Source: Lysobacterales bacterium | Lineage (GTDB): Bacteria; Pseudomonadota; Gammaproteobacteria; Xanthomonadales; SZUA-5 | DNA length: 56,791 nucleotides | NCBI GenBank assembly: GCA_036722245.1 | Contig: DAIMJK010000001.1 | Coordinates: 1 to 56,791, forward strand | Direction: 5' to 3' | Shown here: positions 1 through 56,791 of the stretch, piece after piece | Numbering within the stretch: position 1 is the first letter of the stretch | How the letters are laid out: each line of letters begins with the position of its first letter | Made by a program: the position numbers and the translations under genes | Notes under the pieces: generated by a model | What the model was told of the DNA's origin: nothing | The model's input: the letters and a program-made list of their open reading frames with translations, nothing else | Databases searched by the model: none

Positions 1-2
1 TG

Positions 3-584
3 GCCAGGCAAGCAGCACCCAAGCGCGAGCACCTGCTGGAAGTGGCCACCGTGCTTTTTCACCGCTACGGCTATCACGCCGTGGGGCTGGATCGGATCCT
101 GGAGGAAGCCGAGGTCTCGCGACCGACCCTGTTCAAGCACTTCCCGACCAAGGACGCCTTGATCGTGACCGCGCTCCAGCGCCGCGATCTGCAGGCGAGG
201 GAACGCTTCTTCGGCGCGCTGCGCGAGCATCCGGGGCCCTTCCGCGAGTGCATTTCCCACATGTTCGACATGCTGGAAGTGTGGGTCCGCCGACCGGATT
301 TCACCGGCTGTCTGTTCATCAACGCTACGGCCGAGTTTGCCGACCACCGCGACCCCATTCATCGGGCAGCCAAGGCGCACAAGGACGCCTATCGTGGGTT
401 TCTGCAGGAACTGGCTGAAGCGGCCGGCGCCCGTGATGCGTCGGCGCTGGCCGAGCAGCTCATGATTCTGGTCGATGGCCTGATCGTGACCTGCCATGTC
501 GCCGGACCGCAGCACTTTCCGGCGCGCGCAAAAGCGGCCGCACTGGCTCTGGCCGATGCGGCGCTGACGCCCGCCTGCGACTGA
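3..584 (+). CDS. TetR/AcrR-family transcriptional regulator, 5'-truncated by the window edge
   Basis: Frame 3 is open from nt 3 (ARQAAPKREHLLEVATVLFHRYGYHAVGLDRILEEAEVSRPTLFKHFPTKDAL, a TetR HTH signature). The track start at 42 is an internal GTG. Stop at 582-584. Confidence 0.85.
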   Translation, partial: ARQAAPKREHLLEVATVLFHRYGYHAVGLDRILEEAEVSRPTLFKHFPTKDALIVTALQRRDLQARERFFGALREHPGPFRECISHMFDMLEVWVRRPDFTGCLFINATAEFADHRDPIHRAAKAHKDAYRGFLQELAEAAGARDASALAEQLMILVDGLIVTCHVAGPQHFPARAKAAALALADAALTPACD

Positions 585-594
585 GCATCGACCG

Positions 595-1098
595 ATGATG
601 CTGTCGTTCCACCGCCGCCTTGCCCTGCCCGACTGGCGCATCGACGTGAGTCAGGGCGAGCCATTGCGTCCGTTACTCCAGATCGAGCCCGAGCCGATCC
701 CGCGCGAGCGTTTCGTCGAGGGCATGCGCGCGTATCGTGAATACAGCTTCACGCAGGGAGGCAACCGCCATGCTGTGCTCGCGCTGCGCGATGCGGGCGG
801 CGTCGGCATTCCGCGCGGTACGGTGTTGGAGTGTGAGGGCCGGATACTTGCGCGGATGCGCCCTACCCCTCGTTTCGGTCACGTACTGTTGATCGGAGAC
901 GAGGAGCTACCGCTGATCGAGCACAGTCGCTGGCTGTGGCTCAGCGGCGGCTGGTCGGTAACGCGGAACAAGCGCGAGATGGTGCGTCTGGACTACTCCG
1001 GCCCGTGGCGCCGCAACCGCCTGCACTGTAGCAATGGCGCCGCACTGGAGTTGCCGCTGTTGGCTTTCGTCGCGGTGACGCTGCTGGTGAGCAACTGA
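595..1098 (+). CDS. Hypothetical protein with a C-terminal hydrophobic helix
   Basis: 167-aa ORF 10 nt after the TetR stop with protein-like composition. C-terminus LELPLLAFVAVTLLVSN. No recognisable motif. Confidence 0.5.
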   Translation: MMLSFHRRLALPDWRIDVSQGEPLRPLLQIEPEPIPRERFVEGMRAYREYSFTQGGNRHAVLALRDAGGVGIPRGTVLECEGRILARMRPTPRFGHVLLIGDEELPLIEHSRWLWLSGGWSVTRNKREMVRLDYSGPWRRNRLHCSNGAALELPLLAFVAVTLLVSN

Positions 1099-1294
1099 GG
1101 CTGGCGGCGATGATGACCTGTGGGCGATGACCCTGAGGCATGAGACGGCGACGAGGACGACTCGTCCAGATTCAAAGCCAGCTGCACTCACAAGCATCCC
1201 TGGCCAGGTCAGGCTTGATCTTGCTCTGCTCACGCATTCGAACCGTGTCAGGGCCAGCTCGCGGATCTCCCGAAACCACGCCTGCTTCCGATGT

Positions 1295-3691
1295 CTACCT
1301 CTCCGCGATACTCTTGCGGTGCGCCAGCCCGAGCAGCTGCTGTGCGTCCTGCCGCGACACTGGCTTGCTCACCCAGGCATCGATCAACGGATGTGCCAGT
1401 TGCAATTCCGGGTCCCCGCTATCGCCGCTGACGACCGCCAGACAGGGCCTCTGTGCCAGCCCGGCTCGTGCACCAAACAGACGCTCGGCCAGATCCGTGC
1501 CAGACTCGGCACCCAGATTCAGATCGATCAGGAGCAGGTCATACTGTCTGGACTGCAACGCTCTGACCAATTCTTCGCCATCCGCGGCCTCGTCCACCCG
1601 GCAGCCCAGACTGCCGAGCAGAATCGCCAGACCCAGCCTCGGCATGGGATCGTCATCCACCACCAGCACACACAAGTCCGTCGACTCATTGACGCCTTCA
1701 TGATTGCCTGGCGCGACTTTGACCGACACAGCCTCACATGGGCGCCAGGGCAACTCGAGTCGGGCGACCGCGCCGCCACCGTCGCGATTTCGTATGCCGA
1801 TAACTCCGCCCAGCGTCACCGCCAGACGCATGCTGATGGCCAGCCCTAGACCGCTGCCATGCGGGTTGCGACTGGCGGCACTCCCTCGACGAAAGCTCAC
1901 GCCCAGATGGTCGCTGTCCTGCGCGCTCAGCCCCGGACCCTGATCGAGCACCTCGATCACCAGGCGTTCCCCGAGCGCGCGTTCACATCGCACCCGCACC
2001 GGCAGGCCGTCGGAGTAGGCCAGCGCGTTGCTGACAAGATTGAGCAGAATCTGGGTCAGGCGCGACGCATCGCTATACATCCACTCGGGCACGGCTTCGG
2101 AGTTTTCGACCGACACCCGTTCGGCGGACAGATTGGCACCTTGGGTGACAAGCATTGCACAATCCAGGATCAACTGACGCAGCGCCACGGGCTTGGCATC
2201 GGCTTGCTTGAACACATCTTGCTCGAGTTTCGCCAGTTGGAGGGACTCCGCAGCCAGGCGTGCGACCAGCCGAGCCGCCGAGAGCGCCAAGTCCAATGCG
2301 CGAGCATCCTTCACTGCGGGCTGCAACGAACCAGACTCCAGAACGCCGAGCAGGCATTGCGCGGGGTTACGGATTTCATGCCCGGTGAATGCCAACATCT
2401 CGATCTGGCGGCGCGCTACGGCGGCATCCTGTGCGCGCCGTGATTGCAGTAGTCGAAACTTGGCCGTCTGCCACACCGCAGCGGTACTTAGCATCGCGAG
2501 CCCCGCAAGGAGCCAAGCGACACGTGCGCTCTGCACTCCGCGTTCCCGAGCCAGTGCCATGTTTTCAGACTCGAGGCGGAGCAGCGCCTGTGAGCGTTCG
2601 CGATTGCGGAACGCGGCTTCACTGGCCTCCATCGCTTCCACCTGCAAACGTGCTTGGGCACGCATCTGCAGTATCCCGGCTTCCCGCTGCTGGCTCAGCG
2701 CCTCTCGATACGCTCCCCGGCCTTCCAGACAAACAGCCCAAAAACGCCTCAGTCGCGCACCATCATGCGGTTGGTCCAGGTCGTCGAAAGCCCTCGCCGC
2801 CTCGGCGAACTGCGCCAGCGGCTTGATGTCCCGATCCGTCGCCAGCTCACAACGAAACCTGGCGATGTACTCCAGCGCGAAAGCGCGATAGTAATCGTTG
2901 CCCTGAGTCGTCGCGACATCAAAGGCTCGTTCGGCGCGAGCGAGCGCCTGAGCGCTGTCTCCGGACGCCAGCGCTGCGCTGACGCCGGCCAACAGGAGCA
3001 TCCGCTCCAATTCGGGATCGGCGGGATCGACGTTGATCGTATCGGCTCGTTTGATGTACTCGGCTGTCCGTCCGTCCCCACTGTCTAGGGACACACGTGC
3101 CGCGTTGAGGAGGTACCGGACCTGCATTGCGCGGTTGTCCGTGATCCGGGCAAGTTCCAGCCCACGCTCGATCTCCTGTCGAGCGTTATCAAGCCGACCA
3201 CTGCGCCCGTAGGTCGAAGAGAGGTTCAAACGAGACCTGAGTTCGAGGCCGGGAATGCCCAGGCGTTCCGCGCGTGAGGTAGTTTCAAGCAGGATCTCCA
3301 GTGCTTCAGCGGTTCGGCCAGAGGACTGCAGGGCAGCGGCCAAGACAATGTCGATCTCCAGCGACAGCGGATCCGAGTCGACTGCCGGATGGCTGGCGCG
3401 CGCCAATCTGGCGTACTCGAGCGATTGGCCGGACAAGTTTTTATTCAGCAGGTACCTGGCCAAATCAAGCATCGCCGAGGCAACCTCGCGAGCGTCGCCG
3501 CGCTCCTCCGCAGAGGCAATGCGACCACTGACCAACTCGACATGGGTTGCGTCACCGGATGGCAACACAGGTTCGGCCCACGACGGGAGGGAGCTGAGCA
3601 GACAGTGCGCGCTGAAGCAGAGCGCGCGAATGAAAAGGCGCTCCCGCGGCGAGGGACTGCAAACAGGTGGGCAAGATCGCTGACCGAACAT
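1295..3691 (-). CDS. Hybrid sensor histidine kinase (signal peptide/TM, TPR-like helical repeats, TM, HisKA, HATPase, receiver)
   Basis: H-box FTGHEIRNPAQ; G-box GSGLGLAISMRL; receiver VLVVDDDPMPRLG...DLLLIDLNLG. Start placed at Met35 of the track ORF (MFGQRS..., nt 3691) so it does not overlap the upstream Hpt gene. The 3793 start is the alternative. Confidence 0.88.
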   Translation of the reverse strand: MFGQRSCPPVCSPSPRERLFIRALCFSAHCLLSSLPSWAEPVLPSGDATHVELVSGRIASAEERGDAREVASAMLDLARYLLNKNLSGQSLEYARLARASHPAVDSDPLSLEIDIVLAAALQSSGRTAEALEILLETTSRAERLGIPGLELRSRLNLSSTYGRSGRLDNARQEIERGLELARITDNRAMQVRYLLNAARVSLDSGDGRTAEYIKRADTINVDPADPELERMLLLAGVSAALASGDSAQALARAERAFDVATTQGNDYYRAFALEYIARFRCELATDRDIKPLAQFAEAARAFDDLDQPHDGARLRRFWAVCLEGRGAYREALSQQREAGILQMRAQARLQVEAMEASEAAFRNRERSQALLRLESENMALARERGVQSARVAWLLAGLAMLSTAAVWQTAKFRLLQSRRAQDAAVARRQIEMLAFTGHEIRNPAQCLLGVLESGSLQPAVKDARALDLALSAARLVARLAAESLQLAKLEQDVFKQADAKPVALRQLILDCAMLVTQGANLSAERVSVENSEAVPEWMYSDASRLTQILLNLVSNALAYSDGLPVRVRCERALGERLVIEVLDQGPGLSAQDSDHLGVSFRRGSAASRNPHGSGLGLAISMRLAVTLGGVIGIRNRDGGGAVARLELPWRPCEAVSVKVAPGNHEGVNESTDLCVLVVDDDPMPRLGLAILLGSLGCRVDEAADGEELVRALQSRQYDLLLIDLNLGAESGTDLAERLFGARAGLAQRPCLAVVSGDSGDPELQLAHPLIDAWVSKPVSRQDAQQLLGLAHRKSIAER

Positions 3692-3708
3692 TGCCACAGA
3701 CAACACGG

Positions 3709-4053
3709 TCAAACCTCCGCCAGCCAAGCCGCCAGCCCGCACATGGTCGCCTTGAACGCTGCTTCCAGCGGCACCAGATCGATCGGGCCGCAAGCGTCGC
3801 TCTCAATAGCGGCAGCAAGCTCCGCCAAACCCGAGGCCCCCACGCTCACCGAGATACCTTTGAGCGAATGCGCAGCATTGCGCATGGAGTCGACATCACC
3901 GGAGGCGCAGGCTGTACGAAGGGCATCCAGCCGCTGCCGCGTGTTGATCTCAAAGAGCGAAACCAACTGTGCGGCCGCGCCGGGTCGAAAGGCATCCAAC
4001 TGCCGGACCTGATCGAGCTGCGTCTTGTCCAGTCCGTGATAGCGAGTACACAT
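3709..4053 (-). CDS. Hpt (histidine phosphotransfer) domain protein
   Basis: Motif MRNAAHSLKGISVSVGASGLAELA (HxxKG). ATG at 4053 gives about 114 aa, a typical Hpt size. The track start at 4140 is a GTG inside the upstream gene. Confidence 0.8.
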   Translation of the reverse strand: MCTRYHGLDKTQLDQVRQLDAFRPGAAAQLVSLFEINTRQRLDALRTACASGDVDSMRNAAHSLKGISVSVGASGLAELAAAIESDACGPIDLVPLEAAFKATMCGLAAWLAEV

Positions 4054-4099
4054 CGGGAGACTCAGCGAGTCCGGTCCAAAGTCCGAAAATTGCAAGCGA

Positions 4100-4462
4100 C
4101 TACAGCGCCTGTTCCAGCTCCATGATACGCACTTCCGCACGAACCCGGTCCAACATCATCCGGACCAGCAGTCGCGACATGGACTCCCGCATCCCCGCGA
4201 ACAGCCTCCCGAGCAATACCTGAAACGACCCATCGATCGCGGAACGGAACGGCTCGACTTCCGCCGGGAGTATCAGCTCCAGCTCCATATGCAGCGGTTC
4301 GACCTGGTCAAGGCAAGCCTCGATGGTTGGTCGTATCCGTCGCAGCAGAACCTCGACGGTCTCCTCCGTCATTCCCTCCGCGGCGAGCGAGGCGCGCAAG
4401 ACCTGGGCCAACACTGACCACGCGCGGAAAAAAGGATTCGGAAACTGCACCACTTCACCCAT
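4100..4462 (-). CDS. Hypothetical small helical protein
   Basis: ORF in line with the operon. Start chosen at MGEVVQFPNP (ATG 4462, GGAG upstream). No known motif. Confidence 0.45.
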   Translation of the reverse strand: MGEVVQFPNPFFRAWSVLAQVLRASLAAEGMTEETVEVLLRRIRPTIEACLDQVEPLHMELELILPAEVEPFRSAIDGSFQVLLGRLFAGMRESMSRLLVRMMLDRVRAEVRIMELEQAL

Positions 4463-4592
4463 ACCAATCGCACTCCAGTGGACGCCCGCAGAGCAATGCA
4501 GACTCCCGGAACGCACCGCTGCTGTCAACAGCTCGTCCAGCTGGACCCATCATCCGAGGGGGGCCACGCAACCGTCTCGCCCAAGCAAACCG

Positions 4593-5801
4593 TCAATGGC
4601 GCGAGAGTGCGCCCAGTACGGTGTTGCCCGGGAAACTCTTGCCACCCCTGATCAGCTCCTGCGCGGCCTCGATGTCGGGTGTGCAATCCCAGAACAGCAC
4701 GCCCACAGGTCGATCGTTCTCCAAGTAGTAGCAGATCGACGCAGCGGCACCTGATCTGTTATCCAGGACCAATCGAAAGCTGTTCGAGATCAGACCGATT
4801 CCTTCATAACTGCAACCGGCCACCTGCGAATAGAAGTAGGGGAGCGCGTCATAACTCATGGACTTGCCAGCCATCGCACGACCGGCACAGAGCCCAGACA
4901 CGTTGGCATTCTCTTCGTGCTCAGCCCCTACCCATCGATCGAGATCCCGGCAGAAGTATTCGATGACATCGCCCGCCGCGAATACTGCCGGATCTTCCGT
5001 ATTGCAGTACTCACCCACCCTTATACCCCTTCCCACCGCCAAACCGGCGCCCTCTGCCAGCTCCCGATTCGGATCAAGACCAATCCCCGCGATCACGTGG
5101 CGAGCAGCAACATTCTCCCCGGTGTCACAAATCAAAGTGTGCCCGTTGGCGCTCGTCCGGACCCACTCGACCCGCCCTACTCGACGCACTGCCACACCTA
5201 CCTCACCAAGGGAATATTCCAGTCGATCAACCAACTCAGGCGGAAGAAACGACGAACATGGACCCAACCGTGAGCAGAGCAACGAAACCGCAGCACCTGA
5301 CTTGCGAACGCCGGCAGCAATCTCGGTACCTACCAAGCCTCCGCCAACGACACAAATCGGGTTCGAGGAAACAGAAACTGCTCGCACCTGCCGGTAATCA
5401 GCCAGCGTACGGAAATAGACAACACCTCCGTCCTCGCCTGGAAGCCTTCGAGCCCGCCCACCCGTGGCGATAAGCAGCTTCTCGTAAGCGTAAAGTTCAC
5501 CTCGATCATCCCGAGCTATCTTGCGATCACGATCGATGTTCACCACCCGCCGGCCCAGGCAAAGCTCAACGACGCGCCCTCTGGTCGCGCGCCAGATACG
5601 ATCGATCTGCATCCCGTCCCAGAGCGACTTGGACAAGGGCGGTCTGTTGTAAGGTGGATCAGCCTCATCCGAAACAAGGCCAATACTCCCTGCCTTGTCG
5701 GTCAGGCGGATACCCTTGATAGCGGAGTCAGCTGCCACACCTCCGCCAACCACCAAATACTTGAAACGCTTCACCCGAACCTCTCCCAAATTACCCCGCA
5801 T
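4593..5801 (-). CDS. FAD/NAD(P)-dependent pyridine-nucleotide-disulfide-family oxidoreductase, ferredoxin-reductase-like
   Basis: FAD Rossmann YLVVGGGVAADSA, ATGGRARRLP, NAD Rossmann VVGGGLVGTEIAAG, and AAGDV. An alternative GTG start at 5777 is preceded by GGGAGAGG with a 5-nt spacer. Confidence 0.85.
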   Translation of the reverse strand: MRGNLGEVRVKRFKYLVVGGGVAADSAIKGIRLTDKAGSIGLVSDEADPPYNRPPLSKSLWDGMQIDRIWRATRGRVVELCLGRRVVNIDRDRKIARDDRGELYAYEKLLIATGGRARRLPGEDGGVVYFRTLADYRQVRAVSVSSNPICVVGGGLVGTEIAAGVRKSGAAVSLLCSRLGPCSSFLPPELVDRLEYSLGEVGVAVRRVGRVEWVRTSANGHTLICDTGENVAARHVIAGIGLDPNRELAEGAGLAVGRGIRVGEYCNTEDPAVFAAGDVIEYFCRDLDRWVGAEHEENANVSGLCAGRAMAGKSMSYDALPYFYSQVAGCSYEGIGLISNSFRLVLDNRSGAAASICYYLENDRPVGVLFWDCTPDIEAAQELIRGGKSFPGNTVLGALSRH

Positions 5802-5830
5802 GACCGTGACACCGGTCTACTTTATAGGCA

Positions 5831-6514
5831 TCAGCAGAAAAACCATTCAGCCATGAACCTCCCGGTCCACGCCTCACCGAAGCTCTTGTTCATCAACGGT
5901 AGTCCGGGAGAATTGACATGATGATGATGCTTGTAGTTTCGTGAAAACGCAACGAAAGTCGAGACCTCTTCGCCGCTGCGCCGTCGAGGGGATTCCATCT
6001 CCGAACATATTCTCCCCCATACTTCGAAATGCACGGACTCCACCTCGGCAAAAGGCTCCAGCCCAGTCGGTCGAATAAACACATCCCAACCACTGCGACA
6101 CTCCTCGAACCAGCCCGGCGCATCTCCGTCATTGATCAAGTGCGGTCGAGTCAATCTGGCGAGGTCAAAACACCGCTTCGCGAAAGCTCTCGTAGCCCGC
6201 TCCTGGTCCGGCGCCACGGCATCAATGACTGCGACGATCGGCCGCGCCCCCAGACGGACGAACTCCATTGCGTAGATCGGCAACGCGAAATGCTCCGCTG
6301 GATAAAAGAACATCGTGATGATATCTATTTTTCCAGAGCGAATGGATGCTGCCCTGAATTCACCCACACTCCCGACATTGTACCTGCATGAACTGATAGC
6401 CAAAGAACCAGGCAAACTATCCTTCGCCTTCGCGCCCATATGATCAGGCGCTTGAATTTTCGTTACACCGAAAGGCACCAACCCCAAGGTCCCATCGATC
6501 ATATCTGAGAACAT
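5831..6514 (-). CDS. Ferredoxin-dependent bilin reductase (FDBR, PcyA/PebA/HY2 superfamily), divergent
   Basis: IDIITMFFYPAEHFALPIYAMEFVRLGARPIVAVIDAVAP, WDVFIRP and C-terminal NKSFGEAWTGRFMAEWFF parallel the PcyA blocks as I remember them ([43 protein letters not shown]). ATG 6514 follows GGGAGA and lies 1 nt after the upstream stop. Confidence 0.8.
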   Translation of the reverse strand: MFSDMIDGTLGLVPFGVTKIQAPDHMGAKAKDSLPGSLAISSCRYNVGSVGEFRAASIRSGKIDIITMFFYPAEHFALPIYAMEFVRLGARPIVAVIDAVAPDQERATRAFAKRCFDLARLTRPHLINDGDAPGWFEECRSGWDVFIRPTGLEPFAEVESVHFEVWGRICSEMESPRRRSGEEVSTFVAFSRNYKHHHHVNSPGLPLMNKSFGEAWTGRFMAEWFFC

Positions 6515-6515
6515 A

Positions 6516-7025
6516 TCAGTCTCCCGGAACGACTCCGCAATCACGATCCTCAAGGTCGGCCAGGATCACGTCCCATGCCAAAATGGCGCGCGGCCGGAAC
6601 TCGCACTGCGGACGGACACGGCGCACCAACGCACGCGCTTCCTCTGCAGGCAGATCGTGCGCTATCTGCAGTGCGATGCCAAGAACCAATGCGGAACGCG
6701 CCCGCCCCAAGCTACATACGACGTAGGTAAACCGCCGCTGGCGCAGGCACTCGACTGTCTTCGAAACCGCATTCAGGAGGGCATGATATCCATCCTCGCC
6801 AATCTGCGTACGCCAGTTGCTTGACTGATCGACCGCTCCGGAGAAGACGTCGGTAAACCAGTAGTCCCAGGCAGTCAGCCCTTCCTTCATGGCCCCTTCG
6901 TACAGAATGCCGCTTGGCGAACCCGAAACATTGATCAAGGTATCCACACCGACTCGTCGCGCCAACAGCAACTCGCGCTCCAGCGGCAATGCACTGATTG
7001 CAAACCTAAACTCCATATTGAACAT
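6516..7025 (-). CDS. Dual-specificity/tyrosine-phosphatase-like protein (CX5R)
   Basis: P-loop YVVCSLGRARSALV matches C-x2-G-x2-R-S. About 169 aa, the usual DSP size. Confidence 0.65.
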   Translation of the reverse strand: MFNMEFRFAISALPLERELLLARRVGVDTLINVSGSPSGILYEGAMKEGLTAWDYWFTDVFSGAVDQSSNWRTQIGEDGYHALLNAVSKTVECLRQRRFTYVVCSLGRARSALVLGIALQIAHDLPAEEARALVRRVRPQCEFRPRAILAWDVILADLEDRDCGVVPGD

Positions 7026-7029
7026 GAAA

Positions 7030-7674
7030 TTATTGCTGCGTTACCGCTCTCGTCGTGAGCCCCATGGCTTCGCGGATCAGTCCCATCCGTCGACCCACAT
7101 CGGGTACATTGCGACTAGGGTGCGAATACCACAGAAACCCGCCCCAGGTCTCCGCGGACCAGCAACCGGCCTGCGCTATCGATTTCGCCACTCCTGGTAG
7201 ATCGGCCGACGGCGGGTCCGCGAGATCCCACAGAACCGTAAACCGGTCACAGTATGGGTACAGCCGCCGAAACTGCGGTGCCTCGTCCACAGGAAGCAAC
7301 AACAGATACTGCTGAAAGGGTGAGTCTATACCAGGGAGCAGAGAGGCAGCGGCTGTCATCAGTTCCACGGATGAGGGTGGATACGGTGACAGAGCGAGGG
7401 GCAGCTCCAGTCCCTTGAAGGAATCGCCGACTATATTGATTCGGTCTTGATCAGCCAGCAAACCAGGCAACCCGAACCTTGGCCGATTCTGTGCATCAAA
7501 CACCGCTGCGATGCGGGACCTGGGCGACATCTCGACGACCAGGGTCGATCCCCGATCCCCGAAACGTGAACCCTTGAGTGCGTATACTGCCCACGGGTGC
7601 GAGTAGAACACAACATGCAGTCTTCGGGGCTGCGTACTCTTCTGCGGTTGGGGTATGTCAAGCGCCGTTTGCAT
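7030..7674 (-). CDS. Hypothetical protein
   Basis: 214-224-aa ORF between the kinase and phosphatase genes with no recognisable motif. Start is ambiguous (7674 or 7704); both overlap the kinase stop. Confidence 0.45.
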   Translation of the reverse strand: MQTALDIPQPQKSTQPRRLHVVFYSHPWAVYALKGSRFGDRGSTLVVEMSPRSRIAAVFDAQNRPRFGLPGLLADQDRINIVGDSFKGLELPLALSPYPPSSVELMTAAASLLPGIDSPFQQYLLLLPVDEAPQFRRLYPYCDRFTVLWDLADPPSADLPGVAKSIAQAGCWSAETWGGFLWYSHPSRNVPDVGRRMGLIREAMGLTTRAVTQQ

Positions 7675-9394
7675 AAAGCACCAATCGGGAGTTGAGGGGG
7701 TCAATGCGAGTCCAGCTCAGCAACCAGGCGTGGTCGGCACTGACTACCAATCCATCAGCCGCATCGACGAATGAGGCAACGCATCGTGACTGCAAGGCGA
7801 CGTGACTCTGCATAACCTTGCCGCCGTCAGACAACCAGAATACATGACCCGGAGAGCAGCAAAGGCTGCGAACGGGTGATGGCAATGCCACTTTGTTCGG
7901 TTCACCAATACTCGGCACATGCCACAGGTCATACACCCCGCCGCTCGCCATCGTCACGGCAAGCAATGCCGACCGAGCGGCCACCATCTTCACGATCGGA
8001 GCGCCAAGATTGACAGACTTCAGCAACGCGCATTTCGCCGAGTAGGTCGCGATTTCGTTGTTCATCGAGCCCGACGAGATTGCGAACTGACCGTCCTCCC
8101 ACAGGACCGAATGAGCTTCAAGGAGGAAATGTGAAGCCAGCGCCGTCGACTCCTGGTCCGATGGGAAGTGATGCAAACTGATGGCGCGATTGGTCCGCGT
8201 AAACAGGAACTCGTCGCCGATCGCATAGTCGATCACATTCGTACAGCGCTCTGAAATGACTGTACGGGCACTGCGATCAAGATCAAGAACGAAACAATTT
8301 GATTCGATAATGTAGCCCAAGCGCGTGGCTGAAACGACCCTGATCGGACCGGTCTTGGGCAGCACCTTCTTGAAGCTTGCGTCGATACCGCCGATGAGCA
8401 GCATCTCCGACGAGCCCTCAAGCACGATCAGTGGCTTTCCCAGCCGTGTCAGCAGATGCACACGCGAGAACGCAAATTCAACGGATCGACGCGCTACCTC
8501 CACAACTCGCTCGCTTCTGATCGGCTTTTGCACGCCGCCATTGCGGTCCAGATTTAGCCGCTGGCCAACCTGCCGCTCGGGAATCTGTCCCGGCGTGGAA
8601 TTATTCAACATCGACAGAGCACGCTGCGCATCGGCGTACCGGCGCGTTGGGTTCTTCTCCAACAGTCCCGCAATCAGGTCACGCAGGCTGGACGCTGGCA
8701 CCCGTTCCATGGGTACCGGCGAGTGCAGATGGGCACGCGCGACCTCACTAGGCCCCCCGCTGAACGGTAGCTCCCCGGAAGCCAGTTGGAACAACATGAC
8801 TCCGAGGCTGTATAGATCGCTGTTGTAGCTGAACTTTTCATGCAGTCTTTCCGGCGCGGCGTATGCAGGCGTTCCAGATCTGTGGCCACCAGCCATTGCC
8901 TCGCGAAGCGTACAAGTCGAACCAAGATCACCCAACACGAACTGAATCCCGTTCGCGGTCTGCCTGAGAAAGACGTTGTCGGGTTTCAAATCACAATGGA
9001 TCAATTTTCGAGAATGCAGATGCGCGAGCGCGGCGAGGAGATCCGAGGCGCACTGCTGCAAATCCTCAACCCGACACTTGGGGAGGAGCGCGCTAGCTGT
9101 TCCATTCGGGAAGTACTCGTATACAACAAAGCTTGCACCATCCTCGGCATAGAAGAAATCGGAGGCACAGAGGAGGTTTTGGTGCTTGACTTCCAGTGCC
9201 GCCTTGGTCTCCCGTAGATAGACCTGCCCCTTCGCGGGTGGAAAGCACTTGAGCACAACCGTGCGCTGGTCGCGCAAGTCGGTGGCAACGTAGACCCCGG
9301 AAGCAGCTCCCTGATTGAGTTCAGACTCGATTCTATAGCGTCGCGCGAGCACTCGCGCTTCCTTAAGCGCGAAGTCGACGTTCATATTCGTCAC
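7658..9394 (-). CDS. Hanks-type Ser/Thr protein kinase with a ~300-aa C-terminal beta-rich (propeller-like) domain
   Basis: VVLKCF (catalytic Lys), HCDLKPDNVF, LGDLGS, GTPAYAAPE and DLYSLGVMLF. The C-terminal half is rich in short beta-like segments. Confidence 0.88.
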   Translation of the reverse strand: MTNMNVDFALKEARVLARRYRIESELNQGAASGVYVATDLRDQRTVVLKCFPPAKGQVYLRETKAALEVKHQNLLCASDFFYAEDGASFVVYEYFPNGTASALLPKCRVEDLQQCASDLLAALAHLHSRKLIHCDLKPDNVFLRQTANGIQFVLGDLGSTCTLREAMAGGHRSGTPAYAAPERLHEKFSYNSDLYSLGVMLFQLASGELPFSGGPSEVARAHLHSPVPMERVPASSLRDLIAGLLEKNPTRRYADAQRALSMLNNSTPGQIPERQVGQRLNLDRNGGVQKPIRSERVVEVARRSVEFAFSRVHLLTRLGKPLIVLEGSSEMLLIGGIDASFKKVLPKTGPIRVVSATRLGYIIESNCFVLDLDRSARTVISERCTNVIDYAIGDEFLFTRTNRAISLHHFPSDQESTALASHFLLEAHSVLWEDGQFAISSGSMNNEIATYSAKCALLKSVNLGAPIVKMVAARSALLAVTMASGGVYDLWHVPSIGEPNKVALPSPVRSLCCSPGHVFWLSDGGKVMQSHVALQSRCVASFVDAADGLVVSADHAWLLSWTRIDPLNSRLVLYANGA

Positions 9395-10052
9395 TACCGA
9401 AGCCTCCTTCGTGCAGTTCCTCCAGTGCGCCGACTCTCGCCGCGGAAGAAATCAGGAAGAGTGAACTGTCGCTACCGGTGAGCGGTGAGGAAACCTCAAT
9501 CCCATCCAGCTCTTCTCTCGCAATTTCGGAAAACAAACCACCAAGCATGCCCGCCATCATGAAATCGACCGGCTCCCGGAGTTCCGACAATGCGTCCGAG
9601 AAAACACTGTTGCGCAATGTTGCCCTCAGATAGCCGTGCCGCGGAGCCGTGTTCAGGTCGAACTCGATCAAACCCCACCCGCCGAAGTTCAACATCGCCG
9701 CAAGTTGTGCAAGAAAGTCTTCAACCGATATCTTGTCTATGCGGCGCTGAACAACTGTCTGCGCCTGTTGGTTCAGGGTGCGAAACATCCGTTTTCCCCA
9801 AAGCTGGCCACAGCGTTTAAGAACGATCTTCCAAGCCGGCCCAGCCTCGTAGGAAAGGGCTGCGTGGATGCCACGCATTATATCGGTACACAGGAAGATG
9901 ACGCGCGTACCACTCGGGTCCACGACCGTGCCTTCATAGAGGTCGAAGGTGCAGGCGGTATGCGATACAAGCTGGTCGAGTCGGTCGATTCCAATCCTGT
10001 CAGTATTTCCGGTGCGGGGTACGTTAGATACAGCCAAGTCATTCATCATCAT
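9363..10052 (-). CDS. V4R-like domain protein (cysteine-less paralog)
   Basis: FGGWGLIEFDL...GYLRATLRNSVF...PVDFMMAGMLGGLFSEIAREELDGIEVSSPLTGSDSSLFLI has the same layout as the V4R protein at 12933-13592, but Cys is replaced by D/S. Its ATG shares one base with the upstream TAA (TAATG at 10052). Confidence 0.55.
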   Translation of the reverse strand: MMMNDLAVSNVPRTGNTDRIGIDRLDQLVSHTACTFDLYEGTVVDPSGTRVIFLCTDIMRGIHAALSYEAGPAWKIVLKRCGQLWGKRMFRTLNQQAQTVVQRRIDKISVEDFLAQLAAMLNFGGWGLIEFDLNTAPRHGYLRATLRNSVFSDALSELREPVDFMMAGMLGGLFSEIAREELDGIEVSSPLTGSDSSLFLISSAARVGALEELHEGGFGSDEYERRLRA

Positions 10053-10663
10053 TACTCCGCGGCCAGCGTGTCGATCGCCTGCTGCAAATATGGTTCAAAA
10101 AGCGCGAAGCTGTCCTGAGATAGCGCCTGCTGATAGTTCCTTTTCAGAACGATGTAGGTTTCCAATATTGCCTGGCGCTTTTGCGGTACGTTACCGATAG
10201 CGCCGGCCGCAGGCGTATCAATGCTCCTACGGGAACCGAATATCGCGGTGGACTTTTCGACCTCGCGCTTTGGAAACATGAAGGATTGAAGAATGGTCCG
10301 TAACCAGAGCAGGAGCTTGTCGCGAAACCAGTCATGATCGCGGATCAGCATCGCGGCGGTAGCATATACGCTGACGGTGGTGATATCGCGGGGCGCTTTC
10401 GCAGCAGCTGCTTCGTGATGCTCTTCGAAGGCGTAGATTGCGAAGATCTCACGCACGGTCTTCTCAACCACCCGTTGCTCGTGTTGCTCCACTTCTCTGG
10501 CGGCATCTACATAGGCAACACCGTTGGAGACCTGCCGCAGGTAGCTTGAGTACTCCTCAGAGTTCAAATGACGTCCCTCGCATCGTTTGAAAAGGTCCTG
10601 GATGGCCGAATTCCGACGCAGGCTTTCCGACGTTGATTTGTATTCCTTTGCTGGCGTAGGCAT
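10052..10663 (-). CDS. Phycobiliprotein-like globin (single domain, lacks the canonical bilin-attachment Cys)
   Basis: GRHLNSEEYSSYLRQVSNGVAYVDAAREVEQHEQRVVEKTVREIF...AKAPRDITTVSVYATAAMLIRD parallels allophycocyanin ARYLSPGELDRI..G..R...A......RII..A...LF...C-x-RD-x4-LR..Y....GD. Here Pro replaces the Cys before RD. Confidence 0.6.
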   Translation of the reverse strand: MPTPAKEYKSTSESLRRNSAIQDLFKRCEGRHLNSEEYSSYLRQVSNGVAYVDAAREVEQHEQRVVEKTVREIFAIYAFEEHHEAAAAKAPRDITTVSVYATAAMLIRDHDWFRDKLLLWLRTILQSFMFPKREVEKSTAIFGSRRSIDTPAAGAIGNVPQKRQAILETYIVLKRNYQQALSQDSFALFEPYLQQAIDTLAAE

Positions 10664-10675
10664 GACAAGGACTCT

Positions 10676-12922
10676 TTAATTCGTTGATGGGGACGGATCA
10701 CGAGCGGCCTCGCTGATCGCTTGATTTGTGGCCGCGGACATGGCGAAGCGCGCGAGATCGCGGTCATTCTCACCATGTTCCGCCTCGGCCGGTGTTACGC
10801 TGATGTGCTTGACATTCAGTGAACCCGACCAGGGCACCATTTCGAAATAGGAGCTTGCGGTCACTTCACTCAGCGGACACGCAAGCACCTGAAGGCGGCG
10901 GCGCTCTTTGTCTGCGTTGGCCTTCATTTCGGGCGCCCGTACCGCGTCGCTCGGCTTGTCGGTCGGCGGGGGATCCTGTTCGGTGACCACATGCGTGGCT
11001 CGTGGGGCCTGATTCACCGGAGGCGCTTTTCCGAGCACGGTAGCGGTGAATGACCCGCTGGCTGAAGCCATCTGTTTTCGAAGTAGCTGCGCTTCCAACG
11101 CCAGTTTCTCTACCCTTGCCGCAGCTGCCTTTTCCTTTGCCTGCTCAAGCTCCACATTGAGTGCCGCCATCGCCTCTGACAAGTCGCGTTGCTCGGCCTC
11201 TGCTGCGATGCGCAGACCATTGGCTTCAGCCAGGGCCGCTTCTCTCTGCTTGATCCTGGCCTTGAGCTCATCGTTCTCGTTGCTGAATCGGGTTTGCTCG
11301 GACAGCGCGTCTGTCGATTTCCTGGTCTCCGATCCAAGCGCCAGCTTGACGGAATTCAATTCACTTCGAACTGCATCCACTGCATCGACGGCTGCGAGCA
11401 GTTCTCTCTTCAAGCCTTGCGTTTCAGACTCGTACCGATCGCGTAATGCCACTTGTTCGGCATGAGCTTCATGAAGCCCTGTGCGGGCCAACGACAGTTC
11501 AGTTTTGATCTCCGCCAGCTGGCTTTCATACTTTTTCGCTTCGAGTAGTAGCCCGGTCTTGCCGTTCCGCAATTCTTCCAGTTCGGCAACGTCGGCGGCA
11601 GATTGCGAGCTTTGCGCGGAAGCCGTGCTGGTCAACTGGCGGAATTCCTTTTCCAGTTTCTCCAGCGCGCTTTCGAGCGCGACCCGCGCCGTGCTGGATT
11701 CCTCCAGCGCAAGGGCCAACGTCTCTGTTTCGTTGCGCAGCTTCTCCTCGAGCTCAGCCATCGCCAGGTTGTGCTGGTGCACGTGCTCATCGGCCTGAAT
11801 GCGCAACTGTTCTCGAATCAGCTGCAGATCCTGTTCGCACTGCTGCGCGTTCGTTTTCGCGTAGTCTCGTTCAGAGGTCAGGTCTGCGAGTTCCGCTTCG
11901 AGCCGATTGTGTTCTGCAGTACTGGCTTGTAGTTGCTCTCGTAAATGATCTAGCTCTGCTCGCACCGACTCCGCCGCCGCCGCCTGCAGTGTCAGCTCGG
12001 CACACTGCCTGGAACGTTGCTCCAACTGCTCAAGCTGGAGCAGATAGTCTGTTTCCAATGACTTTTGCTCTTCACGAAGCACATCAATCTGCCCATACAG
12101 ATCCTTCTTCTCGAGTTCGTGGGCTAGATGGTGTTCCTCGATCTGTTCCTGCAGACGCGCATTCCGAGCGTGTGTGTCGGCGATCTCATCGCGCAATGAT
12201 TCCGCTTCCACCCCAACCGCGGAGATCTCTTGTAGTGAAGCTTCCTGCCCCCCCGCAGGCAGAGTTGTGTCGCCTGATGCCAGCGCGCTCGCCTCGAGCT
12301 CGGCGACTTTCTCCTTCAGCAAATCACGTTCGTACGTCAGCTGATGCATGCTTACCGCCAGCGCATCCAGATCCGCCGAACCCTGATCGATCTGCCTGGC
12401 GCCCGGGCTTTCGCGCTCGGCAAGCTGAATCAGCGATCCCAGGCGCTCGTTGAGTGCGTCCAGTCGACGCTCAATCTCAAGTGTACCTTCGCCGATCTTG
12501 TTGACCAGGTCCACAGACAGAAACTCTCGTTGCCTGGCGATACGTTCCAGCTCGTCGGCGAGCGTCTGGACTTGCTCGAGCGCACGCTCGTAGGCCGCCT
12601 TTGTCTGATCACCCGAGTTCTCTGCTTCACGCCTGGAACTGGCGAAAGCCTCATCGTCGGCATGCTGGCTGTAGTCCAGACCTACCGCAGCTTGAAAGAC
12701 CGGCTTGGCATCGGAGTCAAACGCCCATTGCGGCAGCTTGTCCATCTCGAACGCCGCCTCGCCGCCATCGAAGGTCTCGGCTTCGCGGGACAGGACGTTC
12801 ATTTCGGAATCATGGCCACTTTGTGCTGCGCCATCGGAACTCTTATCACTGCCGACAGCGTGGGCAACGGTCGCGAAGAAGCTTCGGAGATGGGCGATCT
12901 GGGTCTTTTCGAGCTTGTCCAT
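10676..12922 (-). CDS. Long coiled-coil protein (SMC/myosin-tail-like rod) with non-coiled termini
   Basis: About 520 aa of heptad-like E/L/Q/A/R-rich sequence (e.g. LEQVQTLADELERIARQ, LREQLQASTAEHNRLEAELADL). ATG 12922 is preceded by GAGGAG and lies 10 nt after the upstream stop. Confidence 0.7.
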   Translation of the reverse strand: MDKLEKTQIAHLRSFFATVAHAVGSDKSSDGAAQSGHDSEMNVLSREAETFDGGEAAFEMDKLPQWAFDSDAKPVFQAAVGLDYSQHADDEAFASSRREAENSGDQTKAAYERALEQVQTLADELERIARQREFLSVDLVNKIGEGTLEIERRLDALNERLGSLIQLAERESPGARQIDQGSADLDALAVSMHQLTYERDLLKEKVAELEASALASGDTTLPAGGQEASLQEISAVGVEAESLRDEIADTHARNARLQEQIEEHHLAHELEKKDLYGQIDVLREEQKSLETDYLLQLEQLEQRSRQCAELTLQAAAAESVRAELDHLREQLQASTAEHNRLEAELADLTSERDYAKTNAQQCEQDLQLIREQLRIQADEHVHQHNLAMAELEEKLRNETETLALALEESSTARVALESALEKLEKEFRQLTSTASAQSSQSAADVAELEELRNGKTGLLLEAKKYESQLAEIKTELSLARTGLHEAHAEQVALRDRYESETQGLKRELLAAVDAVDAVRSELNSVKLALGSETRKSTDALSEQTRFSNENDELKARIKQREAALAEANGLRIAAEAEQRDLSEAMAALNVELEQAKEKAAAARVEKLALEAQLLRKQMASASGSFTATVLGKAPPVNQAPRATHVVTEQDPPPTDKPSDAVRAPEMKANADKERRRLQVLACPLSEVTASSYFEMVPWSGSLNVKHISVTPAEAEHGENDRDLARFAMSAATNQAISEAARDPSPSTN

Positions 12923-12932
12923 GGCGATCTCC

Positions 12933-13592
12933 TCAGCCGAGTTTTTCCATGATGTCACGGGCGGAAGCGCCTTCTTCCCGCCAGAATTCGGCCGCGTTCA
13001 CCCTGGTTTCATCGCTGATCAGAAATTTGCAAACATCATTTCCCATTGCGTAGCATTGAACCTCAATGCTTTGCAAGTCGCGCTGATGGAAATAGGAAAA
13101 CGCACCAGCAAACAATCCGGCATATAGATGACACACCGGACGTCCAGCCATCTTCATGGACTTGGCCACTGCGGAGTTCCGGATCTCCACCATGGTGATA
13201 TCGTTGTCGCTGAAACTCAGATCCAGGGTCCAACCACCGAAACCCTCTACGGTCAGTGGCCACCACCAGCATTCCCAAATGAAGGCGGGATTCATCTGCC
13301 AGATATCCAGCCGTCCGCCACCGAACTCGTGGCGCATCCGGTTATTGAAGCGTTTCATGTCCTGCAGCGCCCACTCCTGACCGCAGCGGTACATCAACAG
13401 GCCGCTGCCGGTACCGACCTCTTCCTCGATTCCCAGATGCAGCCCGTTGATGAAGGATTCCGAGACCCGCGCCGCACGCTGCCCATCCCGAAGGTAGATC
13501 GCCCCCTCTGAACGCTCGTGGCGAAAGAACTCCTCGGGCATGTAGTAGTTGTGATAACCGGCAACTCCACCGGCAACTGTATCAATGGCCAT
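12933..13592 (-). CDS. V4R (4-vinyl-reductase-type) small-molecule-binding domain protein
   Basis: FGGWTLDLSF...VEIRNSAVA...RPVCHLYAGLFAGAFSYF...SIEVQCYAMGNDVCKFLI matches the classic V4R G-W-G ... C-H ... E-x2-C-x3-G-x3-C-x-F pattern. Confidence 0.72.
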   Translation of the reverse strand: MAIDTVAGGVAGYHNYYMPEEFFRHERSEGAIYLRDGQRAARVSESFINGLHLGIEEEVGTGSGLLMYRCGQEWALQDMKRFNNRMRHEFGGGRLDIWQMNPAFIWECWWWPLTVEGFGGWTLDLSFSDNDITMVEIRNSAVAKSMKMAGRPVCHLYAGLFAGAFSYFHQRDLQSIEVQCYAMGNDVCKFLISDETRVNAAEFWREEGASARDIMEKLG

Positions 13593-13601
13593 ACTGATTC
13601 C

Positions 13602-14069
13602 TCAGGCGGTCTGAACGTCACGAACGCTGAAATCAACGTCCCTGAGCTGCATTATGGAAGAGCGGATGATTATCTTTCTTGCCTCAACCAGCACTTCACC
13701 GGTCACCGGGTGAAGTATCGGCACTGTGGTTCGCTGGCCGATCAAGCTCTCGAGCTCGGAATACGACTCGACGTAGAGACCATCTGGCAGCGCCACTTCC
13801 ACGCCATCACTGATCACTCGAGCCTGACAAGACAAGCGGCTGTTTGGCTGTGCTCCGGTCAATATGCTCAAGGCGAGCTTTTCTCGCTGCGAGGGCGGGG
13901 TCAGGCACTTCTCTCCGGCGACCACGTAAACGTGGCAAGTCGCGCACAGGCCGCGTCCGCCACACAGCATCTTCACCGGAACCTGGTTGGCCAGCAATGC
14001 ATCCAGTAGCCTGGATTCGGTTGGTAAATCGACTTTGGTTCCGTCAGCTCTAAAGGCAATTGTTTTCAT
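13602..14069 (-). CDS. [2Fe-2S] ferredoxin with a ~55-aa C-terminal extension
   Basis: Cys36-x5-Cys42-x2-Cys45-x35-Cys81 (MLCGGRGLCATCHV ... RLSCQ). The ATG overlaps the upstream stop (ATGA at 14066-14069). Confidence 0.88.
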   Translation of the reverse strand: MKTIAFRADGTKVDLPTESRLLDALLANQVPVKMLCGGRGLCATCHVYVVAGEKCLTPPSQREKLALSILTGAQPNSRLSCQARVISDGVEVALPDGLYVESYSELESLIGQRTTVPILHPVTGEVLVEARKIIIRSSIMQLRDVDFSVRDVQTA

Positions 14070-17000
14070 TGGGCAGCAACCTCAGGCGCATAGCTTTCGC
14101 GTTCAATCAGATCGAGTATTGGCAACAACGCCGGCCGGTGTCTGCCGGGGACCGCGGACACGAGCTCTCGCAGCCAGGTCATGGCCGAGGAGGGATCGGT
14201 GGCGATCAGGGTTTCCGTGTTGATGCTCACACCCATCCGCATGGCTCTGGAACTCTGCCGCGCGCGATCCAGCAGGTCGTGCGGAACATCGATGACTTGA
14301 GCCAGTGCAATCGCCAGGGTGCTGGCTGCCTGCATTTCCGGCAACAATGCGTTGATCTCGCGCAATCGATCAAGCAGTCCCTGTGCCGGGCTTCCCAAGC
14401 GGTCCAGATATTCAATCGAAAGTTGCAGCGCGATACCAATGTGTTCGGCCGGGTACCCTTGCCAAATGCCGTGTTGAGTTCTCCAGAGCCACGCCCTAGC
14501 GCTGGCGAACGGCGCGCCTTCGCGTAACGGAGCTGTTTCCAGAGCCAGTGTCTGCAGCGCCAGGACGAACTGTGCGTTTCGCATGGGCGAGGCGTAGCCA
14601 GCTCCGCGCGGAGGCAGTATGTGCTCCTGTCTGAGCATCAGGGCATCAGCAAATCGTGCCTGGGTCTGGCGCAAGCTCAGCATGTCCGGGCATTGCCAGC
14701 CGGTGGCGCGGGCTACCGGAATGTCTCCCGGCATCGGTGTGGTGAGGCCGTCGTCCTCGGCCTGGACCCAGCGATCGGCACGCCACAGCCAGTGTGCGGC
14801 AGCCAATTCCGAATGCACGACGCAGTAGATGTCAAAACCATGGGGCTCTTCGCTGCTTGCAATGGTGGAGCAGCGATTGAGTACTGTCCCGATTTCGTCC
14901 AAGACGTCGGCAACTGCGGCATTGAGCGGCTCGTCAGTATCGTCTCGCAGCACTTGGCTCAAACCTGGCAGCACCTCATCCCATTCGTTCGCGAACGACT
15001 CATTGACCAAGGGGCTGAGCATCAACGTGCGTGCGACGAAAGCACGGCTCCTGGTCCCGGCGGCGCGACCCGCTGCGGCTGCGAGCAACGCCGAGGCGAA
15101 CTGGCGCCAGTTGGCCTCCATTTCTGGATCGGTCGAGAACACTGCATCGGTCGATGCAAAAACCCTTCGACCGATTCGGTGCAAGGCTTCGGCATGGCGA
15201 GTCATTGCCATGGCGACTTCGGTCAGCTGCGTCCATGCCTCTCGCGCACCGCAGCGGCTGCCGTTTGACAATACTCTGCCGAGCTCGTCGAGAACCAGCC
15301 GCCAACTGCGAGGCTTGAACGGGACATGGCTGATCAGGCAGGTCAACAGATAGCGGCAGACCTCGATGTCCGCGCAATGGGACGCCGGGCCATGCAACGC
15401 TTGAACCATGAAGCGAATCAGAAGTTGCTGATCACGGAGTCCTTTCTCACGATACAGCCACTGCTCATCAGGTGGGCCTTCATGCAGCTCGGGCAACAGA
15501 TCAGCCACCGCGATGGCCATCTCGCTCTGTCGCGCGTGCAGTGTGTGACCCAGGGCAGTCAGCCGGAGGCGGTCCAGGCCCACTTCCAGCAGACACAGCC
15601 AGAACCCGCTCTGCGCCGGCGTCAATGACTGCTGCGTTATGACACAAAGCTTGAACCAGGCGCTCTCGATCTCTGACAAGGCGTGCCGATCCAGTAGTTT
15701 TTGCTGGATCGGCATGGTGCGCGACCACGCCAGCGCCAGATCGCCATGCTCGTTCAAGCCGTCCGCGGCGGACCGCCAGAGGTCCAATAGACCGCGTCCC
15801 AGCGAGTCGAGGGTGCTGGGTTCCACGCGTTCAAGCGCTCGGTGGTGCGATGGTGATGATCGACGCGTTCCGAACAGCGCGTCCCACAGCGGACTCGGCT
15901 GGTCGAACGTATCGAAGCTCAGAACCGCGTCGCTGGAAAGCTCACGCGGAATGTCGATCGACAGCGCCTTGCGATAGACGGTCGACAACACATCCAGCGC
16001 AACACAGTACTCGCTGTAGTCAAGAATACTCCGCAATTCGGCGGCGAGTTTCGCCAGATTGCCTTGCATGACTGGCTCATCGCGGTTGACCAGATAGATG
16101 CCGATGGTCGACAACCACCACCAGGTCATCGCAGCACTGGGGGAAGCAGTTGCTCCACCCAGCACCTGGCCCAGTCTGAGCAAGGTAAACTCATTGTCTC
16201 GCAGGGTTGAGGCGCGACCGCGTTCACCGATCCTCTCGGCGTACTCGGGGAACTCGGACAGGGTAGCCGCCGAGGCTGATACTGCCATCAAGTGCGCGCG
16301 ACGAACAATCTTCACCCCGGCGCCCAGTTGCGGCAGGCTCGCGCAGAAGGCGCTCAACAACCCAAACGGTCGCCCGGTTGCGTACGCGCTGTTGATGGCC
16401 ATTTGGTGACGCCAGTCCCTCAGCGCATCGATAGCGCGATCGGTATCCTGCTCATCTCCCGCGGCCAACAGGACCCGTGCCGTCCAGGCGCGCAACTCGG
16501 CGTACGCATGATGCTCTTGATAGCAGCAGAGCACCTGCAGGAGTTCGAAGCAACGTTGCAGCCAGACCTTGGTGCCCCCTATCTCGCACGTTGGCGCGGT
16601 CAGCGCGAAGCTGCAATCATCCAGTTCGGCAAGGTCTCGGCAAATGTCCGGCAACAGCTCGAGCAAAGCCACAAGCTGGCTGTCCGTGCTCAACCTATCA
16701 TCCTCGTTTGCGCACGAGAGCATCGATCGGGCGTAGCTCGAAAGTGTCGCACCGCTCTCCCAGATGCTCTCGCCGTGGGCGCACAGGAAGGGCATCCGCA
16801 TCCGAAACAGCTGTTGACGCGCTCCGGTGTCATGACCGAAGGCCGCCGCTCGGCGAGCCTCCACCAAGGCATGCCGAATGCGCTGATTCAAACCGGTCGC
16901 GTCCGCGCCGGCGCTGGTATCGATAACCGCAAGCGCTGGCTGGGACGAGGCTTCGGCACTGACCAACAAGACCGCCCGGTCAAGGAAGTCAAGCGCATCG

Positions 17001-18028
17001 GACAACGGGTCGAGATAATTTCGCTCCCAGCGCCGCCGCATCACCATCAGTATCTGCCGCTGTGCTTCCACCCAGCGCTCTCGGAAGTCGCTGCTGCTCG
17101 GCGCGCCGATTCCGGCATGACGAAACTGCCCGCACAGGCGCGAGTTCAGTTGCGCCTCGGGCCTGAGTTGTGCCAGGCACAACAGCGGCAGCAGGTCACT
17201 CAGGATTCCCGCATCCGCCGGCAAGTATGGCCTCGCGTCCGCGATAACATCGGCGATGAAGTCAAAGCGTGGCACCGCGCCGACCAAGGCCGCGACCGCA
17301 GCGCCGAACGCATGGCTCAGACGTTTCGATGCGCGCGCCGTGAAAGCTCGATCCAACCGCAGCAGCAGCAAGGACCACAGTCTGGCATCGAGCTTGAAGC
17401 TGCCCAGCATGCGATCGAGGAACAGGCGCACGAGTTCGACGTCGACGAGCGCTCCTGCATCCTCGGCGCATGCGCTCCAGTCAGTCAACAGCTGTGCGAG
17501 TGTCTGTTCCATGGCTTGATAGTCCGGCGCGGAACCCTCGCCGAAGAACTCGAAGGCATACCGGACGCCGACCAACACTTCGGCGCTGATGACCGTGGCA
17601 TCGGCACCGATCCGGGTCCTCTGAGAGGCAACCGCGGCAAACTCAGTCAGTTCCCACAGGCTTACCTCTGCCAGACAGCGGGCACGGCACGAAAGCTTGG
17701 TTGAAATCAGATGCAGAACTACTTCAGCAACGCATTGCGCGAACTCGCTCCGATCGCCCTGAAGCACCACCCAGGCGCGATCAGAGAGTGGCTCGTTGCT
17801 GCCTCCTCCACGCAGACGCTTGAGCACATCGGCAATGATGCGTGCGACCTGTTCAGCATGGTTCTGGGGGCCGTCTTTACGCAGGCTTAAATGCCGCAGT
17901 ACCTCGGAGGGGTCGATCTGCTCAAGGGCGTCGCAGATCTCCGAGCACAGCGGCGCGGAAATCTCACCGGGCAAGCGGTCGGCTTCAAAGCCATGGAACG
18001 CGGGAGCCAAAGGGGAAGTCGCCATCAT
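14066..18028 (-). CDS. 1320-aa Trp/Cys-rich all-helical repeat protein, related to the poly-globin protein upstream
   Basis: Uninterrupted ORF. Start at ATG 18028, directly after the upstream TAG (TAGGATGATG). The N-terminal module AEQVARIIADVLKRLRGGGSNEPLSDRAWVVL resembles AERCVRDVTIVLRMIALSLGDGGSDPASQLRAWSSV of the 767-aa protein. No NTPase or enzyme motif seen. Confidence 0.75.
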   Translation of the reverse strand: MMATSPLAPAFHGFEADRLPGEISAPLCSEICDALEQIDPSEVLRHLSLRKDGPQNHAEQVARIIADVLKRLRGGGSNEPLSDRAWVVLQGDRSEFAQCVAEVVLHLISTKLSCRARCLAEVSLWELTEFAAVASQRTRIGADATVISAEVLVGVRYAFEFFGEGSAPDYQAMEQTLAQLLTDWSACAEDAGALVDVELVRLFLDRMLGSFKLDARLWSLLLLRLDRAFTARASKRLSHAFGAAVAALVGAVPRFDFIADVIADARPYLPADAGILSDLLPLLCLAQLRPEAQLNSRLCGQFRHAGIGAPSSSDFRERWVEAQRQILMVMRRRWERNYLDPLSDALDFLDRAVLLVSAEASSQPALAVIDTSAGADATGLNQRIRHALVEARRAAAFGHDTGARQQLFRMRMPFLCAHGESIWESGATLSSYARSMLSCANEDDRLSTDSQLVALLELLPDICRDLAELDDCSFALTAPTCEIGGTKVWLQRCFELLQVLCCYQEHHAYAELRAWTARVLLAAGDEQDTDRAIDALRDWRHQMAINSAYATGRPFGLLSAFCASLPQLGAGVKIVRRAHLMAVSASAATLSEFPEYAERIGERGRASTLRDNEFTLLRLGQVLGGATASPSAAMTWWWLSTIGIYLVNRDEPVMQGNLAKLAAELRSILDYSEYCVALDVLSTVYRKALSIDIPRELSSDAVLSFDTFDQPSPLWDALFGTRRSSPSHHRALERVEPSTLDSLGRGLLDLWRSAADGLNEHGDLALAWSRTMPIQQKLLDRHALSEIESAWFKLCVITQQSLTPAQSGFWLCLLEVGLDRLRLTALGHTLHARQSEMAIAVADLLPELHEGPPDEQWLYREKGLRDQQLLIRFMVQALHGPASHCADIEVCRYLLTCLISHVPFKPRSWRLVLDELGRVLSNGSRCGAREAWTQLTEVAMAMTRHAEALHRIGRRVFASTDAVFSTDPEMEANWRQFASALLAAAAGRAAGTRSRAFVARTLMLSPLVNESFANEWDEVLPGLSQVLRDDTDEPLNAAVADVLDEIGTVLNRCSTIASSEEPHGFDIYCVVHSELAAAHWLWRADRWVQAEDDGLTTPMPGDIPVARATGWQCPDMLSLRQTQARFADALMLRQEHILPPRGAGYASPMRNAQFVLALQTLALETAPLREGAPFASARAWLWRTQHGIWQGYPAEHIGIALQLSIEYLDRLGSPAQGLLDRLREINALLPEMQAASTLAIALAQVIDVPHDLLDRARQSSRAMRMGVSINTETLIATDPSSAMTWLRELVSAVPGRHRPALLPILDLIERESYAPEVAAQ

Positions 18029-18029
18029 C

Positions 18030-20288
18030 CTAGTCCTGAGCCACGCCATAGACCGCGTCCAGCAACGCCCTGATCCGCGCTCTGGATTGCGGCGGGTAGC
18101 TTTCAATCTGCTTCTCGATGCAATCGGGCAGATGCTCTGTCATCGTCCGGGTTGGCACAGCCAGAAACGGGAGTAAGTGCACGCTGCTCCAGGCACGCAG
18201 CTGAGAGGCAGGATCCGAACCTCCGTCGCCAAGCGACAGCGCGATCATCCGCAAAACGATGGTCACGTCGCGGACGCAGCGTTCGGCAGCCTGATCCATC
18301 GCCAGCTCGGTCCACAGAGGCAGAGATTGCAGGTGTGCAATCGCGCCGCCCGCGATCGTCGAGCTGTTGCTGAACAGCGGCTCGGCGATCCCCAAGTCGG
18401 AAGCACAATCCAGCAAGTGCGCCTTGAGGGCACCCAGGCCATCCGTGAATGAGGGATCTCCCGATTCTTCCAGGAGCGCACAGGATTCACTCACGACCCG
18501 GGTCAATGCCTCAACTCTTGCAGCGGGATCAGCTTCGCACAGCAGTTCCACCAGTGGTGCCGTTGTGTGTGCGAGATAGCGGCCAGCAATCGCCCGACCG
18601 AGGCCTTCTTCCTCGGGCAACAACAGGGCGAACAAGATTTGCCGCGCGCAACCCGCAATCAATGGATCGGCGTTGCCCACGTTCAGTTGCAGCTGCACGC
18701 GGGCTGCGCTTACTGCGTGATAGCGGGGTGATTGCGCGCCTATATCGGCAAGGTAAGTCGACAAATGTTCGTTGTTTGCGGCGAGGGAGTCGGCGATCTC
18801 GTCAGCCCCAATTTCCTCCATCAGCCTCGCTCGGAGGCCGGCCTCGACACCGCAATCAGGATCCACTTGGCCGATGATCCACGCCCACCATCGCTCTGCC
18901 GTGAGCGAGTAGTCGCCGCGACATGACAACTCGGCTGCGCGCGTGAGCAACAGGCAAACCCACCGCTCCGCCGCAGCAACCGCTACCGTGTCGAGAGGCT
19001 TGTGCCGCGCCACGATCCTGGTCGCAGCCTGGGCGATTGCTGGCAACAAACGCGAAACACTGGCGAACTGGTGCGCCGCGGCCACGGCGATTCTCAGCAG
19101 CAGATCAAGATCGTCCCCGTAGTGAACACCCAATCGCTTGCTCGCCGTGGCGTGCAGTGTTCGTATCGCGGTTTCGGCGTGTTCAGAATCGCCAGTGGGG
19201 AGTCTGGTGCTGGCGCTCTCCAGCCAGTACTCAGCGATGGATGAGCGCAAACCGGTGTTGCCCGTCCCCAGATCGACGGCCGCAAAACGCAGCACATCCG
19301 TGAAAACATCACAATACAGGGCCGCATCGCTCGCTGAGGAGTCTTTGGCAACGACCATTGCCGCGCTGCGCGCAATCTCCGGTGCCAGCACGAATACCTG
19401 CAGCGCGCTCCGCGCATCGGTATCGGCGCAAGCAAGCGAGTACATCGCGGAGGCCGCGGTTCGCGCCGGAGACCATGCCAGCTGCTCAGCCGTGCCGCGC
19501 AGCAAGCCGGCAAAGGTAGCTCGCCATAGACTGCCGGAATAGCGGCCGATGTAACGACCCACCCGATCGAAGATCCAGCTCATCCATGCGCGTTGTGCCG
19601 CAACCACCGTCGGTGCCGCCAAGGCGGCCTGTGCAGCCCCCAGAATCATGCTCATGTCGCGAATGCACTTTCCTTCGCCGGATGGACCGTAGGTCAGCAC
19701 TGCCTGCGGATGTGAACTGGCTACGGCTTCCCAGGCAATACCCGCGATTGCAGCTGCGTGAGTGGCCAGGACTGCCCCCGCGGACCCATTCCGCACGAAG
19801 CTGCGCGCACCGCGCAGGTGATCCACGCAGAGTTCGGCTGCTTCGGCGGACAAGCGCTGCTGCGTGGCAAGAACGGCGTAGTCCAGCAGCAGCGCGGAAG
19901 CATCGGCGAATTCCATCCCGGCGCGCGCAGCCAACACAAGCTGACTCAACACACTGACTTCCAGACCATGCCGGTCTCCGCCCGCTACAGATGCGCTCAA
20001 ACCGCGCAACAAGAGCGCAAGGTCGCGCCGACAAGACCGCGTCAACTGGGCGTTGTCGATGCGCCCGGAGACCAGGAAGGCTTCAGCAGCCTGCTCGGCT
20101 GCCTGCGCAGCGATCTCATCCGCCGCGCGGTACATTGCCGACGCGCAAGCAAGGCGGTGGCCCAACGTCAGCGCGCGGCAACGTTCGGCGAAAGCGCCGC
20201 TCGAGAATGTATCCGGTGAGTCTACCCAGAACGTGCGCTCCAGCGACTGCGTAGCGACTTCCCTCGTCGCGCCATTTTCTCCCAACAT
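18030..20288 (-). CDS. Multi-domain protein with six tandem ~120-aa phycobiliprotein-like (globin) modules
   Basis: Recurrent motif: SCRRDLALLLRGLSASVAGGD, KCIRDMSMILGAAQ, YCDVFTDVLRFAAVDLGTGN, WVCLLLTRAAELSCRGD, GCARQILFALLL, RCVRDVTIVLRMIALSLGDGG. ATG 20288 follows GAGGAAGG. The alternative ATG 20333 overlaps the EAL gene stop by 14 nt. Confidence 0.75.
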   Translation of the reverse strand: MLGENGATREVATQSLERTFWVDSPDTFSSGAFAERCRALTLGHRLACASAMYRAADEIAAQAAEQAAEAFLVSGRIDNAQLTRSCRRDLALLLRGLSASVAGGDRHGLEVSVLSQLVLAARAGMEFADASALLLDYAVLATQQRLSAEAAELCVDHLRGARSFVRNGSAGAVLATHAAAIAGIAWEAVASSHPQAVLTYGPSGEGKCIRDMSMILGAAQAALAAPTVVAAQRAWMSWIFDRVGRYIGRYSGSLWRATFAGLLRGTAEQLAWSPARTAASAMYSLACADTDARSALQVFVLAPEIARSAAMVVAKDSSASDAALYCDVFTDVLRFAAVDLGTGNTGLRSSIAEYWLESASTRLPTGDSEHAETAIRTLHATASKRLGVHYGDDLDLLLRIAVAAAHQFASVSRLLPAIAQAATRIVARHKPLDTVAVAAAERWVCLLLTRAAELSCRGDYSLTAERWWAWIIGQVDPDCGVEAGLRARLMEEIGADEIADSLAANNEHLSTYLADIGAQSPRYHAVSAARVQLQLNVGNADPLIAGCARQILFALLLPEEEGLGRAIAGRYLAHTTAPLVELLCEADPAARVEALTRVVSESCALLEESGDPSFTDGLGALKAHLLDCASDLGIAEPLFSNSSTIAGGAIAHLQSLPLWTELAMDQAAERCVRDVTIVLRMIALSLGDGGSDPASQLRAWSSVHLLPFLAVPTRTMTEHLPDCIEKQIESYPPQSRARIRALLDAVYGVAQD

Positions 20289-20319
20289 GTTGCCTTCCTC
20301 GTCAGATGTGTATCGGTGG

Positions 20320-22347
20320 TCAACCATGGTCATCGGTCATTTCCCGCGGGTGACCCAGCAAGTATCCCTGCAACAACTCGCACCCCATGTCACGCAAACA
20401 TGCCAACTGTGCTGGCTCCTCGACGCCTTCGGCGGTGACCGACAATCCGAGACGACCGGCCAGATCGACCAGCGCATGAACCATGGTTTGATCGCGACCG
20501 AGCTGGGCGACAAGCTGCACGAACCGCCGATCGATCTTGATTCCCGCGATGGGGAATCGCTGCAGATGGGTCAATGATGAAAAACCCACCCCGAAGTCAT
20601 CCAGAATCAACTTGACCCCCAAATCACACAGGCAATGCAGCCGAGCCAGTGTCATGCTCTCGTCACAGAACAGCGCCGTCTCTGTCAATTCAATACGCAA
20701 AGACTGGATTATTTCGGGGGACTCTTGCCGCAACCGGGCAAGATAAGTGTCCAGGCCGCTGCCGGCCAGCGTGCGTGGTGACACATTCACGCTGATCCAA
20801 TGCTCCCTGCGCTGCTGCCCGACATGCCACTTCCTCAGCTGACCCAGCACTGCGGCGAGCATCCACTCGTCAATCAGCGGGATAGCGCCACCCGCTTCAG
20901 CGACGTCCAGAAATTCCATTGGCTGCAGCAGACCATGAATCGGATGTTGCCAGCGCACCAGAGCCTCATAGCCTGCCGTGCCCAGATTTCCGGCCGCGAA
21001 GATGGGCTGGAGATAACAGCGCAGCTCTTCGTTGGCTACGGCCGCATGCAAGTCGGAGAGAAGCTCGATTCGGCGTTGGGTTTCGTCACGCATGACTGGA
21101 TCGTATGCAACCACCTGACCGAAACCGCGGTCCTTGGCTTGATGCAAGGCGGAGTCTGCCGCTCGAACCAGATCGGTCGCATTGGTCGAACAGTACTCGG
21201 GCGTGACCACACCAATGGAGGCACTCAGCACCAGTCGCGACCCCTCGATTGGAAGGGACGTGGAAAAAATTCGCATGATCCTCCCGACCAGTGCATCGAT
21301 CTCGGCCTGGCCGTTTGAGTAATCAAGCATCACCGCGAACTCATCGGCACCAAACCGGGCGACATAATCGGTTTCCCGAATTGCAACCCGGATCCTCGTT
21401 GCCAGAGTGCGCAAGACACCATCACCAACACGTTCGCCCAACCCATCGTTGATCAAGCGAAATCTATCAATATCCAGCAATAGCAACGCTGGTGCCGAAA
21501 CCGTGGTATCGGACAATCGGTCCTTGAGTTTTCGCAGGAAGCTCACCCTATTTGGCAAGCGAGTGAGCGGATCGAAATACGCAGCCCGACCAAGCTGCCG
21601 CTCCACTCTCTTCTGCGGCCGCATGTCATATGCGCTGACAATCAGATACGTATCACTGCCGAAAGCCGCGATCTCGACGCTAAGCAGAACCGGCATTTGA
21701 TATCCAGAGCGGGTCAGCAGCGCATCTTCCAGCTTCACCGGTCCGAACACATTGTCAGCAAAGAGGGTGCTGAGTCTGTTTGTTCTGAAAATCTGATCAA
21801 AGTGGAGTGATCCGAACTCACCAACGGAATATCCACTATGCTCTTGAAAGCAACGATTCCATCGTATCACTACGCCGCTGGAATTGAATACGCAGAACAT
21901 CGCGGGCAATGCGTCCATGATCGTCTGTGCGAACCGGAGTTCACGCGCAATGCTGCAAGTTCGATCCGCGATCCCAAAACTACCGATGGACACCGGATGT
22001 TGCTCGGAGAGCACTGCCGGCATGGGTCGTACGCGAAGCTCAATATTCAGCGCGCCGTCGGGTCTTGAACTGCTCGCGGCGGAACATTCCAGGCGATGAT
22101 CCAATTTGTACCAGTGGCCCGGGGAGGGACCCCGGCTGGCCTCCGCGAAGACTCGACCCAAGACCACCGACAGCGCCGGATCAAGGGCCGCGATCAGAGT
22201 GTGAAAAGCGTCTGGAGTCTCGACCAGGTCGAACTCGCGCAGCAACCTCGCGTCGGCATACAACACCTGCCCGCTCTCGATCAGGAGCTTCATTTCCGAA
22301 TGCGCCCCGGCGGCAGTGCCGGGAGGCCTTTCGACCACCTGATTCAT
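20320..22347 (-). CDS. PAS-GGDEF-EAL c-di-GMP turnover protein
   Basis: GGDEF-domain block RFGADEFAVML (GADEF variant). EAL blocks GYEALVRW, IELTE, LDDFGVGFSS, KIDRRF, EGVE and QGYL. Start at MNQVVERPP (ATG 22347, GGAGAG upstream) or ATG 22428. The track start 22794 would overlap gvpL and encodes junk. Confidence 0.85.
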   Translation of the reverse strand: MNQVVERPPGTAAGAHSEMKLLIESGQVLYADARLLREFDLVETPDAFHTLIAALDPALSVVLGRVFAEASRGPSPGHWYKLDHRLECSAASSSRPDGALNIELRVRPMPAVLSEQHPVSIGSFGIADRTCSIARELRFAQTIMDALPAMFCVFNSSGVVIRWNRCFQEHSGYSVGEFGSLHFDQIFRTNRLSTLFADNVFGPVKLEDALLTRSGYQMPVLLSVEIAAFGSDTYLIVSAYDMRPQKRVERQLGRAAYFDPLTRLPNRVSFLRKLKDRLSDTTVSAPALLLLDIDRFRLINDGLGERVGDGVLRTLATRIRVAIRETDYVARFGADEFAVMLDYSNGQAEIDALVGRIMRIFSTSLPIEGSRLVLSASIGVVTPEYCSTNATDLVRAADSALHQAKDRGFGQVVAYDPVMRDETQRRIELLSDLHAAVANEELRCYLQPIFAAGNLGTAGYEALVRWQHPIHGLLQPMEFLDVAEAGGAIPLIDEWMLAAVLGQLRKWHVGQQRREHWISVNVSPRTLAGSGLDTYLARLRQESPEIIQSLRIELTETALFCDESMTLARLHCLCDLGVKLILDDFGVGFSSLTHLQRFPIAGIKIDRRFVQLVAQLGRDQTMVHALVDLAGRLGLSVTAEGVEEPAQLACLRDMGCELLQGYLLGHPREMTDDHG

Positions 22348-22550
22348 CAGCTCTCCGCGTGGCTGCGTTTGGACTGTGGCGGCCAATTGGAACGTGCACT
22401 CCGGAGCGATTCCGTGGGCAGGATCCATCGTGCGACCTTTATAGCCGCACAGGCTCCGGCACCGCACTACACCCTTGGTTGTAGCGACCGACTCCAGCGC
22501 GGCTGGGCACCTGTGAGAGAATCGCGCACACTCGGCACGCGAAGGTACCC
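22348..22550. promoter_or_regulatory. Divergent intergenic region between the PAS-GGDEF-EAL/globin operon and gvpL
   Basis: About 200 nt separate two divergently oriented start codons. Contains the 8-nt palindrome CCAATTGG and TGTG-N11-CACA. No promoter consensus could be assigned by eye. Confidence 0.4.
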
Positions 22551-23312
22551 ATGGCCACAAACCCGACCTACTCGGTGCTCGCGTTGATCCCCGCCGACAC
22601 TTCAACACATGACCTGTCGATCCGCGTTGTAGCGATCGGAAGTGGCTTGTGTGCTTGCGTCGAAGACGCAGAGACCGATCGTATCCAGAGGTTTGCCGAC
22701 CTGGCGAAGGCCGACCCGCAGTGGCTTGCCGGCGAGTTGGCGCGTCACCACAGGCTGGTGCTTGCCCTGCATCAGAGCGGCAGCGTTTTCCCAATGCAGT
22801 TCGGGGTCCTCACTTCCGATCTGGCGGCGCTGGGGGATGCCGTGCATGAGCATCACGAAGCGCTGGACGCATACTTCGGGTTGATTGAGGGTTGTGACGA
22901 ATGGGCAGTGAAGTTGCTCGCTGAAGTTGAGCCGTCGGTCGTGCCGTCAACAAGACCCTCCGATGGCACCAGCTACCTGCTTTCGCTACGCGCAGCGAAA
23001 CTGGCCAAAGCAGAACTCACGCGACAGCGGGGGGAGCGTGCGACCGGCGCCTTGGAGCATCTGCAGGGTTTGGCAAGGCACATACGCAACTTGCCAGCCG
23101 GCGAAAGCGAGCGCCTTTTGGGTGGAGCGGCAATGATCTCCAATCACGCTCTGTTGGTGCCACGCAGCGTACTGGGGGAGTTTGAGGCGGCCATCAGCCT
23201 GGCACGTCAGGAGCTGAGTGACACAAGCTTGCGAATGGAAATCACCGGACCCTGGCCCCCCTACTCGTTCCGACCGCGTTTGGACCAGCCGTCCGTGCTG
23301 GAAGAAGCCTGA
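22551..23312 (+). CDS. gvpL: Gas vesicle protein GvpL/GvpF family
   Basis: YSVLALIP...DLSIRVVAIGSGLCACVEDAE...HHRLVLALHQSGSVFPMQFGVLTSD...EWAVKLL has GvpF/L family architecture. GAAGG RBS 6 nt before the ATG. Confidence 0.85.
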   Translation: MATNPTYSVLALIPADTSTHDLSIRVVAIGSGLCACVEDAETDRIQRFADLAKADPQWLAGELARHHRLVLALHQSGSVFPMQFGVLTSDLAALGDAVHEHHEALDAYFGLIEGCDEWAVKLLAEVEPSVVPSTRPSDGTSYLLSLRAAKLAKAELTRQRGERATGALEHLQGLARHIRNLPAGESERLLGGAAMISNHALLVPRSVLGEFEAAISLARQELSDTSLRMEITGPWPPYSFRPRLDQPSVLEEA

Positions 23313-23390
23313 GTCAAAGACGTTTGCCAAAGTACGACTGATCCGGACCTGGCCTGAGCAGAGGGCAAGGGCCATGTCGCGCAGTGTTGC

Positions 23391-25505
23391 TCACGACCGG
23401 GAACGCAGTAGATCCCACGCCTGTAGTGCTGCGGCAAAATCGGCGTTGTTGATGGATTCAACCTGAGATTGTTGGTAGTCGCTCATTGAGCGGCGCATCG
23501 CCGCGAGACTGGCAAGGTCGGTCAGTCCGCGAATATCGGCGCCAGACTTGCCTTCCATCCTGCTTGCCAGATCGGCAATATCCAGGTTGTCCACTGGCCT
23601 GTCGCGAAGCACCGCGGCAAGAATCTCCTGGCGGTCCTGCAAACCAGGAAGTGGGACATGAACGAAGAAGTCGAATCGCCCCGGACGCAGCAGCGCCGGA
23701 TCAACCAACTCCAGGCGATTGGTCGCAGCCATCGCCCAGATCACCGTTCTGCCGCGCAAGCCATCAAGTTCAGTGAGCAGCTGGGCGACCACCCGATCCG
23801 CCACACCACTGTCTCCCGACTGGCCTCTGGCGGGGGCAAGGGAATCGAATTCGTCGAAGAACAAGACACATGGGGCGGCTTGCCTGGCCCGTTCGAAGAG
23901 TTCACGCACGGCGCGTTCAGATTCCCCGACATAGCGAGAGAGCAACTCCGGCCCGGAAACAGAAATGAAGTTTGCTTGCGCTTCCGTCGCCATGGCGCGC
24001 GCCAGCATCGTCTTACCGGTTCCAGGAGGCCCGTGCAGGACGATTCCACGGCAAGCGCGGATGCCATATTTCACAAACAACTCAGGAGCTTGCAAGGGCC
24101 AGAGAATACTCTCTCGCAGGACGGTTTTCACTTCGTGGAGTCCGCCTACGTCGGCCAGTCGGGTGTCCGGCACCTCGACGATCACCTGACGCATGCTCGA
24201 AGGCCGAACCAGAGCGAGCGCTTCGGCAAAGTCCAGTGCTGTCACCACGCAGGCGCCTATCGGCTCACCTCGGCGCAAGCTTCCATACTCGCGTTCGACC
24301 ACGCGCATCGCGGCTTCCTGGCACAGCGCCTTCAGGTCGGCTCCGCTGAATCCGTAGGTCGCATTCGCCAGGCCCTCCAGGTCCACATCCTTGGCCAGAG
24401 GCATACGCTTGGAGTGCACTTCGATGATCGCCAACCGGGCCACCCGGTTGGGCATTCCGAGCGCCACCTCGCGGTCGAACCGCCCTGGCCTGCGTAGCGC
24501 GGGGTCGAGATTCTGGGGCAAATTGGTGGCGGCAATCACGACCACGTCCCCGCGCGAGCCGATCCCGTCCATCAGTGTGAGCAACTGCGCTACAACCCGT
24601 TTCTCCACCTCGCCCTGAACCTGATCCCGGCGCGGCGCGATGGCGTCGATCTCGTCAATGAAGATGATGCTGGGCGCCTGCTTCTGCGCGCGCTCGAACA
24701 ACTCTCGCAGCTTGGCCTCGCTTTCGCCGTAGAACTTCTGAACGATCTCGGGCGCACTCACAGCGAAGAACTGTACACCGGCTTCGCTCGCCACAGCGCG
24801 CGCGATCAGCGTCTTGCCGGTGCCTGGCGGCCCGTACAGCAACACGCCGCGAGGTGGTGCCACGCCAAGCTTTTCGAACAGCTGAGGATAGCGCAGTGGT
24901 ACTTCGACCATCTCTCTCAGGCGTTGAATCTCCCGATCAAGACCGCCAATCTCGTCGTAACTGGTGACCGACTTCCTGCCCTTCCCGGCGTCGTCCAACT
25001 CCACGAACTTGACCAGGGTTTGCGGCCCGACGACAACAGCGCCGTCAGGTCGAACCAGCCTCACGTCGAAGTCCCGCACCGCGCCGCCAGCCAGCGTCAC
25101 GCCAACCATGTTGCCCTGGCGCAGCACCTGTCCATCAAGCCCGCTGGCAATTTCTTCCTGCTGAGCCGCGGACAGGCGCGCCCGATCGATCGGACGCAGC
25201 CACAGTTCTTCCGCGCCAGCACTTTCCACCGTGTGAAGTTCTATCCGATCGCCGATCGCAATTCCCGCATTGCGCCGCGTTTGCGCATCTACCTGCACAA
25301 CTCCAAGTCCACGGCGGTCGGAGAAAACCGGCATGACGCGCGCAAACGCAGCGCCTTCCGGGCCCAGGGCAACCGTGCTGCCGGGCTCCAGCCGGGCCGC
25401 CTTGATCCAAGCCGGATCCACCCGAACGACGCCACGACCGCGGTCCTGGGAACGCGCGTCGATCACCTCCAGCGTCGGCAACGAAGTCCGCTTTGTTCCA
25501 CTCAT
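23391..25505 (-). CDS. CDC48/VCP-type double AAA+ ATPase (N-domain, D1, D2)
   Basis: Two Walker A sites (LLYGPPGTGKTLIARAVA; VLHGPPGTGKTMLARAMA) and two Walker B sites (IIFIDEIDAI; VLFFDEFDSL). The N-terminal segment LEVIDARSQDRGRGVVRVDP is CDC48-N-like. ATG 25505 overlaps the gvpH stop (ATGA). Confidence 0.88.
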   Translation of the reverse strand: MSGTKRTSLPTLEVIDARSQDRGRGVVRVDPAWIKAARLEPGSTVALGPEGAAFARVMPVFSDRRGLGVVQVDAQTRRNAGIAIGDRIELHTVESAGAEELWLRPIDRARLSAAQQEEIASGLDGQVLRQGNMVGVTLAGGAVRDFDVRLVRPDGAVVVGPQTLVKFVELDDAGKGRKSVTSYDEIGGLDREIQRLREMVEVPLRYPQLFEKLGVAPPRGVLLYGPPGTGKTLIARAVASEAGVQFFAVSAPEIVQKFYGESEAKLRELFERAQKQAPSIIFIDEIDAIAPRRDQVQGEVEKRVVAQLLTLMDGIGSRGDVVVIAATNLPQNLDPALRRPGRFDREVALGMPNRVARLAIIEVHSKRMPLAKDVDLEGLANATYGFSGADLKALCQEAAMRVVEREYGSLRRGEPIGACVVTALDFAEALALVRPSSMRQVIVEVPDTRLADVGGLHEVKTVLRESILWPLQAPELFVKYGIRACRGIVLHGPPGTGKTMLARAMATEAQANFISVSGPELLSRYVGESERAVRELFERARQAAPCVLFFDEFDSLAPARGQSGDSGVADRVVAQLLTELDGLRGRTVIWAMAATNRLELVDPALLRPGRFDFFVHVPLPGLQDRQEILAAVLRDRPVDNLDIADLASRMEGKSGADIRGLTDLASLAAMRRSMSDYQQSQVESINNADFAAALQAWDLLRSRS

Positions 25506-25978
25506 TGCGGCGGGCTCTTCGGATTCCCTGCCTTCTTGCCAGCCACCGGCCAACTCAGCGACAACACGCCCTGTCGAAAGCTCTGCTTCACACGACGGTG
25601 GTCCACCGCATGCGGCAATAGCAGCTCGCCATAGAAATGGCGCGTGTCCTGTTTGGAGGAAACAACCAACATGTCGCCATCAACCTCAATGCGCAAGCGC
25701 TCCAGCTCCAGCCGAGGCTCATTGACCAGGACTCCGATGCGAGAGCCGCGTTCGAAGAGCTCCAATTCCAGCAGTTGCCGCAGGGGCCCCGTCTCCTCAC
25801 TCACGCCCCGCAATTTTTCGGCCAGTTCGCGCCATTCTGAAGCCGAACTGCCATCAGCGGCAGCCATACGGACACCACTGCGCTTGCCATCAACGGAATC
25901 GCCATCCGGCGCTTGTACTGTGGCCCCTTCGGCAAGCTTGTCCAGTACGGCCAGCAGGCCCTTCGCCAACCATTCCAC
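25502..25978 (-). CDS. gvpH: Hsp20/alpha-crystallin-domain gas vesicle protein (GvpH-like)
   Basis: LRIEVDGDMLVVSSKQDTRHFYGELLLPHAVDHRRVKQSFRQGVLSLSWP is an ACD-type beta-sandwich. Start assigned to GTG 25978, just after the gvpJ stop with GGAGAGG upstream. The track ATG 26083 would overlap gvpJ by 100 nt. Confidence 0.7.
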   Translation of the reverse strand: MEWLAKGLLAVLDKLAEGATVQAPDGDSVDGKRSGVRMAAADGSSASEWRELAEKLRGVSEETGPLRQLLELELFERGSRIGVLVNEPRLELERLRIEVDGDMLVVSSKQDTRHFYGELLLPHAVDHRRVKQSFRQGVLSLSWPVAGKKAGNPKSPPQ

Positions 25979-25982
25979 CGCG

Positions 25983-26366
25983 CTAGCCTCTCCGCTTCCG
26001 CGTCGCGCGCGTCGGTTCGGCGCTACTCGATCCGCTCTTTGGTACTCCAAAGCGCGACGTGGCGCCTGGAAGAATAGCTCCATCCAACGCCCTCTCGATT
26101 CGCTCCAAGCGTGCGTTCATCTCCTCAGCCTGACTCGCTTCCAGCGCGCGCGGGCCGGAGGGACCCATGAAATGGCTTTCATTGCGCCACCAGTCCATCC
26201 CCATCTCCATCGCCCGGTCGACTGAGCAAATCACCAGTCGAATCTGAATCGTCAACAGTTCAATATCGACCAGATTGATTCGAATATCACCGGAAATGAC
26301 CACACCCTTGTCCAGCACACGTTCCAGCAGATCCGCCAGATTGGTGCTTTGGGTGGAGTGAATCAT
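25983..26366 (-). CDS. gvpJ: Gas vesicle protein GvpJ (GvpA/J family)
   Basis: NLADLLERVLDKGVVISGDIRINLVDIELLTIQIRLVICSVDRAMEMGMDWW. Confidence 0.9.
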   Translation of the reverse strand: MIHSTQSTNLADLLERVLDKGVVISGDIRINLVDIELLTIQIRLVICSVDRAMEMGMDWWRNESHFMGPSGPRALEASQAEEMNARLERIERALDGAILPGATSRFGVPKSGSSSAEPTRATRKRRG

Positions 26367-26399
26367 TGTTCTCGACTCAACCTGCGGCACCGCTTTCTC

Positions 26400-26705
26400 C
26401 TAGAGCTTCCCCAACGGGCCCAGATCGAGCTTGAGATCGCTCTCACTGAGACCAAAAAGTTCACACAGGCGCTTGATTTCCTCGGCCTGGTGCATCAACG
26501 TCGCACCCAGACGTTCTATTTCCACATCGCTCAAGCTGTCGCCCTCCAGGCGTCGCAACGCCTGCCGCTCCAACAGATCATGAACGAGCTTGATCAACGT
26601 GAGCACCAATTGAGCCAAACCGTTGCCAGCCTGCTCAGCATCCAGCGAAACTTTCTTTCGACCCTGGTTGAGCAGCGGCAGCAGGGCACTCTCAATGTTG
26701 TCCAT
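26400..26705 (-). CDS. gvpK: Gas vesicle protein GvpK
   Basis: GLAQLVLTLIKLVHDLLERQALRRLEGDSLSDVEIERLG...DLKLDLGPLGKL. Start at MDNIES (26705). Confidence 0.9.
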   Translation of the reverse strand: MDNIESALLPLLNQGRKKVSLDAEQAGNGLAQLVLTLIKLVHDLLERQALRRLEGDSLSDVEIERLGATLMHQAEEIKRLCELFGLSESDLKLDLGPLGKL

Positions 26706-26910
26706 CGATACTCCGCAGCGAGTGCTTGAGCGCATTTGGCGCACCGTTGGCCCGTTCCACTGACGTCAACAACAGGCTTAGATCAAGAAAAAGCAACTCG
26801 ATGTCGGCAACCGTGATCACCAACATCCCGCGCAGGACCACCCCGGTTTCAATCAGGCGGTCAAGCAGGTCCACCAGATAGACCTGTTCATCGCCGCTAC
26901 CGAGCTTCAT
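26692..26910 (-). CDS. Small GvpA/J-family gas vesicle protein (GvpS/GvpM-like)
   Basis: YLVDLLDRLIETGVVLRGMLVITVADIELLFLDLSLLLTSVERA. The ATG overlaps the gvpG stop (ATGA). Confidence 0.82.
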   Translation of the reverse strand: MKLGSGDEQVYLVDLLDRLIETGVVLRGMLVITVADIELLFLDLSLLLTSVERANGAPNALKHSLRSIDGQH

Positions 26911-27113
26911 CGATGCATCCCTTTGAGCACCTTGAGTCGATCCAGCGACGCTGACTCGAGCAGATCGAATTCCTCCTCCGTCATTCTACCGCTCTCCAAG
27001 GCGGCATGCAGCCCGCGGAGATCCTCCATGACCAGCTTTATGTCACCTTCGATCTGCTGCTGCACGGCAGTGTCGATCTCTCGCACCAAGCCCACCATGA
27101 GCTTTCCAAACAC
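26907..27113 (-). CDS. gvpG: Gas vesicle protein GvpG
   Basis: 68 aa. IKLVMEDLRGLHAALESGRMTEEEFDLLESASLDRL is the typical GvpG E-G-x-I/M-x-EEE-F/Y motif. Confidence 0.85.
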   Translation of the reverse strand: MFGKLMVGLVREIDTAVQQQIEGDIKLVMEDLRGLHAALESGRMTEEEFDLLESASLDRLKVLKGMHR

Positions 27114-27115
27114 GC

Positions 27116-27847
27116 TCAGGTGATCCGCAATTCAGTGAAGGTATAGGGCGCACTGGGACCAGAGAGCTCGAACAAGTGATCGTCACTGAACCAGGAAGCG
27201 AACTTCTCCACCGCATCAGCGAAAACCTCCTCGCAGTCTCTACCCACCAGTAGTGCCAGGGAACACAGACTGCTCTCATTCCGATGGCCCAATTCCCGGT
27301 GGGAGTGTACGTGGGGCTGCAGGGACTGCAGACAGTCGCGCGTGATCTGTTCGCGCTCGTTTTTCAGAAATTGCTCGAAGACCTGGCCCAGATGAATGCG
27401 CTCATCCTGACTCGGCGTGCGACCATCGACAAAGTATGCGTCTCGCAACGCGCCCAGCTCGGGATATCGCTCAACGAACTGTCCAAACAGATTGGCACCC
27501 TGCCAGGAGACGCGCAATACGAACTCTCCGCGCCCCTCAACCAGGCTCAGCTTCTCCGCGAACTCTACAGCGTGCTCGGCCAACAGCCGTTCAATTTCTT
27601 CTGTATCGTCGGCAATCGAACCGAAGGACATCGGCAGCACAACGCCCCGCCCAAAGCATGCGGACATCACCTGCTGAAATTGCGCCAGGGTCTTGCGTCG
27701 AGGCACCAGCTCCTCGCCGTCATACTCACTGACCACCACGGCAAGGTCGGCGTGCGCGACCGAATATACCGGCGCTTCATCGATTCCCCGCAGATCCGCC
27801 TCGATCTGATGATCCGCCTTGCTCACGGCATACATGAAGAAGGGCAT
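27116..27847 (-). CDS. gvpF: Gas vesicle protein GvpF
   Basis: FFMYAVSKADHQ...VYSVAHADLAVVVSEYDG...GVVLPMSFGSIADD...EFVLRVSW is GvpF/L family. Confidence 0.9.
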   Translation of the reverse strand: MPFFMYAVSKADHQIEADLRGIDEAPVYSVAHADLAVVVSEYDGEELVPRRKTLAQFQQVMSACFGRGVVLPMSFGSIADDTEEIERLLAEHAVEFAEKLSLVEGRGEFVLRVSWQGANLFGQFVERYPELGALRDAYFVDGRTPSQDERIHLGQVFEQFLKNEREQITRDCLQSLQPHVHSHRELGHRNESSLCSLALLVGRDCEEVFADAVEKFASWFSDDHLFELSGPSAPYTFTELRIT

Positions 27848-27852
27848 CGATT

Positions 27853-28134
27853 TCAGCCTTCGCCTGTCAGGGTCATGGCCAGCATGTTCAGCTCTGCATC
27901 AAACTCACAGCGGTAACGGGAACGCCCGTAAACGTCCTTGGTTCCGGCCGCATTCGCGATGCTCAGCAACGGATCGCGAACATACGCCTCAATGTCCACC
28001 TGCCAGCCCTCATCGTGGCGCCGAAAGCCCAGCACTCTGCATTCCGAGGCACCCAAGGCTTCCGTCACGACGGATCGGACCGTTTCCGCTATCCGGGTGA
28101 GTGGCGACGCGGCGGCTGCTGAGGTTTGTTTCAT
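27853..28134 (-). CDS. gvpO: Gas vesicle synthesis protein GvpO
   Basis: VVTEALGASECRVLGFRRHDEGWQVDIEAYV...SRYRCEFDAELNMLAM shows the GvpO pattern (DGW-x-V-x-VE ... Y-x-V-x-LD). Confidence 0.8.
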   Translation of the reverse strand: MKQTSAAAASPLTRIAETVRSVVTEALGASECRVLGFRRHDEGWQVDIEAYVRDPLLSIANAAGTKDVYGRSRYRCEFDAELNMLAMTLTGEG

Positions 28135-28186
28135 CGGTGAATCCTGCTCAATGGTTGGGGACTCCGGGAGGCTTTACTGCCCCTTC

Positions 28187-28477
28187 CTAGTACCGGATCG
28201 AGATCGTGCCGCTGGGTGCTGGCGCATCCGCGGGTAGCGGTTCCCGGTTGAGATCACCCAGGCTGTGCAGCTTCTCCGCCTCCTTGTCGATGACCAGCAG
28301 GCGCTTGCGCAACGTATCCAACCTCCCTTCCAGATTGGTAATCTCAACCAGACGTCGCTGCTTTTCAAGCGCCAGGTAGCTCAGTCGCAGATAAATGGAG
28401 TGTGTCGTGGGCCTGAGCCGCCGCGCGCCCAATGTCCGACCCGGTACGGTAGTCTTGATGCGCTTGAATCTGGGCAC
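28187..28477 (-). CDS. Small basic/coiled-coil protein of unknown function within the gvp operon
   Basis: 96-aa ORF 2 nt after the gvpN stop. It occupies the position taken by gvpV in the Serratia-type gene order, as I recall it. No motif I can name. Confidence 0.5.
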   Translation of the reverse strand: MPRFKRIKTTVPGRTLGARRLRPTTHSIYLRLSYLALEKQRRLVEITNLEGRLDTLRKRLLVIDKEAEKLHSLGDLNREPLPADAPAPSGTISIRY

Positions 28478-28479
28478 GG

Positions 28480-29688
28480 TCAGCTCCTCTTGACTTTCTT
28501 GATCGTCGTCGCGCTGGCACCGGTCGGCTCGCCGGGAAGGGCCTTCAACCAGCTCGCGCCGAGCGTCTTGCCAGCGCTGCCCGACCGTCGATTCCGAGAT
28601 ATGGTCGGCGCGGACTCTTCGGTTGTCTCGGAGTACTCAGGAGGACTGTTCGTGTCTGCCGTGTCGTCCGCGGGCGAACCCGAGTCCGGCGCCGTTGCAC
28701 CGCCTTCCGGCTCCGCCACACCAGCCAAGTCCTGCGCAGGATCCGGCTGCGCGTGCTTGGTCGCCGCTGTGAGATCGGTCACATTCAACAGCGTTAGCGC
28801 ATCGGGACCGAGCACGTCCACGCAGACCGCCCGAAAGTAGGGGTCCTCGAAATCGACTGCGCGATCGGCAGTGTTCATTACGCGGGCGATAGTGATCGCC
28901 GCACGAATCGTTGGCTTGACTCTTGCGGTCGACTTCGCACGCAAATCCCGCACGAACGACATGATTCGTCGCGCCGTCTCCATATCTGCGCCGGCCTTGG
29001 CCGAAACGATCTGGGCCTCGGTGTCGGCGTCGTAATGGTCAAGGTAAATCGTGATCACGCGGTCGAGCAGCGCATCTGGCGCGCGATACACGCCAGCATA
29101 CTCTTCCGGATTTGAGGTCAGGATTGCGTTGAATTTCGGATGGACGCGAATATAACTTTCCCGACCGTCACTTGCTTTAGGAAGATTAAGGATGCGCTCT
29201 GAAAATACGCTCAGCAACGGGTTATTTGCCTCCGCGCTGGTTCGGTTAAACTCATCATAAACCAGCATGTTTCCGAAACGACACGCTGTGGTAAGTCGAT
29301 TATCCACCCAAAGATCGTGATGCTCCTCTTCGGTTCGGACCACTGATCGAACGTAATTGTCGACGACCCTCGACATGCGAGTGCCTGAGGGCGATCCGAC
29401 GAGGTCAGCACTGCTGAGCTGGTGATCACCGTGCAGCAAGACGATGGGTCGACCGAGCAAGCTGGCGACGTGAAACGCCAGGGTTGTCTTGCCGGTTCCG
29501 GTAGCTCCGCAGAAATGGACTGGATAGCCCGAGCGGAGATAGTCAAGGGCTCGTTCGGCGATGGAACTGACTGCCGCGGAGATAACGAAACTCTCGCTCG
29601 CCGCCATACTTACCTGGGCGCCATCAAAACTCTCGCTGGCGCCATCGGCACCAGCACCGCCACGCCGACCATCAATGCGCTTGAACAA
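28480..29688 (-). CDS. gvpN: Gas vesicle AAA+ ATPase GvpN (CbbQ/NorQ/GvpN family) with a long acidic C-terminal tail
   Basis: Walker A HFCGATGTGKTTLAFHVA and Walker B MLVYDEFNRT. About 100 aa of D/E/P/T-rich tail ends in KKVKRS. Alternative start at ATG 29607. Confidence 0.9.
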   Translation of the reverse strand: MFKRIDGRRGGAGADGASESFDGAQVSMAASESFVISAAVSSIAERALDYLRSGYPVHFCGATGTGKTTLAFHVASLLGRPIVLLHGDHQLSSADLVGSPSGTRMSRVVDNYVRSVVRTEEEHHDLWVDNRLTTACRFGNMLVYDEFNRTSAEANNPLLSVFSERILNLPKASDGRESYIRVHPKFNAILTSNPEEYAGVYRAPDALLDRVITIYLDHYDADTEAQIVSAKAGADMETARRIMSFVRDLRAKSTARVKPTIRAAITIARVMNTADRAVDFEDPYFRAVCVDVLGPDALTLLNVTDLTAATKHAQPDPAQDLAGVAEPEGGATAPDSGSPADDTADTNSPPEYSETTEESAPTISRNRRSGSAGKTLGASWLKALPGEPTGASATTIKKVKRS

Positions 29689-29703
29689 AATCGACTCCCT
29701 GGC

Positions 29704-30270
29704 TCAGGTGTTTGCCGATGACAGAAAGGTGCTGCCGCGCCTGCGAGCGCGGGTGCCCTGCCCCTCCACGGAAGACTTTTGCTCCGAAGTGCCGGTTGAT
29801 TGCGCCGGTACCGGCTGGGGAGCCCTTGGCGCGCTGCCCGCCGTTCCAGCGAGCGCAACCACGGCCTCCTTGAACGCTCCCGTTCGGAATCGCCTGCTCT
29901 TGGCGAACTGCGTCTGTTCTTTCACCGCGCTGACCGATTCGCTCAACGATTGCCTGAATTCCGCCAGCTGCGAACGCATCGTCCCTGCTCTGGCCGCTGC
30001 CTCATCGCGAAACCGCTGACGCAGCTGTTGTACGGATTGCGTTCGATCATGACTGTGTTGCGTCAGATCCGCGTGCAGCGCAACCTTCGCCCGGGACAAT
30101 CCGTTGACCATCCGCTCACGGTCGTCGGCAAAACGGTCCAGTGTCCGAACGAGGCTTTGGCGTAGTCTACCGACATCCTGCCTTATGCGCGCAAGATCAG
30201 CCCCACGCGAACGCCGAAGTTCATCGATATCCAGAAGCAATTCACTGATATCACCAGGAAATCTTGACAT
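29704..30270 (-). CDS. Alpha-helical R/Q-rich protein in the gvpC position (GvpC-like, tentative)
   Basis: Immediately downstream of gvpA. Recurring xRLRQSL, QLRQRF and EFRQSL helical motifs. Start at MSRFPGD (ATG 30270), since the track start would overlap gvpA. Confidence 0.5.
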   Translation of the reverse strand: MSRFPGDISELLLDIDELRRSRGADLARIRQDVGRLRQSLVRTLDRFADDRERMVNGLSRAKVALHADLTQHSHDRTQSVQQLRQRFRDEAAARAGTMRSQLAEFRQSLSESVSAVKEQTQFAKSRRFRTGAFKEAVVALAGTAGSAPRAPQPVPAQSTGTSEQKSSVEGQGTRARRRGSTFLSSANT

Positions 30271-30293
30271 CACCAATCCCCCAAGGTCACGCG

Positions 30294-30326
30294 AAAAAGC
30301 AGCGCGCTGGCGGGCAGCGCGCCGCC
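30294..30326 (-). terminator. Rho-independent terminator/attenuator between gvpA and the next gene
   Basis: On the minus strand, 10 nt after the gvpA TAA: GCGCGCTG-CCCGC-CAGCGCGC (8 perfect GC-rich bp, 5-nt loop) followed by TGCTTTTTC. Confidence 0.65.
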
Positions 30327-30331
30327 GCCGC

Positions 30332-30550
30332 TTATGCCGGCTGAGCCGCACTCGCGGTCAGGCCGATAGCTTCCGCGTACTTCAGGTACGTTTCGACCGA
30401 GGCAATGACGATGCGCGCTTCGATGGAGAGCAACTCAATTCCAACCAGCGACACCTTGACAAATGCATCAATAACGATGCCCTTGTCAAGCACGCGGTCA
30501 ACGACTTCGGCCAAGCTTGATGAATCGGTGGACTTTTGAACCTGTGCCAT
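30332..30550 (-). CDS. gvpA: Major gas vesicle structural protein GvpA
   Basis: [54 protein letters not shown] is the near-canonical GvpA core. GGAGA RBS 7 nt upstream of the ATG. Confidence 0.97.
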
Positions 30551-30610
30551 GACTTATCTCCAGCTATTGATATCAGAAACTGATGCAGAAGCTCGGCCCC
30601 TGCGCGACTT

Positions 30611-30650
30611 GGTCGGGGTAGCCCGGCAAGGCGCACACCTTCCCCCGACC
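30611..30650. repeat. Inverted repeat (8-bp GC arms, 24-nt loop with a nested AAGG/CCTT stem) in the gvpA upstream region
   Basis: GGTCGGGG (30611-30618) pairs with CCCCGACC (30643-30650). Located between the kinase stop (30679) and the gvpA ATG (30550). Confidence 0.5.
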
Positions 30651-30678
30651 CTGATCGGATGGTAGCGAGTCCGGGCCG

Positions 30679-32349
30679 TCAAGAAACTACACCTTGAGTT
30701 GTAGTTGGAGATGATTGCCGCCCGATTGCCTCAACAAGTGCGCGCAAGGCAGCTGGACTTACCGGCTTGTAAAGCAAGCCGACGTGTCGTCTTCTAGCCC
30801 TGTCGGCGAGTATTGGCGAACGCTCGGCTGTCAGTAGATAGATCGGCGGTACCTCGTGCCACAGATTACGGAGAACATCCACAAGGTCCAGACCCGTGCT
30901 GGCATCGTCAAGGTGGTAGTCGATGAGTACCAGATCAGGGACGCGAGTCATCGCTGAGGTGGTCGCGGACTCAATGGTCTGGACGTTCTCGCAACTAACC
31001 CCCCAGTGCTCAAGCAACGCCGCTAGCGCTTTGCCGATGTCCGGGTCGTCATCCACGCTGAGTACATGCAAGCTGCCGGCAACGCGATGGGTCGGCGGCG
31101 CGGCAGCCTCTGGGCGCAGCGCCGGATCGCTGCTCGGGTGGATTAGCCTCGCGTTGACCGTGAAGATGCTGCCCGCGCCCAGCCTTGACGCCACGCCGAC
31201 TTCGTGCCCGAGCAGATCCGACAAGCGCTTGACGATTGCCAGCCCCAGACCCAAACCTGTCTTGCCGGGCGTGGTGGACCCGCCCAATTGGTGAAAGTCC
31301 CGAAATATGTCATCAAAACTGCTAGCCGCGATCCCGCGGCCAGTGTCACAGACCAGGATCTGTGCGATCCCAGCTCTGCGCCTGGCGCCGATCAACACGC
31401 CACCGCGCCGGGTGTAGCGTATCGCGTTGGAGAGCAGGTTGAGCAGGATGCGTCGCAGCAGACGCGCATCACTATGAATGACCAGCGTCGACGGACACGC
31501 TCGCAAACGGATGCCACGGCGCTGCGCCAGCGGCTGCAGGTGCGCGACGAGATTCGCAAACAGCTCGCCCAGCGGCACCTTGCCCATCTGCAAGGCAATC
31601 GGCGATCCGTCCAGACGCGCGAAATCGACGATCTCCTCGGCCAAATACTCGGTTCCACGCAGGGCCTCACCCAGACTGGCAGCGAGGGCGCGCGCGCGCT
31701 CCGGGATATCCTCCGCCTCTTCCAACGCGGAAGCCAGCAGTCTGGCCGCGCTGAGTGGTTGCATGAGATCGTGACCGGCGGATGCGAAGAACCTCGAGCG
31801 GGCAATGAGTTCTAGTTCACTGGCGAGGCGAACTTGCCTCAGCTCGTCGTTCCTGCTTGCGCCGTCCGTGATGGATGGCGCGGCAACGGTCGCTGCGAGG
31901 GTTTGCCGGAGCCTTGTTGGCGTGCCGAGACGGTCCATCGCTACCAGGACGACAGTCTCTGTAATGAAGCGGGCATGCAGGTCCAGTCGTTCTCCGTTCG
32001 CCAGGCCGTAGCCCGAGACCAACAAGGGGACGGGGCGGGCTTGCGCCATCCATTGCCGGATCCGGCGCAGCAGACTCAGCGCACCGCTCCGAACCATGGC
32101 TCGAATCTCCCGCCGGAATGAAATCCTTCCACCCTTGTAGTCCACGGGATCGCGCGCCGTACGGAGCATGATGGCGCAAATCTGGTTTACCAACAGTCGA
32201 CCGGCTGCACGATCGATGATCACCATCGGCGATGCGGAATGCTGAAATGCCGCGTCGAGCGCACAGGCAAGGCAGTCGCCGCGCAGAGCTGGCAGCGTCA
32301 ACTGCCCGGCGCTTGTGGTCGGTTCCGCCGTGACGCACAGCCTAGCCAT
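30679..32349 (-). CDS. Hybrid sensor histidine kinase (cytoplasmic PAS-like N-terminus, HisKA, HATPase, receiver)
   Basis: H-box FFASAGHDLMQPLSAA; DTGRGIA; GLGLGLAIVKRL; receiver VLSVDDDPDIGKAL...DLVLIDYHLDD. Its ATG overlaps the upstream RR stop by 8 nt. Confidence 0.88.
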   Translation of the reverse strand: MARLCVTAEPTTSAGQLTLPALRGDCLACALDAAFQHSASPMVIIDRAAGRLLVNQICAIMLRTARDPVDYKGGRISFRREIRAMVRSGALSLLRRIRQWMAQARPVPLLVSGYGLANGERLDLHARFITETVVLVAMDRLGTPTRLRQTLAATVAAPSITDGASRNDELRQVRLASELELIARSRFFASAGHDLMQPLSAARLLASALEEAEDIPERARALAASLGEALRGTEYLAEEIVDFARLDGSPIALQMGKVPLGELFANLVAHLQPLAQRRGIRLRACPSTLVIHSDARLLRRILLNLLSNAIRYTRRGGVLIGARRRAGIAQILVCDTGRGIAASSFDDIFRDFHQLGGSTTPGKTGLGLGLAIVKRLSDLLGHEVGVASRLGAGSIFTVNARLIHPSSDPALRPEAAAPPTHRVAGSLHVLSVDDDPDIGKALAALLEHWGVSCENVQTIESATTSAMTRVPDLVLIDYHLDDASTGLDLVDVLRNLWHEVPPIYLLTAERSPILADRARRRHVGLLYKPVSPAALRALVEAIGRQSSPTTTQGVVS

Positions 32350-33001
32350 CTTGACTGTTGATCCGGTCGTGATCGATCGCCAGGCTGCGCATGAGCAGGG
32401 CCACCTGGACCCGGTTGCGAACAGCGAGACAGCGGAATACCGACGCCATGTGAACCTTGACGGTGGATTCGGCGATGCCCAGTTCGTAAGCGATTTGCTT
32501 GTTCAGCAAACCACCGGCAAGCAAGGTCGCGATACGGTATTGCTGCGGCGTGAGTCTGGCGACCTTGATGCCTGCCTCCCTTTCGTCCGCTGAAATCTCG
32601 GGAACACAAGCGTGCAAGGCACTGGGCGCCCAGATTCCGCCGTCGAGTACATGGCGTAAGGCTGCCTGCATGACCTCTCGCGCCGCAGACTTCGGAACGA
32701 ATGCTGCCGCGCCATGGCCGAGCGCGCGCTCGGCGATGGTGCGATCCTCCAGACCCGACACCACCACCACGGGCAAGGTCGGATACTTGTGCTTGACCAG
32801 CGCGAGGGTCGAGAAGCCCCCCGCGCCTGGAATATTCAGATCAAGCAGCAACATATCCAAGCCGACCGAGAGTTTCAGTTGATCAAGCAGTTGATCGGCG
32901 CTGTCGGCCTCCATGACCTCGAGGGCGGGCAGCACCCGCGACAGCAGCAGACGCATCGCGTCTCGGACCAGAGGGTGGTCGTCAGCAATCAGGACGCGCA
33001 T
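32342..33001 (-). CDS. NarL/FixJ (LuxR-HTH) family response regulator
   Basis: Receiver MRVLIADDHPLVRD...MLLLDLNIPG. HTH LTPQQYRIATLLAGGLLNKQIAYELGIAESTVKVHMASVFRCL. Confidence 0.9.
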   Translation of the reverse strand: MRVLIADDHPLVRDAMRLLLSRVLPALEVMEADSADQLLDQLKLSVGLDMLLLDLNIPGAGGFSTLALVKHKYPTLPVVVVSGLEDRTIAERALGHGAAAFVPKSAAREVMQAALRHVLDGGIWAPSALHACVPEISADEREAGIKVARLTPQQYRIATLLAGGLLNKQIAYELGIAESTVKVHMASVFRCLAVRNRVQVALLMRSLAIDHDRINSQDG

Positions 33002-33011
33002 CTGAACTCAC

Positions 33012-33749
33012 TCAACGAATCGGTTGCAGGGCGGGGACGGAGACAGATTCGCCGGCTGGATCGGTGGCGTTACCGGGACCGTTGACCAGATGGCTGAATG
33101 GGCACCTGGCCGTGGAGCGTTCCCTCGGGAGTTGCCGCGCACTCAAGCTGTCGTCGAACCGTTCCGAACCCGCCGTGTTGAGCTCAACCCAGTCCCGTAG
33201 CCCGCCGAACACCGCGATCGCGCCGGCGCAGGCTTCCATGGGCGCGGTGACGACGTTGTCAAAACGGCCTATGAAGCGACGCCAGCGCACGCCATTCTGG
33301 TTTCCGTAACCTCCGAAGTAACGCGATGCCAACGCGCTTTCGGCAGGCAGGCTCTTGCGAAGGGCGCGAGTGATCAATGTCCCGCCCAGCATCGAGCCTT
33401 CGAGCACATAGACCGCTCCGGCGCGGCGCGCCTCGTTGTGCAGCAAGGGCAGTGCCAAACAGCGCTCTACGGAATCGGGCCGGACCCCCAGAGCAACGAG
33501 ATCCGCTTGCAACATCGCCGTGTGATCGCGGCCTGGTTGGACGGAATCGAACCGATGCGCTCCGAGCAGAGCGTGCAAGGGCGCCATGTAGCCATAGAAC
33601 AACCGCAGCACCAGTTCATACTCCGACCGAGTCAGGTCTTCGGCAACCAGCCGAGAAAGCAACGGGAGACGCTCAAGCGCCTGATGTGCGTGCCGGGTGT
33701 GCTCCCTGAGGGTGCTGATTGCAGACTGGACTTGTATTGCGATGGACAT
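33012..33749 (-). CDS. Heme oxygenase (biliverdin-producing, BphO/HmuO-like) with a ~45-aa C-terminal extension
   Basis: LREHTRHAHQALE (proximal-His helix), RSEYELVLRLFYGYMAPLH and AVYVLEGSMLGG (conserved distal-helix motif). Start at MSIAIQ (ATG 33749, AAGGA RBS). The track start 33914 adds 55 unlikely residues. Confidence 0.82.
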   Translation of the reverse strand: MSIAIQVQSAISTLREHTRHAHQALERLPLLSRLVAEDLTRSEYELVLRLFYGYMAPLHALLGAHRFDSVQPGRDHTAMLQADLVALGVRPDSVERCLALPLLHNEARRAGAVYVLEGSMLGGTLITRALRKSLPAESALASRYFGGYGNQNGVRWRRFIGRFDNVVTAPMEACAGAIAVFGGLRDWVELNTAGSERFDDSLSARQLPRERSTARCPFSHLVNGPGNATDPAGESVSVPALQPIR

Positions 33750-33910
33750 GTGGGAGTCCTTGTCTGATAGCCGACGAAGCGCTGGGGGAATGGTCTTTGA
33801 AACGGTCCCCTGGGAGAGGATGCCCGATCGGGCCAGGCGAATCCCTACTACTTCAGCATTAGCCCGGTACCGAAGCGGAGAAAGCTCAAACAGGGATTGC
33901 GGCCGGGTAT

Positions 33911-34675
33911 TCACCGCAAGGTTTCACGCGTGTAGACCGCCGCCCAAGCCATCAAGCCGAAGGCAACAGGCCAACTGATATCGACGATCGATCCAGTCTG
34001 ATAAACCTCGATCAATACCAGGTAGGACCAGACCTGGTTGCCGATCACCATGATCACCGCACCCACCACGACCATCCACCAACTGCGGCCGAGGTCGGTG
34101 GCTGCGCGGAAGGACGATGCCACGAAGATTGCGATGGCCACCAACAATGGATCGAGTGCTGCGTAGCCAAAGGAAACGACGACTAGCCAGAACTCGCCAC
34201 TGACCAGCCCCTCTGCATTGGCGCGATAGCACCAGTACCCCAACCCAACAAAGAGCACGACCGACAAGGCCTTGCCCCAGACTGGCGCGGTCAGCCCCAT
34301 TGACCGATAGAACGTCAACAAGCCCATTGCAATCAATGGATTGCACAACAAAAAGCCGATGTCCGAATAGTAGGGATAGGGCGGATCCTCACCATTGTTT
34401 GACAGCGGATAGAGCGCAAAAATGCCTTGACCGAGTCCCCAGGCGGCAATGCCCAGCGCAATGAGCAGCCAGCCACGTCGAAAAGGGCTGCTCGTAGGCA
34501 ATGTCAGAACCGCGAGAAAGCAGATCAATGCCCCCCCGAGGCTGGTAACGAGCTGGACCACGTTCGAGAAGTAGAGTCGCGCCTGGGGATCGAAGTCCAC
34601 CAACGGGAGCACCAACTGACCAACGATGAGCATCAGCCAGATCCAGACCACCCCAAACACCGCGGTAGGATTCAT
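33911..34675 (-). CDS. Polytopic (about 7-8 TM) membrane protein of unknown function
   Basis: Successive hydrophobic helices (VFGVVWIWLMLIVGQLVL, LVTSLGGALICFLAVL, WLLIALGIAAWGLGQGIF, and others). Resembles the stand-alone 7TM sensor modules found N-terminal to kinases. Start at MNPTAV (34675). Confidence 0.65.
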   Translation of the reverse strand: MNPTAVFGVVWIWLMLIVGQLVLPLVDFDPQARLYFSNVVQLVTSLGGALICFLAVLTLPTSSPFRRGWLLIALGIAAWGLGQGIFALYPLSNNGEDPPYPYYSDIGFLLCNPLIAMGLLTFYRSMGLTAPVWGKALSVVLFVGLGYWCYRANAEGLVSGEFWLVVVSFGYAALDPLLVAIAIFVASSFRAATDLGRSWWMVVVGAVIMVIGNQVWSYLVLIEVYQTGSIVDISWPVAFGLMAWAAVYTRETLR

Positions 34676-34738
34676 TTGTCTCTTCCCTGTTTGCTGTTTA
34701 GCGTGAACATATGTCGCTGCGGGCACATCATTGATGTC

Positions 34739-35335
34739 TCAGTTCGGTAGGCGCAACTGCTGTCGGACGGCGGCCAGATCGCTGCGTGCCCGGTCTACAC
34801 CGACAACACTCGCGAGGATGTGCTCTGCCGCATCAAGCAAGGGCTGTGCGTCCGCGCTGCGCGCAAACTGACGCACGAGGGCGTCGACCTTTTGCGCTGC
34901 GGCGGAACCGTAATAGCTGCCGAAGACCTTCAGGAGTTGCTGCTGGGCCAGCGCTGGCCAGTCTGGCTCAGTGTCAGCGGACTCACTTCTCGCGACGACC
35001 AAAGCTCGCAGATCCGGTGTGGCGTGAGCCGCACTCAGAACCTTGATCAACTCATCCCAGCTGATCAACCTGTCTTGTGCCGGCGGCGCGCTGATCCATG
35101 CGTTCTTGAGCAACACCGTTCGGCTGATGCGCGCATTCGCCAATGCAGCCAACGCCTCTGCTGACGACATCCCCGTCAGTTCAAGCGAATAGTTGCCGTC
35201 GCGGTGCAGCGTGACCGAGCCATGCACCAGCGGCTCTGTCTGCTGGAAGCGGCAGTAGAAGACAAGGCGCGCTGGAGCGGGCGTGGTGGAGAACCGCCGC
35301 AGCGCCAGCAACAGGGCCTCACCTTGCTCCTCCAT
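34739..35335 (-). CDS. Hypothetical protein
   Basis: 198 aa from MEEQGEAL (ATG 35335) preceded by GGTAGGAGGGGG, 11 nt after the upstream stop. No motif recognised. Confidence 0.5.
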   Translation of the reverse strand: MEEQGEALLLALRRFSTTPAPARLVFYCRFQQTEPLVHGSVTLHRDGNYSLELTGMSSAEALAALANARISRTVLLKNAWISAPPAQDRLISWDELIKVLSAAHATPDLRALVVARSESADTEPDWPALAQQQLLKVFGSYYGSAAAQKVDALVRQFARSADAQPLLDAAEHILASVVGVDRARSDLAAVRQQLRLPN

Positions 35336-35348
35336 TCCCCCTCCTACC

Positions 35349-36200
35349 TCAGCCCTGGTGCTTGTAGCCGCGTGCAGCCAGCTCATCCAATGTAAAGCGC
35401 TTCCTCAGCGTCTTGTGTACCGTGTTGTAGAACTCCTTTACTGCGACTGGCTTGGTCAGGTACGAGTCGCAACCCGCCAGTGCGCCGCGCGCGCGGTCGA
35501 ACGGTGATGAGCGACTGGTCAACATGACCACGGGAACGTGCCGACCGTTGCGGATTCCACGAATCTTTCGACAAAGCTCGTAACCATTGAGCCCAGGCAT
35601 GACCACATCCAGAAAAACGAGGTCATACACAGCCGCTTGCAGTTTCGCGAGCGCGCTGTCCCCTTCCTCCGCGGTGTCCACAACCAGGCCTGCGCGTTGC
35701 AGGGCCACCTCCAACTGAGCGCGCACGGTCGCGCTGTCGTCCACCACCAAACCGCGCAGTTCCAGCGCGCCAAGTGGCGCCATGGCGCTCTGTTCCGTTG
35801 CGTTTGGTTGCGGTGCAGCCGGCTGAGCCGCTGCCTGCGCCGCTTCGGCGCCGCCCAGATTCCCCTGCAGCTTGCTCTCGCCGATGCTCTCCAGCAACCG
35901 GAAGCAGTGCAGCACCAGACTCTTCTTCGCGATCCGATAACTGCCTCTGCCAGCGGTGCCGGTGTCGGACACATAGACTTCGACCAGATCAGGAGAGTCC
36001 TTGCGCAAACGATCCAGGTGACCGCTCGGATCCGCTCGATCGGCATCGGCAATCACGATGTCCGCGTAGCCTGCATCATCAGCGTTGACGATGCGGAAAT
36101 CGAAACGGCGACCCGGCGCACGGCTCAGGACAATCTCCAGCAAGCGAGCGTCTTTGGGCTGCAGGCCGCACAAGGCCACAATGAAACCGGACATATTCAA
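35349..36200 (-). CDS. Response regulator: N-terminal receiver-like (pseudo-receiver) domain, A/Q/P linker, canonical C-terminal receiver
   Basis: C-terminal LRGLVVDDSATVRAQL...DLVFLDVVMPGLNGYELCRKIR...VVMLTSR...GCDSYLTKP. The N-terminus (FIVALCGLQPKDARLLE...ADIVIADAD) is only receiver-like. Confidence 0.8.
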   Translation of the reverse strand: MNMSGFIVALCGLQPKDARLLEIVLSRAPGRRFDFRIVNADDAGYADIVIADADRADPSGHLDRLRKDSPDLVEVYVSDTGTAGRGSYRIAKKSLVLHCFRLLESIGESKLQGNLGGAEAAQAAAQPAAPQPNATEQSAMAPLGALELRGLVVDDSATVRAQLEVALQRAGLVVDTAEEGDSALAKLQAAVYDLVFLDVVMPGLNGYELCRKIRGIRNGRHVPVVMLTSRSSPFDRARGALAGCDSYLTKPVAVKEFYNTVHKTLRKRFTLDELAARGYKHQG

Positions 36201-36254
36201 ACCTCAAGCTGAACGGGTGCAACTTCTCGGGCCGGCACCGACGGAGCGAGCACG

Positions 36255-36683
36255 TCAGGCGTCGTCCCGCCCGATGACTTCGTCTTGCAGACCGATCGCG
36301 CCCGATGCGTGCGGGATGGCCTGCGCCATGGCTTCGAGCAGCGCGTCAATCCAAAATGGCTTGGCCAAGGTGGCGACCACGCTCAACCCGAGTGCAGCAA
36401 GCTTGTGACGCATCCGTGCCACCTCGTCGGACGGCGCCCCGGACATCAGGATCACCGGCGTGCCGGTCGACTCATCCGCCATGTAGGCGGCAATACGGAT
36501 ACAAAGCTGGTCGGGCATGACCAGATCGAGCAACACGGCAGCCACACCCATCCGAAGGACATGCTGCGCCTCCAGAAAACTGCCTGCGCTCGCTGCATCG
36601 AAACCCGCCAAATGCGCGATCTCGGACACAAGCAACCGGGCATCGGGATCGTCATCAATGATGAGGATGGTGTTCTGCGCCAT
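36255..36683 (-). CDS. Single-domain (CheY-like) response regulator
   Basis: MAQNTILIIDDDPDARLL...AVLLDLVMPD...VILMSG...LAKPF. Start at ATG 36683. Confidence 0.8.
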   Translation of the reverse strand: MAQNTILIIDDDPDARLLVSEIAHLAGFDAASAGSFLEAQHVLRMGVAAVLLDLVMPDQLCIRIAAYMADESTGTPVILMSGAPSDEVARMRHKLAALGLSVVATLAKPFWIDALLEAMAQAIPHASGAIGLQDEVIGRDDA

Positions 36684-37158
36684 CGCCGGATGTGCCTCTG
36701 GCCAATTCAACTCCGGCTAAGGTAGCGAAACCGCGGAGCGAGCGGACACCTCATTGCTTGATCCCTCGGAGCACAGCGAACCGGATCCAGACGCTTAAAA
36801 TTAGTCTCGATAAATCATGTATTTATGATGCATCACCGATACCTCCAGGCGCGCCGATCAGGCCTTGATGAGCGTGCTGTCGATGTCAACAATTCTGAAT
36901 AACCCAGGTCCCCGAACACTGGATCGAAGGGCATCCGGGCTCACTTCACCCACAACGTCAATCGTGACAAATATTTTGTGGTGCGATGACCTGGATCAGC
37001 GCTAATGTCCGAGCGGGCCCCCTTACTGCCTGGCATGGCTCCAATACGTCACAAGCGAAGCCCGCAAGACGGTTACGGGCCGTGCCGCCATGTTCCTTCT
37101 GCTCGCAGGCCTCAACCGCGCCGATCGAGATTGAAACTCCAGGAATCGTGACATCGGA
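36684..37158. promoter_or_regulatory. Large (475 nt) divergent intergenic region with an AT-rich core and two AT palindromes
   Basis: ATAAAT-CATGT-ATTTAT at 36810-36826 (with the overlapping ATCAT...ATGAT and ATGCAT) and ACAAA-TAT-TTTGT at 36967-36979, in an otherwise GC-rich locus. Confidence 0.45.
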
Positions 37159-38385
37159 ATGCGCTGGATGACTGCACCTCACCTGCTGGTACTGGAAGAC
37201 GATGCCGCCAGCGGAGCGTTGATCACGTTGCTGGCGTCTCGCAGCCAAGCGGTGACGCGAGTCGCCCGCTCGGTCGAGGAGTTCTTTGATCTGCTGGCGA
37301 ACTGGCCGGCCACCCATCTGAGCATCGACCTCAAGCTGCCGGGCACCGACGGCGTCCAGGTGCTCAGCATGCTCGCCAATCGGGGTTGTCGGCTCCCGGT
37401 GCTGGTCGTCAGCGGTGTTGACGATCGGCTGTTGGCTTCCGTCAGCCGCGTCGCGCGGGAAAATCAACTCGCCATCCATGCCGCCGTGCAGAAGCCCATC
37501 GATCACGCCGTAATCGCTGGGTTTCTGACCTCTTTGGTGCCGCCACTGCAGCCATCAAGCAGTCTGAGACTGCAACCGGACGTGTCCAGAGAAGCGCTGC
37601 ACCGTGCCTTCGTGGCGCGGCAGTACACTGCTCACTTGCAGCCCAAGATCGATTTGAACACCGGCCGAGTGCTGGGTTACGAAGCGCTCGCGCGCTGGCA
37701 ACATCCGCTGTGGGGCCTGGTGCCGCCGGACGCCTTCATCGGAGCGATGGAACGCAACGGCTGCATTGACCGATTGACCGACAGCATCGTCGAGAGCTCC
37801 TTTCGGTGGCTGGCGGAAACTGGGTCACAGCTTGCAGGCGATCCGATCTGTATCGCACTCAATGTCTCGGCGCACAGCGTCGTCGATGCCGGACTCGCCG
37901 ACCGCTTGCTCGCCGCATGTGCCCGCTACTCACTCGATCCTGCACAAGTGGAACTGGAAGTGACTGAAAGCTGCGCAATGCGAGAGCCCAAATCTGCGCT
38001 GACCACCCTGACCCGGCTGCGGTTGAGCGGCTTCAGCCTGGCGTTGGACGACTTCGGTACCGGTTATTCATCCATGTCGCATCTGGCTCGCCTGCCATTT
38101 ACTTCGATCAAGCTTGATCAGTCTTTTGTGCGCCCGATCGTGGATGCGCCCGAGTCACGCAAGATCGTCGCTTCGTTGACCAACCTGGGCAAATCGCTGG
38201 GTCTACATGTCGTTGCCGAAGGCGTCGAAACACAGGCGGTTGCCAACATGCTCGGCGATCTCGGCTGTGATTCTGGTCAGGGTTACCTCTATTCCGCGCC
38301 GCTGACGGCAACAGAGGTCCCGCGCTGGCATGTCGAATGGATACGACGACATACTGACAAACAGCTGACTGGCGCCGCCGCATGA
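37159..38385 (+). CDS. Response regulator receiver-EAL phosphodiesterase
   Basis: Receiver HLLVLEDDAASG...HLSIDLKLPGTDG. EAL blocks GYEALARWQHP, ELEVTE, LDDFGTGYSS, KLDQSF, EGVE and QGYL. Confidence 0.88.
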   Translation: MRWMTAPHLLVLEDDAASGALITLLASRSQAVTRVARSVEEFFDLLANWPATHLSIDLKLPGTDGVQVLSMLANRGCRLPVLVVSGVDDRLLASVSRVARENQLAIHAAVQKPIDHAVIAGFLTSLVPPLQPSSSLRLQPDVSREALHRAFVARQYTAHLQPKIDLNTGRVLGYEALARWQHPLWGLVPPDAFIGAMERNGCIDRLTDSIVESSFRWLAETGSQLAGDPICIALNVSAHSVVDAGLADRLLAACARYSLDPAQVELEVTESCAMREPKSALTTLTRLRLSGFSLALDDFGTGYSSMSHLARLPFTSIKLDQSFVRPIVDAPESRKIVASLTNLGKSLGLHVVAEGVETQAVANMLGDLGCDSGQGYLYSAPLTATEVPRWHVEWIRRHTDKQLTGAAA

Positions 38386-38786
38386 AGACCCTGGTCCCTT
38401 CGGTCATCCACGCAGGCGTGCCCAATCGGCTCGACACGCCGACCCTGAACAACCTGTTGCTGTTGGATCGCCAATCCCCAGGCTCGGTCCTCCGTCTGGT
38501 CGACATCTTCAGGCGGGATCACGGACACTTTCTGTCGAACGCACGATCAAGGTTGGTTGAGGGGGACTTCGAGACGTTGCGCAGCGGCCTGCACACACTC
38601 AAAGGCAGCGCAGCCAGCCTCGGCGCGAGCAGGCTGAGTCAGTTGGCAACCCTGGCCGAGCGACGCGCCGAACAAAGGGACAAGGTGGGTATGAACGCAT
38701 GCCTGACCACCCTCGAGACAGAGCTCGAACTCAGCTGCGAGGCACTGCGCCGAATTTTCGGGGCCGAGTCGGCTCACCCCGGCTGA
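38382..38786 (+). CDS. Hpt domain protein
   Basis: LRSGLHTLKGSAASLGASRLSQLA. The ATG overlaps the EAL gene stop (ATGA). Confidence 0.8.
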   Translation: MKTLVPSVIHAGVPNRLDTPTLNNLLLLDRQSPGSVLRLVDIFRRDHGHFLSNARSRLVEGDFETLRSGLHTLKGSAASLGASRLSQLATLAERRAEQRDKVGMNACLTTLETELELSCEALRRIFGAESAHPG

Positions 38787-40011
38787 CCACCCGCCCTCGA
38801 CCGGCCTGCTTGCCTGCGTAAAGACGACGATCGGCCTTCTCCAGCAGCACGCGCGCTGTGCGTCCATCCACCGGCGCCACTGCAACACCAATCGTGCAAC
38901 CCACCACCAACCCGCCGACTTCGTCGACGGGACTGACGCGCAGCCGATCGAGCAGCCGTTCCGCGAGCGCTTCGGCTTCACGCCGGTCCGCTCCGGGCTG
39001 AACGATGCAGAACTCCTCGCCACCAATTCGGAATGCCAGATCGGACCGTCGTTTCTCGCGCGCCAGCAACTGACCGAAGAAGACGAGTACCTGGTCCCCC
39101 GCGGCGTGACCCAAGCTATCGTTGACCTGCTTGAAATGATCCAGATCCAGCAATAGCAGCGCACACGGGGAACCCTTGTCCACATGGTCGCGCAGGCAGT
39201 CAGGCAACCATGAGTCGAAGTAGCGTCGGTTGAACAAGCCGGTGGAAGAGTCACGGATCAAGGCCTGTTCCAACGCCTGGAACCGCTCCTTGTAGGTCAT
39301 GACCGATGCAACATCACCCAGCACCTCGCGCTGCACCAGACTGCCTATCGAACGCTCGAATAGCCAGAGGTAAGCACTGCCCAAGCCGCTGAACAAACCA
39401 AGATAGATGCTCTTTGCCATCACTGAACCGCGAAGGTTGCTTTCTCTGCCCGGATCGATCATGGCCATCATCGTCTCGAAGGCCACTGTGTCGCCAATTG
39501 CGACCACACTCAAGGCCAGCCACGCTGCCAACAGGAAAGGAACTGCCAGGCGAACGAGCCACGCACATAGCGCAATAGCGCAAATGCTCCCAAACAAGAG
39601 CAAGCCTGAGCCAATCATCAGCCGCATGATGCGAAGATAGGTGTCGTCGCCGGCGGAGATCGGCGACAACGCGGCGACTGCGGTGACCGCGCTGAGCAAC
39701 AAGGCGGCAAACACCAGTGACCAGACCAGCTTGCGAGCGGCATGAACCCCCTCACAACGGTACAACTGCAGGATCATCGCCATGCTCGCCGGATAGTAGA
39801 CGGCGGAAGCGAGCGCAACATCGCGGTAGTAGTCCGCGTTGGCAACCGGGGTGTCGACGAGGAAGTATTTCAAACCCTCCAGGGCGCCCATCGACAAGAA
39901 CAGCGGCCCGAGTCCGAAGAAGGTGCGCAGCCGCAGCATCATCAGCAAGCCGGTGTAAAGCACCAGTGCCTGGATCAGGCCGGACAAGGCGATGTGATCT
40001 GGAAGCTGCAT
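38731..40011 (-). CDS. Membrane-anchored diguanylate cyclase (multi-TM N-terminus, GGDEF)
   Basis: Six or more hydrophobic helices, then LFNRRYF, LLLDLDHFKQVND and RRSDLAFRIGGEEFCIV (I-site RxxD 5 aa before an intact GGEEF). Confidence 0.88.
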   Translation of the reverse strand: MQLPDHIALSGLIQALVLYTGLLMMLRLRTFFGLGPLFLSMGALEGLKYFLVDTPVANADYYRDVALASAVYYPASMAMILQLYRCEGVHAARKLVWSLVFAALLLSAVTAVAALSPISAGDDTYLRIMRLMIGSGLLLFGSICAIALCAWLVRLAVPFLLAAWLALSVVAIGDTVAFETMMAMIDPGRESNLRGSVMAKSIYLGLFSGLGSAYLWLFERSIGSLVQREVLGDVASVMTYKERFQALEQALIRDSSTGLFNRRYFDSWLPDCLRDHVDKGSPCALLLLDLDHFKQVNDSLGHAAGDQVLVFFGQLLAREKRRSDLAFRIGGEEFCIVQPGADRREAEALAERLLDRLRVSPVDEVGGLVVGCTIGVAVAPVDGRTARVLLEKADRRLYAGKQAGRGRVVSRGEPTRPRKFGAVPRS

Positions 40012-40064
40012 TCTCGACTCCGGAGCGGCGCTGGGTCAGTATCGGCGCCGCTGAGGGCAGGCCG

Positions 40065-43000
40065 TCAGGACACCCCGCGCGCGCTCAGGATCTCTGCGTA
40101 GGCCTTGTCCTCGACAACCGCCGGCGTCTGACTGGCCGCACTGGCAGTCACCAACTCACCTACCAGCCGAACCAACTCGTCCTCGACATAGGGCTTGCCC
40201 AACAGTCGCGTCACGCCTGCGTCAGCGGCCATGTTGCGATGCCGATCGCCCGCGCGGGAGGTAATCATCACGACGGGCACGTTTCTGGTACTCGCCCGCG
40301 TCCGCACGTGCCTGCACACTTCCAGACCGTTCAATCGGGGCATCTCCAGGTCGAGCAACACCGCAGCAGGAACCCGCTGTTCAATCAGTTGCACCGCCTC
40401 CATGCCGTCTCGAGCGGCAACGACGTCATAGCCCGCATCCTGCATCAGCTGCTGCAAGGCGCGGCGGACGCTAAGCGAATCGTCGGCCACCACAATTCTC
40501 GGCAGCTCCGTCGCCGACATGCTGGTATCGGGCCAGGACCAGGAACTGGCGTTCCCACGCAGATCCAGCAACGTGTCAACGTCGACCACCGGCGCCAATC
40601 TCCCATCACTGAGCTGAGTCATGCCGCGAATGGCCGGAATGGGCGGCAGCATGGGTGAAATGGGCTTGATTACCGCGCGCAGTACCTCATCGACCTGGCG
40701 CACGCAGAGCACTTGCTCGGTCTCGTTGGCTAGTGTGATCAACAGCCCAAGACAAGGTCCAACGCCGGGCAGACTCTGCATTTCCGTGCGGTCGAACAGT
40801 GCTTCGATCGTGCACGCCGGATAGGTCCGTTCGTCGATCTTGATCTGAAAGCCACCTGAATCGTCCACCGCAATGTCATCTGCACCCAGTGCCAGAATTC
40901 TGCTCACCGCGCCTGCTACCAGCGCGATGCTGACTTCGTGGCCGCGCGCAATGATCACGTCCGCCGCCGTGCGGCTCAGCGGCAACCGGATGCTGATCGC
41001 TGCGCCTGCACCAGCGTGGCTGGACACATTCAGACTGCCTCGCAGTTCCTGCACGCGTTGGTTGACTATGTCCATGCCCACGCCGCGGCCCGAGACATGG
41101 CTGACCTGCTGTCGTGTCGAGAATCCGGGCGTCAGGATCAGGCGCGCAGCCATTTCGTCAGACAGTGTCGTAACCGAGTCGATGACGCCGAGCGATTCCG
41201 CTTTGGTCCGAATCGCGGTCAGATCCAAGCCGCGACCGTCATCACTGATGTGCAGAAGCATCGCATCGCCCACGGTAGTGGCGCGCACGAGTATGCGACC
41301 GACCGCTGGCTTGCCCAACGCAAGCCGTTCGGTGCTGTTCTCGATACCGTGGTCCACCGCGTTGCGCAGAACATGGGACAATGGCTCGACGAGGCGGTCC
41401 AGGATCTCGGCATCCAATGCCAGCTGCATGCCCTCTGCAACGAGTTCCACGGATTTGTCGACGCTACGGGCGGTCTGTCGAACGATACGCTGCAGGCGTG
41501 GCAGCACCGACTCCAGGGCAACAGTTCTGGTCCGCCCGACGGTCCGTTGAATTGCGTCGCTGATCTGCTCTTGCCGGCTGCGCAACGTCTCGATGTCGCT
41601 CAATACGGAACGGATCGCCCGTGCCAGCACGTCACTATCAGCGTTGGCCTCAAGAATCCGGCGCGAAACCGTGTGCAACTCGTTGTACTGATCTAGTTCC
41701 AGCGCATCGGCTTGCGAGCCGGCTGCCAGCCGAGTGGATTGCAGGGCGGCACCGCGCATCGCGACCAAGTCGTCCAGTGCCCCGACCAACTCGCGCTCAT
41801 TGCGAATCTCGCCGCCGAGTTCGCGATGGGTGCGATCCAGCACATCGAGCCGCTGTCCAACCTGACGCCCGAGCACCAGCAGTTCTCCGGACAGACGCTG
41901 CAGTTCATCAAGCAAACTGGCATCGACCGCCATACTCGCGGTACCGGTCGCTTCCGCGGGCGCGGTGCTGGTGTCGGCAGGCGCAGGGGTCGGCGCATCG
42001 ACCGATTCAGCTGTCGCGAGCTCCACGTCGCCATCAAGCAAGGCGTTGGCCCAGTTCAATGTCTGTTGGTAGACCGACGCCAGGTTCAGCGGTGCCGGGC
42101 CCCGGCCGAGGAGGTGATCGGCGCATTCTTCGATGCAATCCGCCACCTCAAGCAGCAACTCGGGCAACGCATCCGGCAGTCGATCGGGTACCCTGAGCAA
42201 CTCGATCAGGATATCCTCCAAAGAGTGGGTCAGATTGGCGAGCCCGAGGATGCCTACCGTGTTGGCGTCGCCCTTCAGCGTGTGGGCGATGCGGCGTGCC
42301 TCGTCCACTACAGGATGCGCACCGCCGCAGACCAGTTCCCGAATCGCAATACCCAGCCGAGTGGCATTTCCGGGCAGTTCACGGAGCATGCTTTCGAGCA
42401 CATTGGCCAGCACATCTCTGGCCGGTTGCAACGACAGATCGCCCGCTTCAGCCACGCGCTTGCGTTGCGCGGCACGAGCCGGATCCAGGCCAATGCGCAA
42501 CCGCGCTGCCTCGGAACGCAGCTCCGCGCTGATGCCGCTACTGGCCAGCGGCGTCTCGACCAACACGTCTATCAGCGTATCGGCACCTTCGGCACTTGGC
42601 GCCTGAAGATAGTTCAGCATCGCGGCAACCACCCTGACCACTAGTTCGGGATCAGCGTCCGCGCCATCACTGATGCGCTGGAGCGTGGCGTTCACGGAGG
42701 CCAATGCGGGAGTCCCAAGCATGTCCAAGGCATTGCCTACCAGTGAGAGCTGGTAAGCCACATCGTCACGCAGCCGATCGCGATCCTGCGCATCCAGAGC
42801 GGCATCCCAAGCAAGCGCCACCGGCAACAACTGCTCGGCGAAAGCGGTCTGCATCAGCTCCAGTTCCTCCGGTGCGATCCAGATCGGCCCGAACGCCAGC
42901 CCGGAATCCGTCCGCCGTGCCGACAGTTCCTCGGCGTTATCAGTGAGCCAGGCTCTCTCGTCATGGCGCTCAGTCTCTGTGCCCAAACCGGGGTCCGATG

Positions 43001-43736
43001 TTTCCCCAGCAAGTGCATGGGACTGGCCAGCTTGTGCTTCCAGCGTCTTTGCCCCCCGTTCACGCCCGGGCAGCATTGGATCTGTCTGCGTCGCCGCCAG
43101 TGCGGCCAGTTCCAGATCATCGAGCTCGATGCCCAGTTCAGCCAACATGGCCACGGTATCGTCGTCAAGCCCGATCGGAGGCTCGACCGCAACGCAAGCC
43201 GTAATGGCAAGCGATGATTCAGCAGCGACGGGCTCTGCGGAAGTCAACCGCTCATCCGCATCCGCATGCCTTGCTGTTGCGTCTGCTGGTGCTTCGCCTG
43301 ATTCGGAGCGGACGCCCGCGGACAATTCCTCTCGCAAGCCCATGGCAATCTCGATCCGCGCAGCCGTCTCAAGTGACTCCAGCGCAGGCAGATAGGGCAA
43401 GGCATCGAGCAGAATCTCTATTTCGTCGGCACGCGGAACCCGTGTCTGGAGAGATGCGATACCATTACACCAACTCGCCAGCAGCGCAGCTTGCGTGCTG
43501 GACAGGGTCCTCTGCGCGCCAGCCAGATCTGCAAACTCGGTAGCAAACAGACGCAGGACCCTGGCGAAGGACGGCCAGCCGTTGCTCTGCGCCAGTCGGC
43601 GCGCCTCGACGCTGGCTCGCCAGGCGGGCCGTAGCACCGTTCCGTCCTCGATCTGCGCGCTCCGCGCCAGCTGCGCCAACTCAGTCAGCCGGGCGGCAAG
43701 CTCGGTTCGGGAATCGATCGGTATGCCGGTGGTCAT
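40065..43736 (-). CDS. CheA-like hybrid histidine kinase (long N-terminus, Hpt, dimerisation, HATPase, CheW-like, receiver)
   Basis: Hpt ARRIAHTLKGDANTVG. HATPase HVLRNAVDHGIE, DDGRGLD and GRGVGMDIV. Receiver RIVVADDSLSVRRAL...AVLLDLEMPRLNG. Confidence 0.9.
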   Translation of the reverse strand: MTTGIPIDSRTELAARLTELAQLARSAQIEDGTVLRPAWRASVEARRLAQSNGWPSFARVLRLFATEFADLAGAQRTLSSTQAALLASWCNGIASLQTRVPRADEIEILLDALPYLPALESLETAARIEIAMGLREELSAGVRSESGEAPADATARHADADERLTSAEPVAAESSLAITACVAVEPPIGLDDDTVAMLAELGIELDDLELAALAATQTDPMLPGRERGAKTLEAQAGQSHALAGETSDPGLGTETERHDERAWLTDNAEELSARRTDSGLAFGPIWIAPEELELMQTAFAEQLLPVALAWDAALDAQDRDRLRDDVAYQLSLVGNALDMLGTPALASVNATLQRISDGADADPELVVRVVAAMLNYLQAPSAEGADTLIDVLVETPLASSGISAELRSEAARLRIGLDPARAAQRKRVAEAGDLSLQPARDVLANVLESMLRELPGNATRLGIAIRELVCGGAHPVVDEARRIAHTLKGDANTVGILGLANLTHSLEDILIELLRVPDRLPDALPELLLEVADCIEECADHLLGRGPAPLNLASVYQQTLNWANALLDGDVELATAESVDAPTPAPADTSTAPAEATGTASMAVDASLLDELQRLSGELLVLGRQVGQRLDVLDRTHRELGGEIRNERELVGALDDLVAMRGAALQSTRLAAGSQADALELDQYNELHTVSRRILEANADSDVLARAIRSVLSDIETLRSRQEQISDAIQRTVGRTRTVALESVLPRLQRIVRQTARSVDKSVELVAEGMQLALDAEILDRLVEPLSHVLRNAVDHGIENSTERLALGKPAVGRILVRATTVGDAMLLHISDDGRGLDLTAIRTKAESLGVIDSVTTLSDEMAARLILTPGFSTRQQVSHVSGRGVGMDIVNQRVQELRGSLNVSSHAGAGAAISIRLPLSRTAADVIIARGHEVSIALVAGAVSRILALGADDIAVDDSGGFQIKIDERTYPACTIEALFDRTEMQSLPGVGPCLGLLITLANETEQVLCVRQVDEVLRAVIKPISPMLPPIPAIRGMTQLSDGRLAPVVDVDTLLDLRGNASSWSWPDTSMSATELPRIVVADDSLSVRRALQQLMQDAGYDVVAARDGMEAVQLIEQRVPAAVLLDLEMPRLNGLEVCRHVRTRASTRNVPVVMITSRAGDRHRNMAADAGVTRLLGKPYVEDELVRLVGELVTASAASQTPAVVEDKAYAEILSARGVS

Positions 43737-43771
43737 TGCGAATCCCGATACAAGAGTTGTGCAGCGGAATA

Positions 43772-46303
43772 TCAGGTGTGCTGGGGCAGTCGGAACTGTC
43801 CAACCGTCCCCACCAACTGCTGTGCGGAGTCCGCCAGCTGATCAGTACTGCTTCGCTGAGCATCCAGTTCGTCAATGGTTTGCTGCGAACGCTGCAACAG
43901 TTCGTAAGCGCGAGCCAGCAATGTCTGGGAGGAGTCACTCTGAACCTGAGCGCTGGCTGCAATCGCGCGCACGGCCGCCACCAATTGCTCGGTTGCAGCG
44001 CGGGTCTCACCCATCTGACCACCAGCCCGATCGGCCAGACGGGAGATTTCGACTACCTGCGCGATCGTCACATTCATTGCCTGCAAAGTGTCACCGGTAT
44101 CGGCCTGAATCGCAGAGACCAGTGTGCCGATCTGCTGTGTCGCCTGACGCGAGCTTTCCGCCAGCCGCTTGACCTCGTCCGCCACGACCGCGAAGCCTCG
44201 TCCCGCGTCGCCGGCTGCGACCGCCTGCATTGATGCGTTCAGTGCCAGTACCGATGTACGTTCGGCGATCTGACCGATGATGCTGACGATGGTGGAAATC
44301 TCCTGCGAGCGCTCGGCCAGCCGCTTCACGCGCTTCTCCGTTTCCCGAATCTGATCGCGTGAGGAGGAAATCCCGCCCACTGTGCCGCGCACCAGTTCGA
44401 GCGCATCAGCAGTGGACTTGAGTGCCTGTTCGGCCTGCATGTTGGCGCTGGCGGCCTGATCACCCATCAGTCGCAAGGCGACGGCGGTCTGCTGGATCTC
44501 CGCCGCGGCCGCGGTGGCCTGATCTGATGCCGCGTTGGCCACCTGGGCGACGTTGTCACCGCGCTGACGCACCTGCGCGGTCGCTTCGGACACCGCGTCG
44601 GACACCCGCCGCACATCCCCAAGCGCCATTGCGGTCGAGCGCGACATCATGTTGATGGCATCAGAAACCGCGCCTGTGACGTCCTCGGCCACCGGCACGC
44701 GCACCGAAAGATCGCGACTGGCTAATTCGGACACCGCGGTCATGATCTCGATCACCGAGTTGTTCAGCTGTTCGTTTTCCGCTTCGATACGAGCCTGCAC
44801 CGCATTGCGCTCGTCAAGCATGTTGTCGAAGGCCGTCGCCAGCGCCCCGATCTCGTCGCGTGCCTGCATACCGGAGCGAGCGTCTCGTTCTCCCAGCGCC
44901 ACCCGATTAACCACATCAGTCAGCTTGCCCAGCGGATCGTTGATCGATCGAGCCAGCATCAGCGCGATCAGGCCGCCGATCAATCCGAGCAGCGCCAGCG
45001 TCCCGAGCGCAACGACGGTGATCTGGCGAGTCAGGCCGGCGACCGCGGCAAAAGCCTCGCTCGCCTCAAGCTTGAGCACGAAGCCGAAGCGCTGATTGAG
45101 TACGTCAACCGGTCCCCAGGCGGCGAGCACGTCGCGCTTGAGGTAATCAACCGCTCGACCCGCGCCCACTGTACCGGCCAGACCGGCGCGAGCGGGCGCG
45201 GACTGATCCCTGACTCGGCCAATCGAGCTGCCCGCATCCGCGACACTCTGCGCCAGCGCCAGGTCATGGCCAGCCACGACCAACGCATCAGCATAGGCCG
45301 CAGCGTCGACAGTAACGTTCCGGACGTCGGCCCGATGCCTCCCATCCTGGCCGATCAGAACAGCCTCGCCAGTTTGCCCCAGCCCGGATCCCGTCCAGTC
45401 GCCGCCAAAGTTGACCACCGCATTCACCCGGTCGATGGGTGCCTGCGCAATCAGCACGCCAATCCGCCTGCCGTCCTGAAATAGCGGCGCTCCAAAGAAT
45501 ACCGCCTGGTCATCGTAGGACGGTCGGTAAGGCGCGAAATCGGTGAGAAACACCCCGCGAGGGTCCGCGCCCAAAGCGGCTGCTGCGAAAGCCAGCCCTA
45601 TTCCGGAATCTGCCCAAGGGCCATCGCGCAAGTTTGTGCCGAAATCCAGCTCCTTGTAGTAGGAATACACGAGATCGCCGCTGACACCTACCAGGAAGAT
45701 GTCGTAAAAGCCGTACTCCCGGATCCAGCCGGCCATCTGTGCCTGAACGTTTGCGTGCAGCGCGGAGTAGCGCGTCGGGTCCAGCGGTGACGCAATGAGT
45801 TGCTGCTTGCTTCCAAGCGGATTGGGGTTACGTGCAATGTAGAGGTACTGCAGCGCGATCGCCAGCGGTCCGATCTCGTCGATGGTGCTGGCCATGCCGG
45901 CGCGCGCTCCGGCGTTGCGCCGACCGAACTCGGCTTCGAAAGCGCCATCGTAGTACTCGTTCAGAGCGCGCACTCGCTCAGCAGTAGGCACGGCGAGTTG
46001 AGTCGTCAGTTGGCGAGCTTCGACTTGCAGCTCAGGCAGCGCTGCGATGAGGGAGGTCGACGATGCCATGGATCTGACCGCTGCCGTCAGGGTTTCAAAA
46101 TAGCTCAGCACCTCGCGTGATTTGACGTTGTGCACCGAGCGCAACTGTTCGGCCGCCCGCTCTTCGATGGCGCTGGTTGCCAGCCGCACCGAGATTGCAC
46201 CGATGCCGATGGCGACGACGATGAGAGGAATGATTGTCAGGCCGAGGGAGCCGGACAACAGCCGGAAACGAATGGAACTGAAGAATGAGCTTGAACTTGC
46301 CAT
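43772..46303 (-). CDS. Methyl-accepting chemotaxis protein with a ~400-aa periplasmic (Cache-like) domain and HAMP
   Basis: N-terminal TM. FYDIFLVGVSGDLVYSYYKELDFGTNL (Cache-type). HAMP RDEIGALATAFDNM. Signalling hairpin IVSIIGQIAERTSVLALNASMQAVAAGDAGRGFAVVADEVKRLAE. Confidence 0.9.
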   Translation of the reverse strand: MASSSSFFSSIRFRLLSGSLGLTIIPLIVVAIGIGAISVRLATSAIEERAAEQLRSVHNVKSREVLSYFETLTAAVRSMASSTSLIAALPELQVEARQLTTQLAVPTAERVRALNEYYDGAFEAEFGRRNAGARAGMASTIDEIGPLAIALQYLYIARNPNPLGSKQQLIASPLDPTRYSALHANVQAQMAGWIREYGFYDIFLVGVSGDLVYSYYKELDFGTNLRDGPWADSGIGLAFAAAALGADPRGVFLTDFAPYRPSYDDQAVFFGAPLFQDGRRIGVLIAQAPIDRVNAVVNFGGDWTGSGLGQTGEAVLIGQDGRHRADVRNVTVDAAAYADALVVAGHDLALAQSVADAGSSIGRVRDQSAPARAGLAGTVGAGRAVDYLKRDVLAAWGPVDVLNQRFGFVLKLEASEAFAAVAGLTRQITVVALGTLALLGLIGGLIALMLARSINDPLGKLTDVVNRVALGERDARSGMQARDEIGALATAFDNMLDERNAVQARIEAENEQLNNSVIEIMTAVSELASRDLSVRVPVAEDVTGAVSDAINMMSRSTAMALGDVRRVSDAVSEATAQVRQRGDNVAQVANAASDQATAAAAEIQQTAVALRLMGDQAASANMQAEQALKSTADALELVRGTVGGISSSRDQIRETEKRVKRLAERSQEISTIVSIIGQIAERTSVLALNASMQAVAAGDAGRGFAVVADEVKRLAESSRQATQQIGTLVSAIQADTGDTLQAMNVTIAQVVEISRLADRAGGQMGETRAATEQLVAAVRAIAASAQVQSDSSQTLLARAYELLQRSQQTIDELDAQRSSTDQLADSAQQLVGTVGQFRLPQHT

Positions 46304-46379
46304 GTCGTGTCCTGTCGCGGTTCTGTTGAGTGGCGTTTCTGCAACCGGTCTCTTGGGTGAGTGTTTCCGAAATCTTCGA

Positions 46380-46928
46380 TCAAGCGGGACGCAGGACCGA
46401 GTTGGCGATCTGCTTCAGCCAGGCAAAGGGATCGAAAGAAAAAGCCGCGCCCAGATCGGTATGCAGGCCCTCCATACCCAGAAAGTCAGCCAGTGACTCC
46501 GGCACGCCTTCTGGCAACTCCGGACCCGCTTGATCGAGCATGACGCTGAGAACGACGGGCGGTTCCGGGCATATCAGCCCCAGATGCAAGGCGCCATCGC
46601 TGATGAGCGTCATCCCGCCCCCTGCGGCTGAGCCTTTGCTCGCCGCCGTGCTCCACCCGATCAAATCGAACACGGGCACAAGCACACCCTCCTCCGAATG
46701 CACACCGACGAACCAGGGCTGAACATTCGGCAGCGCGGCGAGCATCGGATGGTTGATGTACTTACACACCGCGCCCGTCGGAGCCACCAGCCAGGGCATG
46801 CCTGGCGCAAGCCGCAAGCCAACCGCCTGCTGCAAGGCCAGTGTGGGCCGTGCGTCAACGCCCTCGGGGCCAGGGTAGGTCTGACGTATCGCCGCTACGG
46901 CGTCGGCGCTGGTGGCGACCTTATCCAC
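46380..46928 (-). CDS. CheW-like coupling protein
   Basis: LPNVQPWFVGVHSEEGVLVPVFDLIGW parallels the CheW core (IPN.P.FV.GV.N.RG.VIPVIDL). Confidence 0.7.
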   Translation of the reverse strand: MDKVATSADAVAAIRQTYPGPEGVDARPTLALQQAVGLRLAPGMPWLVAPTGAVCKYINHPMLAALPNVQPWFVGVHSEEGVLVPVFDLIGWSTAASKGSAAGGGMTLISDGALHLGLICPEPPVVLSVMLDQAGPELPEGVPESLADFLGMEGLHTDLGAAFSFDPFAWLKQIANSVLRPA

Positions 46929-46946
46929 AGGCTGGTGCTGACCGGC

Positions 46947-48038
46947 TCATTCGGCTCGATCGAGCGACAACTGCCGGGTCGGGCCGATGTCGAACCGGAG
47001 CTTGATGTTGTCCACGTTGCCAAGGACCCGACCGTCGCTCAAAGCGATGCCTACGGCGTCAGCACTGGTTCCAGCGGCCATCAAGACGTCATGTCGGACT
47101 GCGAAATCCAGCGCCCGTCCCATGACGTCCTCGAGTGCGCCCGAGCGTGCATACCCGGCAGCATCCCAGGCAAAGTAAAACATAGCCGTGGTCGCCAGCT
47201 GCCCCGCGTACTCATCAGCAGTTGCGCCAGAATCCCGCGCCATTGCATCGAGCGCGCTGGCTTTCACTTGTGGGTCTGTGCTCGTCAATGGCGCCAAGGT
47301 CTCGTACCAGGCGCCGACCAGCGCCGTTCGCAATTGCGGTGGCGAATCCGTGCGAATCACCATCAAGTCGAGGATCTCGCCCTGAATGGCTGAGGAGTCA
47401 AACAGTACATTCGTCCCTGGCAAGCTCGCAGCGCTGTCCAGATGCGGTTTCCAGGTGACCGCAGCAGCACGACCACGAGCCGCCAACGCGCTCACGATGT
47501 CATCTTCGGTTGATTCGATCATCGTGACGCCGGAAAGCTCGATTCCGTTGATCTGGGCAGCGCGATCGATCAAGTAATGCGAAACGGACAAAGGTACAAG
47601 CAGGACCTCCATGCCGGGCAGTTCAGCGAAGCTCCCCGCACCCCGCATGACCAGTGCATCGTTGCCGTTGGAGTAATCGCCGATGATCAATGCGGTTGAG
47701 TCCAACCCCGCCGCAACGGGGATGGTCAGTGCGTCGATGTTGGTCATGGCGCAACCGTCAAACTCGCCCTTGCTGTAACGTTCTATCGACTCGAGATAAC
47801 TGTCGACATAGACCATGTCGACCCGAATGCCTTGCTGATCGGCCCAGCGCTTGAGAATTCCCGAGCGCTGCGCATGCCCCCATGGCTCCCAACCCGGATA
47901 GCGTGACCAAGCAACTCTGAACGTAGTCTTGGCGGGCGCCGGGGTAGTTGCTTCGCCCTGTTGGGCCTGCTCCGCCGTCTGATTGGAGCACCCCGCCAGA
48001 ACGAGCAGCATGATGGCAAGTATCGCGAAAGATCTCAT
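46947..48038 (-). CDS. Periplasmic solute-binding lipoprotein (NMT1/TauA/NitT-like SBP fold, tentative)
   Basis: Lipobox MRSFAILAIMLLVLAGCSNQ. FRVAWSRYPGWEPWGHA...GIRVDMVYVDSY...DGCAMTNIDAL resembles NitT/TauT-type binding proteins. No permease or ATPase genes nearby. Confidence 0.6.
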   Translation of the reverse strand: MRSFAILAIMLLVLAGCSNQTAEQAQQGEATTPAPAKTTFRVAWSRYPGWEPWGHAQRSGILKRWADQQGIRVDMVYVDSYLESIERYSKGEFDGCAMTNIDALTIPVAAGLDSTALIIGDYSNGNDALVMRGAGSFAELPGMEVLLVPLSVSHYLIDRAAQINGIELSGVTMIESTEDDIVSALAARGRAAAVTWKPHLDSAASLPGTNVLFDSSAIQGEILDLMVIRTDSPPQLRTALVGAWYETLAPLTSTDPQVKASALDAMARDSGATADEYAGQLATTAMFYFAWDAAGYARSGALEDVMGRALDFAVRHDVLMAAGTSADAVGIALSDGRVLGNVDNIKLRFDIGPTRQLSLDRAE

Positions 48039-48063
48039 GGCTGTGGCCTGCATGCGATTGAGA

Positions 48064-48426
48064 TCAACCTGCGTACGTGCGCAGCGCGTCAAGAATCTGG
48101 GATGCATCGTAGGGCTTGCCGATCAAGGCCTTCGCGCCTTGCATCTTGGCCCAGAGGTGATCCGCTTTCTGGTTCTTGCTGGAGACGAAAACGACCGGAA
48201 TGGCCTTCGTATCCGCGTTCGCCTGCAACTGCCGACAGGCCTCGAAACCGTCCATGTCCGGCATGATGATGTCGCACAGGATCAGACCGGGCTTCTCGCT
48301 GAGCGCCTTGGCGACGGCCTCATTGCCATTGGACGCGGTGACTGCCTGCCATCCCGCCCCGGTCAGGATGTTCAACAGGTTGGCCAGCTCTGTGGGTGAA
48401 TCGTCGACAATGAGTGCTTTGGGCAT
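48064..48426 (-). CDS. CheY-like single-domain response regulator
   Basis: MPKALIVDDSPTELANL...LILCDIIMPDMDGFEACRQL...VVFVSSK...LIGKPY. Start at ATG 48426. Confidence 0.88.
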   Translation of the reverse strand: MPKALIVDDSPTELANLLNILTGAGWQAVTASNGNEAVAKALSEKPGLILCDIIMPDMDGFEACRQLQANADTKAIPVVFVSSKNQKADHLWAKMQGAKALIGKPYDASQILDALRTYAG

Positions 48427-48642
48427 GATGGCTTCCATGTTGGCGAGAACTGTTGAGGTGCCCCACTCCGGGCGCGGCGAACGAACGCAATCTCTGACGC
48501 CCGTGGTGAGCGAGCATCTGAGGAATCCGAATCGCGACAGAGCGCACAATGAACCATGCAGGCATGGCCGGTAAAGCCGCTTTCACAAGAATTGACTTGA
48601 GCAGCCGCTTCCAAGCCTGGCCCGGGCAACCGGTCCAAGCTG

Positions 48643-49338
48643 TCAGCTCTCCAGGTCCACCTGCTCGAGTCGGTAGCCGTGCTGATAGATGGTCCGCAGG
48701 CGCCAGCCGTGGCTGCCATCGAGTCTCAGCCGCTTGCGAAGGCGACTGACATAGGTGTCCACCGAGCGTGTCTCGACGCCCGCAGGCATACGCCAGACTT
48801 CACTGAGCAACTGATCCCTGCTGACCATCAGGTTGGCACGTCGAAACAGAGCAGAGGCAAGATCGAACTCCTTTTCTGTCAGTTCGACCTGATCACCGTG
48901 GATCTGAACCACGCGCCGTCGCGTGTCGATCGCATAGGGCGGATGCGCCGTCAAGGGTCCGACCTCGGCTAGCCCGCCGCGCCTGAGCAGGGCATTGACC
49001 CTCACCAGCAGCATGGCGCGATTGGTCGGCTTGACGAGATAGTCGTCGGCGCCGCTCTCGAAAGCGGTCAGCACGTCCAGTTCCTGATCGCGCATGGTCA
49101 GCATCAACACCGGAACCGCTGCGTAGGCCGACGACCTGAGCCATCCCACGACATCAACGCCCGACTCGTCCGGCAACATCCAGTCGAGCACGAGCAGATC
49201 AAAACCGCCCCTGGCAAGCGCGCGCCGGAAATCGATCACAGCCTGGAAAACGGCAACCTTGTGGCCGGCCAATTCCAGAATGCCACGGTACAACTCCGCT
49301 TGAAGTTGATCGTCCTCAACAAGGGCTATGCTCGCCAA
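48643..49338 (-). CDS. OmpR/PhoB-family winged-helix response regulator
   Basis: IALVEDDQLQAE...LLVLDWMLPDESG. LTEKEFDLASALF...VSRDQLLSEVW...RSVDTYVSRLRKRL...GYRL. Confidence 0.9.
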   Translation of the reverse strand: MASIALVEDDQLQAELYRGILELAGHKVAVFQAVIDFRRALARGGFDLLVLDWMLPDESGVDVVGWLRSSAYAAVPVLMLTMRDQELDVLTAFESGADDYLVKPTNRAMLLVRVNALLRRGGLAEVGPLTAHPPYAIDTRRRVVQIHGDQVELTEKEFDLASALFRRANLMVSRDQLLSEVWRMPAGVETRSVDTYVSRLRKRLRLDGSHGWRLRTIYQHGYRLEQVDLES

Positions 49339-49386
49339 CGATGCCTCTGCCGTTTCAGGGAAGCCACGAGGATCTTATCTCACCCT

Positions 49387-50703
49387 TCAAGCTTGTCCAT
49401 GTCCAGACTGAGGTTCCCGCCCGTCGGTTCTCAGAAATCGGCGCAGCAACCGCTTCAATGCGGCCACATCGAGTGGTTTGGACAGACAAAGATCTGCGCC
49501 GGCATCAGCCGCGGCGGACCTTACTTCCTCGCCGTTGTCACCACTGACCATGACCAAGTAGCCAACGAACCCGGCATCTTTGAACTGCCGGATCAGGCTG
49601 ACGCCATCCCAGGCCCCCATGCGCTTATCGACCAGTATCAGTCCGGGATCCCATTGCTGCATCAGTGCGACGGCGCAGGATGGGTCGTTGCTCGTGTGCA
49701 CTTCCAGCCCGACAGATTCGATGATCAGGCCCAGCAGCTCGGTGACCGTGGGGTCATCGTCGATGACCAAAACGCGCGCGCTGTGGGAGCCAGGCAACAC
49801 GCTGGCGGCGCAGCCTGTGCAGACACCAACAGCTGTAGCCGGAATGGGGATCAGTACCGAAACCGACGTGCCGGCGCCGGGCTCGGAAAGCAGCTCGATT
49901 GCCCCGCCCATCTCCTGCACCAACGCCTTGACAATGGACAAGCCCAGACCCGCCCCAAGCCGACTCCGCTGCGCCCCGTCATTGAACGGTTCAAAGATGC
50001 TGTCGTGATAGCTCGGGTCGATGCCCGCGCCGGTATCGTGCACTTCCAGTTGCAAGGCCGCTTCTTGCAGCTGCATGCGCACGCGGACGCTGCCGATGCC
50101 GATGCGGGTATAGCGCACCGAATTGCTGACCAGATTGCAGAGAACTCGCTGCAGCCGGATCCGATCCAGCGTCAGCGGCCTTCGTGCTGGATCGATCACT
50201 TCGACCGTGAAGTCCAGCCCCTTCTGCTCGGCCTGACCTTGGATGACCGACTCGACGTCCGCGGCCAGCTGAGCAAGAATCCAGGGGCTGACCGAAGACG
50301 CCGGAAGCACGCCTCGTAGTTCGGCATCGCACAAGTCGGCGTCGGTAAAGATGACATACTCGTGCATCGCATCGCTGAACCAGTGCACGTTGGCCGGATG
50401 ACCGCCGGGCAGCTCAACCAACGGCCAGTAGCTCGTTGAAGACGATTCCCGACCGACCCGCAAGGCATCAATGAACGCGTAAAGTTGCGCCAGCTCGCTG
50501 ACTTTGTGGCCGTAGTACGCCGGTGCGCCGGCCAACAAGCGAAACCGATGCTCTCCAGCCTGGAGATCGCAAACGAACACGAGCGGCCGGGCATTGTCGA
50601 TCAGCCGCGCGCGCAGGTGAGACTCCACCGAGGCGGGCAGCTGCGCCACCGCTGGCCTCCCTGCCCCGGGATCTGGCATGGCTCCATGGCCTTGCGCGCT
50701 CAT
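49387..50703 (-). CDS. Atypical HATPase-receiver protein lacking a recognisable DHp/H-box
   Basis: N-box RLQRVLCNLVSNSVRYT, HDTGAGID, GAGLGLSIVKAL, receiver RVLVIDDDPTVTEL...LILVDKRMGAWDG. The about 140 aa upstream contain no HExxxP-type phospho-His motif. Confidence 0.75.
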   Translation of the reverse strand: MSAQGHGAMPDPGAGRPAVAQLPASVESHLRARLIDNARPLVFVCDLQAGEHRFRLLAGAPAYYGHKVSELAQLYAFIDALRVGRESSSTSYWPLVELPGGHPANVHWFSDAMHEYVIFTDADLCDAELRGVLPASSVSPWILAQLAADVESVIQGQAEQKGLDFTVEVIDPARRPLTLDRIRLQRVLCNLVSNSVRYTRIGIGSVRVRMQLQEAALQLEVHDTGAGIDPSYHDSIFEPFNDGAQRSRLGAGLGLSIVKALVQEMGGAIELLSEPGAGTSVSVLIPIPATAVGVCTGCAASVLPGSHSARVLVIDDDPTVTELLGLIIESVGLEVHTSNDPSCAVALMQQWDPGLILVDKRMGAWDGVSLIRQFKDAGFVGYLVMVSGDNGEEVRSAAADAGADLCLSKPLDVAALKRLLRRFLRTDGREPQSGHGQA

Positions 50704-50706
50704 GAC

Positions 50707-52533
50707 TCAATCACTCTGGCGGTCCGTTCGCTGCGCCAGCGAGGTTCGAACTTGTTCAAGCAAACCCAGCGCATCCCTGATGAGAAAGGGCTTGCGCAGA
50801 AAACCATCGAACGCCGCTTCGTTGATCCTCATCGCGGTTGCTTCCAAGTTGCGCCCCGCGCTGACCGCCACGACCGAGGTTCGTTGCAGCCCTTGCGGCG
50901 ACTCACGAGCACGGATTCTACGCAACAACTCATGACCGTCCATCTGCGGCATTTCCAGATCCGTCAGTACCACATCGTAACGTGCCTGTTGCCAGAGCGA
51001 CCAACCCTGCAAACCATCCTCGGCCACAGTGACCTGATGGCCTGCCGCCGCCAAACCATCTCCAAGTATGATCCGGCAGACTGCATCGTCATCGCATACG
51101 AGTATGCGGATCGGGGTTGGCCGCTTTGCCGCCGTCGTCATGCGGGATCGTGCTTGCTCGAGCGCAGTATCAGGACACTCTGGAACGACCATGCGGGCGA
51201 GGAAGCAGCTTCCGAATCCCAGTCGGCTCTCGACCGTGATGCACCCTTGCATGAGATGCGCGAGGCGTTGCGCGATCGCCAGGCCAAGACCGAGGCCACC
51301 GGGCTCACCAGCCTTGCCGGCTTGAGTCCGATGAAAGGCAGTGAAGATCAATTCCTGCGCATCTTCGGCGATTCCGATTCCGGTATCGCGAACACAAAGC
51401 TGCACACCGCCGGGCTGCTGCGACCAGACCGACAGCTCCACTTCGACCTGCCCCTCGCGAGTGAAGCGCACCGCATTGGAAACGAGCTTTAGCGCCAGTT
51501 GTGCAAGCCGAACGGCGTCACCCAAGCGATGATCGACGACATCCTGATCCACTCGCAGACACAGCCGCAATCCCTTGCGTGCCGCCTCCTTGTCAACCAC
51601 ATCGAGCACACTCCTCAGCGTGCTCCTTATCGACAGCGGCGCAGGGTTCAGAATGGCGATGTGAGCGGTCGGTTCGGCAGCGTACTCGAACAGGTCTTCG
51701 AGATGGCGCAAGAGGACCTCGGAAGCCCTGTGGGCACCCAGCAACTGGCGTCTGTGGTCGGCAAACCGGGACTGGGCCAGAACCTGATCGGTCAGTGCCA
51801 GGATGCCGTGCAAAGGGGTACGCAGTTCATGACTGATGTGGCGCAGGAAGCGATCCTTGGCCTGGTTCGAGGCGGTCAACTCGATACCCTGCCGACGCAG
51901 CAGCTGTGCCTGGCGAAGCACGACCAGACGAAAGCTCAAGGCCAGGCAGCTGGAGATCAACGCAAAGCCCAGTGCGGATGCCATCGTCTCGGGCATCGGC
52001 TCAGACGGCAAACGCGAAACCCCGCCATAAAGGTGCAGCCAGACGGTCAGGGCACCAACCAGGAGCATGATCAAGCAACACCAGAAGACCGCCGCACTCC
52101 GCCGCGCAGCCATCAGCATGGCAACTGCAATCAGGCTGAGCCACCAGACCGACGAAACATAGCCATAGGCCAACGGGATGAGCAGCCCGACCACCGCCAC
52201 TGACGCAGCCACGTGAATTGCGACGGACGCTCGCTGATATGGGCGACGCTGATACCACAAGTACAGACTCGCCAGGGCCAGGGCAGCAATCGCGTTGACC
52301 CACCAGGGCGTGGCGAGACCCGACCACTGCTGATGCAGCCAGCGCATCAATGCAAACACGAGATTGGCACTGGCAACCAGCAACAAGCCAACGGCCACGA
52401 CGCGCTTGCGATAGAGTTGCCCCAGATGGGGGCGGCCCCCAAGCTCGTTGGACACGGTGGGCTCCGAGAGTCGTATGGGCCTGCGAAACCACCCCAAGCC
52501 GACCGCGATGTTATCCAACAACTGGTGCGCCAA
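50707..52533 (-). CDS. Membrane-bound hybrid sensor histidine kinase (5-6 TM, HisKA, HATPase, receiver)
   Basis: FLRHISHELRTPLHGI; VRDTGIGIA; GLGLGLAIAQRL; receiver IRILVCDDDAVCR...VVLTDLEMPQMDG. Confidence 0.9.
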   Translation of the reverse strand: MAHQLLDNIAVGLGWFRRPIRLSEPTVSNELGGRPHLGQLYRKRVVAVGLLLVASANLVFALMRWLHQQWSGLATPWWVNAIAALALASLYLWYQRRPYQRASVAIHVAASVAVVGLLIPLAYGYVSSVWWLSLIAVAMLMAARRSAAVFWCCLIMLLVGALTVWLHLYGGVSRLPSEPMPETMASALGFALISSCLALSFRLVVLRQAQLLRRQGIELTASNQAKDRFLRHISHELRTPLHGILALTDQVLAQSRFADHRRQLLGAHRASEVLLRHLEDLFEYAAEPTAHIAILNPAPLSIRSTLRSVLDVVDKEAARKGLRLCLRVDQDVVDHRLGDAVRLAQLALKLVSNAVRFTREGQVEVELSVWSQQPGGVQLCVRDTGIGIAEDAQELIFTAFHRTQAGKAGEPGGLGLGLAIAQRLAHLMQGCITVESRLGFGSCFLARMVVPECPDTALEQARSRMTTAAKRPTPIRILVCDDDAVCRIILGDGLAAAGHQVTVAEDGLQGWSLWQQARYDVVLTDLEMPQMDGHELLRRIRARESPQGLQRTSVVAVSAGRNLEATAMRINEAAFDGFLRKPFLIRDALGLLEQVRTSLAQRTDRQSD

Positions 52534-52688
52534 AGGTCAAGCGCCACTGCGGAAAATGTGAACTTCCCTAAACCGACGATAGAGATTTTACAATCCTTGG
52601 GCATCCGTCAGCGCAAATGAATGCGATCCTCGTCTGGATTCCAAGCTCCCGTTGCGCTGGCGGCCCGGATGGAGCAAACCAGGCGAAA

Positions 52689-55244
52689 ATGAAAAACACT
52701 CCTCCGGTTGATGCACCCACTTGCTCGTCGACCCCTGCCGCCGCTCGGTTCAGCAGCCTGGTCGCTCTCGTGTGCATTCCGGTCCTCCTGATCCTCTTGC
52801 TGTTCGCTTGCCTGGAGATCGCGGCAGCAGAAGCCGCGTTCGCGCAGGGAAACCCGGCCGATGTGGAATCTTCCGTCCTGCCGCGACATCCCCTGGAACG
52901 CGCCGCACTAGCCGAACCGGATACCGTCCTGAAGCAATTGCCTGAACTGCAGCAGGCTGCGCGCATGAGAAGCGATCCGGAACAGCTGGCCTTGCTGTAT
53001 CTGGTCGAGGCCAACGCTTGCCGAGTCATGGCGAATTGGGTTTGCCAGAAGCAAGCCGGGGAGGAGGCCACGAAGTACGCGCTGCAGGCGGCCAAGCCGC
53101 TGCTCCAGGCTCGCGGGCTGATCGCCCAGGCGCGTGGACAGATCGCCCTGGGTGATTTCTCTCGTGGCGAACGGACATTGGGCCGGGCCGAGCTCGCCCT
53201 GAAGGCATCCCCCGCTTCGGAGCTTAGTGCAGACATCGATCTGGCCTACTCGTCTCTGAGCTATCGATTGGGCAAACATATCAGTTCCGCAGACTACGCC
53301 CGGCGCGGACTGGCAAATCTTGGACCAACCGAAGCGCTGCCTATGCAAGTTCGTCTATTGCGGAATCATGCCAAGGCGATGATCGTGATCGGTCAGTTGC
53401 CCGAAGCGCGCGAGTCCTTGCGCCGAGCTGGAGACCTGTTGCTGCAGGTCGATGACCCCAAACTGCGCGCCGAGATTGAACTGGAAGTGGCCCGACTGGC
53501 ACACGTACAGAAGGACACGACAACACAGTTGCGCGCGGCGGACATCATCGAGACCGAGTCGGCACTGCTGCACAACAGCCAGCTGGCTGGACTGGCGTTT
53601 GAGGTTCGCGGCATGGCCTTAATGCAATTGAACGAACCCTTGGCCGCACATGAAAGCCTGTCGCGCGCCATTGATGCCTTCAGTTCCCTCGGCCTGATTC
53701 GCGACGAACAGCGGGCGCTGGGGACCTTGCTCCGAATTCGGCAGGATCGAGGGGAATTCGGCGAGCGGTTGCGAAGGTACCTGGACCTGAATGATCAGAT
53801 CAGTCTGCGTGATCGTGCATCGGCCGGTGACAGTTTCGAGGACCGACTTCGGTATGCGGAGCAGGAACTGGAGATCCTGAGGCTGGAATCAAGTGCTGCA
53901 CTCGCCGAGCAGCAGCATCTCAGCGCCATGCAGCGGCTGCGCTTCAGTTTCGCGCTGAGTATGGTGGCATTTCTGCTGCTACTGGCGCTGATCACGCTCT
54001 ATCTCGCCCAGCGTCGCTGGAATGTGCGCCTGCGGACGGCGCTGGGCATTCGTCAACGTGCACTACTGCAAACCAGCCACGAGCTGCGCAATCCACTCAG
54101 TGGCGTGCTGAGCCTGACCGAACTGCTGGGCAAGTCAGCTCTACCAGCGCGCGAGGCGCGCATGATCAAGGTGATCGAGGGCAGCGCCCGGCACATGGAA
54201 AAGCTGGCACAGGACCTGCTCGACCGGGGTCGGCTTGAGGCCGGCGAGCTGAGACTGGAGCCGCGCCCCACGAACGTATCGGCCGTACTGCGTGACCTGG
54301 TCTCACTATACGAACCGCTGGCGCGCGAAAAAGGCTTGCGGCTGAACCTGACACAGTCTCGGCAGATGCCAACGGACCTGATACTTGATTCAACCCGTCT
54401 GATGCAAGTACTGGTCAATCTGGTGAGCAACAGTCTCAAGTTCACAGAGTCCGGTGGAGTACGAGTGAGCGCAGACTGTGTGCCGGATCGAAAATCCACA
54501 GAACGGCACCAGATCAGTTTCAGGGTAGACGATTCCGGTCCCGGCATGACTGAAGCTGAGTCACGTCACCTGTTCGAGCCTTTCCGCAAGGGTGCCGCCG
54601 GGCATCGGCATCAGGCCGGCGCTGGTCTGGGATTGGCGATATCGCACGAACTGATCAGCCTGATGGGTGGGAAGCTTTGGGTACAGTCCGTCCTTGGTCA
54701 GGGCGCGAGTTTTGGATTCGAGCTGAGCGTGCAACGCGCGCCGAAGGCCGCGACCGCAGACGAGGCAACAGCACCCGGAATGGATCCGAACAGCAGCACC
54801 CATGCGCCCGCTGCGGATTCAACGGGCGAACCGGATCTGGTGGGCACTCCACTGCGCGTGGCATCGGTCGACGACGATCCGGACATGCTGCAGATGTATC
54901 AAGAAGTCCTGAGTCACCTGGGGGCCAGTGTCGCGATCTTTGCCGGGCCCGACACGCTCATGGCCGACCCAGACCCCGCCGCGTGGGATCTGCTGATTAT
55001 CGACTATGAGTTGACGCAAACCAACGGTGCAGCTGTTGCTTGGGAATACCGGCAACAATGCTCCGATGCCGCGGTACCCAGGATTGCCGTCGTTTCGGGG
55101 CACGCTGCGCCCGAGTTGCTGCCGCCTGGCGTTGACGAGTGGCTGCAAAAGCCGGTCGAGCTTAGCCGCTGGATCATGTTGCTTGCATCGGCGCGTCATC
55201 ATCGTCAGATCCAGCGTGCCGCTATGAGTTCGGAACAGGCTTGA
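52689..55244 (+). CDS. Hybrid sensor histidine kinase with a periplasmic TPR-like domain (paralogous in layout to 1295-3691)
   Basis: Signal/TM FSSLVALVCIPVLLILLLFA, TPR-like repeats, TM FALSMVAFLLLLALITLYLA, H-box LLQTSHELRNPLSGV, GAGLGLAISHEL and receiver LRVASVDDDPDML...LLIIDYELTQ. Start at ATG 52689, or the track start 52617. Confidence 0.88.
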   Translation: MKNTPPVDAPTCSSTPAAARFSSLVALVCIPVLLILLLFACLEIAAAEAAFAQGNPADVESSVLPRHPLERAALAEPDTVLKQLPELQQAARMRSDPEQLALLYLVEANACRVMANWVCQKQAGEEATKYALQAAKPLLQARGLIAQARGQIALGDFSRGERTLGRAELALKASPASELSADIDLAYSSLSYRLGKHISSADYARRGLANLGPTEALPMQVRLLRNHAKAMIVIGQLPEARESLRRAGDLLLQVDDPKLRAEIELEVARLAHVQKDTTTQLRAADIIETESALLHNSQLAGLAFEVRGMALMQLNEPLAAHESLSRAIDAFSSLGLIRDEQRALGTLLRIRQDRGEFGERLRRYLDLNDQISLRDRASAGDSFEDRLRYAEQELEILRLESSAALAEQQHLSAMQRLRFSFALSMVAFLLLLALITLYLAQRRWNVRLRTALGIRQRALLQTSHELRNPLSGVLSLTELLGKSALPAREARMIKVIEGSARHMEKLAQDLLDRGRLEAGELRLEPRPTNVSAVLRDLVSLYEPLAREKGLRLNLTQSRQMPTDLILDSTRLMQVLVNLVSNSLKFTESGGVRVSADCVPDRKSTERHQISFRVDDSGPGMTEAESRHLFEPFRKGAAGHRHQAGAGLGLAISHELISLMGGKLWVQSVLGQGASFGFELSVQRAPKAATADEATAPGMDPNSSTHAPAADSTGEPDLVGTPLRVASVDDDPDMLQMYQEVLSHLGASVAIFAGPDTLMADPDPAAWDLLIIDYELTQTNGAAVAWEYRQQCSDAAVPRIAVVSGHAAPELLPPGVDEWLQKPVELSRWIMLLASARHHRQIQRAAMSSEQA

Positions 55245-55605
55245 ACCGAACCGCCGGGCTAGGGGCAAGATAGTCGTCGACGGCACGCATACTCTCGAGC
55301 GTGGTCGCTTCCACATCTGCCAGGGCTTCCGAGATCCCCGATCCTTGACGAGCGGCATCTTCGAGACGTTGTAGGGCACTCGCCAGCCGACCAAGACCGC
55401 AAGTCGCACTGACACCCTTGAAGGCATGCGCCAGTATGAACATGCGATCCGGATCGCTCAGCGCAGCCTTCATCGCAGACAGCCGCATGCGCGCGGACGA
55501 CACCACCAGTCCAAGCGCAAAGGCATCGAGTGTGGTCGCGCCAACTTGCATCGCGCGCATCGGCACGAGCAGGTCCAAGTCCAGCAAGGCCACCTGAGCG
55601 TTCAC
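55222..55605 (-). CDS. Hpt domain protein
   Basis: MFILAHAFKGVSATCGLGRLASALQRLE (HxxKG). The N-terminal 78 codons of the track ORF look non-coding (P/R/S-rich). Start is either GTG 55605 or ATG 55560. Confidence 0.65.
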   Translation of the reverse strand: MNAQVALLDLDLLVPMRAMQVGATTLDAFALGLVVSSARMRLSAMKAALSDPDRMFILAHAFKGVSATCGLGRLASALQRLEDAARQGSGISEALADVEATTLESMRAVDDYLAPSPAVRFKPVPNS

Positions 55606-55989
55606 GACCGGCTTTGGCCGCCGGAGGGATGGAAAAATGCGTTCCCGTGCATGTTGCCGGCATCCGGATGGGCGTGGGAGAAGTACTTCACGAAACCAAT
55701 CATGAGGCAAAGGCCAGCACTTCTTGGGAGAGCGCGGGCGCGGATTGACAGAAATTTGCGGATAAGGGCTGTGAGCTGAGGTTGCGGGAAGCGTCCTGAT
55801 CCAACCCACAAGCTGAAAACTCAGAATCGAGTACCGCAACGCTGAGTACGAGTACGACCCTACTCCTCCAATTGCTCCGCTGGGCGCGGAAACATCAGTT
55901 TGAATCGCCCCGCTCAGCCCCGCCCTTCATCCATACTCACGCGTATCGTGGCAAGCTAGCGCCCTGTCCCGACCACTGCAGGAATCGTC

Positions 55990-56791
55990 ATGCACTACAC
56001 CGCCCCGCGCGAAGACATGCGTTTCGTGTTGCACCGAATCCTCAAGGTCAGCGAGACCTACGCGAGTTTCTCCGACGACCCGCCAACCGAGGATCTGATC
56101 GATGCGGTGATCGAGGAAGGGGCGAAGTTCTGCGAGCAGGTCCTGCTGCCGATCAACGGCAGTGGCGATGCCGAGGGCTGCCACTTCGACAACGGTGTGG
56201 TGCGCACCCCTGCCGGCTTCAAGGCGGCCTACGACCAGTTTGTCGAGAACGGTTGGAGCGGGCTGACCGCGCCGGCGCAGTACGGCGGTCAGGGCCTGCC
56301 CGAGTCAGTCGGTGTGGCGGTGAAGGAGATGATCGATTCCTGCAACCTGTCCTGGGGCTGCTATCCATTGCTGTCCCACGGATCCACCGAGGCGCTCAAG
56401 CATCACGGCGAGGAATGGCAGCGCGTAGCCTTCCTGCGGCCGATCATCGACGGTCGCTGGACCGGCACGATGTGCCTGACCGAACCGCATTGCGGTTCCG
56501 ATCTGGGCCTTCTGCGGACCAAAGCCGAGCCACAGGCCGACGGCAGCTACGCGATCTCCGGCACCAAGATCTTCATCACCGGCGGCGAGCACGACCTGTC
56601 AGAGAACATCGTCCATCTGGTGCTTGCCCGGCTGCCCGACGCACCCAGCGGCACCAAGGGCATCAGCATGTTCGTGGTGCCGAAGTTCCAGGTCGGCAAG
56701 GATGGCCAGATGGGTGGGCCGAATGCCGTGAGTTGCGGCTCGATCGAGCACAAGATGGGCATCAAGGCCTCGAGCACCTGCGTGATGAACT
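55990..56791 (+). CDS. Acyl-CoA dehydrogenase (large FadE/AidB-like type), 3'-truncated by the window edge
   Basis: Not in the ORF track because no stop occurs before the window end. My translation from ATG 55990: MHYTAPREDMRFVLHRIL...GWSGLTAPAQYGGQGLPE...GTMCLTEPHCGSDLGLLRTKAE...ISGTKIFITGGEHDL...GTKGISMFVVPKF...IEHKMGIKASSTC. Confidence 0.88.
   Translation, partial: MHYTAPREDMRFVLHRILKVSETYASFSDDPPTEDLIDAVIEEGAKFCEQVLLPINGSGDAEGCHFDNGVVRTPAGFKAAYDQFVENGWSGLTAPAQYGGQGLPESVGVAVKEMIDSCNLSWGCYPLLSHGSTEALKHHGEEWQRVAFLRPIIDGRWTGTMCLTEPHCGSDLGLLRTKAEPQADGSYAISGTKIFITGGEHDLSENIVHLVLARLPDAPSGTKGISMFVVPKFQVGKDGQMGGPNAVSCGSIEHKMGIKASSTCVMN

Follow-up and report, generated by a model that had tools for sequence, protein, structure and literature searches.

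A divergent FDBR, probably of the pre-1 pre-PcyA type, in an uncultured Lysobacterales-like gammaproteobacterium

Pre-PcyA proteins have been proposed as ancestral to the enzyme by which cyanobacteria form their antenna pigment. Three pre-PcyA lineages were defined in non-photosynthetic bacteria by Rockwell, Martin and Lagarias in 2023 (PMC10151467). The position of PcyA His88 is occupied by Asn in pre-2, of which CAP_1520 is a member, and by Thr in pre-3, of which MBL9008304 is a member, and Asp105 is kept in both (PMC10151467; PMC13446030). The pre-1 proteins lack the PcyA residues (PMC10151467). Their own residue pattern and chemistry were described by Frascogna et al. in Protein Sci. in 2026 (PMC13446030; preprint 10.64898/2026.05.08.723791): PcyA Asp105 is typically replaced by Glu, His88 most often by Thr (as in POZ53557) or Asn (as in MCC5789364), and HY2 Asp256 typically by a Ser that is present in MCC5789364 and missing in POZ53557. 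Published pre-1 clusters encode a heme oxygenase (HO), an Fe-S protein, two V4R proteins and a BBAG (PMC10151467; PMC13446030), and pre-2 is encoded in a cluster of three genes, the other two being those of a B12-binding protein and a globin (PMC10151467).

The pre-1 protein MCC5789364, from an Opitutales metagenome-assembled genome (MAG), converts biliverdin to 3(E)-phytochromobilin in vitro by a two-electron reduction; its E91Q variant was still active, with the 3Z isomer as its product, and for pre-1 the authors postulated an alternate proton donor whose identity was not given (PMC13446030). POZ53557, the sole Thr-type pre-1 tested, yielded no more than trace phytochromobilin in co-expression (PMC10151467). 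The published pre-1 assays were run on heterologous PetF/PetH of cyanobacterial and phage origin, and the regiospecificity of ferredoxin-dependent bilin reductases (FDBRs) can flip through single substitutions (PMC13446030).

We analyzed an FDBR gene in a window of 56,791 nucleotides (the whole stretch of DNA studied) that belongs to a MAG of 3.37 Mb in 395 contigs, 82.5% complete, recovered from stromatolite metagenomes.

Fold and active-site columns of the FDBR

The FDBR gene and the codons discussed below are as follows.

5831-6514, minus strand: FDBR, probably a pre-1 type pre-PcyA, 227 amino acids (PF05996, PcyA 2D1E match, POZ53557 match, tree, AlphaFold2 model)
6314-6316, minus strand: Thr67, codon ACG, in the PcyA His88 column (HMMER and MAFFT alignments, sequence read)
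6263-6265, minus strand: Glu84, codon GAG, in the PcyA Asp105 column (HMMER and MAFFT alignments, sequence read)
5921-5926, minus strand: His197-His198, in the PcyA Gln215/Gln216 columns (family conservation)
5909-5911, minus strand: Ser202, in the PcyA Asp220 column (alignment; translation KHHHHVNS)

The ATG of the FDBR gene (6514-6512) lies one base past the TGA stop codon of the upstream gene (6518-6516), with a GGGAG sequence 7 nt upstream of it. An in-frame TTG start at 6553 was rejected, because translation from there would run into the upstream gene and because homologues have N-termini that match the ATG at 6514. The protein scored 44.6 bits against Pfam Fe_bilin_red (PF05996, gathering cut-off 31 bits) over model positions 15-227 of 228, and thus belongs to the FDBR superfamily, the threshold being passed across essentially the full domain. 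The NCBIfam equivalogs for PcyA (NF002760) and PebA gave 34.8 bits (cut-off 206) and 26.3 bits (cut-off 263), respectively. Among solved structures, the best sequence match found by phmmer in the PDB was Synechocystis PcyA (slr0116, 2D1E; E 2e-6). An AlphaFold2 model computed from a 20-sequence alignment reached a pLDDT of 94.9 and a pTM of 0.92, and showed the alpha/beta/alpha sandwich of PcyA, PebA and HY2; in a Foldseek comparison, PcyA structures were the best matches (TM 0.84-0.86), with HY2 at 0.83-0.84, PebA and PebB at 0.82, and RCCR at about 0.7. The product of ORF 5831-6514 is an FDBR in fold and family, with an identity of only 33-48% to any other sequence found.

The phmmer alignment placed FDBR residues 38-226 on PcyA residues 58-244, PcyA numbering being counted from Leu58. 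It paired the segment IDIITMFFYP with the region of PcyA His88 and set LPIYAMEFV over PcyA LPLFGCDIV. Independently of HMMER, MAFFT L-INS-i, run on PcyA together with 143 family representatives, returned identical columns for Thr67 and Glu84. The sequence-only reading of this DNA had arrived at the same Thr (ACG) and Glu (GAG) from a by-eye alignment to Synechocystis PcyA; the printed phmmer alignment reproduced that pairing, so that the alignment was not shifted, and neither His nor Asp stands at the catalytic columns. It had also described the C-terminal FGEAW...F block as retained, and we found SFGEAWTGRFMAEWFF paired with the PcyA C-terminal block in the phmmer alignment. The column of PcyA Glu76 is ambiguous, being filled by Ala56 in the HMMER alignment and by Arg59 in the MAFFT alignment, neither of which is acidic. 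The FDBR is thus devoid of the PcyA catalytic set, Glu76, His88 and Asp105 all being replaced. In the structural model, Thr67 and Glu84 are carried by predicted strands 63-72 and 80-88, respectively.

The Ser202 column appears to be the position of Arabidopsis HY2 Asp256. This is supported by POZ53557, which has an Ala in this column of the BLASTP alignment, in agreement with the report that it lacks the usual Ser.

Family-wide signature and lineage placement

When 1.84 billion representative proteins were scanned with HMMER, 226 clusters were returned at E<=1e-3, and residues were counted in the 143 representatives of at least 180 amino acids among the 150 nearest clusters. At the Asp105 column, these carried Glu in 135 cases, Gln in seven and Asn in one, and no Asp-type sequence was present among the 150 nearest representatives. 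The His88 column held Asn (75), Thr (36), Ser (17) or Ala (9) but never His, and the Asp220 column held Ser in 96 and Thr in 29 of the 143. The minimum number of changes on the family tree was 39 for the His88 column and eight for the Asp105 column. Because these columns match the published pre-1 pattern, Thr67 and Glu84 are the normal signature of a lineage and not a peculiarity of the Lysobacterales FDBR. A Glu near-fixed at Asp105 next to a labile His88 column is in line with the published picture and does not change it.

The two His residues at 197 and 198 are near-invariant in this set (129 and 138 of 143, respectively), and Pro203/Gly204 are further near-invariant positions specific to the family. 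The His pair may be hypothesized to provide the alternate proton donors of pre-1; no paper on a function of PcyA Gln216 was found in the literature.

The phylogeny was computed with IQ-TREE on 159 rows (LG+C20+F+G4, SH-aLRT support), the sequences outside the Glu-type family being Synechocystis PcyA (residues 58-244), the PcyA of phage P-SSM4 and a Pelagibacter-phage PcyX-like protein. The FDBR paired with a metagenomic sequence, P0002 (SH-aLRT 97), inside a clade of eight rows (96) shared with MAG proteins from Lysobacterales and Xanthomonas, which was itself nested in a 106-row clade (95) containing the POZ53557 representative, Opitutaceae MAGs and Agitococcus lubricus. The entire Glu-type family was split from PcyA/PcyX at an SH-aLRT of 97. 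POZ53557.1, from Methylovulum psychrotolerans, belongs to the 90% cluster of match P0034, and a direct BLASTP comparison with the FDBR gave 36% identity over 226 amino acids (E 1e-48). Our guess is that MCC5789364 is represented in this set by P0035, a 234-amino-acid protein of the Asn/Glu type in the Opitutaceae clade with a Glu at residue 91, as in MCC5789364; only then would the identity of the FDBR to MCC5789364 be 38%.

The FDBR combines Glu84 at the Asp105 column, Thr67 at the His88 column, a Glu76 column without a conserved Glu, and a supported clade with POZ53557 in a tree of Glu-type, PcyA and PcyX-like sequences. Taken together, these features make it very probable that ORF 5831-6514 encodes a member of the pre-1 pre-PcyA lineage in an uncultured Lysobacterales-like gammaproteobacterium. 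To this known lineage it adds a new but fairly divergent Thr/Glu/Ser-type member, from a stromatolite organism. The suggestion of the sequence-only reading that the enzyme belongs to an early-branching heterotroph FDBR lineage was borne out by the tree and the POZ53557 match. The alignment and phylogeny that it called for separated the Glu-type family from PcyA and PcyX, and PebA, PebB, PebS, HY2 and RCCR were compared with the FDBR by structure and HMM scores only.

PebA, PebB, PebS and HY2 were excluded on account of the residue signature, the gene context, the HMM scores and the structure comparison, and pre-2 and pre-3 on account of the signature, the context and the lack of Asp in the 143 nearest representatives. 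A true PcyA was rejected because the equivalog score lies far below its cut-off and the Glu76/His88/Asp105 set is not conserved. A pre-3 protein would share the Thr at the His88 column, but the FDBR has Glu instead of Asp at the Asp105 column. Pre-2 was rejected because Thr and Glu stand in place of Asn and Asp, and because no B12-binding family match was obtained among the scanned neighbours.

Gene cluster and electron supply

The FDBR gene lies in a long co-directional run of genes, listed here in the order of transcription, and a heme oxygenase gene is found elsewhere in the window.

13602-14069, minus strand: Fe-S protein, an adrenodoxin/putidaredoxin-type [2Fe-2S] ferredoxin (Fdx) with a C-terminal extension of about 55 amino acids (PF00111; TIGR02007)
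12933-13592, minus strand: V4R protein (PF02830, E 1.6e-17)
10676-12958, minus strand: coiled-coil protein, the variable gene of the cluster
10052-10663, minus strand: BBAG-type phycobiliprotein-like globin (PF00502, 36.8 bits, cut-off 22.2)
9363-10052, minus strand: second, divergent V4R protein (PF02830, 18.6 bits, under the cut-off)
7658-9394, minus strand: Ser/Thr kinase (Pkinase, E 4.5e-36)
7030-7704, minus strand: unknown protein, at a conserved position between the kinase and phosphatase-like genes
6516-7025, minus strand: CX5R phosphatase-like protein (VCSLGRARS motif in the translation)
5831-6514, minus strand: the FDBR
4593-5801, minus strand: putidaredoxin-reductase-type ferredoxin-NAD(P)+ reductase (FdR; PF07992, E 2e-46; 1Q1R, E 4.6e-43)
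33012-33914, minus strand: heme oxygenase (PF01126, 29.8 bits, cut-off 23)

The order from Fdx to FDBR was found in at least nine loci from three phyla or classes, namely in Lysobacterales MAGs (L003, L005), a betaproteobacterial MAG (L008), Verrucomicrobiota MAGs (L009-L011, L013) and two metagenomic contigs (L024, L025), and the BBAG gene is syntenic in all of these. The Fdx and the first V4R protein are 78-79% and 81% identical, respectively, to their counterparts in L003 and L005, and the divergent V4R protein has syntenic homologues in all related clusters. The kinase, unknown and phosphatase-like genes just upstream of the FDBR keep their order in gammaproteobacterial, betaproteobacterial and Verrucomicrobiota loci; the L024 equivalent of the phosphatase-like gene gave a weak DSPc match. 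The locus is thus the published pre-1 cluster with three extra conserved genes, the Fer2 protein, two V4R proteins and Phycobilisome-family globin being co-directional and the FDBR being its last biosynthetic gene. The heme oxygenase gene lies 27 kb from the FDBR, beyond multi-globin and gas-vesicle genes, and its homologues in L003-L005 are at most 7 kb from the FDBR; it was the only heme oxygenase detected in the whole MAG, at the completeness given above.

Neither a phytochrome PHY domain nor a reaction-centre gene was detected in the MAG, absences that are provisional at 82.5% completeness. Because of these two results, the cluster globins are likely the only recognisable bilin acceptors in the MAG, and the BBAG is a likely acceptor. 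The distribution of the FDBR is patchy: it is carried by three of 41 related genomes, its own included, and is missing from both genomes of the same genus, one of which is 99% complete.

The FdR gene begins 29 nt downstream of the FDBR. A promoter and terminator scan of positions 4300-7200 gave nothing beyond shuffled expectation, a result that is no proof but is consistent with co-transcription of the phosphatase-like, FDBR and FdR genes. FdR resembles putidaredoxin reductase (1Q1R), as listed, and Fdx matched TIGR02007 fdx_isc (E 4e-13), putidaredoxin (E 2e-9) and the E. coli Fdx 1I7H (E 1.3e-10), its translation containing the motif Cys36-X5-Cys42-X2-Cys45-X35-Cys81. NCBIfam equivalog scores on FdR and Fdx were all far under their cut-offs. 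Putidaredoxin reductase and putidaredoxin form a class I P450 redox pair, so that the two protein classes are known partners.

An FdR orthologue (48-50% identity, E<=1e-111) was present in three of 25 same-family genomes, which are exactly the FDBR carriers, and always directly downstream of the FDBR; the remaining 22 genomes gave no FdR match at E<=1e-20. Among the loci compared, FdR was not found in pre-1 clusters outside the Lysobacterales clade, and neither PMC10151467 nor PMC13446030 mentions a reductase in pre-1 clusters. A clade-specific FdR that travels with the FDBR is the one new point over published work. The adjacency of FdR and FDBR, the matching protein classes and the co-occurrence in three of 25 genomes suggest a dedicated chain from NAD(P)H through ferredoxin to FDBR in the Lysobacterales clade. 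The sequence-only reading had named this Fdx and this reductase as cognate partners, and the same three observations speak for that pairing; a single island that was gained or lost could, however, also explain the co-occurrence. We propose only tentatively, with slightly less than even confidence, that the Lysobacterales pre-1 FDBR gained its own NAD(P)H supply via FdR and Fdx, with His197/His198 as a possible alternate proton donor.

If this proposal is true, the FDBR would natively receive its electrons from the conserved "Fe-S protein" that pre-PcyA and cyanobacterial BBAG clusters encode, and the locus would encode the first self-contained non-photosynthetic pathway from NAD(P)H to bilin. 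FdR offers a concrete candidate for the native donor chain where assays have used PetF/PetH, and FdR, Fdx and FDBR together could give a compact NAD(P)H-driven phytochromobilin system in heterologous hosts.

Predicted product and comparison with known systems

Since the pre-1 protein MCC5789364 makes 3(E)-phytochromobilin, this is also the likely product of the FDBR, by analogy across about 35-38% identity. The sequence-only reading had held that neither the product nor the electron count could be inferred, which the known chemistry of MCC5789364 now softens, although the transfer at this level of identity keeps part of that caution in place. In the proposed mechanism, the heme oxygenase (33012-33914) would supply biliverdin IXalpha, which would be bound by the FDBR. 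Electrons would pass from NAD(P)H to FdR (4593-5801), then to Fdx (13602-14069) and on to the FDBR, where the A-ring diene of biliverdin IXalpha would be reduced by two electrons to 3(E)-phytochromobilin. Glu84, the counterpart of MCC5789364 Glu91, may act as proton donor or positioning residue and set the 3E stereochemistry, and the phytochromobilin would be passed on to the cluster globins.

It is unlikely, but worth weighing, that a pre-1 enzyme with Thr instead of Asn would form another product, either PEB by four electrons as in pre-3 or a bilin of other stereo- or regiochemistry. The His88 column has changed often, no fewer than 39 times on the tree; one substitution at this position turned KflaHY2 from PCB to PEB (PMC13446030); pre-3, with Thr at the His88 column, proceeds to PEB (PMC10151467); and no active Thr/Glu/Ser-type pre-1 has been characterised so far. 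However, the Thr-type POZ53557 yielded a phytochromobilin-like adduct, in trace amounts (PMC10151467), and the PEB step of pre-3 hinges on Glu217, in a different region (PMC13446030). Moreover, Thr and Asn swap freely among close relatives with the same cluster, which argues for their functional equivalence.

We consider it improbable that the protein is a weakly active or inactive homologue that binds, chaperones or delivers biliverdin to globins. Such a role would fit the lack of any canonical PcyA catalytic residue and the very low activity of POZ53557, whose cognate BBAG-1 behaved alike in its presence and in its absence (PMC10151467), but MCC5789364, with the same Glu and apparently the same Ser, is active in vitro (PMC13446030), and the strong conservation of the Glu, the His pair, Fdx and the reductase of the clade is hard to explain without redox chemistry. 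Finally, a pre-3 (Thr-type) or pre-2 protein, or a divergent true PcyA with Asp105 changed to Glu, is highly improbable: Thr at the His88 column is a conserved pre-3 residue (PMC10151467) and HO, Fe-S, V4R and BBAG genes occur in pre-3 clusters too, but Asp105 is kept in pre-2 and pre-3 (PMC10151467; PMC13446030) and absent from this column in all 143 nearest representatives, the FDBR matches the pre-1 protein POZ53557 directly and falls far short of the PcyA equivalog cut-off, and pre-3 occurs almost exclusively in Myxococcales (PMC10151467), the relatives of the FDBR being instead in gammaproteobacteria, betaproteobacteria and Verrucomicrobiota.

The FDBR and its redox neighbours can be compared with four described systems. 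FdR and Fdx resemble the putidaredoxin reductase/putidaredoxin pair in their sequence classes and in the Cys-X5-Cys-X2-Cys...Cys motif; unlike that pair, they have no P450 or dioxygenase partner, their adjacent client being the FDBR, and the cluster Fdx carries its C-terminal extension. The pre-3 protein MBL9008304 shares the Thr at the His88 column and a cluster of HO, Fe-S, V4R and BBAG genes, but has Asp105, and its product, formed in a four-electron reduction, is 3(E)-PEB (PMC10151467; PMC13446030).

PcyA (slr0116, 2D1E) is the best structural match and has the FGEAW block in common with the FDBR, along with conserved positions for Pro, Trp and Arg. It differs at Gln215/Gln216, replaced by His-His in the FDBR, and at Lys221/Thr222, replaced by Pro-Gly, and the FDBR is not expected to yield phycocyanobilin.

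The closest systems are the pre-1 proteins POZ53557 and MCC5789364, with which the FDBR shares the fold, the Glu at the Asp105 column, the Thr of POZ53557, the Ser of MCC5789364 if the Ser202 column is indeed that of HY2 Asp256, and a cluster containing an Fe-S protein, two V4R proteins and a BBAG. In contrast to the published pre-1 clusters, the heme oxygenase gene is here 27 kb away and not beside the cluster, and the Lysobacterales sub-clade adds FdR directly after the FDBR.

Large proteins and the V4R-BBAG slot

Two large proteins are encoded upstream of the ferredoxin (Fdx) gene, and a third gene occupies the slot between the V4R and BBAG globin genes:

14066-20333 region, 767-aa protein with at least two Phycobilisome-family stretches
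14066-20333 region, 1346-aa protein, searched by Pfam scan
10676-12958, 760-aa coiled-coil protein rich in Glu, Ala and Leu

The Pfam scan returned no match to the 1346-aa protein. Large-protein homologues were also observed upstream of Fdx in two Lysobacterales MAGs (L003 and L005), in the related locus L012, and in a metagenomic contig (L025, 1339 aa). The V4R-BBAG slot holds a gene of just 188-236 aa in other clusters. The conservation of the 760-aa protein with L003 and L005 is limited to its C-terminal ~75 residues.

Flanking genes and locus rearrangement

The genes following the multi-globin gene are:

20320-30351 region, PAS-GGDEF-EAL protein, next after the multi-globin gene
20320-30351 region, gas-vesicle genes (GvpL/F, AAA proteins), past the PAS-GGDEF-EAL gene

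The gas-vesicle genes stand between the bilin cluster and its heme oxygenase. In L003, the GGDEF-EAL, heme oxygenase, LuxR-type regulator, and kinase genes lie on the opposite side of the bilin reductase (FDBR) gene relative to the window, and so the locus is rearranged between the two. In the related pre-1 cluster of L025, a BLUF blue-light sensor gene (10719-11213 of L025) directly adjoins FDBR.

Reductase cofactor

The second dinucleotide-binding motif of the reductase encoded directly downstream of FDBR (4593-5801), VVGGGLVGTEIA...AVSLLCSRL, carries Ser-Arg at the strand end, without an acidic residue there. In Rossmann folds, such a replacement may point to NADPH over NADH, and this motif suggests that the reductase may prefer NADPH.

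Kinase and phosphatase-like genes

Three genes separate the second V4R gene from FDBR:

6516-9394, Ser/Thr kinase, unknown protein, and CX5R/DSPc-like phosphatase

This set, in which the unknown protein measures ~180-225 aa across loci, was found in gamma-/betaproteobacterial and Verrucomicrobiota pre-1 clusters (the window, L003, L005, L008, L009, L011, L024, and L025); the phosphatase homologue was not detected in the Verrucomicrobiota pre-1 clusters. Published descriptions of pre-1 clusters list HO, Fe-S, V4R, and BBAG only, and none of these three genes. The pre-1 FDBR of Agitococcus lubricus DSM 5822 (L006, NZ_QAON01000007.1) shares 38% identity with the window's FDBR and is also accompanied by the upstream unknown and phosphatase-like genes. 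As a publicly deposited cultured strain, A. lubricus is a possible laboratory model for work on the cluster.

A kinase gene is likewise found in the Synechocystis slr0144-0152 cluster, which includes SpkG according to PMC10151467, where SpkG is reported to phosphorylate that cluster's ferredoxin Fd5 (reference 58 there). Regulation by a kinase may thus be an ancestral trait of the cluster ferredoxin.

What the first reader, a model, noticed from the sequence alone, without database searches (positions are those of the whole stretch)
14066..18028. 1320-aa Trp/Cys-rich helical giant, translationally coupled to the hexa-globin and sharing its module type
The start codon follows the upstream stop directly (TAGGATGATG). 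The first module (HAEQVARIIADVLKRLRGGGSNEPLSDRAWVVL) is visibly homologous to the last module of the 767-aa protein (AAERCVRDVTIVLRMIALSLGDGGSDPASQLRAWSSV).

Similar C...D/E...L...R-x-W stretches recur:
- ACAEDAGALVDVELVRLFLDRMLGSFKLDARLWSLL
- RCFELLQVLCCYQEHHAYAELRAWTARVLL
- HCADIEVCRYLLTCLISHVPFKPRSWRLVL
- LCVITQQSLTPAQSGFWLCLL

Their rough spacing is 110-140 residues, which suggests about 10 further degenerate modules. There is no Walker, kinase or other catalytic motif. Together the two proteins would provide about 16 globin-like units encoded back to back.
Basis: inference. Interest (0 to 1): 0.72.

Follow-up and report, generated by a model that had tools for sequence, protein, structure and literature searches.

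The report
Twelve-module phycobiliprotein-like globin array protein
The 1320-residue protein is a real, conserved gene made of about twelve fused, degenerate phycobiliprotein-type globin domains, a doubled copy of the 767-residue protein encoded just upstream. It sits in a bilin-pigment gene cluster of a non-cyanobacterial bacterium, and this kind of protein appears not to have been described.

Summary
A minus-strand ORF (14066-18028, 1320 aa) starts one base after the stop of the 767-aa gene, and its own stop overlaps the start of the ferredoxin gene (ATGA).

BLASTP and Pfam see nothing in it, but profile methods do.
- An exhaustive HMMER search found a family of 71 representatives, mostly 1150-2100 aa.
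- The family profile hits C-phycocyanin alpha chains in the PDB (E=3e-7 at aa ~546-632; E=7e-6 at aa ~1208-1268).
- hhalign aligns the 767-aa family to giant aa 13-688 (probability 100%, E=2e-40). It also shows an internal duplication: aa 82-363 matches 774-1057, and 455-643 matches 1118-1291.
- AlphaFold models (pLDDT 89-90) are all-helical. Phycobiliproteins and globins are the only PDB folds matched with high Foldseek probability.

The giant therefore equals two 767-like units of about six modules each. Four modules are confidently phycobiliprotein-like and the rest are degenerate.

Many family members carry the bilin-attachment motif CxRD at homologous sites. This giant has none (TLRD, GLRD), whereas its 767-aa partner has three.

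The gene order HO / array / Fer2 / V4R / BBAG / V4R / kinase / FDBR recurs in at least six loci. This is the pre-PcyA cluster of Rockwell et al. 2023.

Most likely the giant is a largely cysteine-less partner or scaffold of a bilin-binding multi-globin complex. That function is inferred, not shown.

The parts
14066..18028 (-). The giant ORF: 1320 aa from the first ATG, or 1319 aa (P0001) from the ATG at 18025. Residue numbers elsewhere in this report follow P0001.
   Evidence: It has 71 family representatives.
18023..18032 (-). Junction TAG-G-ATG-ATG between the 767-aa gene and the giant, suggesting translational coupling.
   Evidence: L002 and L003 have ATGA overlaps at the same junction.
15962..17989 (-). 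Unit A (aa 13-688). It is a paralogue of the whole 767-aa protein and holds about six globin-type modules, A1-A6.
   Evidence: hhalign probability 100%, E=2e-40, 767-family residues 39-764 against giant 13-686. Controls.
14069..15928 (-). Unit B (aa ~700-1319). It is an internal duplicate of unit A, more diverged and about 70 aa shorter.
   Evidence: aa 82-363 aligns with 774-1057 (up to 97.5%) and aa 455-643 with 1118-1291 (90-96%).
17756..17881 (-). Module A1 E-helix and loop (aa 49-90; RKDGPQNHAEQVARIIADVLKRLRGGGSNEPLSDRAW).
   Evidence: It aligns confidently with 767-aa residues 98-120, the C101-RRD site of module 1. Family conservation is low here.
17246..17749 (-). Module A2 (aa ~93-260). 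The position equivalent to CxRD reads M172-E-Q-T, so the site is degenerate.
   Evidence: A2 matches B2 at hhalign 98%. It aligns to the C223-IRD site of the 767-aa protein.
16664..17245 (-). Modules A3-A4 (aa ~261-454). These are helical and their globin nature is not shown by sequence.
   Evidence: They align to the middle of the 767-aa protein on the main diagonal. A3 matches B3 at only 28-34%.
16454..16663 (-). Module A5 core (aa ~455-524; WLQRCFELLQVLCCY...AELRAW).
   Evidence: Some family members have CxRD at this position. It aligns with B5 at 90-96%. The profile of aa 375-530, taken alone, gives no phycobiliprotein hit in the PDB.
15950..16453 (-). Module A6 (aa 525-692). This is the best-preserved phycobiliprotein-type domain.
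   Evidence: The family profile hits C-phycocyanin alpha with E=3.2e-7 over aa ~546-632. It also aligns with the PF00502-positive C-terminus of the 767-aa protein.
16196..16207 (-). T607-L-R-D. This is the site equivalent to the Cys84-x-Arg-Asp bilin-attachment motif, with Thr in place of Cys.
   Evidence: In the family the Cys column is Cys in 33 sequences, the Arg column Arg in 35, and the Asp column Asp in 58. Coordinates were checked.
15680..15928 (-). Module B1 (aa ~700-782). Its E-helix is at aa ~741-760, followed by GDLALAW.
   Evidence: aa 774-850 aligns with 82-160. 767-aa residues 558-582 align with giant 745-769. As an isolated module it shows no significant similarity.
15146..15679 (-). 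Module B2 (aa 783-960), a phycobiliprotein-type domain.
   Evidence: It matches A6 at 94-95% and A2 at 98%. With its sub-profile, 10 of 11 PDB hits are phycobiliprotein alpha chains aligned in register, but E is only 0.18-0.8.
15431..15442 (-). G862-L-R-D. This is the second site equivalent to CxRD, with Gly in place of Cys.
   Evidence: In the family the Cys column is Cys in 35 sequences, Arg in 41 and Asp in 42. The orthologue P0002 has KCVRD here.
14675..15145 (-). Modules B3-B4 (aa ~961-1117). These are helical and degenerate, and B4 is shortened.
   Evidence: aa 201-360 aligns with 892-1057 at 94%. B2 matches B3 at 37-40%.
14450..14674 (-). Module B5 (aa ~1118-1192; SPMRNAQFVLALQTLAL...SARAW).
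   Evidence: It aligns with A5. 767-aa residues 685-703 align with giant 1148-1166.
14069..14449 (-). Module B6 (aa 1193-1319). It is phycobiliprotein-type, but this protein lacks about 21 residues that include the CxRD site.
   Evidence: The family profile hits CpcA 8iml_A with E=6.9e-6 over aa ~1208-1268. A6 matches B6 at 94%. The deletion is visible.
18030..20333 (-). The upstream 767-aa paralogue, a single unit of about six modules. It carries three CxRD motifs, at C101, C223 and C686.
   Evidence: PF00502 E=1e-11 at residues 635-760. CxRD sites. As a single sequence it hits only phycobiliproteins in the PDB.
13602..14069 (-). 2Fe-2S ferredoxin gene. Its start overlaps the giant's stop (ATGA).
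   Evidence: It lies immediately downstream of the array gene in L001, L003, L004 and L008, and one gene further down in L007.
4593..13592 (-). The rest of the conserved cluster: V4R (12933-13592), coiled-coil protein (10676-12958), single-domain BBAG/PF00502 (10052-10663), V4R-like (9363-10052), Ser/Thr kinase (7658-9394), an unknown 224-aa protein (7030-7704), ferredoxin-dependent bilin reductase (5831-6553), and a ferredoxin-reductase-like flavoprotein (4593-5801).
   Evidence: The same order is seen in L001, L003, L004 and L007.

Best explanation
The gene encodes a soluble, all-helical protein built from about twelve tandem, degenerate phycobiliprotein-type globin modules. The modules form two six-module units. 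Unit A (aa 13-688) is a paralogue of the whole 767-aa protein encoded immediately upstream. Unit B (aa ~700-1319) is an older internal duplicate of that unit.

The protein belongs to an uncharacterised family of one-, two- and three-unit 'globin arrays'. These are a standing component of pre-PcyA bilin-biosynthesis clusters (heme oxygenase, ferredoxin-dependent bilin reductase, 2Fe-2S ferredoxin, two V4R proteins, a single-domain BBAG, and a SpkG-like kinase).

Inferred mechanism. The array is the bilin-accepting or bilin-organising protein of the cluster. In many relatives three or more modules keep the covalent-attachment motif CxRD. In this lineage the cysteines have moved entirely to the 767-aa partner (C101, C223, C686). 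The giant keeps only Arg-Asp at two sites (TLRD at 607, GLRD at 862).

The giant therefore most likely acts as a cysteine-less partner or scaffold. It would be made stoichiometrically with, and would assemble with, the chromophorylated 767-aa protein, much as paralogous phycobiliprotein subunits pair. At most it would bind bilin non-covalently. The output would go through the co-encoded ferredoxin, V4R proteins, kinase and c-di-GMP proteins.

Shown here: the architecture, the homology, the family, the synteny and the motif distribution. Inferred: bilin binding, hetero-assembly and the signalling or light-related role.
For: Family. An exhaustive HMMER search gave 71 hits, 24 with E<=1e-30, homologous over the full length.

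Phycobiliprotein homology. The family profile against PDB sequences returns mostly phycobiliproteins (all 60 rows shown of 117). The best is C-phycocyanin alpha at E=3.2e-7, aligned so that Cys84-Ala-Arg-Asp falls on giant 607-610. A second region scores E=6.9e-6.

Paralogy with the 767-aa protein. hhalign gives probability 100%, E=2e-40, with shifted registers at 85-98%. Reversed and shuffled controls score at most 28.

Internal duplication and module relations are shown.

Structure. The AF2 models have pLDDT 89.7 with pTM 0.84 and pLDDT 89.0 with pTM 0.91. For the C-terminal part, Foldseek returns phycocyanin, allophycocyanin, phycoerythrin and smURFP at probability 0.93-1.00, with target-normalised TM-scores of 0.5-0.76. 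Every other fold has probability <=0.15. For the N-terminal part, phycocyanin alpha and haemoglobins have probability 0.5-0.69 and tandem di-alpha haemoglobin 0.2-0.44. All other folds are at 0.20 or below.

CxRD at homologous positions. P0023 has it at 607/862/1259 and P0047 has six sites in three pairs. None occurs in P0001, P0004, P0005 or P0006. The 767-aa protein has three, and the L002 and L003 upstream partners have two each.

Fused forms. Three-unit proteins occur in loci that lack a separate 7xx-aa gene.

Synteny is conserved in L001, L003, L004, L007 and L008.

Translational coupling is seen at both ends of the gene.

Published work. The cluster type and bilin binding by its single-domain globins, with CxRD as the attachment motif, are described in PMC10151467 and PMC13446030.
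Against: The giant itself has no CxRD. Its last module has lost the site altogether.

Only 4 of about 12 modules are demonstrably phycobiliprotein-like. The isolated module blocks tested (A1, A3, A4, B1, B3, B4 as delimited, which cover what the final map calls A1, A3-A5, B1 and B3-B5) show no significant similarity to them. The profile of the A4-A5 region (aa 375-530) hits no phycobiliprotein.

Foldseek E-values for the whole models are above 0.1, so only the probability and TM-scores support the match.

Pfam PF00502 does not detect the giant even at E<=10.

hhalign finds no similarity to the cluster's own BBAG (probability 0.5%).

There is no experimental evidence that any array protein binds bilin or that the two proteins associate. 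The modules could not be cut out of the models for domain-level structure comparison.

Confidence: 0.6

Rival explanations
1. The giant is itself a multi-bilin chromoprotein, either an antenna or a photosensor. It would bind bilins non-covalently in the modules that keep Arg-Asp (A6, B2), and perhaps in others, without needing the 767-aa partner.
For: R609/D610 and R864/D865 are retained. These are the residues that hydrogen-bond the bilin in phycobiliproteins (PMC10151467). BBAG-2 proteins bind biliverdin without CxRD. The window's own single-domain BBAG also lacks the Cys, reading APRD.
Against: All attachment cysteines have been lost in this subclade (P0001, P0004-P0006). They are kept in the adjacent 7xx-aa partners of the three loci checked (window, L002, L003), which suggests a division of labour. 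Ten of the twelve modules lack even the Arg-Asp pair.
Confidence: 0.2
2. The array is a chromophore-free sensor or scaffold built from non-haem globin folds, comparable to the RsbR N-terminal globins of the stressosome. It would organise the ferredoxin, V4R proteins, kinase and GGDEF-EAL proteins, with bilin bound only by the small BBAG.
For: The modules are degenerate and the giant has no CxRD. The model is rigid, with pTM 0.84-0.91. The gene is tightly coupled to Fer2 and has a kinase, a GGDEF-EAL protein and many two-component genes as neighbours.
Against: CxRD is the family consensus at two to three homologous sites, and many members carry 3-6 such motifs. That is hard to explain without bilin attachment. 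The partner 767-aa protein has three.
Confidence: 0.12
3. It is a generic alpha-helical repeat or solenoid protein (HEAT, ARM or TPR-like), or a haem-binding multi-domain haemoglobin, and the resemblance to phycobiliproteins is compositional.
For: The protein is rich in Ala, Leu and Arg. Pfam and BLASTP find nothing. The top Foldseek rows by E-value are large helical proteins such as separase, Ski3 and importin. The N-terminal part also matches haemoglobins.
Against: Those solenoid matches have probability <=0.15 and rmsd of 25-38 A. Reversed and shuffled controls remove the hhalign signal. The PDB sequence hits are mostly phycobiliproteins and are aligned in register on the CxRD motif. No haem-pocket evidence was found.
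Confidence: 0.05

Closest known systems
BBAGs (bilin biosynthesis-associated globins) of pre-PcyA clusters (Rockwell, Martin & Lagarias 2023, PMC10151467)
   Same: It is encoded in the same cluster type (HO, FDBR, Fe-S protein, two V4R proteins). It is a phycobiliprotein-related globin, and CxRD is the family consensus at several modules. [quoted passage not shown]
   Different: Described BBAGs are single-domain proteins of about 190-200 aa. This protein is a fusion of about 12 modules, 1319 aa long. It has no detectable profile similarity to the cluster's own BBAG and no cysteine at any CxRD-equivalent site. In the held literature I found no description of multi-module arrays.
Light-harvesting phycobiliproteins (PF00502; for example C-phycocyanin alpha, allophycocyanin, and the derivative smURFP)
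   Same: Modules A6 and B6 match phycocyanin alpha at profile level. The fold matches. The E-helix motif x-x-R-D followed by a Gly-rich loop is present.
   Different: Phycobiliproteins are separate polypeptides of about 160-175 aa that form alpha-beta heterodimers, trimers and hexamers, and they carry covalent bilins. Here the modules are concatenated in one chain, are shorter (about 110 aa spacing), and are mostly degenerate and cysteine-less. The host cluster is of the type reported in non-cyanobacterial bacteria, and the one named relative is a MAG labelled Xanthomonas sp.. PF00502 does not detect the giant.
ApcE (LCM), the phycobilisome core-membrane linker
   Same: It is a large polypeptide that embeds a phycobiliprotein-type domain and acts as an organising scaffold for other phycobiliproteins.
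   Different: ApcE has one phycobiliprotein domain followed by REP/linker domains (PF00427). No linker domain is detected here, and the repeat unit is the globin itself.
Multi-domain (polymeric) globins of invertebrates and engineered tandem di-alpha haemoglobin
   Same: Several globin folds are concatenated in one chain. The N-terminal model matches tandem di-alpha haemoglobin over about 265 columns, though only weakly (probability 0.2-0.44).
   Different: Those proteins are haem-binding oxygen carriers of the haemoglobin lineage. This protein is of the phycobiliprotein/BBAG lineage and shows no evidence of haem ligation.
The Synechocystis slr0144-slr0152 cluster (Fe-S protein Slr0148/Fd5, V4R proteins, BBAG Slr0149, kinase SpkG)
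   Same: It shares the core of neighbours with this locus: Fer2, two V4R proteins, a BBAG and a Ser/Thr kinase (PMC10151467).
   Different: As that cluster is described in the paper, it has no array protein, no FDBR and no HO.

Membership tests
Phycobiliprotein superfamily (Pfam PF00502 'Phycobilisome protein') | Significant sequence match to PF00502 or to bona fide phycobiliproteins | tested here: inconclusive
   The giant alone gives no PF00502 hit, either whole or in ten segments at E<=10. The family profile hits C-phycocyanin alpha at E=3.2e-7 and CpcA at 6.9e-6. The remote members P0047 and P0072 pass the PF00502 cut-off. The 767-aa paralogue passes it too (45.5 bits).
Phycobiliprotein superfamily (Pfam PF00502 'Phycobilisome protein') | Phycobiliprotein-type globin fold | tested here: met
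   The C-terminal model (pLDDT 89.7) matches phycocyanin, allophycocyanin, phycoerythrin and smURFP at Foldseek probability 0.93-1.00, target-normalised TM-score 0.5-0.76, and rmsd 2.9 A over about 130 columns for smURFP. The N-terminal part matches more weakly, at probability 0.5-0.69. Which modules produce the match could not be resolved.
Phycobiliprotein superfamily (Pfam PF00502 'Phycobilisome protein') | Cys-x-Arg-Asp covalent bilin-attachment motif on the E helix | tested here: not met
   There is no CxRD anywhere in the giant. The homologous sites read TLRD (607) and GLRD (862), and other sites are degenerate or deleted. The motif is the family consensus and occurs three times in the 767-aa partner.
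Phycobiliprotein superfamily (Pfam PF00502 'Phycobilisome protein') | Bilin chromophore bound; assembly into alpha-beta type oligomers | not testable with these tools
   This needs expression with HO and FDBR, spectroscopy, zinc blot, and SEC or cryo-EM.
BBAG (Rockwell et al. 2023) | Globin homologue encoded in a cluster with HO and/or a pre-PcyA FDBR | tested here: met
   FDBR is at 5831-6553 and HO at 33012-33914. Fer2, V4R x2 and a BBAG are adjacent. The same order is seen in L003, L004, L007 and L008.
BBAG (Rockwell et al. 2023) | Placement in the BBAG-1/BBAG-3 clade, or similarity to those proteins | tested here: inconclusive
   hhalign of the cluster's BBAG (three orthologues) against the giant family gives probability 0.5%, and against the 767-aa family 2.7%. 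No phylogeny was run.
BBAG (Rockwell et al. 2023) | Demonstrated bilin binding | not testable with these tools
   This is experimental.
Phycobilisome linker / ApcE | PF00427 linker (REP) domains | tested here: not met
   No Pfam hit of any kind.
HEAT/ARM/TPR-type helical solenoids | Repeat-family HMM match or a solenoid fold match | tested here: not met
   No Pfam repeat family matches. Foldseek solenoid matches have probability <=0.15 and rmsd >25 A.
Haem globins (haemoglobin, globin-coupled sensors) | Proximal His and haem pocket; match to PF00042 or a sensor-globin family | tested here: inconclusive
   No Pfam globin hit. The N-terminal model matches haemoglobin chains at probability 0.5-0.63, similar to its match to phycocyanin. 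Haem-ligand residues were not analysed.

The most novel reading that the evidence does not exclude
The one-, two- and three-unit arrays (6, 12 or 18 fused phycobiliprotein-type globins, many with several CxRD sites) could be single-chain, multi-bilin assemblies of non-photosynthetic bacteria. In effect they would be a covalently linked 'proto-phycobilisome rod' or a multi-chromophore photosensor. Their modules might be closer to light-harvesting phycobiliproteins than the single-domain BBAGs are. If so, they would bear directly on the unresolved origin of phycobiliproteins and of alpha/beta pairing. In this genome the system has split into a chromophorylated 767-aa subunit and a cysteine-less 12-module scaffold.
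Probability: 0.2. Interest if true: 0.85.

Novelty: new variant of a known kind. Interest (0 to 1): 0.68.

Why it matters
Rockwell et al. (2023) traced phycocyanobilin synthesis and phycobiliproteins to bilin clusters of heterotrophic bacteria, but left the precise origin of light-harvesting phycobiliproteins open. They analysed only the small single-domain globins.

This finding shows that many of those clusters also encode a much larger component that has not been characterised. These are chains of 6, 12 or 18 phycobiliprotein-type globins, often with several canonical bilin-attachment motifs, and they sit between the heme oxygenase and ferredoxin genes.

The family offers three things:
- a new candidate bilin acceptor for pre-PcyA enzymes;
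- a natural example of concatenated phycobiliprotein folds, which is relevant to how oligomeric antenna proteins arose and to engineering fluorescent proteins of the smURFP type;
- a concrete, testable pair (the Cys-bearing 767-aa protein and the Cys-less giant) for asking what bilins do in non-photosynthetic bacteria.

Tried and rejected
Searches that found nothing:
- BLASTP of the giant against the 767-aa protein, against the coiled-coil protein, and against itself.
- Pfam on the whole protein and on ten overlapping 220-aa segments at E<=10, and NCBIfam.

Searches that were uninformative:
- The word-indexed homologue search found only one orthologue.
- The same search for the 767-aa protein returned only itself.
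- hhalign's built-in self-comparison mode returned an empty table. I replaced it with sub-alignment against alignment runs.

Negative tests:
- The A5-region sub-profile (aa 375-530, modules A4-A5) against the PDB gave only designed helical bundles and Rop, and no phycobiliprotein.
- The cluster's BBAG showed no similarity to the giant or to the 767-aa family.
- The isolated A1 and B1 modules showed no similarity to any other module. Their assignment as modules rests on the long-range alignments alone.

Other points:
- The most remote family hit, P0072 (E=9e-4), is not in a bilin cluster, so the family boundary is fuzzy.
- The source organism of the window could not be identified. The one named relative is a MAG labelled 'uncultured Xanthomonas sp.'.
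- The supplement of the Rockwell paper did not list the genes between its HO and BBAG.
- I rejected a spurious-ORF explanation, because 71 homologues exist and synteny is conserved. I rejected a solenoid explanation, for the reasons given under the rival explanations.

Full report
**The observation**

The finding's coordinates correspond to a minus-strand ORF, 14066..18028, of 1320 aa from the first ATG. NCBI's gene call starts one codon later (P0001, 1319 aa), and I use that numbering throughout.

The upstream 767-aa ORF (18030..20333) ends in TAG. One G follows, then ATG ATG, with an AGGA 5 nt upstream. The giant's own stop overlaps the start of the downstream 2Fe-2S ferredoxin gene (ATGA). 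In two related loci the upstream gene overlaps the giant's start by ATGA. Coupled expression of 767-aa protein, giant and Fer2 is therefore plausible and conserved.

Trp (2.3%) and Cys (2.0%) are about 2.2x and 1.6x the pooled values of the other window ORFs.

Pairwise methods see nothing. Self-BLASTP finds no repeat. Pfam and NCBIfam find nothing, even on ten 220-aa segments at E<=10.

**Genomic context**

The neighbourhood is a bilin cluster, all on the minus strand:

| Window coordinates | Gene product |
|---|---|
| 4593-5801 | ferredoxin-reductase-like flavoprotein |
| 5831-6553 | ferredoxin-dependent bilin reductase (FDBR) |
| 7030-7704 | unknown 224-aa protein |
| 7658-9394 | Ser/Thr kinase |
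| 9363-10052 | V4R-like protein |
| 10052-10663 | single-domain PF00502 protein (BBAG) |
| 10676-12958 | 760-aa coiled-coil protein |
| 12933-13592 | V4R protein |
| 13602-14069 | Fer2 (2Fe-2S ferredoxin) |
| 14066-18028 | the giant |
| 18030-20333 | the 767-aa protein |
| 20320-22794 | PAS-GGDEF-EAL protein |
| 33012-33914 | heme oxygenase (HO) |

This is the pre-PcyA cluster type of Rockwell, Martin & Lagarias 2023 (PMC10151467). They named the small globins BBAGs and showed that these bind bilins, with CxRD as the attachment motif. PMC13446030 follows up the reductases. [quoted passage not shown] I found no description of multi-module giants in it or elsewhere in the held literature.

**A real family**

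The word-indexed search found one orthologue (P0002, 46% identity) with identical downstream synteny. A genome scan found a third locus, in a MAG labelled Xanthomonas sp. (33% identity).

The exhaustive HMMER search with aa 121-1320 found 71 representatives: 53 at E<=1e-10 and 24 at E<=1e-30. Most are 1150-2100 aa and homologous over the full length. A group of proteins of about 770 aa matched only with their C-terminal 130 residues.

The genomic contexts are as follows.

| Locus | Gene order |
|---|---|
| L003 | GvpL/F, PAS-GGDEF-EAL, 717 aa, 1282 aa, Fer2, V4R, 721 aa, BBAG, V4R-like, kinase, ..., FDBR, reductase, phytochrome |
| L004 | FDBR, response regulator, HO, 1791 aa, Fer2, V4R, 279 aa, BBAG, V4R, kinase |
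| L007 | HO, 1947 aa, ..., Fer2, V4R, ..., BBAG, V4R, kinase, ..., FDBR |
| L008 | HO, 1870 aa, Fer2 |
| L009 | not in such a cluster (the weakest hit, P0072, E=9e-4) |

**Homology to phycobiliproteins**

A profile of the 71-sequence alignment searched against all PDB sequences returned mostly phycobiliproteins. All 60 rows shown, out of 117 matches, are phycobiliproteins.
- The best hit is C-phycocyanin alpha (4h0m_A, E=3.2e-7) over profile positions 565-646, which are giant aa ~546-627.
- In that alignment, phycocyanin's K-C84-A-R-D aligns with the family consensus 'scarDN' and with giant S-T607-L-R-D-N.
- A second, independent region (profile positions 1223-1293, giant aa ~1208-1268) hits CpcA at E=6.9e-6.
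- Two remote members pass Pfam's PF00502 threshold.
- The 767-aa protein passes it at residues 635-760. As a single sequence it hits only phycobiliproteins in the PDB, through both its first and its last module (NCBIfam).

**Relation to the 767-aa protein, and internal repeats**

I aligned the 767-aa protein with its relatives: the L002 745-aa protein, P0059, P0061, P0065 and P0068. I then compared that alignment with the giant family by hhalign.

The main alignment has probability 100%, E=2e-40, score 348. It runs from 767-aa residues 39-764 to giant 13-686. Six further register-shifted alignments have probabilities of 85-98% and scores of 60-131. With the template reversed or its columns shuffled, the best scores were 27.7 and at most 16.

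Sliding 160-aa windows of the giant family against the whole family show a clean internal duplication:
- aa 82-363 aligns with 774-1057 (shift ~690, up to 97.5%);
- aa 455-643 aligns with 1118-1291 (shift ~664, 90-96%);
- a secondary register aligns aa 497-683 with 756-938 (shift ~257, ~90%).

So the giant is unit A (a 767-like unit) followed by unit B (a diverged copy). The 1791-aa and 2139-aa members contain three such units. Loci with three-unit proteins have no separate 7xx-aa gene. Fused and split forms therefore coexist, which argues that the 767-aa protein and the giant work together.

**Module map**

In all confident shifted alignments, the three CxRD sites of the 767-aa protein (C101, C223, C686) and its other E-helix-like segments (~340, ~457, ~562) fall on a recurring set of giant positions. 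These are approximately aa 55, 172, ~295, ~382, 489, 607, 747, 862, ~980, ~1075, 1149 and ~1257. Most of them coincide with predicted helices in the AF2 models.

That gives about 12 modules with spacing of about 75-140 aa, mostly 105-125, arranged as six per unit. The 767-aa protein has six.

The evidence differs by module.
- **Confident.** Four modules are linked at module level: A2 with B2 at 98%, A6 with B2 at 94-95%, and A6 with B6 at 94%. A B2 sub-profile gives 10 phycobiliprotein alpha chains among 11 PDB hits, aligned in register on CxRD, but at E=0.18-0.8.
- **Partly supported.** Modules A5 and B5 are supported by the unit duplication and by CxRD motifs at that position in some members. 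The A5-region profile alone (aa 375-530) hits no phycobiliprotein.
- **Context only.** A1, A3, A4, B1, B3 and B4 are modules only by position in the long alignments.

Its relation to the last module is transitive only. It is also the least conserved part of the family.

**Structure**

AF2 was run with the family alignments. The model of aa 521-1319 has pLDDT 89.7 and pTM 0.84. The model of aa 1-535 has pLDDT 89.0 and pTM 0.91. Both are entirely helical, with about 65 helices in total. The high pTM indicates a rigid array rather than beads on a string.

For the C-terminal model, Foldseek against the PDB gives poor whole-query E-values (above 0.1). The only matches with high probability are phycobiliproteins and the allophycocyanin-derived smURFP: probability 0.93-1.00, target-normalised TM-score 0.5-0.76, and rmsd 2.9 A over about 130 columns. 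Large solenoids and transporters have probability <=0.15 and rmsd above 25 A.

For the N-terminal model the best-probability matches are phycocyanin alpha (0.57-0.69), haemoglobin chains (0.5-0.63) and tandem di-alpha haemoglobin (0.2-0.44 over about 265 columns). I could not excise single modules from the models, so which modules carry the match is unknown.

**The bilin-attachment motif**

Across the family, the column of giant T607 is Cys in 33 sequences. The Arg column two positions on is Arg in 35, and the next column is Asp in 58. The column of G862 is Cys in 35, with Arg in 41 and Asp in 42.

Many members have CxRD at three homologous sites. P0023 has it at 607/862/1259 and P0010 at 607/870/1289. 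P0047 has six, in three pairs about 122 aa apart, one pair per unit. By rough estimate, chance would give about 0.1 CxRD per protein.

The giant has none. It reads TLRD and GLRD, its last module has lost about 21 residues including the site, and its other sites are degenerate (for example M172-E-Q-T). Its nearest relatives P0004, P0005 and P0006 also have none, and P0002 has one.

The adjacent upstream proteins keep the motif: three in the window (C101, C223, C686) and two each in L002 and L003. The window's small BBAG reads APRD. So the only canonical covalent sites in this cluster are on the 767-aa protein.

**Interpretation**

Architecture (high confidence, about 0.9). The protein is a two-unit array of about 12 modules of phycobiliprotein-type globin folds. 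It is a paralogue of the upstream six-module protein, and a member of an uncharacterised family that is a standing part of pre-PcyA clusters.

Function (inferred, about 0.5-0.6). The array family is a bilin acceptor or organiser. In this lineage the giant has become a cysteine-less partner or scaffold for the chromophorylated 767-aa protein. It would be co-translated with that protein and with the ferredoxin. It may retain non-covalent binding at the two Arg-Asp sites.

Rivals, none of them excluded experimentally: an independent non-covalent chromoprotein; a chromophore-free signalling scaffold of the RsbR type; and a generic solenoid or haem globin, which the controls and fold matches make unlikely.

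**Novelty**

The fold, the motif and the cluster are known. A concatenated chain of 6, 12 or 18 phycobiliprotein-type globins is not described in the literature I could search. It differs from single-domain BBAGs, from alpha/beta phycobiliproteins and from ApcE. I rate it a new variant of a known kind.

Its main interest is for the origin of phycobiliproteins and for the function of bilins in non-photosynthetic bacteria.

Noticed in passing
window 25502-30351 (minus strand): A gas-vesicle gene cluster lies next to the bilin cluster. It comprises a GvpH/Hsp20-like gene (25502-26083), GvpA/J-like (25983-26390), GvpK-like (26400-26744), a second GvpA/J/M-like (26692-26910), GvpG-like (26907-27113), GvpL/F (27116-27847, Pfam E=2.6e-51) and a GvpN-like AAA gene (28480-29688). 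L003 also has GvpL/F directly upstream of the PAS-GGDEF-EAL, 717-aa and giant genes. A link between the bilin system and buoyancy is therefore conceivable.
   Followed up: partly
window 10052-10663 (-) and 18030-20333 (-): The cluster's single-domain BBAG reads K-A-P-R-D, so it has no Cys at the CxRD position. The giant has no CxRD either. The only canonical covalent bilin sites in the whole cluster are C101, C223 and C686 of the 767-aa protein.
   Followed up: partly
window 10676-12958 (-); L001 5167-7863; L002 14936-18319; L003 15036-17201; L004 16527-17366; L007 15749-16822: A gene with no Pfam family always sits between the first V4R gene and the BBAG gene. Its length varies widely: 760, 898, 1127, 721, 279 and 357 aa. 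In the window it is an SMC-like coiled coil (weak NCBIfam hits only).
   Followed up: no
L004 10001-15376, L007 8001-13844, L008 5383-10995: Three-unit arrays (1791-1947 aa) occur in loci where heme oxygenase is directly upstream and there is no separate 7xx-aa gene. This is a natural fused counterpart of the window's split pair (767 aa plus 1320 aa).
   Followed up: partly
window 23391-25553 (-): A CDC48/p97-type ATPase (CDC48_N plus two AAA domains, 720 aa) lies between the bilin cluster and the gas-vesicle genes. Its role is unknown.
   Followed up: no
window 7030-7704 (-); L003 20432-21076; L004 20315-20923; L007 19871-20515: A conserved protein of about 200-224 aa with no known family follows the Ser/Thr kinase in every cluster examined. 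L003 also adds a dual-specificity phosphatase (DSPc), and a bacteriophytochrome histidine kinase lies next to its cluster.
   Followed up: no
window 1295-3793 and 30679-52533: The contig is unusually dense in signalling genes: several hybrid histidine kinases, response regulators, GGDEF and EAL proteins, a CheA-like kinase and an MCP. HO (33012-33914) sits about 13 kb from the array genes (20 kb from the small BBAG) among two-component genes, rather than directly upstream of the array as in L004, L007 and L008.
   Followed up: no
L009 8001-12410 (P0072): The most remote family hit (1469 aa, four CxRD motifs, PF00502 at 47.7 bits with two stretches) is not in a bilin-biosynthesis cluster. Multi-phycobiliprotein-like proteins may therefore exist outside pre-PcyA contexts.
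   Followed up: no

What the first reader, a model, noticed from the sequence alone, without database searches (positions are those of the whole stretch)
18030..20333. Six tandem ~120-aa phycobiliprotein-like modules in one polypeptide, each with a Cys at the chromophore-attachment-like position
In track-ORF numbering the motif [C]-x-[R]-[D]-x4-L-[RK]-x6-10-G-[DG] recurs at C101, C223, C341, C460, C562 and C686. The spacings are 122, 118, 119, 102 and 124 residues. The corresponding codons are at 20031-20033, 19665-19667, 19311-19313, 18954-18956, 18648-18650 and 18276-18278.

The best copies are SCRRDLALLLRGLSASVAGGD, KCIRDMSMILG and RCVRDVTIVLRMIALSLGDGG. They mirror the phycobiliprotein helix-E signature C-x-RD-x4-LR-x3-Y-x4-GD, which carries Cys-82/84, the main covalent bilin site. 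Canonical phycobiliproteins are single-domain subunits. A covalently concatenated hexa-globin would be an unusual architecture. ApcE is the only loosely comparable case I know, and it has just one such domain.
Basis: partly seen in the sequence, partly recalled or inferred. Interest (0 to 1): 0.88.

Follow-up and report, generated by a model that had tools for sequence, protein, structure and literature searches.

The report
Six-module phycobiliprotein-like globin protein
One 767-residue bacterial protein is built from six head-to-tail copies of the globin fold used by cyanobacterial antenna pigments; only three copies keep the pigment-binding signature, and the gene sits in a pigment-synthesis operon next to gas-vesicle genes, an architecture I found no description of.

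Summary

The phycobiliprotein (PBP) resemblance is real. Pfam PF00502 scores 45.5 bits against a cut-off of 22.2. A profile of nine homologues hits solved phycocyanin and allophycocyanin chains (E 1.6e-6 and 9e-6). The AlphaFold2 model (pLDDT 82.8, pTM 0.83) matches allophycocyanins in Foldseek (prob 0.95-1.0, TMt up to 0.73).

The six modules are not equivalent:
- Modules 1, 2 and 6 are directly PBP/BBAG-like and carry C-x-R-D. Three such motifs arise in about 5e-5 of shuffles.
- Modules 3-5 are degenerate. They link to the others only through profile-profile hits (E 7e-7, 4e-5, 1e-3) and a shared helix layout.
- Cys341 lies one residue off the canonical site, and Cys460 and Cys562 lie 5-6 residues off. 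None of these three is conserved.

The gene belongs to a conserved pre-PcyA-type bilin operon with an FDBR, ferredoxin, two V4R proteins and a single-domain BBAG, with a heme oxygenase about 13 kb upstream. It follows a PAS-GGDEF-EAL gene and a gas-vesicle cluster. The 1320-aa protein downstream also contains Cys-less globin modules.

Best reading: a multi-domain BBAG that binds up to three bilins. This is a new variant of a known kind, and its function is inferred, not shown.

The parts
18030..20333 (-). 767-aa poly-globin ORF (multi-domain BBAG-like protein). Its start overlaps the stop of the upstream GGDEF-EAL gene by 14 nt. Its stop lies 1 nt before the ATG of the 1320-aa ORF.
19848..20207 (-). 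Module 1 (aa 43-162), directly PBP/BBAG-like. Helix E carries C101-R-R-D104.
   Evidence: Pfam PF00502 E 4e-4 on the isolated module. BBAG profile E 2e-6. Family profile vs ApcB3 E 9e-6. Single sequence vs ApcD2 8uhe_I E 0.078.
20022..20033 (-). C101-R-R-D104 motif (putative bilin site 1). The Cys is kept in 2/9 homologues. An R/Q-D/N pair is kept in all 9.
19425..19847 (-). Module 2 (aa 163-303), directly PBP/BBAG-like. It carries K222-C223-I-R225-D226.
   Evidence: BBAG profile E 2e-5. M2 profile hits 33 PBP chains in PDB, the best being CpcA at E 0.003. M1-M2 hhalign E 9e-9.
19656..19667 (-). C223-I-R-D226 motif (putative bilin site 2). K222, R225 and D226 are invariant in 9/9. The Cys is kept in 6/9.
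19119..19424 (-). Module 3 (aa 304-405), degenerate globin-like. Cys341 is one residue off the canonical position, has no R/D, and is not conserved.
   Evidence: M3 (304-416) vs M6 (644-761) hhalign E 7e-7, prob 92%. No PBP hit with its own profile.
18774..19118 (-). Module 4 (aa 406-520), degenerate globin-like. The canonical position is A455 (A-E-R-W). The distant homologue P0010 keeps Y-R-D here.
   Evidence: M4 vs M2 E 1.4e-5 to 4e-5, with the same register against M1 and M6. Motif table. No PBP hit with its own profile.
18459..18773 (-). Module 5 (aa 521-625), the weakest module. The canonical position is about D556. P0010 keeps R-R-D...GG and P0004 keeps A-N-E...GGG here.
   Evidence: M5 vs M2 E 6e-4 to 1.3e-3 and vs M6 E 0.025, in a consistent register. 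Motifs. The AF2 model of the isolated module was poor (pLDDT 62) and its Foldseek result uninformative.
18033..18458 (-). Module 6 (aa 626-767), a complete PBP-type globin domain carrying R-C686-V-R-D689.
   Evidence: Pfam PF00502 covers aa 635-760, matching profile positions 20-150 of 155. Family profile vs C-phycocyanin alpha 1cpc_A E 1.6e-6.
18267..18278 (-). C686-V-R-D689 motif (putative bilin site 3). D689 is invariant. The Cys is kept in 6/9.
14066..18028 (-). Downstream 1320-aa protein, translationally coupled to the 767-aa ORF. It contains at least 2-3 Cys-less globin-like modules (aa 555-686, 816-918, 938-1051) with T-L-R-D and G-L-R-D motifs.
   Evidence: hhalign E 2e-8, 7e-9 and 3.6e-4 against modules of the 767-aa protein. 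Conserved downstream of the poly-globin gene in L003, L006, L008 and L010.
20320..22794 (-). PAS-GGDEF-EAL protein immediately upstream (c-di-GMP turnover). It is conserved upstream of the poly-globin gene in the syntenic loci L003, L006, L008 and L010/L011.
13602..14069 (-). 2Fe-2S ferredoxin, the Fe-S protein of the pre-PcyA cluster.
   Evidence: PF00111, E 2e-11
12933..13592 (-). V4R protein.
   Evidence: PF02830, E 1.6e-17
10676..12958 (-). 760-aa SMC-like coiled-coil protein with no Pfam hit. Its orthologues vary in length from 570 to 1127 aa.
10052..10663 (-). Single-domain BBAG (203 aa). It carries K-A-P-R-D, so the attachment Cys is absent.
   Evidence: PF00502, E 5e-9
9363..10052 (-). 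Second, weaker V4R protein.
   Evidence: E 0.002
7658..9394 (-). Ser/Thr protein kinase, conserved in the cluster.
5831..6553 (-). Ferredoxin-dependent bilin reductase. It is divergent and pre-PcyA-like, scoring far below the PcyA equivalog cut-off.
   Evidence: PF05996, E 2e-11; PcyA model 34.7 bits vs cut-off 206
4593..5801 (-). Pyridine-nucleotide-disulphide oxidoreductase, a candidate ferredoxin reductase.
33012..33914 (-). Heme oxygenase, about 13 kb upstream on the same strand.
   Evidence: PF01126, E 7e-7
23391..30550 (-). Gas-vesicle gene block directly upstream on the same strand: gvpA, a 215-aa apolipoprotein-like protein, GvpN-like AAA, GvpF/L, GvpG, GvpA/J, GvpK, a GvpJ-like protein, Hsp20 and a CDC48-type AAA.
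   Evidence: The same linkage occurs in L006, L007 and L008.

Best explanation
The 767-aa protein is a multi-domain member of the phycobiliprotein/BBAG globin superfamily: six PBP-type globin modules of about 100-140 residues fused head to tail. The modules lack the N-terminal X-Y hairpin of antenna subunits, and the last helix of one module runs into the first helix of the next.

Modules 1, 2 and 6 keep the helix-E pocket signature (K/R)-C-x-R-D. In phycobiliproteins the Asp hydrogen-bonds the pyrrole nitrogens, the Arg binds a propionate, and the Cys forms the thioether to ring A. I infer that these three modules bind up to three bilins, covalently at Cys101, Cys223 and Cys686. By analogy with BBAGs, attachment is probably autocatalytic.

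The bilins would be made by the heme oxygenase (33012-33914) and the pre-PcyA-like FDBR (5831-6553), with the operon's own ferredoxin and a candidate reductase. Modules 3-5 have lost the pocket residues and probably act as a structural core or spacer. The high pTM suggests a compact body, not beads on a string.

The protein has no enzymatic or output domain. It presumably works through contacts with its co-translated partners: the 1320-aa Cys-less poly-globin, the single-domain BBAG, the V4R proteins, the PAS-GGDEF-EAL protein and the Ser/Thr kinase. The operon is contiguous with gas-vesicle genes in several lineages. The most likely role is therefore a bilin-loaded sensor or holder module, responding to light or to redox/heme status, that feeds c-di-GMP or kinase signalling to control buoyancy.

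Shown: the fold family, the repeat architecture, motif conservation and gene linkage. Inferred: bilin binding, its stoichiometry, and any sensory or buoyancy role.
For: Fold and family.
- PF00502 scores 45.5 bits against a cut-off of 22.2, with two matched stretches. Six of nine family members hit PF00502.
- The family profile hits solved C-phycocyanin alpha and ApcB3 at E 1.6e-6 and 9e-6, with C-x-R-D aligned to Cys84.
- The AF2 model has pLDDT 82.8 and pTM 0.83. Foldseek finds allophycocyanin and phycocyanin chains at prob 0.95-1.0 and TMt 0.54-0.73.

Repeat architecture.
- hhalign gives in-register module-module matches, with clean reversed-sequence controls.
- The predicted helix layout is periodic across all six modules.
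- The distant homologue P0010 keeps x-x-R-D in modules 4 and 5.

Bilin link.
- The operon contains an FDBR, 2Fe-2S ferredoxin, two V4R proteins and a BBAG, with a heme oxygenase about 13 kb upstream on the same strand. This matches the pre-PcyA cluster of Rockwell et al. 2023, where BBAGs were shown to self-attach bilins.
- Gene order is conserved in four divergent loci at 23-28% protein identity.
- Homologue P0005 lies 8 nt downstream of a heme oxygenase gene. P0010 lies in an FDBR-HO-V4R-globin cluster.
- K222, R225, D226 and D689 are invariant.

Gas-vesicle and signalling link.
Against: - No experiment bears on bilin binding by this protein.
- The attachment cysteines are not universal. P0003 has Ala at all three sites. 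Cys101 is kept in only 2/9 homologues.
- The cluster's own small BBAG has Ala in place of Cys, so binding may be non-covalent or absent in some members.
- Modules 3-5 have no direct similarity to any PBP or BBAG. The isolated module 5 did not fold confidently.
- Three homologues (P0003, P0004, P0011) sit in loci without bilin genes nearby.
- Whole-model Foldseek E-values are poor (about 1) because the query is long. I could not obtain per-module superpositions.
- The link to gas vesicles rests on gene proximity only.
Confidence: 0.62

Rival explanations
1. The protein has three PBP-like globin domains (M1, M2, M6) separated by an unrelated helical spacer of about 320 residues. The apparent similarity of modules 3-5 would then be a composition or helix-periodicity artefact of an Ala/Leu-rich protein, possibly an alpha-solenoid-like segment.
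For: - M3, M4 and M5 profiles hit no PBP in Pfam or PDB. They hit only designed helical repeat proteins.
- The BBAG profile sees nothing between aa 300 and 620.
- The isolated M5 model is poor.
- Whole-model Foldseek also lists HEAT/importin-like proteins, at low probability.
Against: - M3 vs M6 aligns 112 columns at E 7e-7, and M4 vs M2 aligns 105 columns at E 1.4e-5. Registers are mutually consistent across three independent targets, and reversed controls give E of at least 0.02.
- The helix-by-helix layout (B-E-F-G-H) matches in all six modules.
- Distant homologues keep Y-R-D in M4 and R-R-D...GG in M5 at exactly the predicted canonical positions.
- Solenoid hits have prob of at most 0.15, against about 1.0 for PBPs.
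Confidence: 0.2
2. The protein is a pigment-free structural scaffold or linker. Like the PB domain of ApcE, or like catalytically dead paralogues, its modules would dock single-domain BBAG subunits or coat another structure such as gas vesicles, without binding bilin themselves.
For: - The Cys is lost in some homologues, at all three sites in P0003.
- Three of the six modules are clearly degenerate, and the 1320-aa partner has only Cys-less modules.
- There is no output domain.
- The gene is collinear with gvp structural genes in the window and L008, and gvp genes adjoin it in L006 and L007.
Against: - The pocket residues K-C-x-R-D stay under strong constraint in M2 and M6: K222, R225, D226 and D689 are invariant across 17-28% identical homologues. 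This is hard to explain without a ligand.
- One homologue is directly coupled to a heme oxygenase gene.
- Characterised BBAGs with the same motif bind bilins.
Confidence: 0.13
3. The protein acts as a light-harvesting antenna, a primitive single-chain phycobiliprotein disc that funnels energy to a photosystem or rhodopsin.
For: - It has PBP homology and several putative chromophore sites in one compact chain.
- Six globin units equal the number in an (alpha-beta)3 trimer.
Against: - No photosystem, reaction-centre or rhodopsin gene lies in the 57-kb window. The surroundings encode signalling and gas-vesicle proteins.
- The related loci come from Xanthomonas/Lysobacterales and Planctomycetota MAGs. 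I know of no phototrophs in these groups; this rests on my own knowledge and was not tested here.
- Characterised BBAGs have low fluorescence yield, 3-7%.
- The modules lack the X-Y helices used for alpha-beta pairing.
Confidence: 0.03

Closest known systems
BBAGs (bilin biosynthesis-associated globins; BBAG-1/BBAG-3) of pre-PcyA clusters, Rockwell, Martin and Lagarias 2023 (PMC10151467)
   Same: - Same superfamily (PF00502).
- Same helix-E C-x-R-D motif.
- Same genomic setting: FDBR, heme oxygenase, 2Fe-2S protein and two V4R proteins, in non-photosynthetic bacteria.
- No output domain.
   Different: - The BBAGs characterised there are treated as single globins; the cluster BBAGs read here are 165-232 aa. 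Here six modules are fused in one 767-aa chain.
- Three modules are intact and three degenerate.
- The protein is paired with a second giant poly-globin of 1320 aa.
- In this cluster the small BBAG has lost the Cys, while the large protein keeps it.
[quoted passage not shown]
Light-harvesting phycobiliprotein subunits (CpcA, ApcA/B, ApcD)
   Same: - Globin-like fold.
- The Cys84-type K-C-x-R-D site aligns residue for residue in modules 1, 2 and 6.
- Foldseek TMt up to 0.73.
   Different: - Antenna subunits are single-domain, 160-175 aa, with an X-Y hairpin. They form (alpha-beta)3 rings, need lyases, and occur in cyanobacteria and red algae.
- This protein is a covalent six-module chain without X-Y helices, from an uncultured bacterium whose nearest homologous loci lie in Xanthomonas/Lysobacterales MAGs.
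ApcE (LCM core-membrane linker)
   Same: A large polypeptide containing a PBP-type globin domain with a bilin.
   Different: - ApcE has one PB domain, with a loop insertion, followed by 2-4 REP linker domains (PF00427).
- No PF00427 or other linker domain is detected here at E up to 1.
- The extra mass here consists of further globin modules.
Polymeric multi-domain haemoglobins (e.g. the Artemia nine-domain globin); recalled from general knowledge, not tested here
   Same: Covalent concatenation of globin-fold domains in one chain.
   Different: These are haem-binding animal globins of a different globin lineage, with no bilin site. The resemblance is an architectural analogy only.

Membership tests
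Phycobiliprotein superfamily (Pfam PF00502 'Phycobilisome protein') | Significant match to the family HMM above the gathering threshold | tested here: met
   45.5 bits against a cut-off of 22.2, E 1e-11, two matched stretches. Six of nine homologues also match.
Phycobiliprotein superfamily (Pfam PF00502 'Phycobilisome protein') | Globin-like all-helical fold superposable on solved PBPs | tested here: met
   AF2 model pLDDT 82.8. Foldseek finds APC and PC chains at prob 0.95-1.0 and TMt 0.54-0.73 over about 160 columns. The output does not say which module is matched.
BBAG (bilin biosynthesis-associated globin) | Globin/PBP homologue encoded in a cluster with a heme oxygenase and/or a pre-PcyA FDBR (the operational definition of Rockwell et al. 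2023) | tested here: met
   Same-strand cluster with an FDBR, Fer2, two V4R proteins and a BBAG, with a heme oxygenase 13 kb upstream. Conserved synteny.
BBAG (bilin biosynthesis-associated globin) | C-x-R-D motif on helix E (BBAG-1/BBAG-3 type) | tested here: met
   Present in modules 1, 2 and 6 and absent in modules 3-5.
BBAG (bilin biosynthesis-associated globin) | Self-assembling bilin binding | not testable with these tools
   Requires co-expression and spectroscopy.
BBAG (bilin biosynthesis-associated globin) | Single globin domain, as in every characterised member | tested here: not met
   Six modules in 767 aa.
Light-harvesting phycobiliprotein alpha/beta subunit | Single-domain subunit of about 160-175 aa with N-terminal X-Y helices for alpha-beta pairing | tested here: not met
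   Module spacing is 101-130 aa. The Pfam match starts at profile position 20-30. NCBIfam equivalog scores are 15-19 bits against cut-offs of 225-270.
ApcE / LCM | PB domain plus REP linker repeats (PF00427) | tested here: not met
   Only PF00502 is found at E up to 1.
   M1, M2 and M6 match directly. M3 and M4 match only transitively, at E 7e-7 and 1.4e-5. M5 is weak, at E about 1e-3, and its isolated AF2 model is poor.
   True only for M1, M2 and M6, with conservation of 2/9, 6/9 and 6/9. Cys341, Cys460 and Cys562 are off-register and unique to this sequence.

The most novel reading that the evidence does not exclude
The 767-aa six-globin chain and its 1320-aa Cys-less partner form a compact, bilin-loaded pseudo-oligomer, a single-chain analogue of the six-globin (alpha-beta)3 phycobiliprotein disc. 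This body would be the photosensory or redox-sensory head of a c-di-GMP/kinase pathway that controls gas-vesicle buoyancy in non-photosynthetic Proteobacteria and Planctomycetota. It would give BBAGs their first physiological role and offer a living model for how free globins became higher-order phycobilisome-like assemblies.
Probability: 0.12. Interest if true: 0.85.

Novelty: new variant of a known kind. Interest (0 to 1): 0.6.

Why it matters
Phycobiliproteins are thought to descend from bilin-binding globins (BBAGs) of heterotrophic bacteria, but nobody knows what BBAGs do or how they came to assemble into large complexes.

This protein shows that the BBAG lineage has produced covalently concatenated, partly degenerate multi-globin proteins. 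It also has a 1320-aa companion. Both are conserved across Xanthomonas/Lysobacterales-type MAG loci and a Planctomycetota homologue, and they sit inside bilin-synthesis operons. That gives a concrete object for asking how many bilins such an array holds and whether it forms a disc-like body.

Its repeated linkage to c-di-GMP enzymes, a Ser/Thr kinase and gas-vesicle genes gives a testable physiological output, buoyancy, for an otherwise function-less pigment system. Fused bilin-binding globins could also be of use as compact multi-chromophore fluorescent or optoacoustic tags.

Tried and rejected
- The k-mer-seeded homologue search found only the query itself, both with the single sequence and with the alignment profile. 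The Ala-rich composition probably swamps the word filter.
- BLASTP self-comparison shows no internal repeat at E below 1. The repeats are visible only at profile level.
- The search for related loci with the nine-sequence alignment failed because no conserved 7-10-column stretch exists. A four-sequence subset worked.
- AF2 of the isolated module 5 gave pLDDT 62 and pTM 0.38, and its Foldseek hits were only designed helical bundles. This is uninformative, neither support nor refutation.
- M3, M4 and M5 profiles against PDB and M5 slices against Pfam gave no PBP hits.
- The two strongest modules of the 1320-aa protein, used as probes, did not reveal further modules in that protein with a three-sequence profile.
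- Literature searches for multi-domain or tandem PBP-like globins, and for a BBAG/gas-vesicle link, found nothing beyond the two pre-PcyA papers.
- I considered a chance motif and rejected it: three C-x-R-D motifs occur in about 5e-5 of shuffles.
- I considered ApcE-like linker membership and rejected it: no REP domain is present.
- The many plus-strand ORFs overlapping the gene look like the spurious ORFs expected in roughly 62% G+C DNA. I did not test them individually.

Full report
**1. Observation**

The window holds an ATG-initiated ORF on the minus strand at 18030-20333, encoding 767 aa. The full C-x-R-D tetrad is present only at 101 (CRRD), 223 (CIRD) and 686 (CVRD). In 200,000 shuffles of the protein, three or more C-x-R-D motifs arose 11 times, about 5.5e-5. 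The recurrence is therefore not chance.

**2. Is it phycobiliprotein-like?**

Yes.
- Pfam PF00502 scores 45.5 bits against a cut-off of 22.2. Two stretches match, and the best covers aa 635-760, matching profile positions 20-150 of 155.
- Scanned separately, module 1 (E 4e-4) and module 6 (E 5e-5) hit PF00502. The four middle slices do not.
- phmmer against PDB aligns SCRRDLALLLRGLSASVAGGD with SCLRDQAWFIRLISYAVAVGD of ApcD2, and RCVRDVTIVLRMIALSLGDGG with [21 protein letters not shown] of C-phycocyanin alpha. This places Cys101 and Cys686 on the Cys84-type site.

**3. Homologues**

The word-seeded search found only the query itself. The exhaustive phmmer search of 1.84 billion cluster representatives found a small family:
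- six full-length relatives at E 1e-52 to 7e-26 (24-29% identity over the matched stretches, 717-760 aa);
- two remote ones (798 and 737 aa);
- two short C-terminal matches (194 and 130 aa).

Where a source names a member, it is called 'hypothetical protein', and one is from a Planctomycetota MAG. The window's own copy is in MAG GCA_964502275.1. Related loci come from an uncultured Xanthomonas MAG and a Lysobacterales MAG.

In the nine-sequence alignment A1, K222, R225, D226 and D689 are invariant. The profile of A1 hits solved C-phycocyanin alpha at E 1.6e-6 and ApcB3 at E 9e-6. Six of the nine members pass PF00502.

**4. Repeat architecture**

BLASTP sees no internal repeat. Profile-profile comparison does.

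| Pair | hhalign E | Note |
|---|---|---|
| M1-M2 | 9e-9 | in register |
| M2-M6 | 1e-8 | in register |
| M1-M6 | 7e-7 | in register |
| M3 (304-416) - M6 (644-761) | 7e-7 | 112 columns |
| M4 (410-532) - M2 (170-301) | 1.4e-5 to 4e-5 | same register against M1 and M6 |
| M5 (558-636) - M2 | 6e-4 to 1.3e-3 | M5-M6 E 0.025, same register |

Reversed-sequence controls give E of at least 0.02 throughout.

Against a profile of the cluster's single-domain BBAGs, only three peaks appear: aa 38-145 (E 2e-6), aa 178-263 (E 2e-5) and aa 630-725 (E 2.5e-4). Nothing appears between aa 300 and 620. Module-specific profiles against PDB agree with this. M2 retrieves 33 phycobiliprotein chains, while M3 and M4 retrieve none. 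M5 slices hit nothing in Pfam.

AlphaFold2 on A1 gives an all-helical model with pLDDT 82.8 and pTM 0.83. Residues 1-42 are disordered. Foldseek against PDB lists allophycocyanin and phycocyanin chains at probability 0.95-1.0 and TMt 0.54-0.73. The E-values are near 1 because the query is long, and the output does not say which module is matched.

I anchored the DSSP string on the canonical positions 101, 223, 340, 455, 556 and 686. All six modules then show the same sequence of elements: loop, helix E of about 22 residues, helix F, helix G, helix H. The last helix runs on into the next module. An attempt to fold module 5 alone gave pLDDT 62 and meaningless Foldseek hits.

My reading is six homologous globin-type modules. 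Three are intact and three degenerate, and module 5 is the least secure.

**5. The cysteines**

In the profile alignments the canonical site in module 3 is Y340, so Cys341 is at +1 and has no Arg or Asp. In module 4 it is A455 (A-E-R-W), so Cys460 is at +5. In module 5 it is about D556, so Cys562 is at +6.

None of these three cysteines occurs in any other family member. Cys101 is kept in 2/9, Cys223 in 6/9 and Cys686 in 6/9. The remote homologue P0010 keeps Y-R-D in module 4 and R-R-D...GG in module 5. This supports a common origin of all modules from an x-x-R-D globin. The protein is therefore plausibly a tri-bilin protein, not a hexa-bilin one.

**6. Context**

All genes listed below are on the minus strand and tightly packed. 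Reading in the direction of transcription:

| Window coordinates | Product |
|---|---|
| 33012-33914 | heme oxygenase |
| 30679-33001 | two-component regulators |
| 30332-30550 | gvpA |
| 28480-29688 | GvpN-like AAA |
| 27116-27847 | GvpF/L |
| 25983-27113 | GvpG, GvpA/J, GvpK and a GvpJ-like protein |
| 25502-26083 | Hsp20 |
| 23391-25553 | CDC48-type AAA |
| 20320-22794 | PAS-GGDEF-EAL |
| 18030-20333 | the 767-aa protein |
| 14066-18028 | 1320-aa protein |
| 13602-14069 | 2Fe-2S ferredoxin |
| 12933-13592 | V4R protein |
| 10676-12958 | 760-aa coiled-coil protein |
| 10052-10663 | 203-aa BBAG |
| 9363-10052 | second V4R protein |
| 7658-9394 | Ser/Thr kinase |
| 7030-7704 | 224-aa protein of unknown function |
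| 5831-6553 | FDBR |
| 4593-5801 | flavoprotein reductase |

The poly-globin start overlaps the GGDEF-EAL stop by 14 nt, and its stop lies 1 nt before the next ATG.

This matches the pre-1/pre-3 pre-PcyA cluster of Rockwell et al. 2023: an FDBR, heme oxygenase, Fe-S protein, two V4R proteins and 'one or two' globins. In that work single-domain BBAGs were shown to self-attach bilins.

The order GGDEF-EAL, poly-globin, giant protein, Fer2, V4R, long protein, BBAG, 225-aa protein (followed by the kinase wherever the fetched DNA reaches that far) recurs in L003/L008, L006 and L010/L011. Poly-globin identity across these loci is only 23-28%.
- P0010 lies in an FDBR-HO-V4R-globin cluster followed by gvp genes.
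- P0005 lies 8 nt after a heme oxygenase gene.
- P0003, P0004 and P0011 are isolated from bilin genes.

Gas-vesicle genes adjoin the cluster in every cluster-type locus with enough flanking sequence: the window, L006, L007 and L008.

**7. Further points**

The 1320-aa neighbour has no Pfam hit. Even so, it contains modules matching M6 (aa 555-686, E 2e-8), M2 (aa 816-918, E 7e-9) and M6 again (aa 938-1051, E 3.6e-4). Their motifs are T-L-R-D and G-L-R-D, with no Cys.

The cluster's small BBAGs carry K-A-P/F-R-D, with Ala in place of the attachment Cys. In this system the covalent sites are therefore found on the large protein.

**8. Interpretation**

Best explanation (confidence about 0.6): a multi-domain BBAG in which modules 1, 2 and 6 bind bilins made by the cluster's HO and FDBR, and modules 3-5 form a degenerate structural core. 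It would act with its co-translated partners as a pigment-loaded sensor or holder. Gene linkage suggests that it feeds c-di-GMP or kinase signalling connected to gas-vesicle buoyancy.

The fold, repeat, motif and synteny statements are shown. Bilin binding, stoichiometry and physiology are inferred.

Rivals:
- three globins plus an unrelated helical spacer (0.2);
- a pigment-free scaffold (0.13);
- a true antenna (0.03).

**9. Comparison and novelty**

The protein belongs to the PF00502 superfamily and meets the operational definition of a BBAG. It fails the single-domain character of all described BBAGs and antenna subunits, and it lacks the REP domains that define ApcE.

The two pre-PcyA papers and the full-text searches contain no description of a multi-module PBP-type globin or of a BBAG/gas-vesicle link. 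Figures are not held in the library, so I cannot exclude that such a gene was drawn as a 'globin' in a cluster diagram.

I rate it a new variant of a known kind, with interest 0.6.

Noticed in passing
window 14066-18028 (-): A 1320-aa ORF immediately downstream, translationally coupled and with no Pfam hit, contains at least 2-3 degenerate phycobiliprotein-like globin modules (aa 555-686, 816-918, 938-1051). Their motifs are TLRD and GLRD, with no Cys. It is a second giant poly-globin, conserved in the syntenic loci.
   Followed up: partly
window 10052-10663 (-); L003 12170-12754; L006 19348-19947; L007 8644-9141: The single-domain BBAGs of these clusters carry K-A-P/F-R-D, with Ala where characterised BBAG-1/BBAG-3 proteins and phycobiliproteins have the attachment Cys. 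Covalent attachment sites in this system are found only on the 767-aa protein.
   Followed up: partly
window 23391-30550 (-); L006 7358-8092; L007 13824-22397; L008 166-7054: A complete gas-vesicle gene set lies directly upstream of the bilin/globin operon: gvpA, GvpN-like AAA, GvpF/L, GvpG, GvpJ/A, GvpK, Hsp20 and a CDC48-type AAA. The linkage recurs in the Xanthomonas/Lysobacterales MAG loci and in the Planctomycetota-type locus L007. This points to a bilin-buoyancy connection that the pre-PcyA papers I read do not mention.
   Followed up: partly
window 40065-46303 (-); L007 1-4572: A CheA-like hybrid kinase (Hpt-HATPase-CheW-REC) and a dCache/HAMP methyl-accepting protein lie near the cluster in the window, and a similar set (CheA-like kinase, CheW, a dCache protein cut by the locus end) in L007. 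The window is also dense in hybrid histidine kinases, response regulators and GGDEF/EAL proteins.
   Followed up: no
L014 4168-7078; L015 4305-7215: Homologue P0005 (750 aa, with Cys at modules 2 and 6) starts 8 nt after a 216-aa heme oxygenase gene, with no FDBR nearby. This suggests a biliverdin-binding version of the poly-globin.
   Followed up: partly
window 10676-12958 (-): A 760-aa protein between V4R and BBAG has only weak SMC-like coiled-coil matches. Its orthologues vary widely in length (570, 721, 1037 and 1127 aa). Its function is unknown.
   Followed up: no
window 7030-7704 (-), 33911-34726 (-), 34739-35386 (-): Three ORFs of 215-271 aa have no Pfam or NCBIfam match. The first lies between the kinase and the FDBR, and L010 has a comparably placed ORF after its kinase. 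The other two lie just upstream of the heme oxygenase. I did not examine them for lyase-like folds.
   Followed up: no
window 33012-33914 (-): The heme oxygenase ORF is 300 aa, and the Pfam domain starts at residue 67. Either the real start is downstream or the protein has an N-terminal extension.
   Followed up: no

Follow-up and report, generated by a model that had tools for sequence, protein, structure and literature searches.

Introduction

The closest described relatives of the locus analyzed here are the pre-1 pre-PcyA/BBAG clusters (Rockwell, Martin & Lagarias 2023, PMC10151467), such as that of Methylovulum psychrotolerans (POZ53545-POZ53557), in which the heme oxygenase can sit away from the other genes (PMC10151467). 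Their FDBRs follow a distinct active-site pattern, with no Glu at the position of PcyA residue 76, Thr or Asn at position 88, and Glu at position 105 (PMC13446030). The function of BBAG clusters in non-photosynthetic bacteria is stated as unknown, and the BBAGs tested so far are photoinactive, which makes a simple photoswitch less likely. A related Fe-S, V4R, and BBAG core is found in Synechocystis slr0144-slr0152, which descends from pre-PcyA clusters and is implicated in photosystem assembly and repair. A Ser/Thr kinase, SpkG (Slr0152), is encoded adjacent to slr0144-slr0152. Some bacterial gas-vesicle (gvp) clusters carry dedicated regulators, e.g., gvrA/B/C of Serratia sp. ATCC 39006. ApcE, the phycobilisome core-membrane linker, combines one phycobiliprotein-type domain with REP linker repeats.

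The window analyzed here (56,791 nt of a Lysobacterales bacterium; GCA_036722245.1, DAIMJK010000001.1:1-56791) has all the published components of pre-1 clusters: a heme oxygenase, a 2Fe-2S protein, two V4R proteins, a BBAG globin, and an FDBR with Glu at PcyA Asp105 and Thr at His88. It exceeds them by a PAS-GGDEF-EAL protein, a six-domain globin, a giant multi-globin protein, a kinase/regulator pair, and, most notably, an entire gvp operon embedded in the cluster. Positions 4593 to 33749 (about 30 kb) are one conserved supercluster, which unites on one stretch of DNA an ordinary gvp operon and an extended pre-1 pre-PcyA/BBAG bilin cluster; functional coupling between the two would be plausible. 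The papers on pre-1 clusters (PMC10151467, PMC13446030) mention neither gas vesicles nor tandem globins. No paper in the literature searched joins gvp to bilin or BBAG genes, in agreement with a first-pass annotation of this DNA that knew of no bilin/globin-linked gvp regulon in a heterotrophic proteobacterium.

The other systems share parts of this arrangement. Synechocystis slr0144-slr0152 has the Fe-S, V4R, and BBAG core and the nearby Ser/Thr kinase in common with the window but lacks FDBR, heme oxygenase, and gvp genes, and is tied to the photosystem rather than to buoyancy. Serratia-type clusters share the gvpA-C-N-F-G-J-K-L core, with gvpC and gvpG represented in the window by a GvpC-like gene and a weak match, as well as accessory Hsp20 and AAA proteins, whereas their GvrA-type enhancer-binding protein is absent from the window, where the neighboring regulators are members of the bilin cluster. 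The bphO-bphP operons likewise combine, in one transcript, two-component signaling genes and a heme oxygenase belonging to this sequence family, but they encode a bacteriophytochrome, in whose place the window has globins as putative bilin acceptors.

Results

Gene content of the gvp cluster and the bilin array

The same sequence occurs in two assemblies and, over parts of the region, in shorter Logan/ENA contigs (99.9-100% identity); its source is a stromatolite metagenome and the MAG GCA_964502275.1. Among the genes of the window there is no taxonomic marker. Gene content is established for both parts of the supercluster. Pfam and NCBIfam matches bear out the complete gvp cluster at 22551-30550 that had been proposed from inspection of the DNA, with gvpA, gvpN, gvpF/L, gvpJ, and gvpK all present together. 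The operon begins with gvpA, encoding the major shell protein (30332..30550, minus strand; PF00741, 9e-17; NF006874, 132.6 bits against a cut-off of 100). Its middle part (25502..30270, minus strand; Pfam, NCBIfam, and gene calls) encodes Hsp20, GvpJ, GvpK, a GvpJ/M-like protein, a candidate GvpG, GvpF, two small unknowns, GvpN, and a GvpC-like amphipathic protein, and its final gene encodes a CDC48-type double AAA+ ATPase (23391..25505, minus strand; CDC48_N and two AAA domains; TIGR01243, 3e-230), with the start taken as in the called gene of L001. GvpN scores 315.4 bits on TIGR02640 against a cut-off of 266.8, and GvpG is a weak match (26.3 bits, under the cut-off of 30.6). The sole features of the GvpC-like gene that follows gvpA are amphipathic repeats of apolipoprotein type, and Pfam and NCBIfam recognized neither a GvpC family member nor a dedicated regulator within the cluster. 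The sole plus-strand gvp gene is of the gvpL/F family (22551..23312; PF06386, 3e-35).

A divergent spacer of 203 nt (22348..22550) separates this gvpL gene from the bilin array, which matches the shared region of about 200 nt reported in the first-pass annotation; the facing gene, however, encodes a PAS-GGDEF-EAL protein, not the FDBR or a globin. It is the first of 14 co-directional genes, packed tightly and operon-like, with overlaps or gaps of at most 29 nt between neighbors. The PAS-GGDEF-EAL protein (20320..22347, minus strand; EAL 1.3e-59, GGDEF 5e-36, weak PAS) has a degenerate GGDEF site (GADEF) and intact EAL motifs and is therefore probably a c-di-GMP phosphodiesterase. Next come two large globin-type proteins, treated below, and then, all on the minus strand, a series matching the published clusters. 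The 2Fe-2S ferredoxin (13602..14069; PF00111, 2e-11) is 88% identical to its counterpart in the related locus L101 and 78% in L003/L102, and the first of the pair of V4R proteins (12933..13592; PF02830, 1.6e-17) is 90% identical in L101, 81% in L003, and 61-72% elsewhere. The slot between V4R and BBAG is variable: its occupants in relatives range from 188 to 1125 aa, and in the window it holds a 760-aa coiled-coil protein (10676..12958; no Pfam match; Glu/Leu/Ala-rich and heptad-like). The single-domain, phycobiliprotein-like globin of BBAG type (10052..10663; PF00502, 4.9e-9; orthologs of 35-67% identity) has xPRD in place of CxRD, and the second V4R-type protein (9363..10052; E of 0.002, under the cut-off; orthologs of 34-75% identity) has an ortholog in L012 that carries PF02830.

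Toward the end of the array lie a Ser/Thr protein kinase whose C-terminal region is long (7658..9394; Pkinase, 4.5e-36), kept in the clusters of all relatives; a conserved protein matching no Pfam or NCBIfam family (7030..7704; orthologs of 27-39% identity in L003, L005, L006, L009, L011, and L014); and a small phosphatase-like protein conserved beside the FDBR (6516..7025; weak DSPc, E of 0.048; orthologs in L003, L005, L006, L009, and L011, of which those of L003 and L005 each show a weak DSPc mark as well). The first-pass annotation assigned the FDBR to the operon facing gvpL and gave 22348-33749 as its interval of interest; the FDBR is gene 13 of the 14 (5831..6514; PF05996, 2e-11), 16 kb from gvpL and outside that interval. 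Alignment to Synechocystis PcyA replaces Glu76, His88, and Asp105 by Ala56, Thr67, and Glu84, and homologs of 34-51% identity lie in colinear clusters; by these signature residues and this context, the enzyme is assigned to the pre-1 type. The last gene encodes a ferredoxin-reductase-like Pyr_redox_2 flavoprotein (4593..5801; PF07992, 2e-46), the presumed electron source for the ferredoxin, whose orthologs follow the FDBR in L003/L097 (50% identity) and L006 (40%).

Tandem globin-type domains in two large proteins

The second gene of the array (18030..20333, minus strand) encodes a 767-aa protein with N- and C-terminal matches to PF00502 (1e-11; 45.5 bits against a cut-off of 22.2). The first-pass annotation called it a hexa-globin, and profile comparison upholds this: five of six tandem phycobiliprotein/BBAG-like segments of about 120 aa are mutually homologous (D1 with D2, 96%; D2 with D6, 96%; D1 with D6, 92%; D3 with D6, 90%; D2 with D4, 76%), and the sixth, D5, is weak. 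Against the BBAG profile, D2 and D6 reach 92% and 83%. The top 50 Foldseek matches of a low-confidence predicted model of D6 (pLDDT 61) are all phycobiliproteins, the best with an E of only 0.027. Chromophore-type CxRD motifs lie at residues 101, 223, and 686 and a CxRQ at 562, and K222, R225, and D226 are invariant across the family. Full-length relatives are rare, numbering 8 among 1.84 billion representatives, and the literature searched describes nothing comparable to such proteins with six phycobiliprotein-like domains in tandem. Like ApcE, the protein is large and multi-domain with phycobiliprotein-type domains; unlike ApcE, it has six globin-type domains in tandem and belongs to an organism without evidence of phycobilisomes.

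The adjacent giant protein of about 1320 aa (14066..18028, minus strand; start inferred from ortholog alignment) has no Pfam match. In hhalign comparisons, a profile of three sequences matched the domains of the 767-aa protein with 95-96% probability (P of 4e-8 and 1.4e-9), which points to at least two Cys-less phycobiliprotein/BBAG-like domains (residues ~580-720 and ~830-960). Its ortholog in L101 is 46% identical.

Could these two proteins be gas-vesicle components, e.g., a pigmented coat or scaffold that shades the vesicle surface or harvests light on it, outside any signaling chain? Their genes start close to gvpL in both lineages in which the junction is seen (below), the at least eight phycobiliprotein-like domains across the pair seem excessive for a sensor, and a recognizable GvpC is missing from the cluster. 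However, profile searches found no similarity of either protein to any Gvp family, the giant also occurs in the clusters of L009 and L012, where no gvp is visible, and the co-transcribed genes are overwhelmingly of signaling type. We consider such a structural role very improbable.

The gvp/bilin junction is conserved in a distant relative

Synteny, which the first-pass annotation had proposed as a check, supported the juxtaposition of gvp and bilin genes but not the bracket around gvp. The deeply diverged relative GCA_964561825.1 (L102/L097; 28-81% amino acid identity) has the same junction and the same gene order: the CDC48-like ATPase (58% identity), gvpL, again divergent, on the opposite strand (32%), the GGDEF-EAL gene in the same position (37%, 333 bits), a multi-globin protein of 745 aa (28% over 724 aa), a giant of 1251 aa (33% over 1271 aa), the ferredoxin (78%), and V4R (81%), continuing as far as the FDBR (51%) and flavoprotein (50%) genes. 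The gvp cluster of this relative is known from its last two genes (contig CAZLSB010000007.1). The window and GCA_964561825.1 share one ancestral arrangement and thus represent one evolutionary event retained twice rather than two. An independent second case, which counts in favor of coupling, comes from the unrelated contig L049 (40% GC; a different FDBR lineage), where a heme oxygenase, a PAS2-GAF-PHY phytochrome, an FDBR, a STAS protein, and two SpoIIE phosphatases are nested in the gvp cluster, between gvpN-gvpA and gvpF through gvpK.

These comparisons bear on the possibility that the two units became neighbors by an old chance rearrangement or by joint transfer on an island, each working alone. 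Most pre-1 clusters are seen without gvp: the compact clusters with visible flanks (L005, L014) have none within 10 kb, and those of L006, L009, L011, and L012 have none in their visible part. The silence of the published cluster descriptions on gvp would also fit, as would the fact that the two lineages differ in the side that carries heme oxygenase, regulator, and kinase, the failure to find a shared cis-element at gvpA, and the richness of the region in unrelated signaling genes. On the other side, the junction, including the divergent gvpL/GGDEF-EAL pair, is kept where the flanking proteins have fallen to 28-58% identity, by which point chance neighbors have usually been scrambled, and L049 nests heme oxygenase, FDBR, and phytochrome in a gvp cluster independently. 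The gvp genes are, moreover, fully ameliorated: their GC3 (0.68 versus 0.66-0.71) and relative synonymous codon usage (r = 0.98) match the flanks, so the operon is not a recent insertion. On balance, we regard mere adjacency as possible, if less likely than not.

Heme oxygenase, regulator, and kinase upstream of gvpA

Beyond gvpA, all on the minus strand like gvpA through the CDC48-like gene, lie a heme oxygenase, a response regulator, and a hybrid kinase. The heme oxygenase (33012..33749; PF01126, 29.8 bits against a cut-off of 23), by family the supplier of biliverdin, retains both the proximal His22 and the helix with YVLEGSxLGG and is 30-35% identical to the heme oxygenases of the L003, L005, L006, and L014 clusters. 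In the window, 10.7 kb separate it from the start of the bilin array, with the gvp cluster, kinase, and regulator in between. That it forms one bilin system with the FDBR, as first proposed, is supported by six other contexts with visible flanks, where a heme oxygenase adjoins the FDBR cluster (L005, L006, L014) or lies a few genes off (L003/L097). Among the 80 most similar heme-oxygenase loci, 52 have a phytochrome next door; Pfam found no PAS2-GAF-PHY module in any scanned window protein.

The REC-GerE (NarL/LuxR-type) regulator (32342..33001; Pfam) has an ortholog (45% identity) in L003/L097 that is again co-transcribed downstream of a heme oxygenase. The kinase (30679..32349) is a HisKA-HATPase-REC protein by Pfam, with a putative N-terminal sensor region of 180 aa and an ortholog in L097 (38% identity). 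The co-orientation of the three genes and the 128 nt between the kinase stop and gvpA stand as first described, but the PAS domain ascribed to the kinase does not: Pfam finds none in its first 185 residues, and the ortholog in the relative has weak PAS matches only. A NahK/ErcS-ErdR identity of the pair was considered and rejected as resemblance only, with both closest NCBIfam scores below their cut-offs (ErdR, 200.6 bits against 390; NahK/ErcS family, 326.6 against 400) and, by Pfam, no NosP-type (FIST) domain among the neighbors. Signaling genes crowd the whole window, so the presence of a kinase and a regulator beside gvp may be incidental.

The first-pass annotation read the splitting of the bilin pathway around gvp as the sign of one functional unit and named the NarL-type regulator as the candidate direct regulator of gvpA, which would act through 30551-30678. 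The position of regulator and kinase immediately upstream of gvpA and in the same direction, the conserved pairing of heme oxygenase and regulator, and the want of a dedicated regulator in the gvp cluster would agree with this. Yet in GCA_964561825.1 the orthologs of heme oxygenase, regulator, and kinase are found past the FDBR, with about 25 kb between them and the gvp end; the bracket is therefore lineage-specific, and what is conserved is the adjacency of gvp and bilin genes. Nothing ties the regulator to gvpA: the 128-nt spacer (30551..30678; fold z-score -0.29) has no recognizable promoter, terminator, palindrome, or shared motif. The sole candidate GerE-type 7-2-7 site, which is also the sole conserved palindrome, lies instead in the gvpL/GGDEF-EAL spacer, and we judge direct control of gvpA by this regulator to be quite unlikely. 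This imperfect palindrome, TACACCCTTGGTTGTA (22468-22483), matches the consensus at 10 or more of 14 positions, as no other intergenic site in the window does, and the orthologous spacer of L102 holds a related site; its conservation is weak, with a BLAST E of 0.79 for the orthologous pair and a p of about 0.08 for a third site. A scan for the sigma-54 consensus gave as many matches as expected by chance.

Discussion

Our best explanation, which we put forward tentatively, is that the state of bilin-loaded proteins steers gas-vesicle formation from within the gvp/bilin supercluster. Judging from the protein families, the heme oxygenase would produce biliverdin, the flavoprotein would reduce the 2Fe-2S ferredoxin, which would pass electrons to heme oxygenase and FDBR, and the pre-1 FDBR would convert biliverdin to a phytochromobilin-type bilin. 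This bilin may then be bound by the BBAG globin and by those domains of the six-domain protein that carry CxRD motifs. The state of these proteins could report light or, since heme oxygenase needs O2, oxygen and heme supply. A relay might run through the V4R proteins, the Ser/Thr kinase/phosphatase-like pair, the PAS-EAL phosphodiesterase (c-di-GMP), and the kinase/GerE-regulator pair, with outputs that would include gas-vesicle formation, by which the cell might adjust how high it sits in a mat. Control would most likely be exerted at the divergent gvpL/GGDEF-EAL spacer; read-through from the heme oxygenase, regulator, and kinase genes into gvpA is conceivable as well, the 128-nt gap showing no terminator-like signal. 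The stromatolite habitat counts in favor of this reading.

It is tempting to speculate further that setting buoyancy is what BBAG/pre-PcyA clusters do, at least in their extended form, with bilin-loaded globin arrays serving mat bacteria, without phytochrome, as a light or oxygen gauge that switches gas vesicles via c-di-GMP and phosphorelay; we consider this generalization unlikely. If true, it would represent a globin-based route to photo- or aero-buoyancy without phytochrome. For gas-vesicle biology, the supercluster offers a candidate sensory input besides the known quorum, oxygen, and cyanobacterial light responses. BBAG/pre-PcyA clusters, which encode non-photosynthetic precursors of phycobiliproteins, are the presumed source of the phycocyanobilin synthesis and bilin-binding globins of cyanobacteria, and the conserved link to gvp suggests flotation as a scorable readout of their function.

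Gene organization of the gas vesicle and bilin arrays

Gene content was established from an ORF listing together with Pfam and NCBIfam scans, which bore out the coordinates that a first-pass annotation had given for the gvp genes, the heme oxygenase, the regulator, the kinase, and both spacers. Genes form an uninterrupted minus-strand array from the heme oxygenase to a flavoprotein, save for the plus-strand gvpL/F. At the head of the array, heme oxygenase (33749-33012) is followed by a REC-GerE regulator (33001-32342) and a hybrid histidine kinase (32349-30679). The kinase had been described as a PAS kinase, and no PAS domain was detectable in it; the NCBIfam models nearest to the kinase and the regulator are NahK/ErcS and ErdR, with scores under both cut-offs. 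After a 128-nt gap, gvpA (30550-30332) opens the gvp run, which continues on the same strand with genes for a GvpC-like protein, gvpN, two small unknowns, gvpF, gvpG, a gvpJ/M-like protein, gvpK, and gvpJ. In addition to gvpN, the operon has at its end an Hsp20-family gene and, as its last gene, a CDC48-type double AAA ATPase (the two together spanning 23391-25978, minus strand, with the ATPase ending at 23391). The gvp half is ordinary.

Beyond a 203-nt spacer from gvpL/F (22551-23312, plus strand) lies the bilin array, comprising 14 tightly packed minus-strand genes. The gene facing gvpL across this spacer, assigned in the first-pass annotation to a ferredoxin-dependent bilin reductase (FDBR)/globin operon, is in fact a PAS-GGDEF-EAL gene (22347-20320), and the FDBR is 16 kb from gvpL. 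Next come a 767-aa phycobiliprotein-like protein (20333-18030), a giant protein of about 1320 aa (14066-18028), a 2Fe-2S ferredoxin, a V4R protein, a 760-aa coiled-coil protein (10676-12958), a 203-aa phycobiliprotein-like globin, a second V4R-like protein, a Ser/Thr kinase, an unknown protein, a weak DSPc-like phosphatase, the FDBR (6514-5831), and finally a Pyr_redox_2 flavoprotein (5801-4593). Since the PAS-GGDEF-EAL protein carries GADEF in place of GGDEF while its EAL, DDFGVGFSS, KID, EGVE, and QGY motifs are all intact, it is most likely a c-di-GMP phosphodiesterase.

The right-hand 20 kb (33911-55244) consists almost throughout of signalling genes (single REC proteins, REC-EAL, Hpt, VUPS-GGDEF, a 1223-aa CheA-like kinase, an MCP, and three more hybrid kinases), among which lies a putative urea-binding protein (46947-48107). 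Exact look-ups of the window's proteins returned matches confined to the same uncultured stromatolite population from which the sequence derives, at 99.9-100% identity.

The bilin array is an extended pre-1 cluster

Pre-PcyA FDBRs of non-photosynthetic bacteria are clustered with heme oxygenase, an Fe-S protein, two V4R proteins, and bilin-binding globins (BBAGs), and members of pre-1 clusters may be located at a distance from the rest (PMC10151467, Rockwell et al. 2023). All components of this published cluster are present in the window. In an alignment with Synechocystis PcyA, residues Glu76, His88, and Asp105 are replaced in the FDBR by Ala, Thr, and Glu, respectively, exactly the pattern of the pre-1 enzymes, which yield 3(E)-phytochromobilin in vitro (PMC13446030, a 2026 follow-up). 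FDBR homologs in eight more contexts (34-51% identity) have a colinear core in common, in the order ferredoxin, V4R, variable protein, BBAG, V4R, Ser/Thr kinase, unknown protein, phosphatase-like protein, and FDBR, often with the giant protein before it and the flavoprotein after it. The bilin half represents a new and extended example of a cluster type already on record.

The trio of kinase, conserved unknown protein, and small phosphatase-like protein ahead of the FDBR goes beyond the published core, and it was present nearly always: in the window (4593-9394), in the metagenome contig Ga0163144_10003904 (L003), and in the further contigs L005, L006, L009, L011, L012, and L014. The kinase resembles in its placement the SpkG kinase gene that adjoins the cyanobacterial slr0144-0149 cluster. 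In L012 a PP2C gene follows the FDBR; elsewhere a ferredoxin-reductase-like flavoprotein often does. The slot between V4R and BBAG, filled in the window by the coiled-coil protein, is occupied in relatives by proteins ranging from 188 to 1125 aa, with nearly nil sequence similarity.

Gas vesicles are mentioned in neither PMC10151467 nor PMC13446030, and full-text literature searches returned no link between gvp and bilins in non-cyanobacterial bacteria. A plasmid collection searched with the V4R protein yielded Acaryochloris copies only.

Conservation of the junction between gvp and bilin genes

The closest relative when first read, L003, carries heme oxygenase, regulator, kinase, and GGDEF-EAL genes together past the FDBR, in a block without gvp, and we at first took gvp to have been inserted secondarily into the bilin cluster. 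This reading was rejected on two grounds, the presence of the gvp junction upstream in a longer contig and the absence of a foreign codon signature. The gvp genes are compositionally indistinguishable from their flanks (GC3 of 0.68 versus 0.66-0.71; synonymous codon usage, r = 0.98). The longer contig, CAZLSB010000007.1 of GCA_964561825.1 (parts L097 and L102), comes from the same species as L003 and is 99.2% identical to L103, the start of Ga0163144_10003904. Ahead of the giant gene, L102 encodes a phycobiliprotein-like protein of 745 aa (28% identical to the 767-aa protein across 724 residues) and a PAS-GGDEF-EAL protein (37%), and past a spacer of 347 nt it carries an oppositely oriented gvpL/F (32%) and the CDC48-type ATPase (58%); these last two are the visible part of the relative's gvp operon, the remainder of which would fall in 7 kb outside the sequence read. 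Given this same gene order, the junction is conserved gene for gene across two lineages, whose shared proteins are 28-81% identical. The CDC48-type ATPase is the best-conserved gvp-side protein of the two lineages.

The juxtaposition of gvp with bilin genes that had been proposed as one unit thus holds in this relative for the junction of gvpL/F and GGDEF-EAL, and fails for the bracket: heme oxygenase, regulator, and kinase occupy differing positions in the two gvp-linked lineages, so the bracket is specific to the window's lineage. In L097 (14731-19824), hybrid kinase, GerE regulator, heme oxygenase, and a second PAS-GGDEF-EAL paralog are packed closely together past FDBR and flavoprotein, along with a GAF kinase and a pair of single REC proteins. 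In both lineages, heme oxygenase and regulator are co-transcribed as a conserved pair.

A third, closer relative (L101, 54% GC; V4R 90% and ferredoxin 88% identical) ends 68 nt ahead of the giant gene, and the 65 nt at its start code for a C-terminus similar to the one in the 767-aa protein. In the compact clusters with visible flanks (L005 and L014), heme oxygenase is directly adjacent and gvp absent; L006, L009, L011, and L012, cut off on the upstream side, have no gvp in their visible part. This evidence runs against a general gvp linkage. Scanning a genome collection with GvpN brought up a single Phycisphaeraceae MAG, whose context was uninformative. The conserved junction might also be a neutral but long-retained neighbourhood of gvp and the bilin array, a serious rival to functional coupling that we consider possible, if on the doubtful side.

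Tandem-globin proteins

The 767-aa protein has a PF00502 match at each end, and CxRD, the phycobiliprotein chromophore motif (PMC10151467), occurs at residues 101, 223, and 686, with CxRQ at 562, so that four of its six domains hold a CxR(D/Q) chromophore-type motif. Profile-profile comparison of six segments of about 120 aa linked D1, D2, D3, D4, and D6 at 52-96% probability and D5 weakly, which makes the earlier name "hexa-globin" essentially right; D2 and D6 match the BBAG profile. The family is very rare: a word-based search returned only the protein itself, and HMMER, run in full against 1.84 billion representatives, found only eight full-length relatives (717-798 aa), in whose alignment K222, R225, D226, and D689 are invariant. 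AlphaFold modelling of the whole protein alone was unusable (pLDDT 42); the D6 model was weak (pLDDT 61), and its top 50 Foldseek hits were all phycobiliproteins, though with a best E-value of only 0.027.

The giant protein, without any match in the Pfam scan, nevertheless includes two or more phycobiliprotein-like domains that lack Cys (95-96% probability; window residues about 580-720 and 830-960). The BBAG profile matched none of the large proteins before family profiles were built. In several pre-1 clusters a giant gene lies ahead of that for ferredoxin, with orthologs in L102 (6230-9985), L101 (69-4022), and L009 (1-3822) of 1250-1340 aa, and of 1881 aa in L012.

Candidate regulatory sequences

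Sigma-54 matches around gvpA and gvpL numbered as expected by chance, and since sigma-70-like sites were absent from the entire 16.5 kb, that scan is uninformative either way. The 128-nt spacer between kinase and gvpA showed no terminator-like hairpin and folded no better than shuffled sequence, and no convincing k-mers were common to the spacers. The spacers between gvpL and GGDEF-EAL in both lineages hold an imperfect 7-2-7 palindrome, TAC(A/C)ACC-AA-GG..(G/T)TA (window 22468-22483, the sole intergenic site of its kind there; L102 2102-2117), and a similar third site lies in the relative's spacer from heme oxygenase to the second GGDEF-EAL gene (L097 18089-18104). All three are upstream of GGDEF-EAL genes, with a consensus near TACCACC-WW-GGTGGTA; they are statistically weak, the orthologous pair having a BLAST E-value of 0.79, and the third site a p of about 0.08 against the consensus of the other two. 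Such a layout is typical of NarL/GerE-family sites, and the palindrome may be the site of the GerE-type regulator, a lead rather than a finding. The first-pass annotation had cast the regulator at 32342-33001 as a candidate direct controller of gvpA; little specific support emerged for this model, which we regard as quite unlikely.

An independent union of gvp and bilin genes

A metagenome scan with a heme-oxygenase alignment, run with a single pattern that missed the relative's divergent heme oxygenase, gave 80 loci, 52 of them adjoined by a phytochrome; one was a compact pre-1 cluster (L014) and one, on an unrelated contig, had a gvp cluster (L049, Ga0163154_10000506, 40% GC). In this region of the latter (1532-16797), bilin genes are flanked by gvpN-gvpA-gvpJ on one strand and by gvpF through gvpK on the opposite strand: heme oxygenase (7505-8113), a 500-aa PAS2-GAF-PHY phytochrome without output domain (8171-9673), and a minus-strand FDBR of a non-pre-1 lineage (10551-11252), whose closest solved structures are PebA and a plastid FDBR. 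A STAS protein and two SpoIIE phosphatases are also nested in the gvp cluster, and the arrangement looks like control of gas vesicles by phytochrome and partner switching. A T9SS-tail protein in the flank may point to Bacteroidota. L049 is a separate evolutionary event uniting bilin synthesis and a bilin sensor with gvp, and this independent union makes functional coupling between the two more credible in general.

Taken together, the original observation is partly confirmed and its interpretation partly supported. What is new is the conserved union of a gvp operon with a bilin array, along with the tandem-globin proteins, and we tentatively favor, at slightly less than even confidence, the reading that these genes would constitute a supercluster for bilin-based sensing whose outputs include buoyancy.
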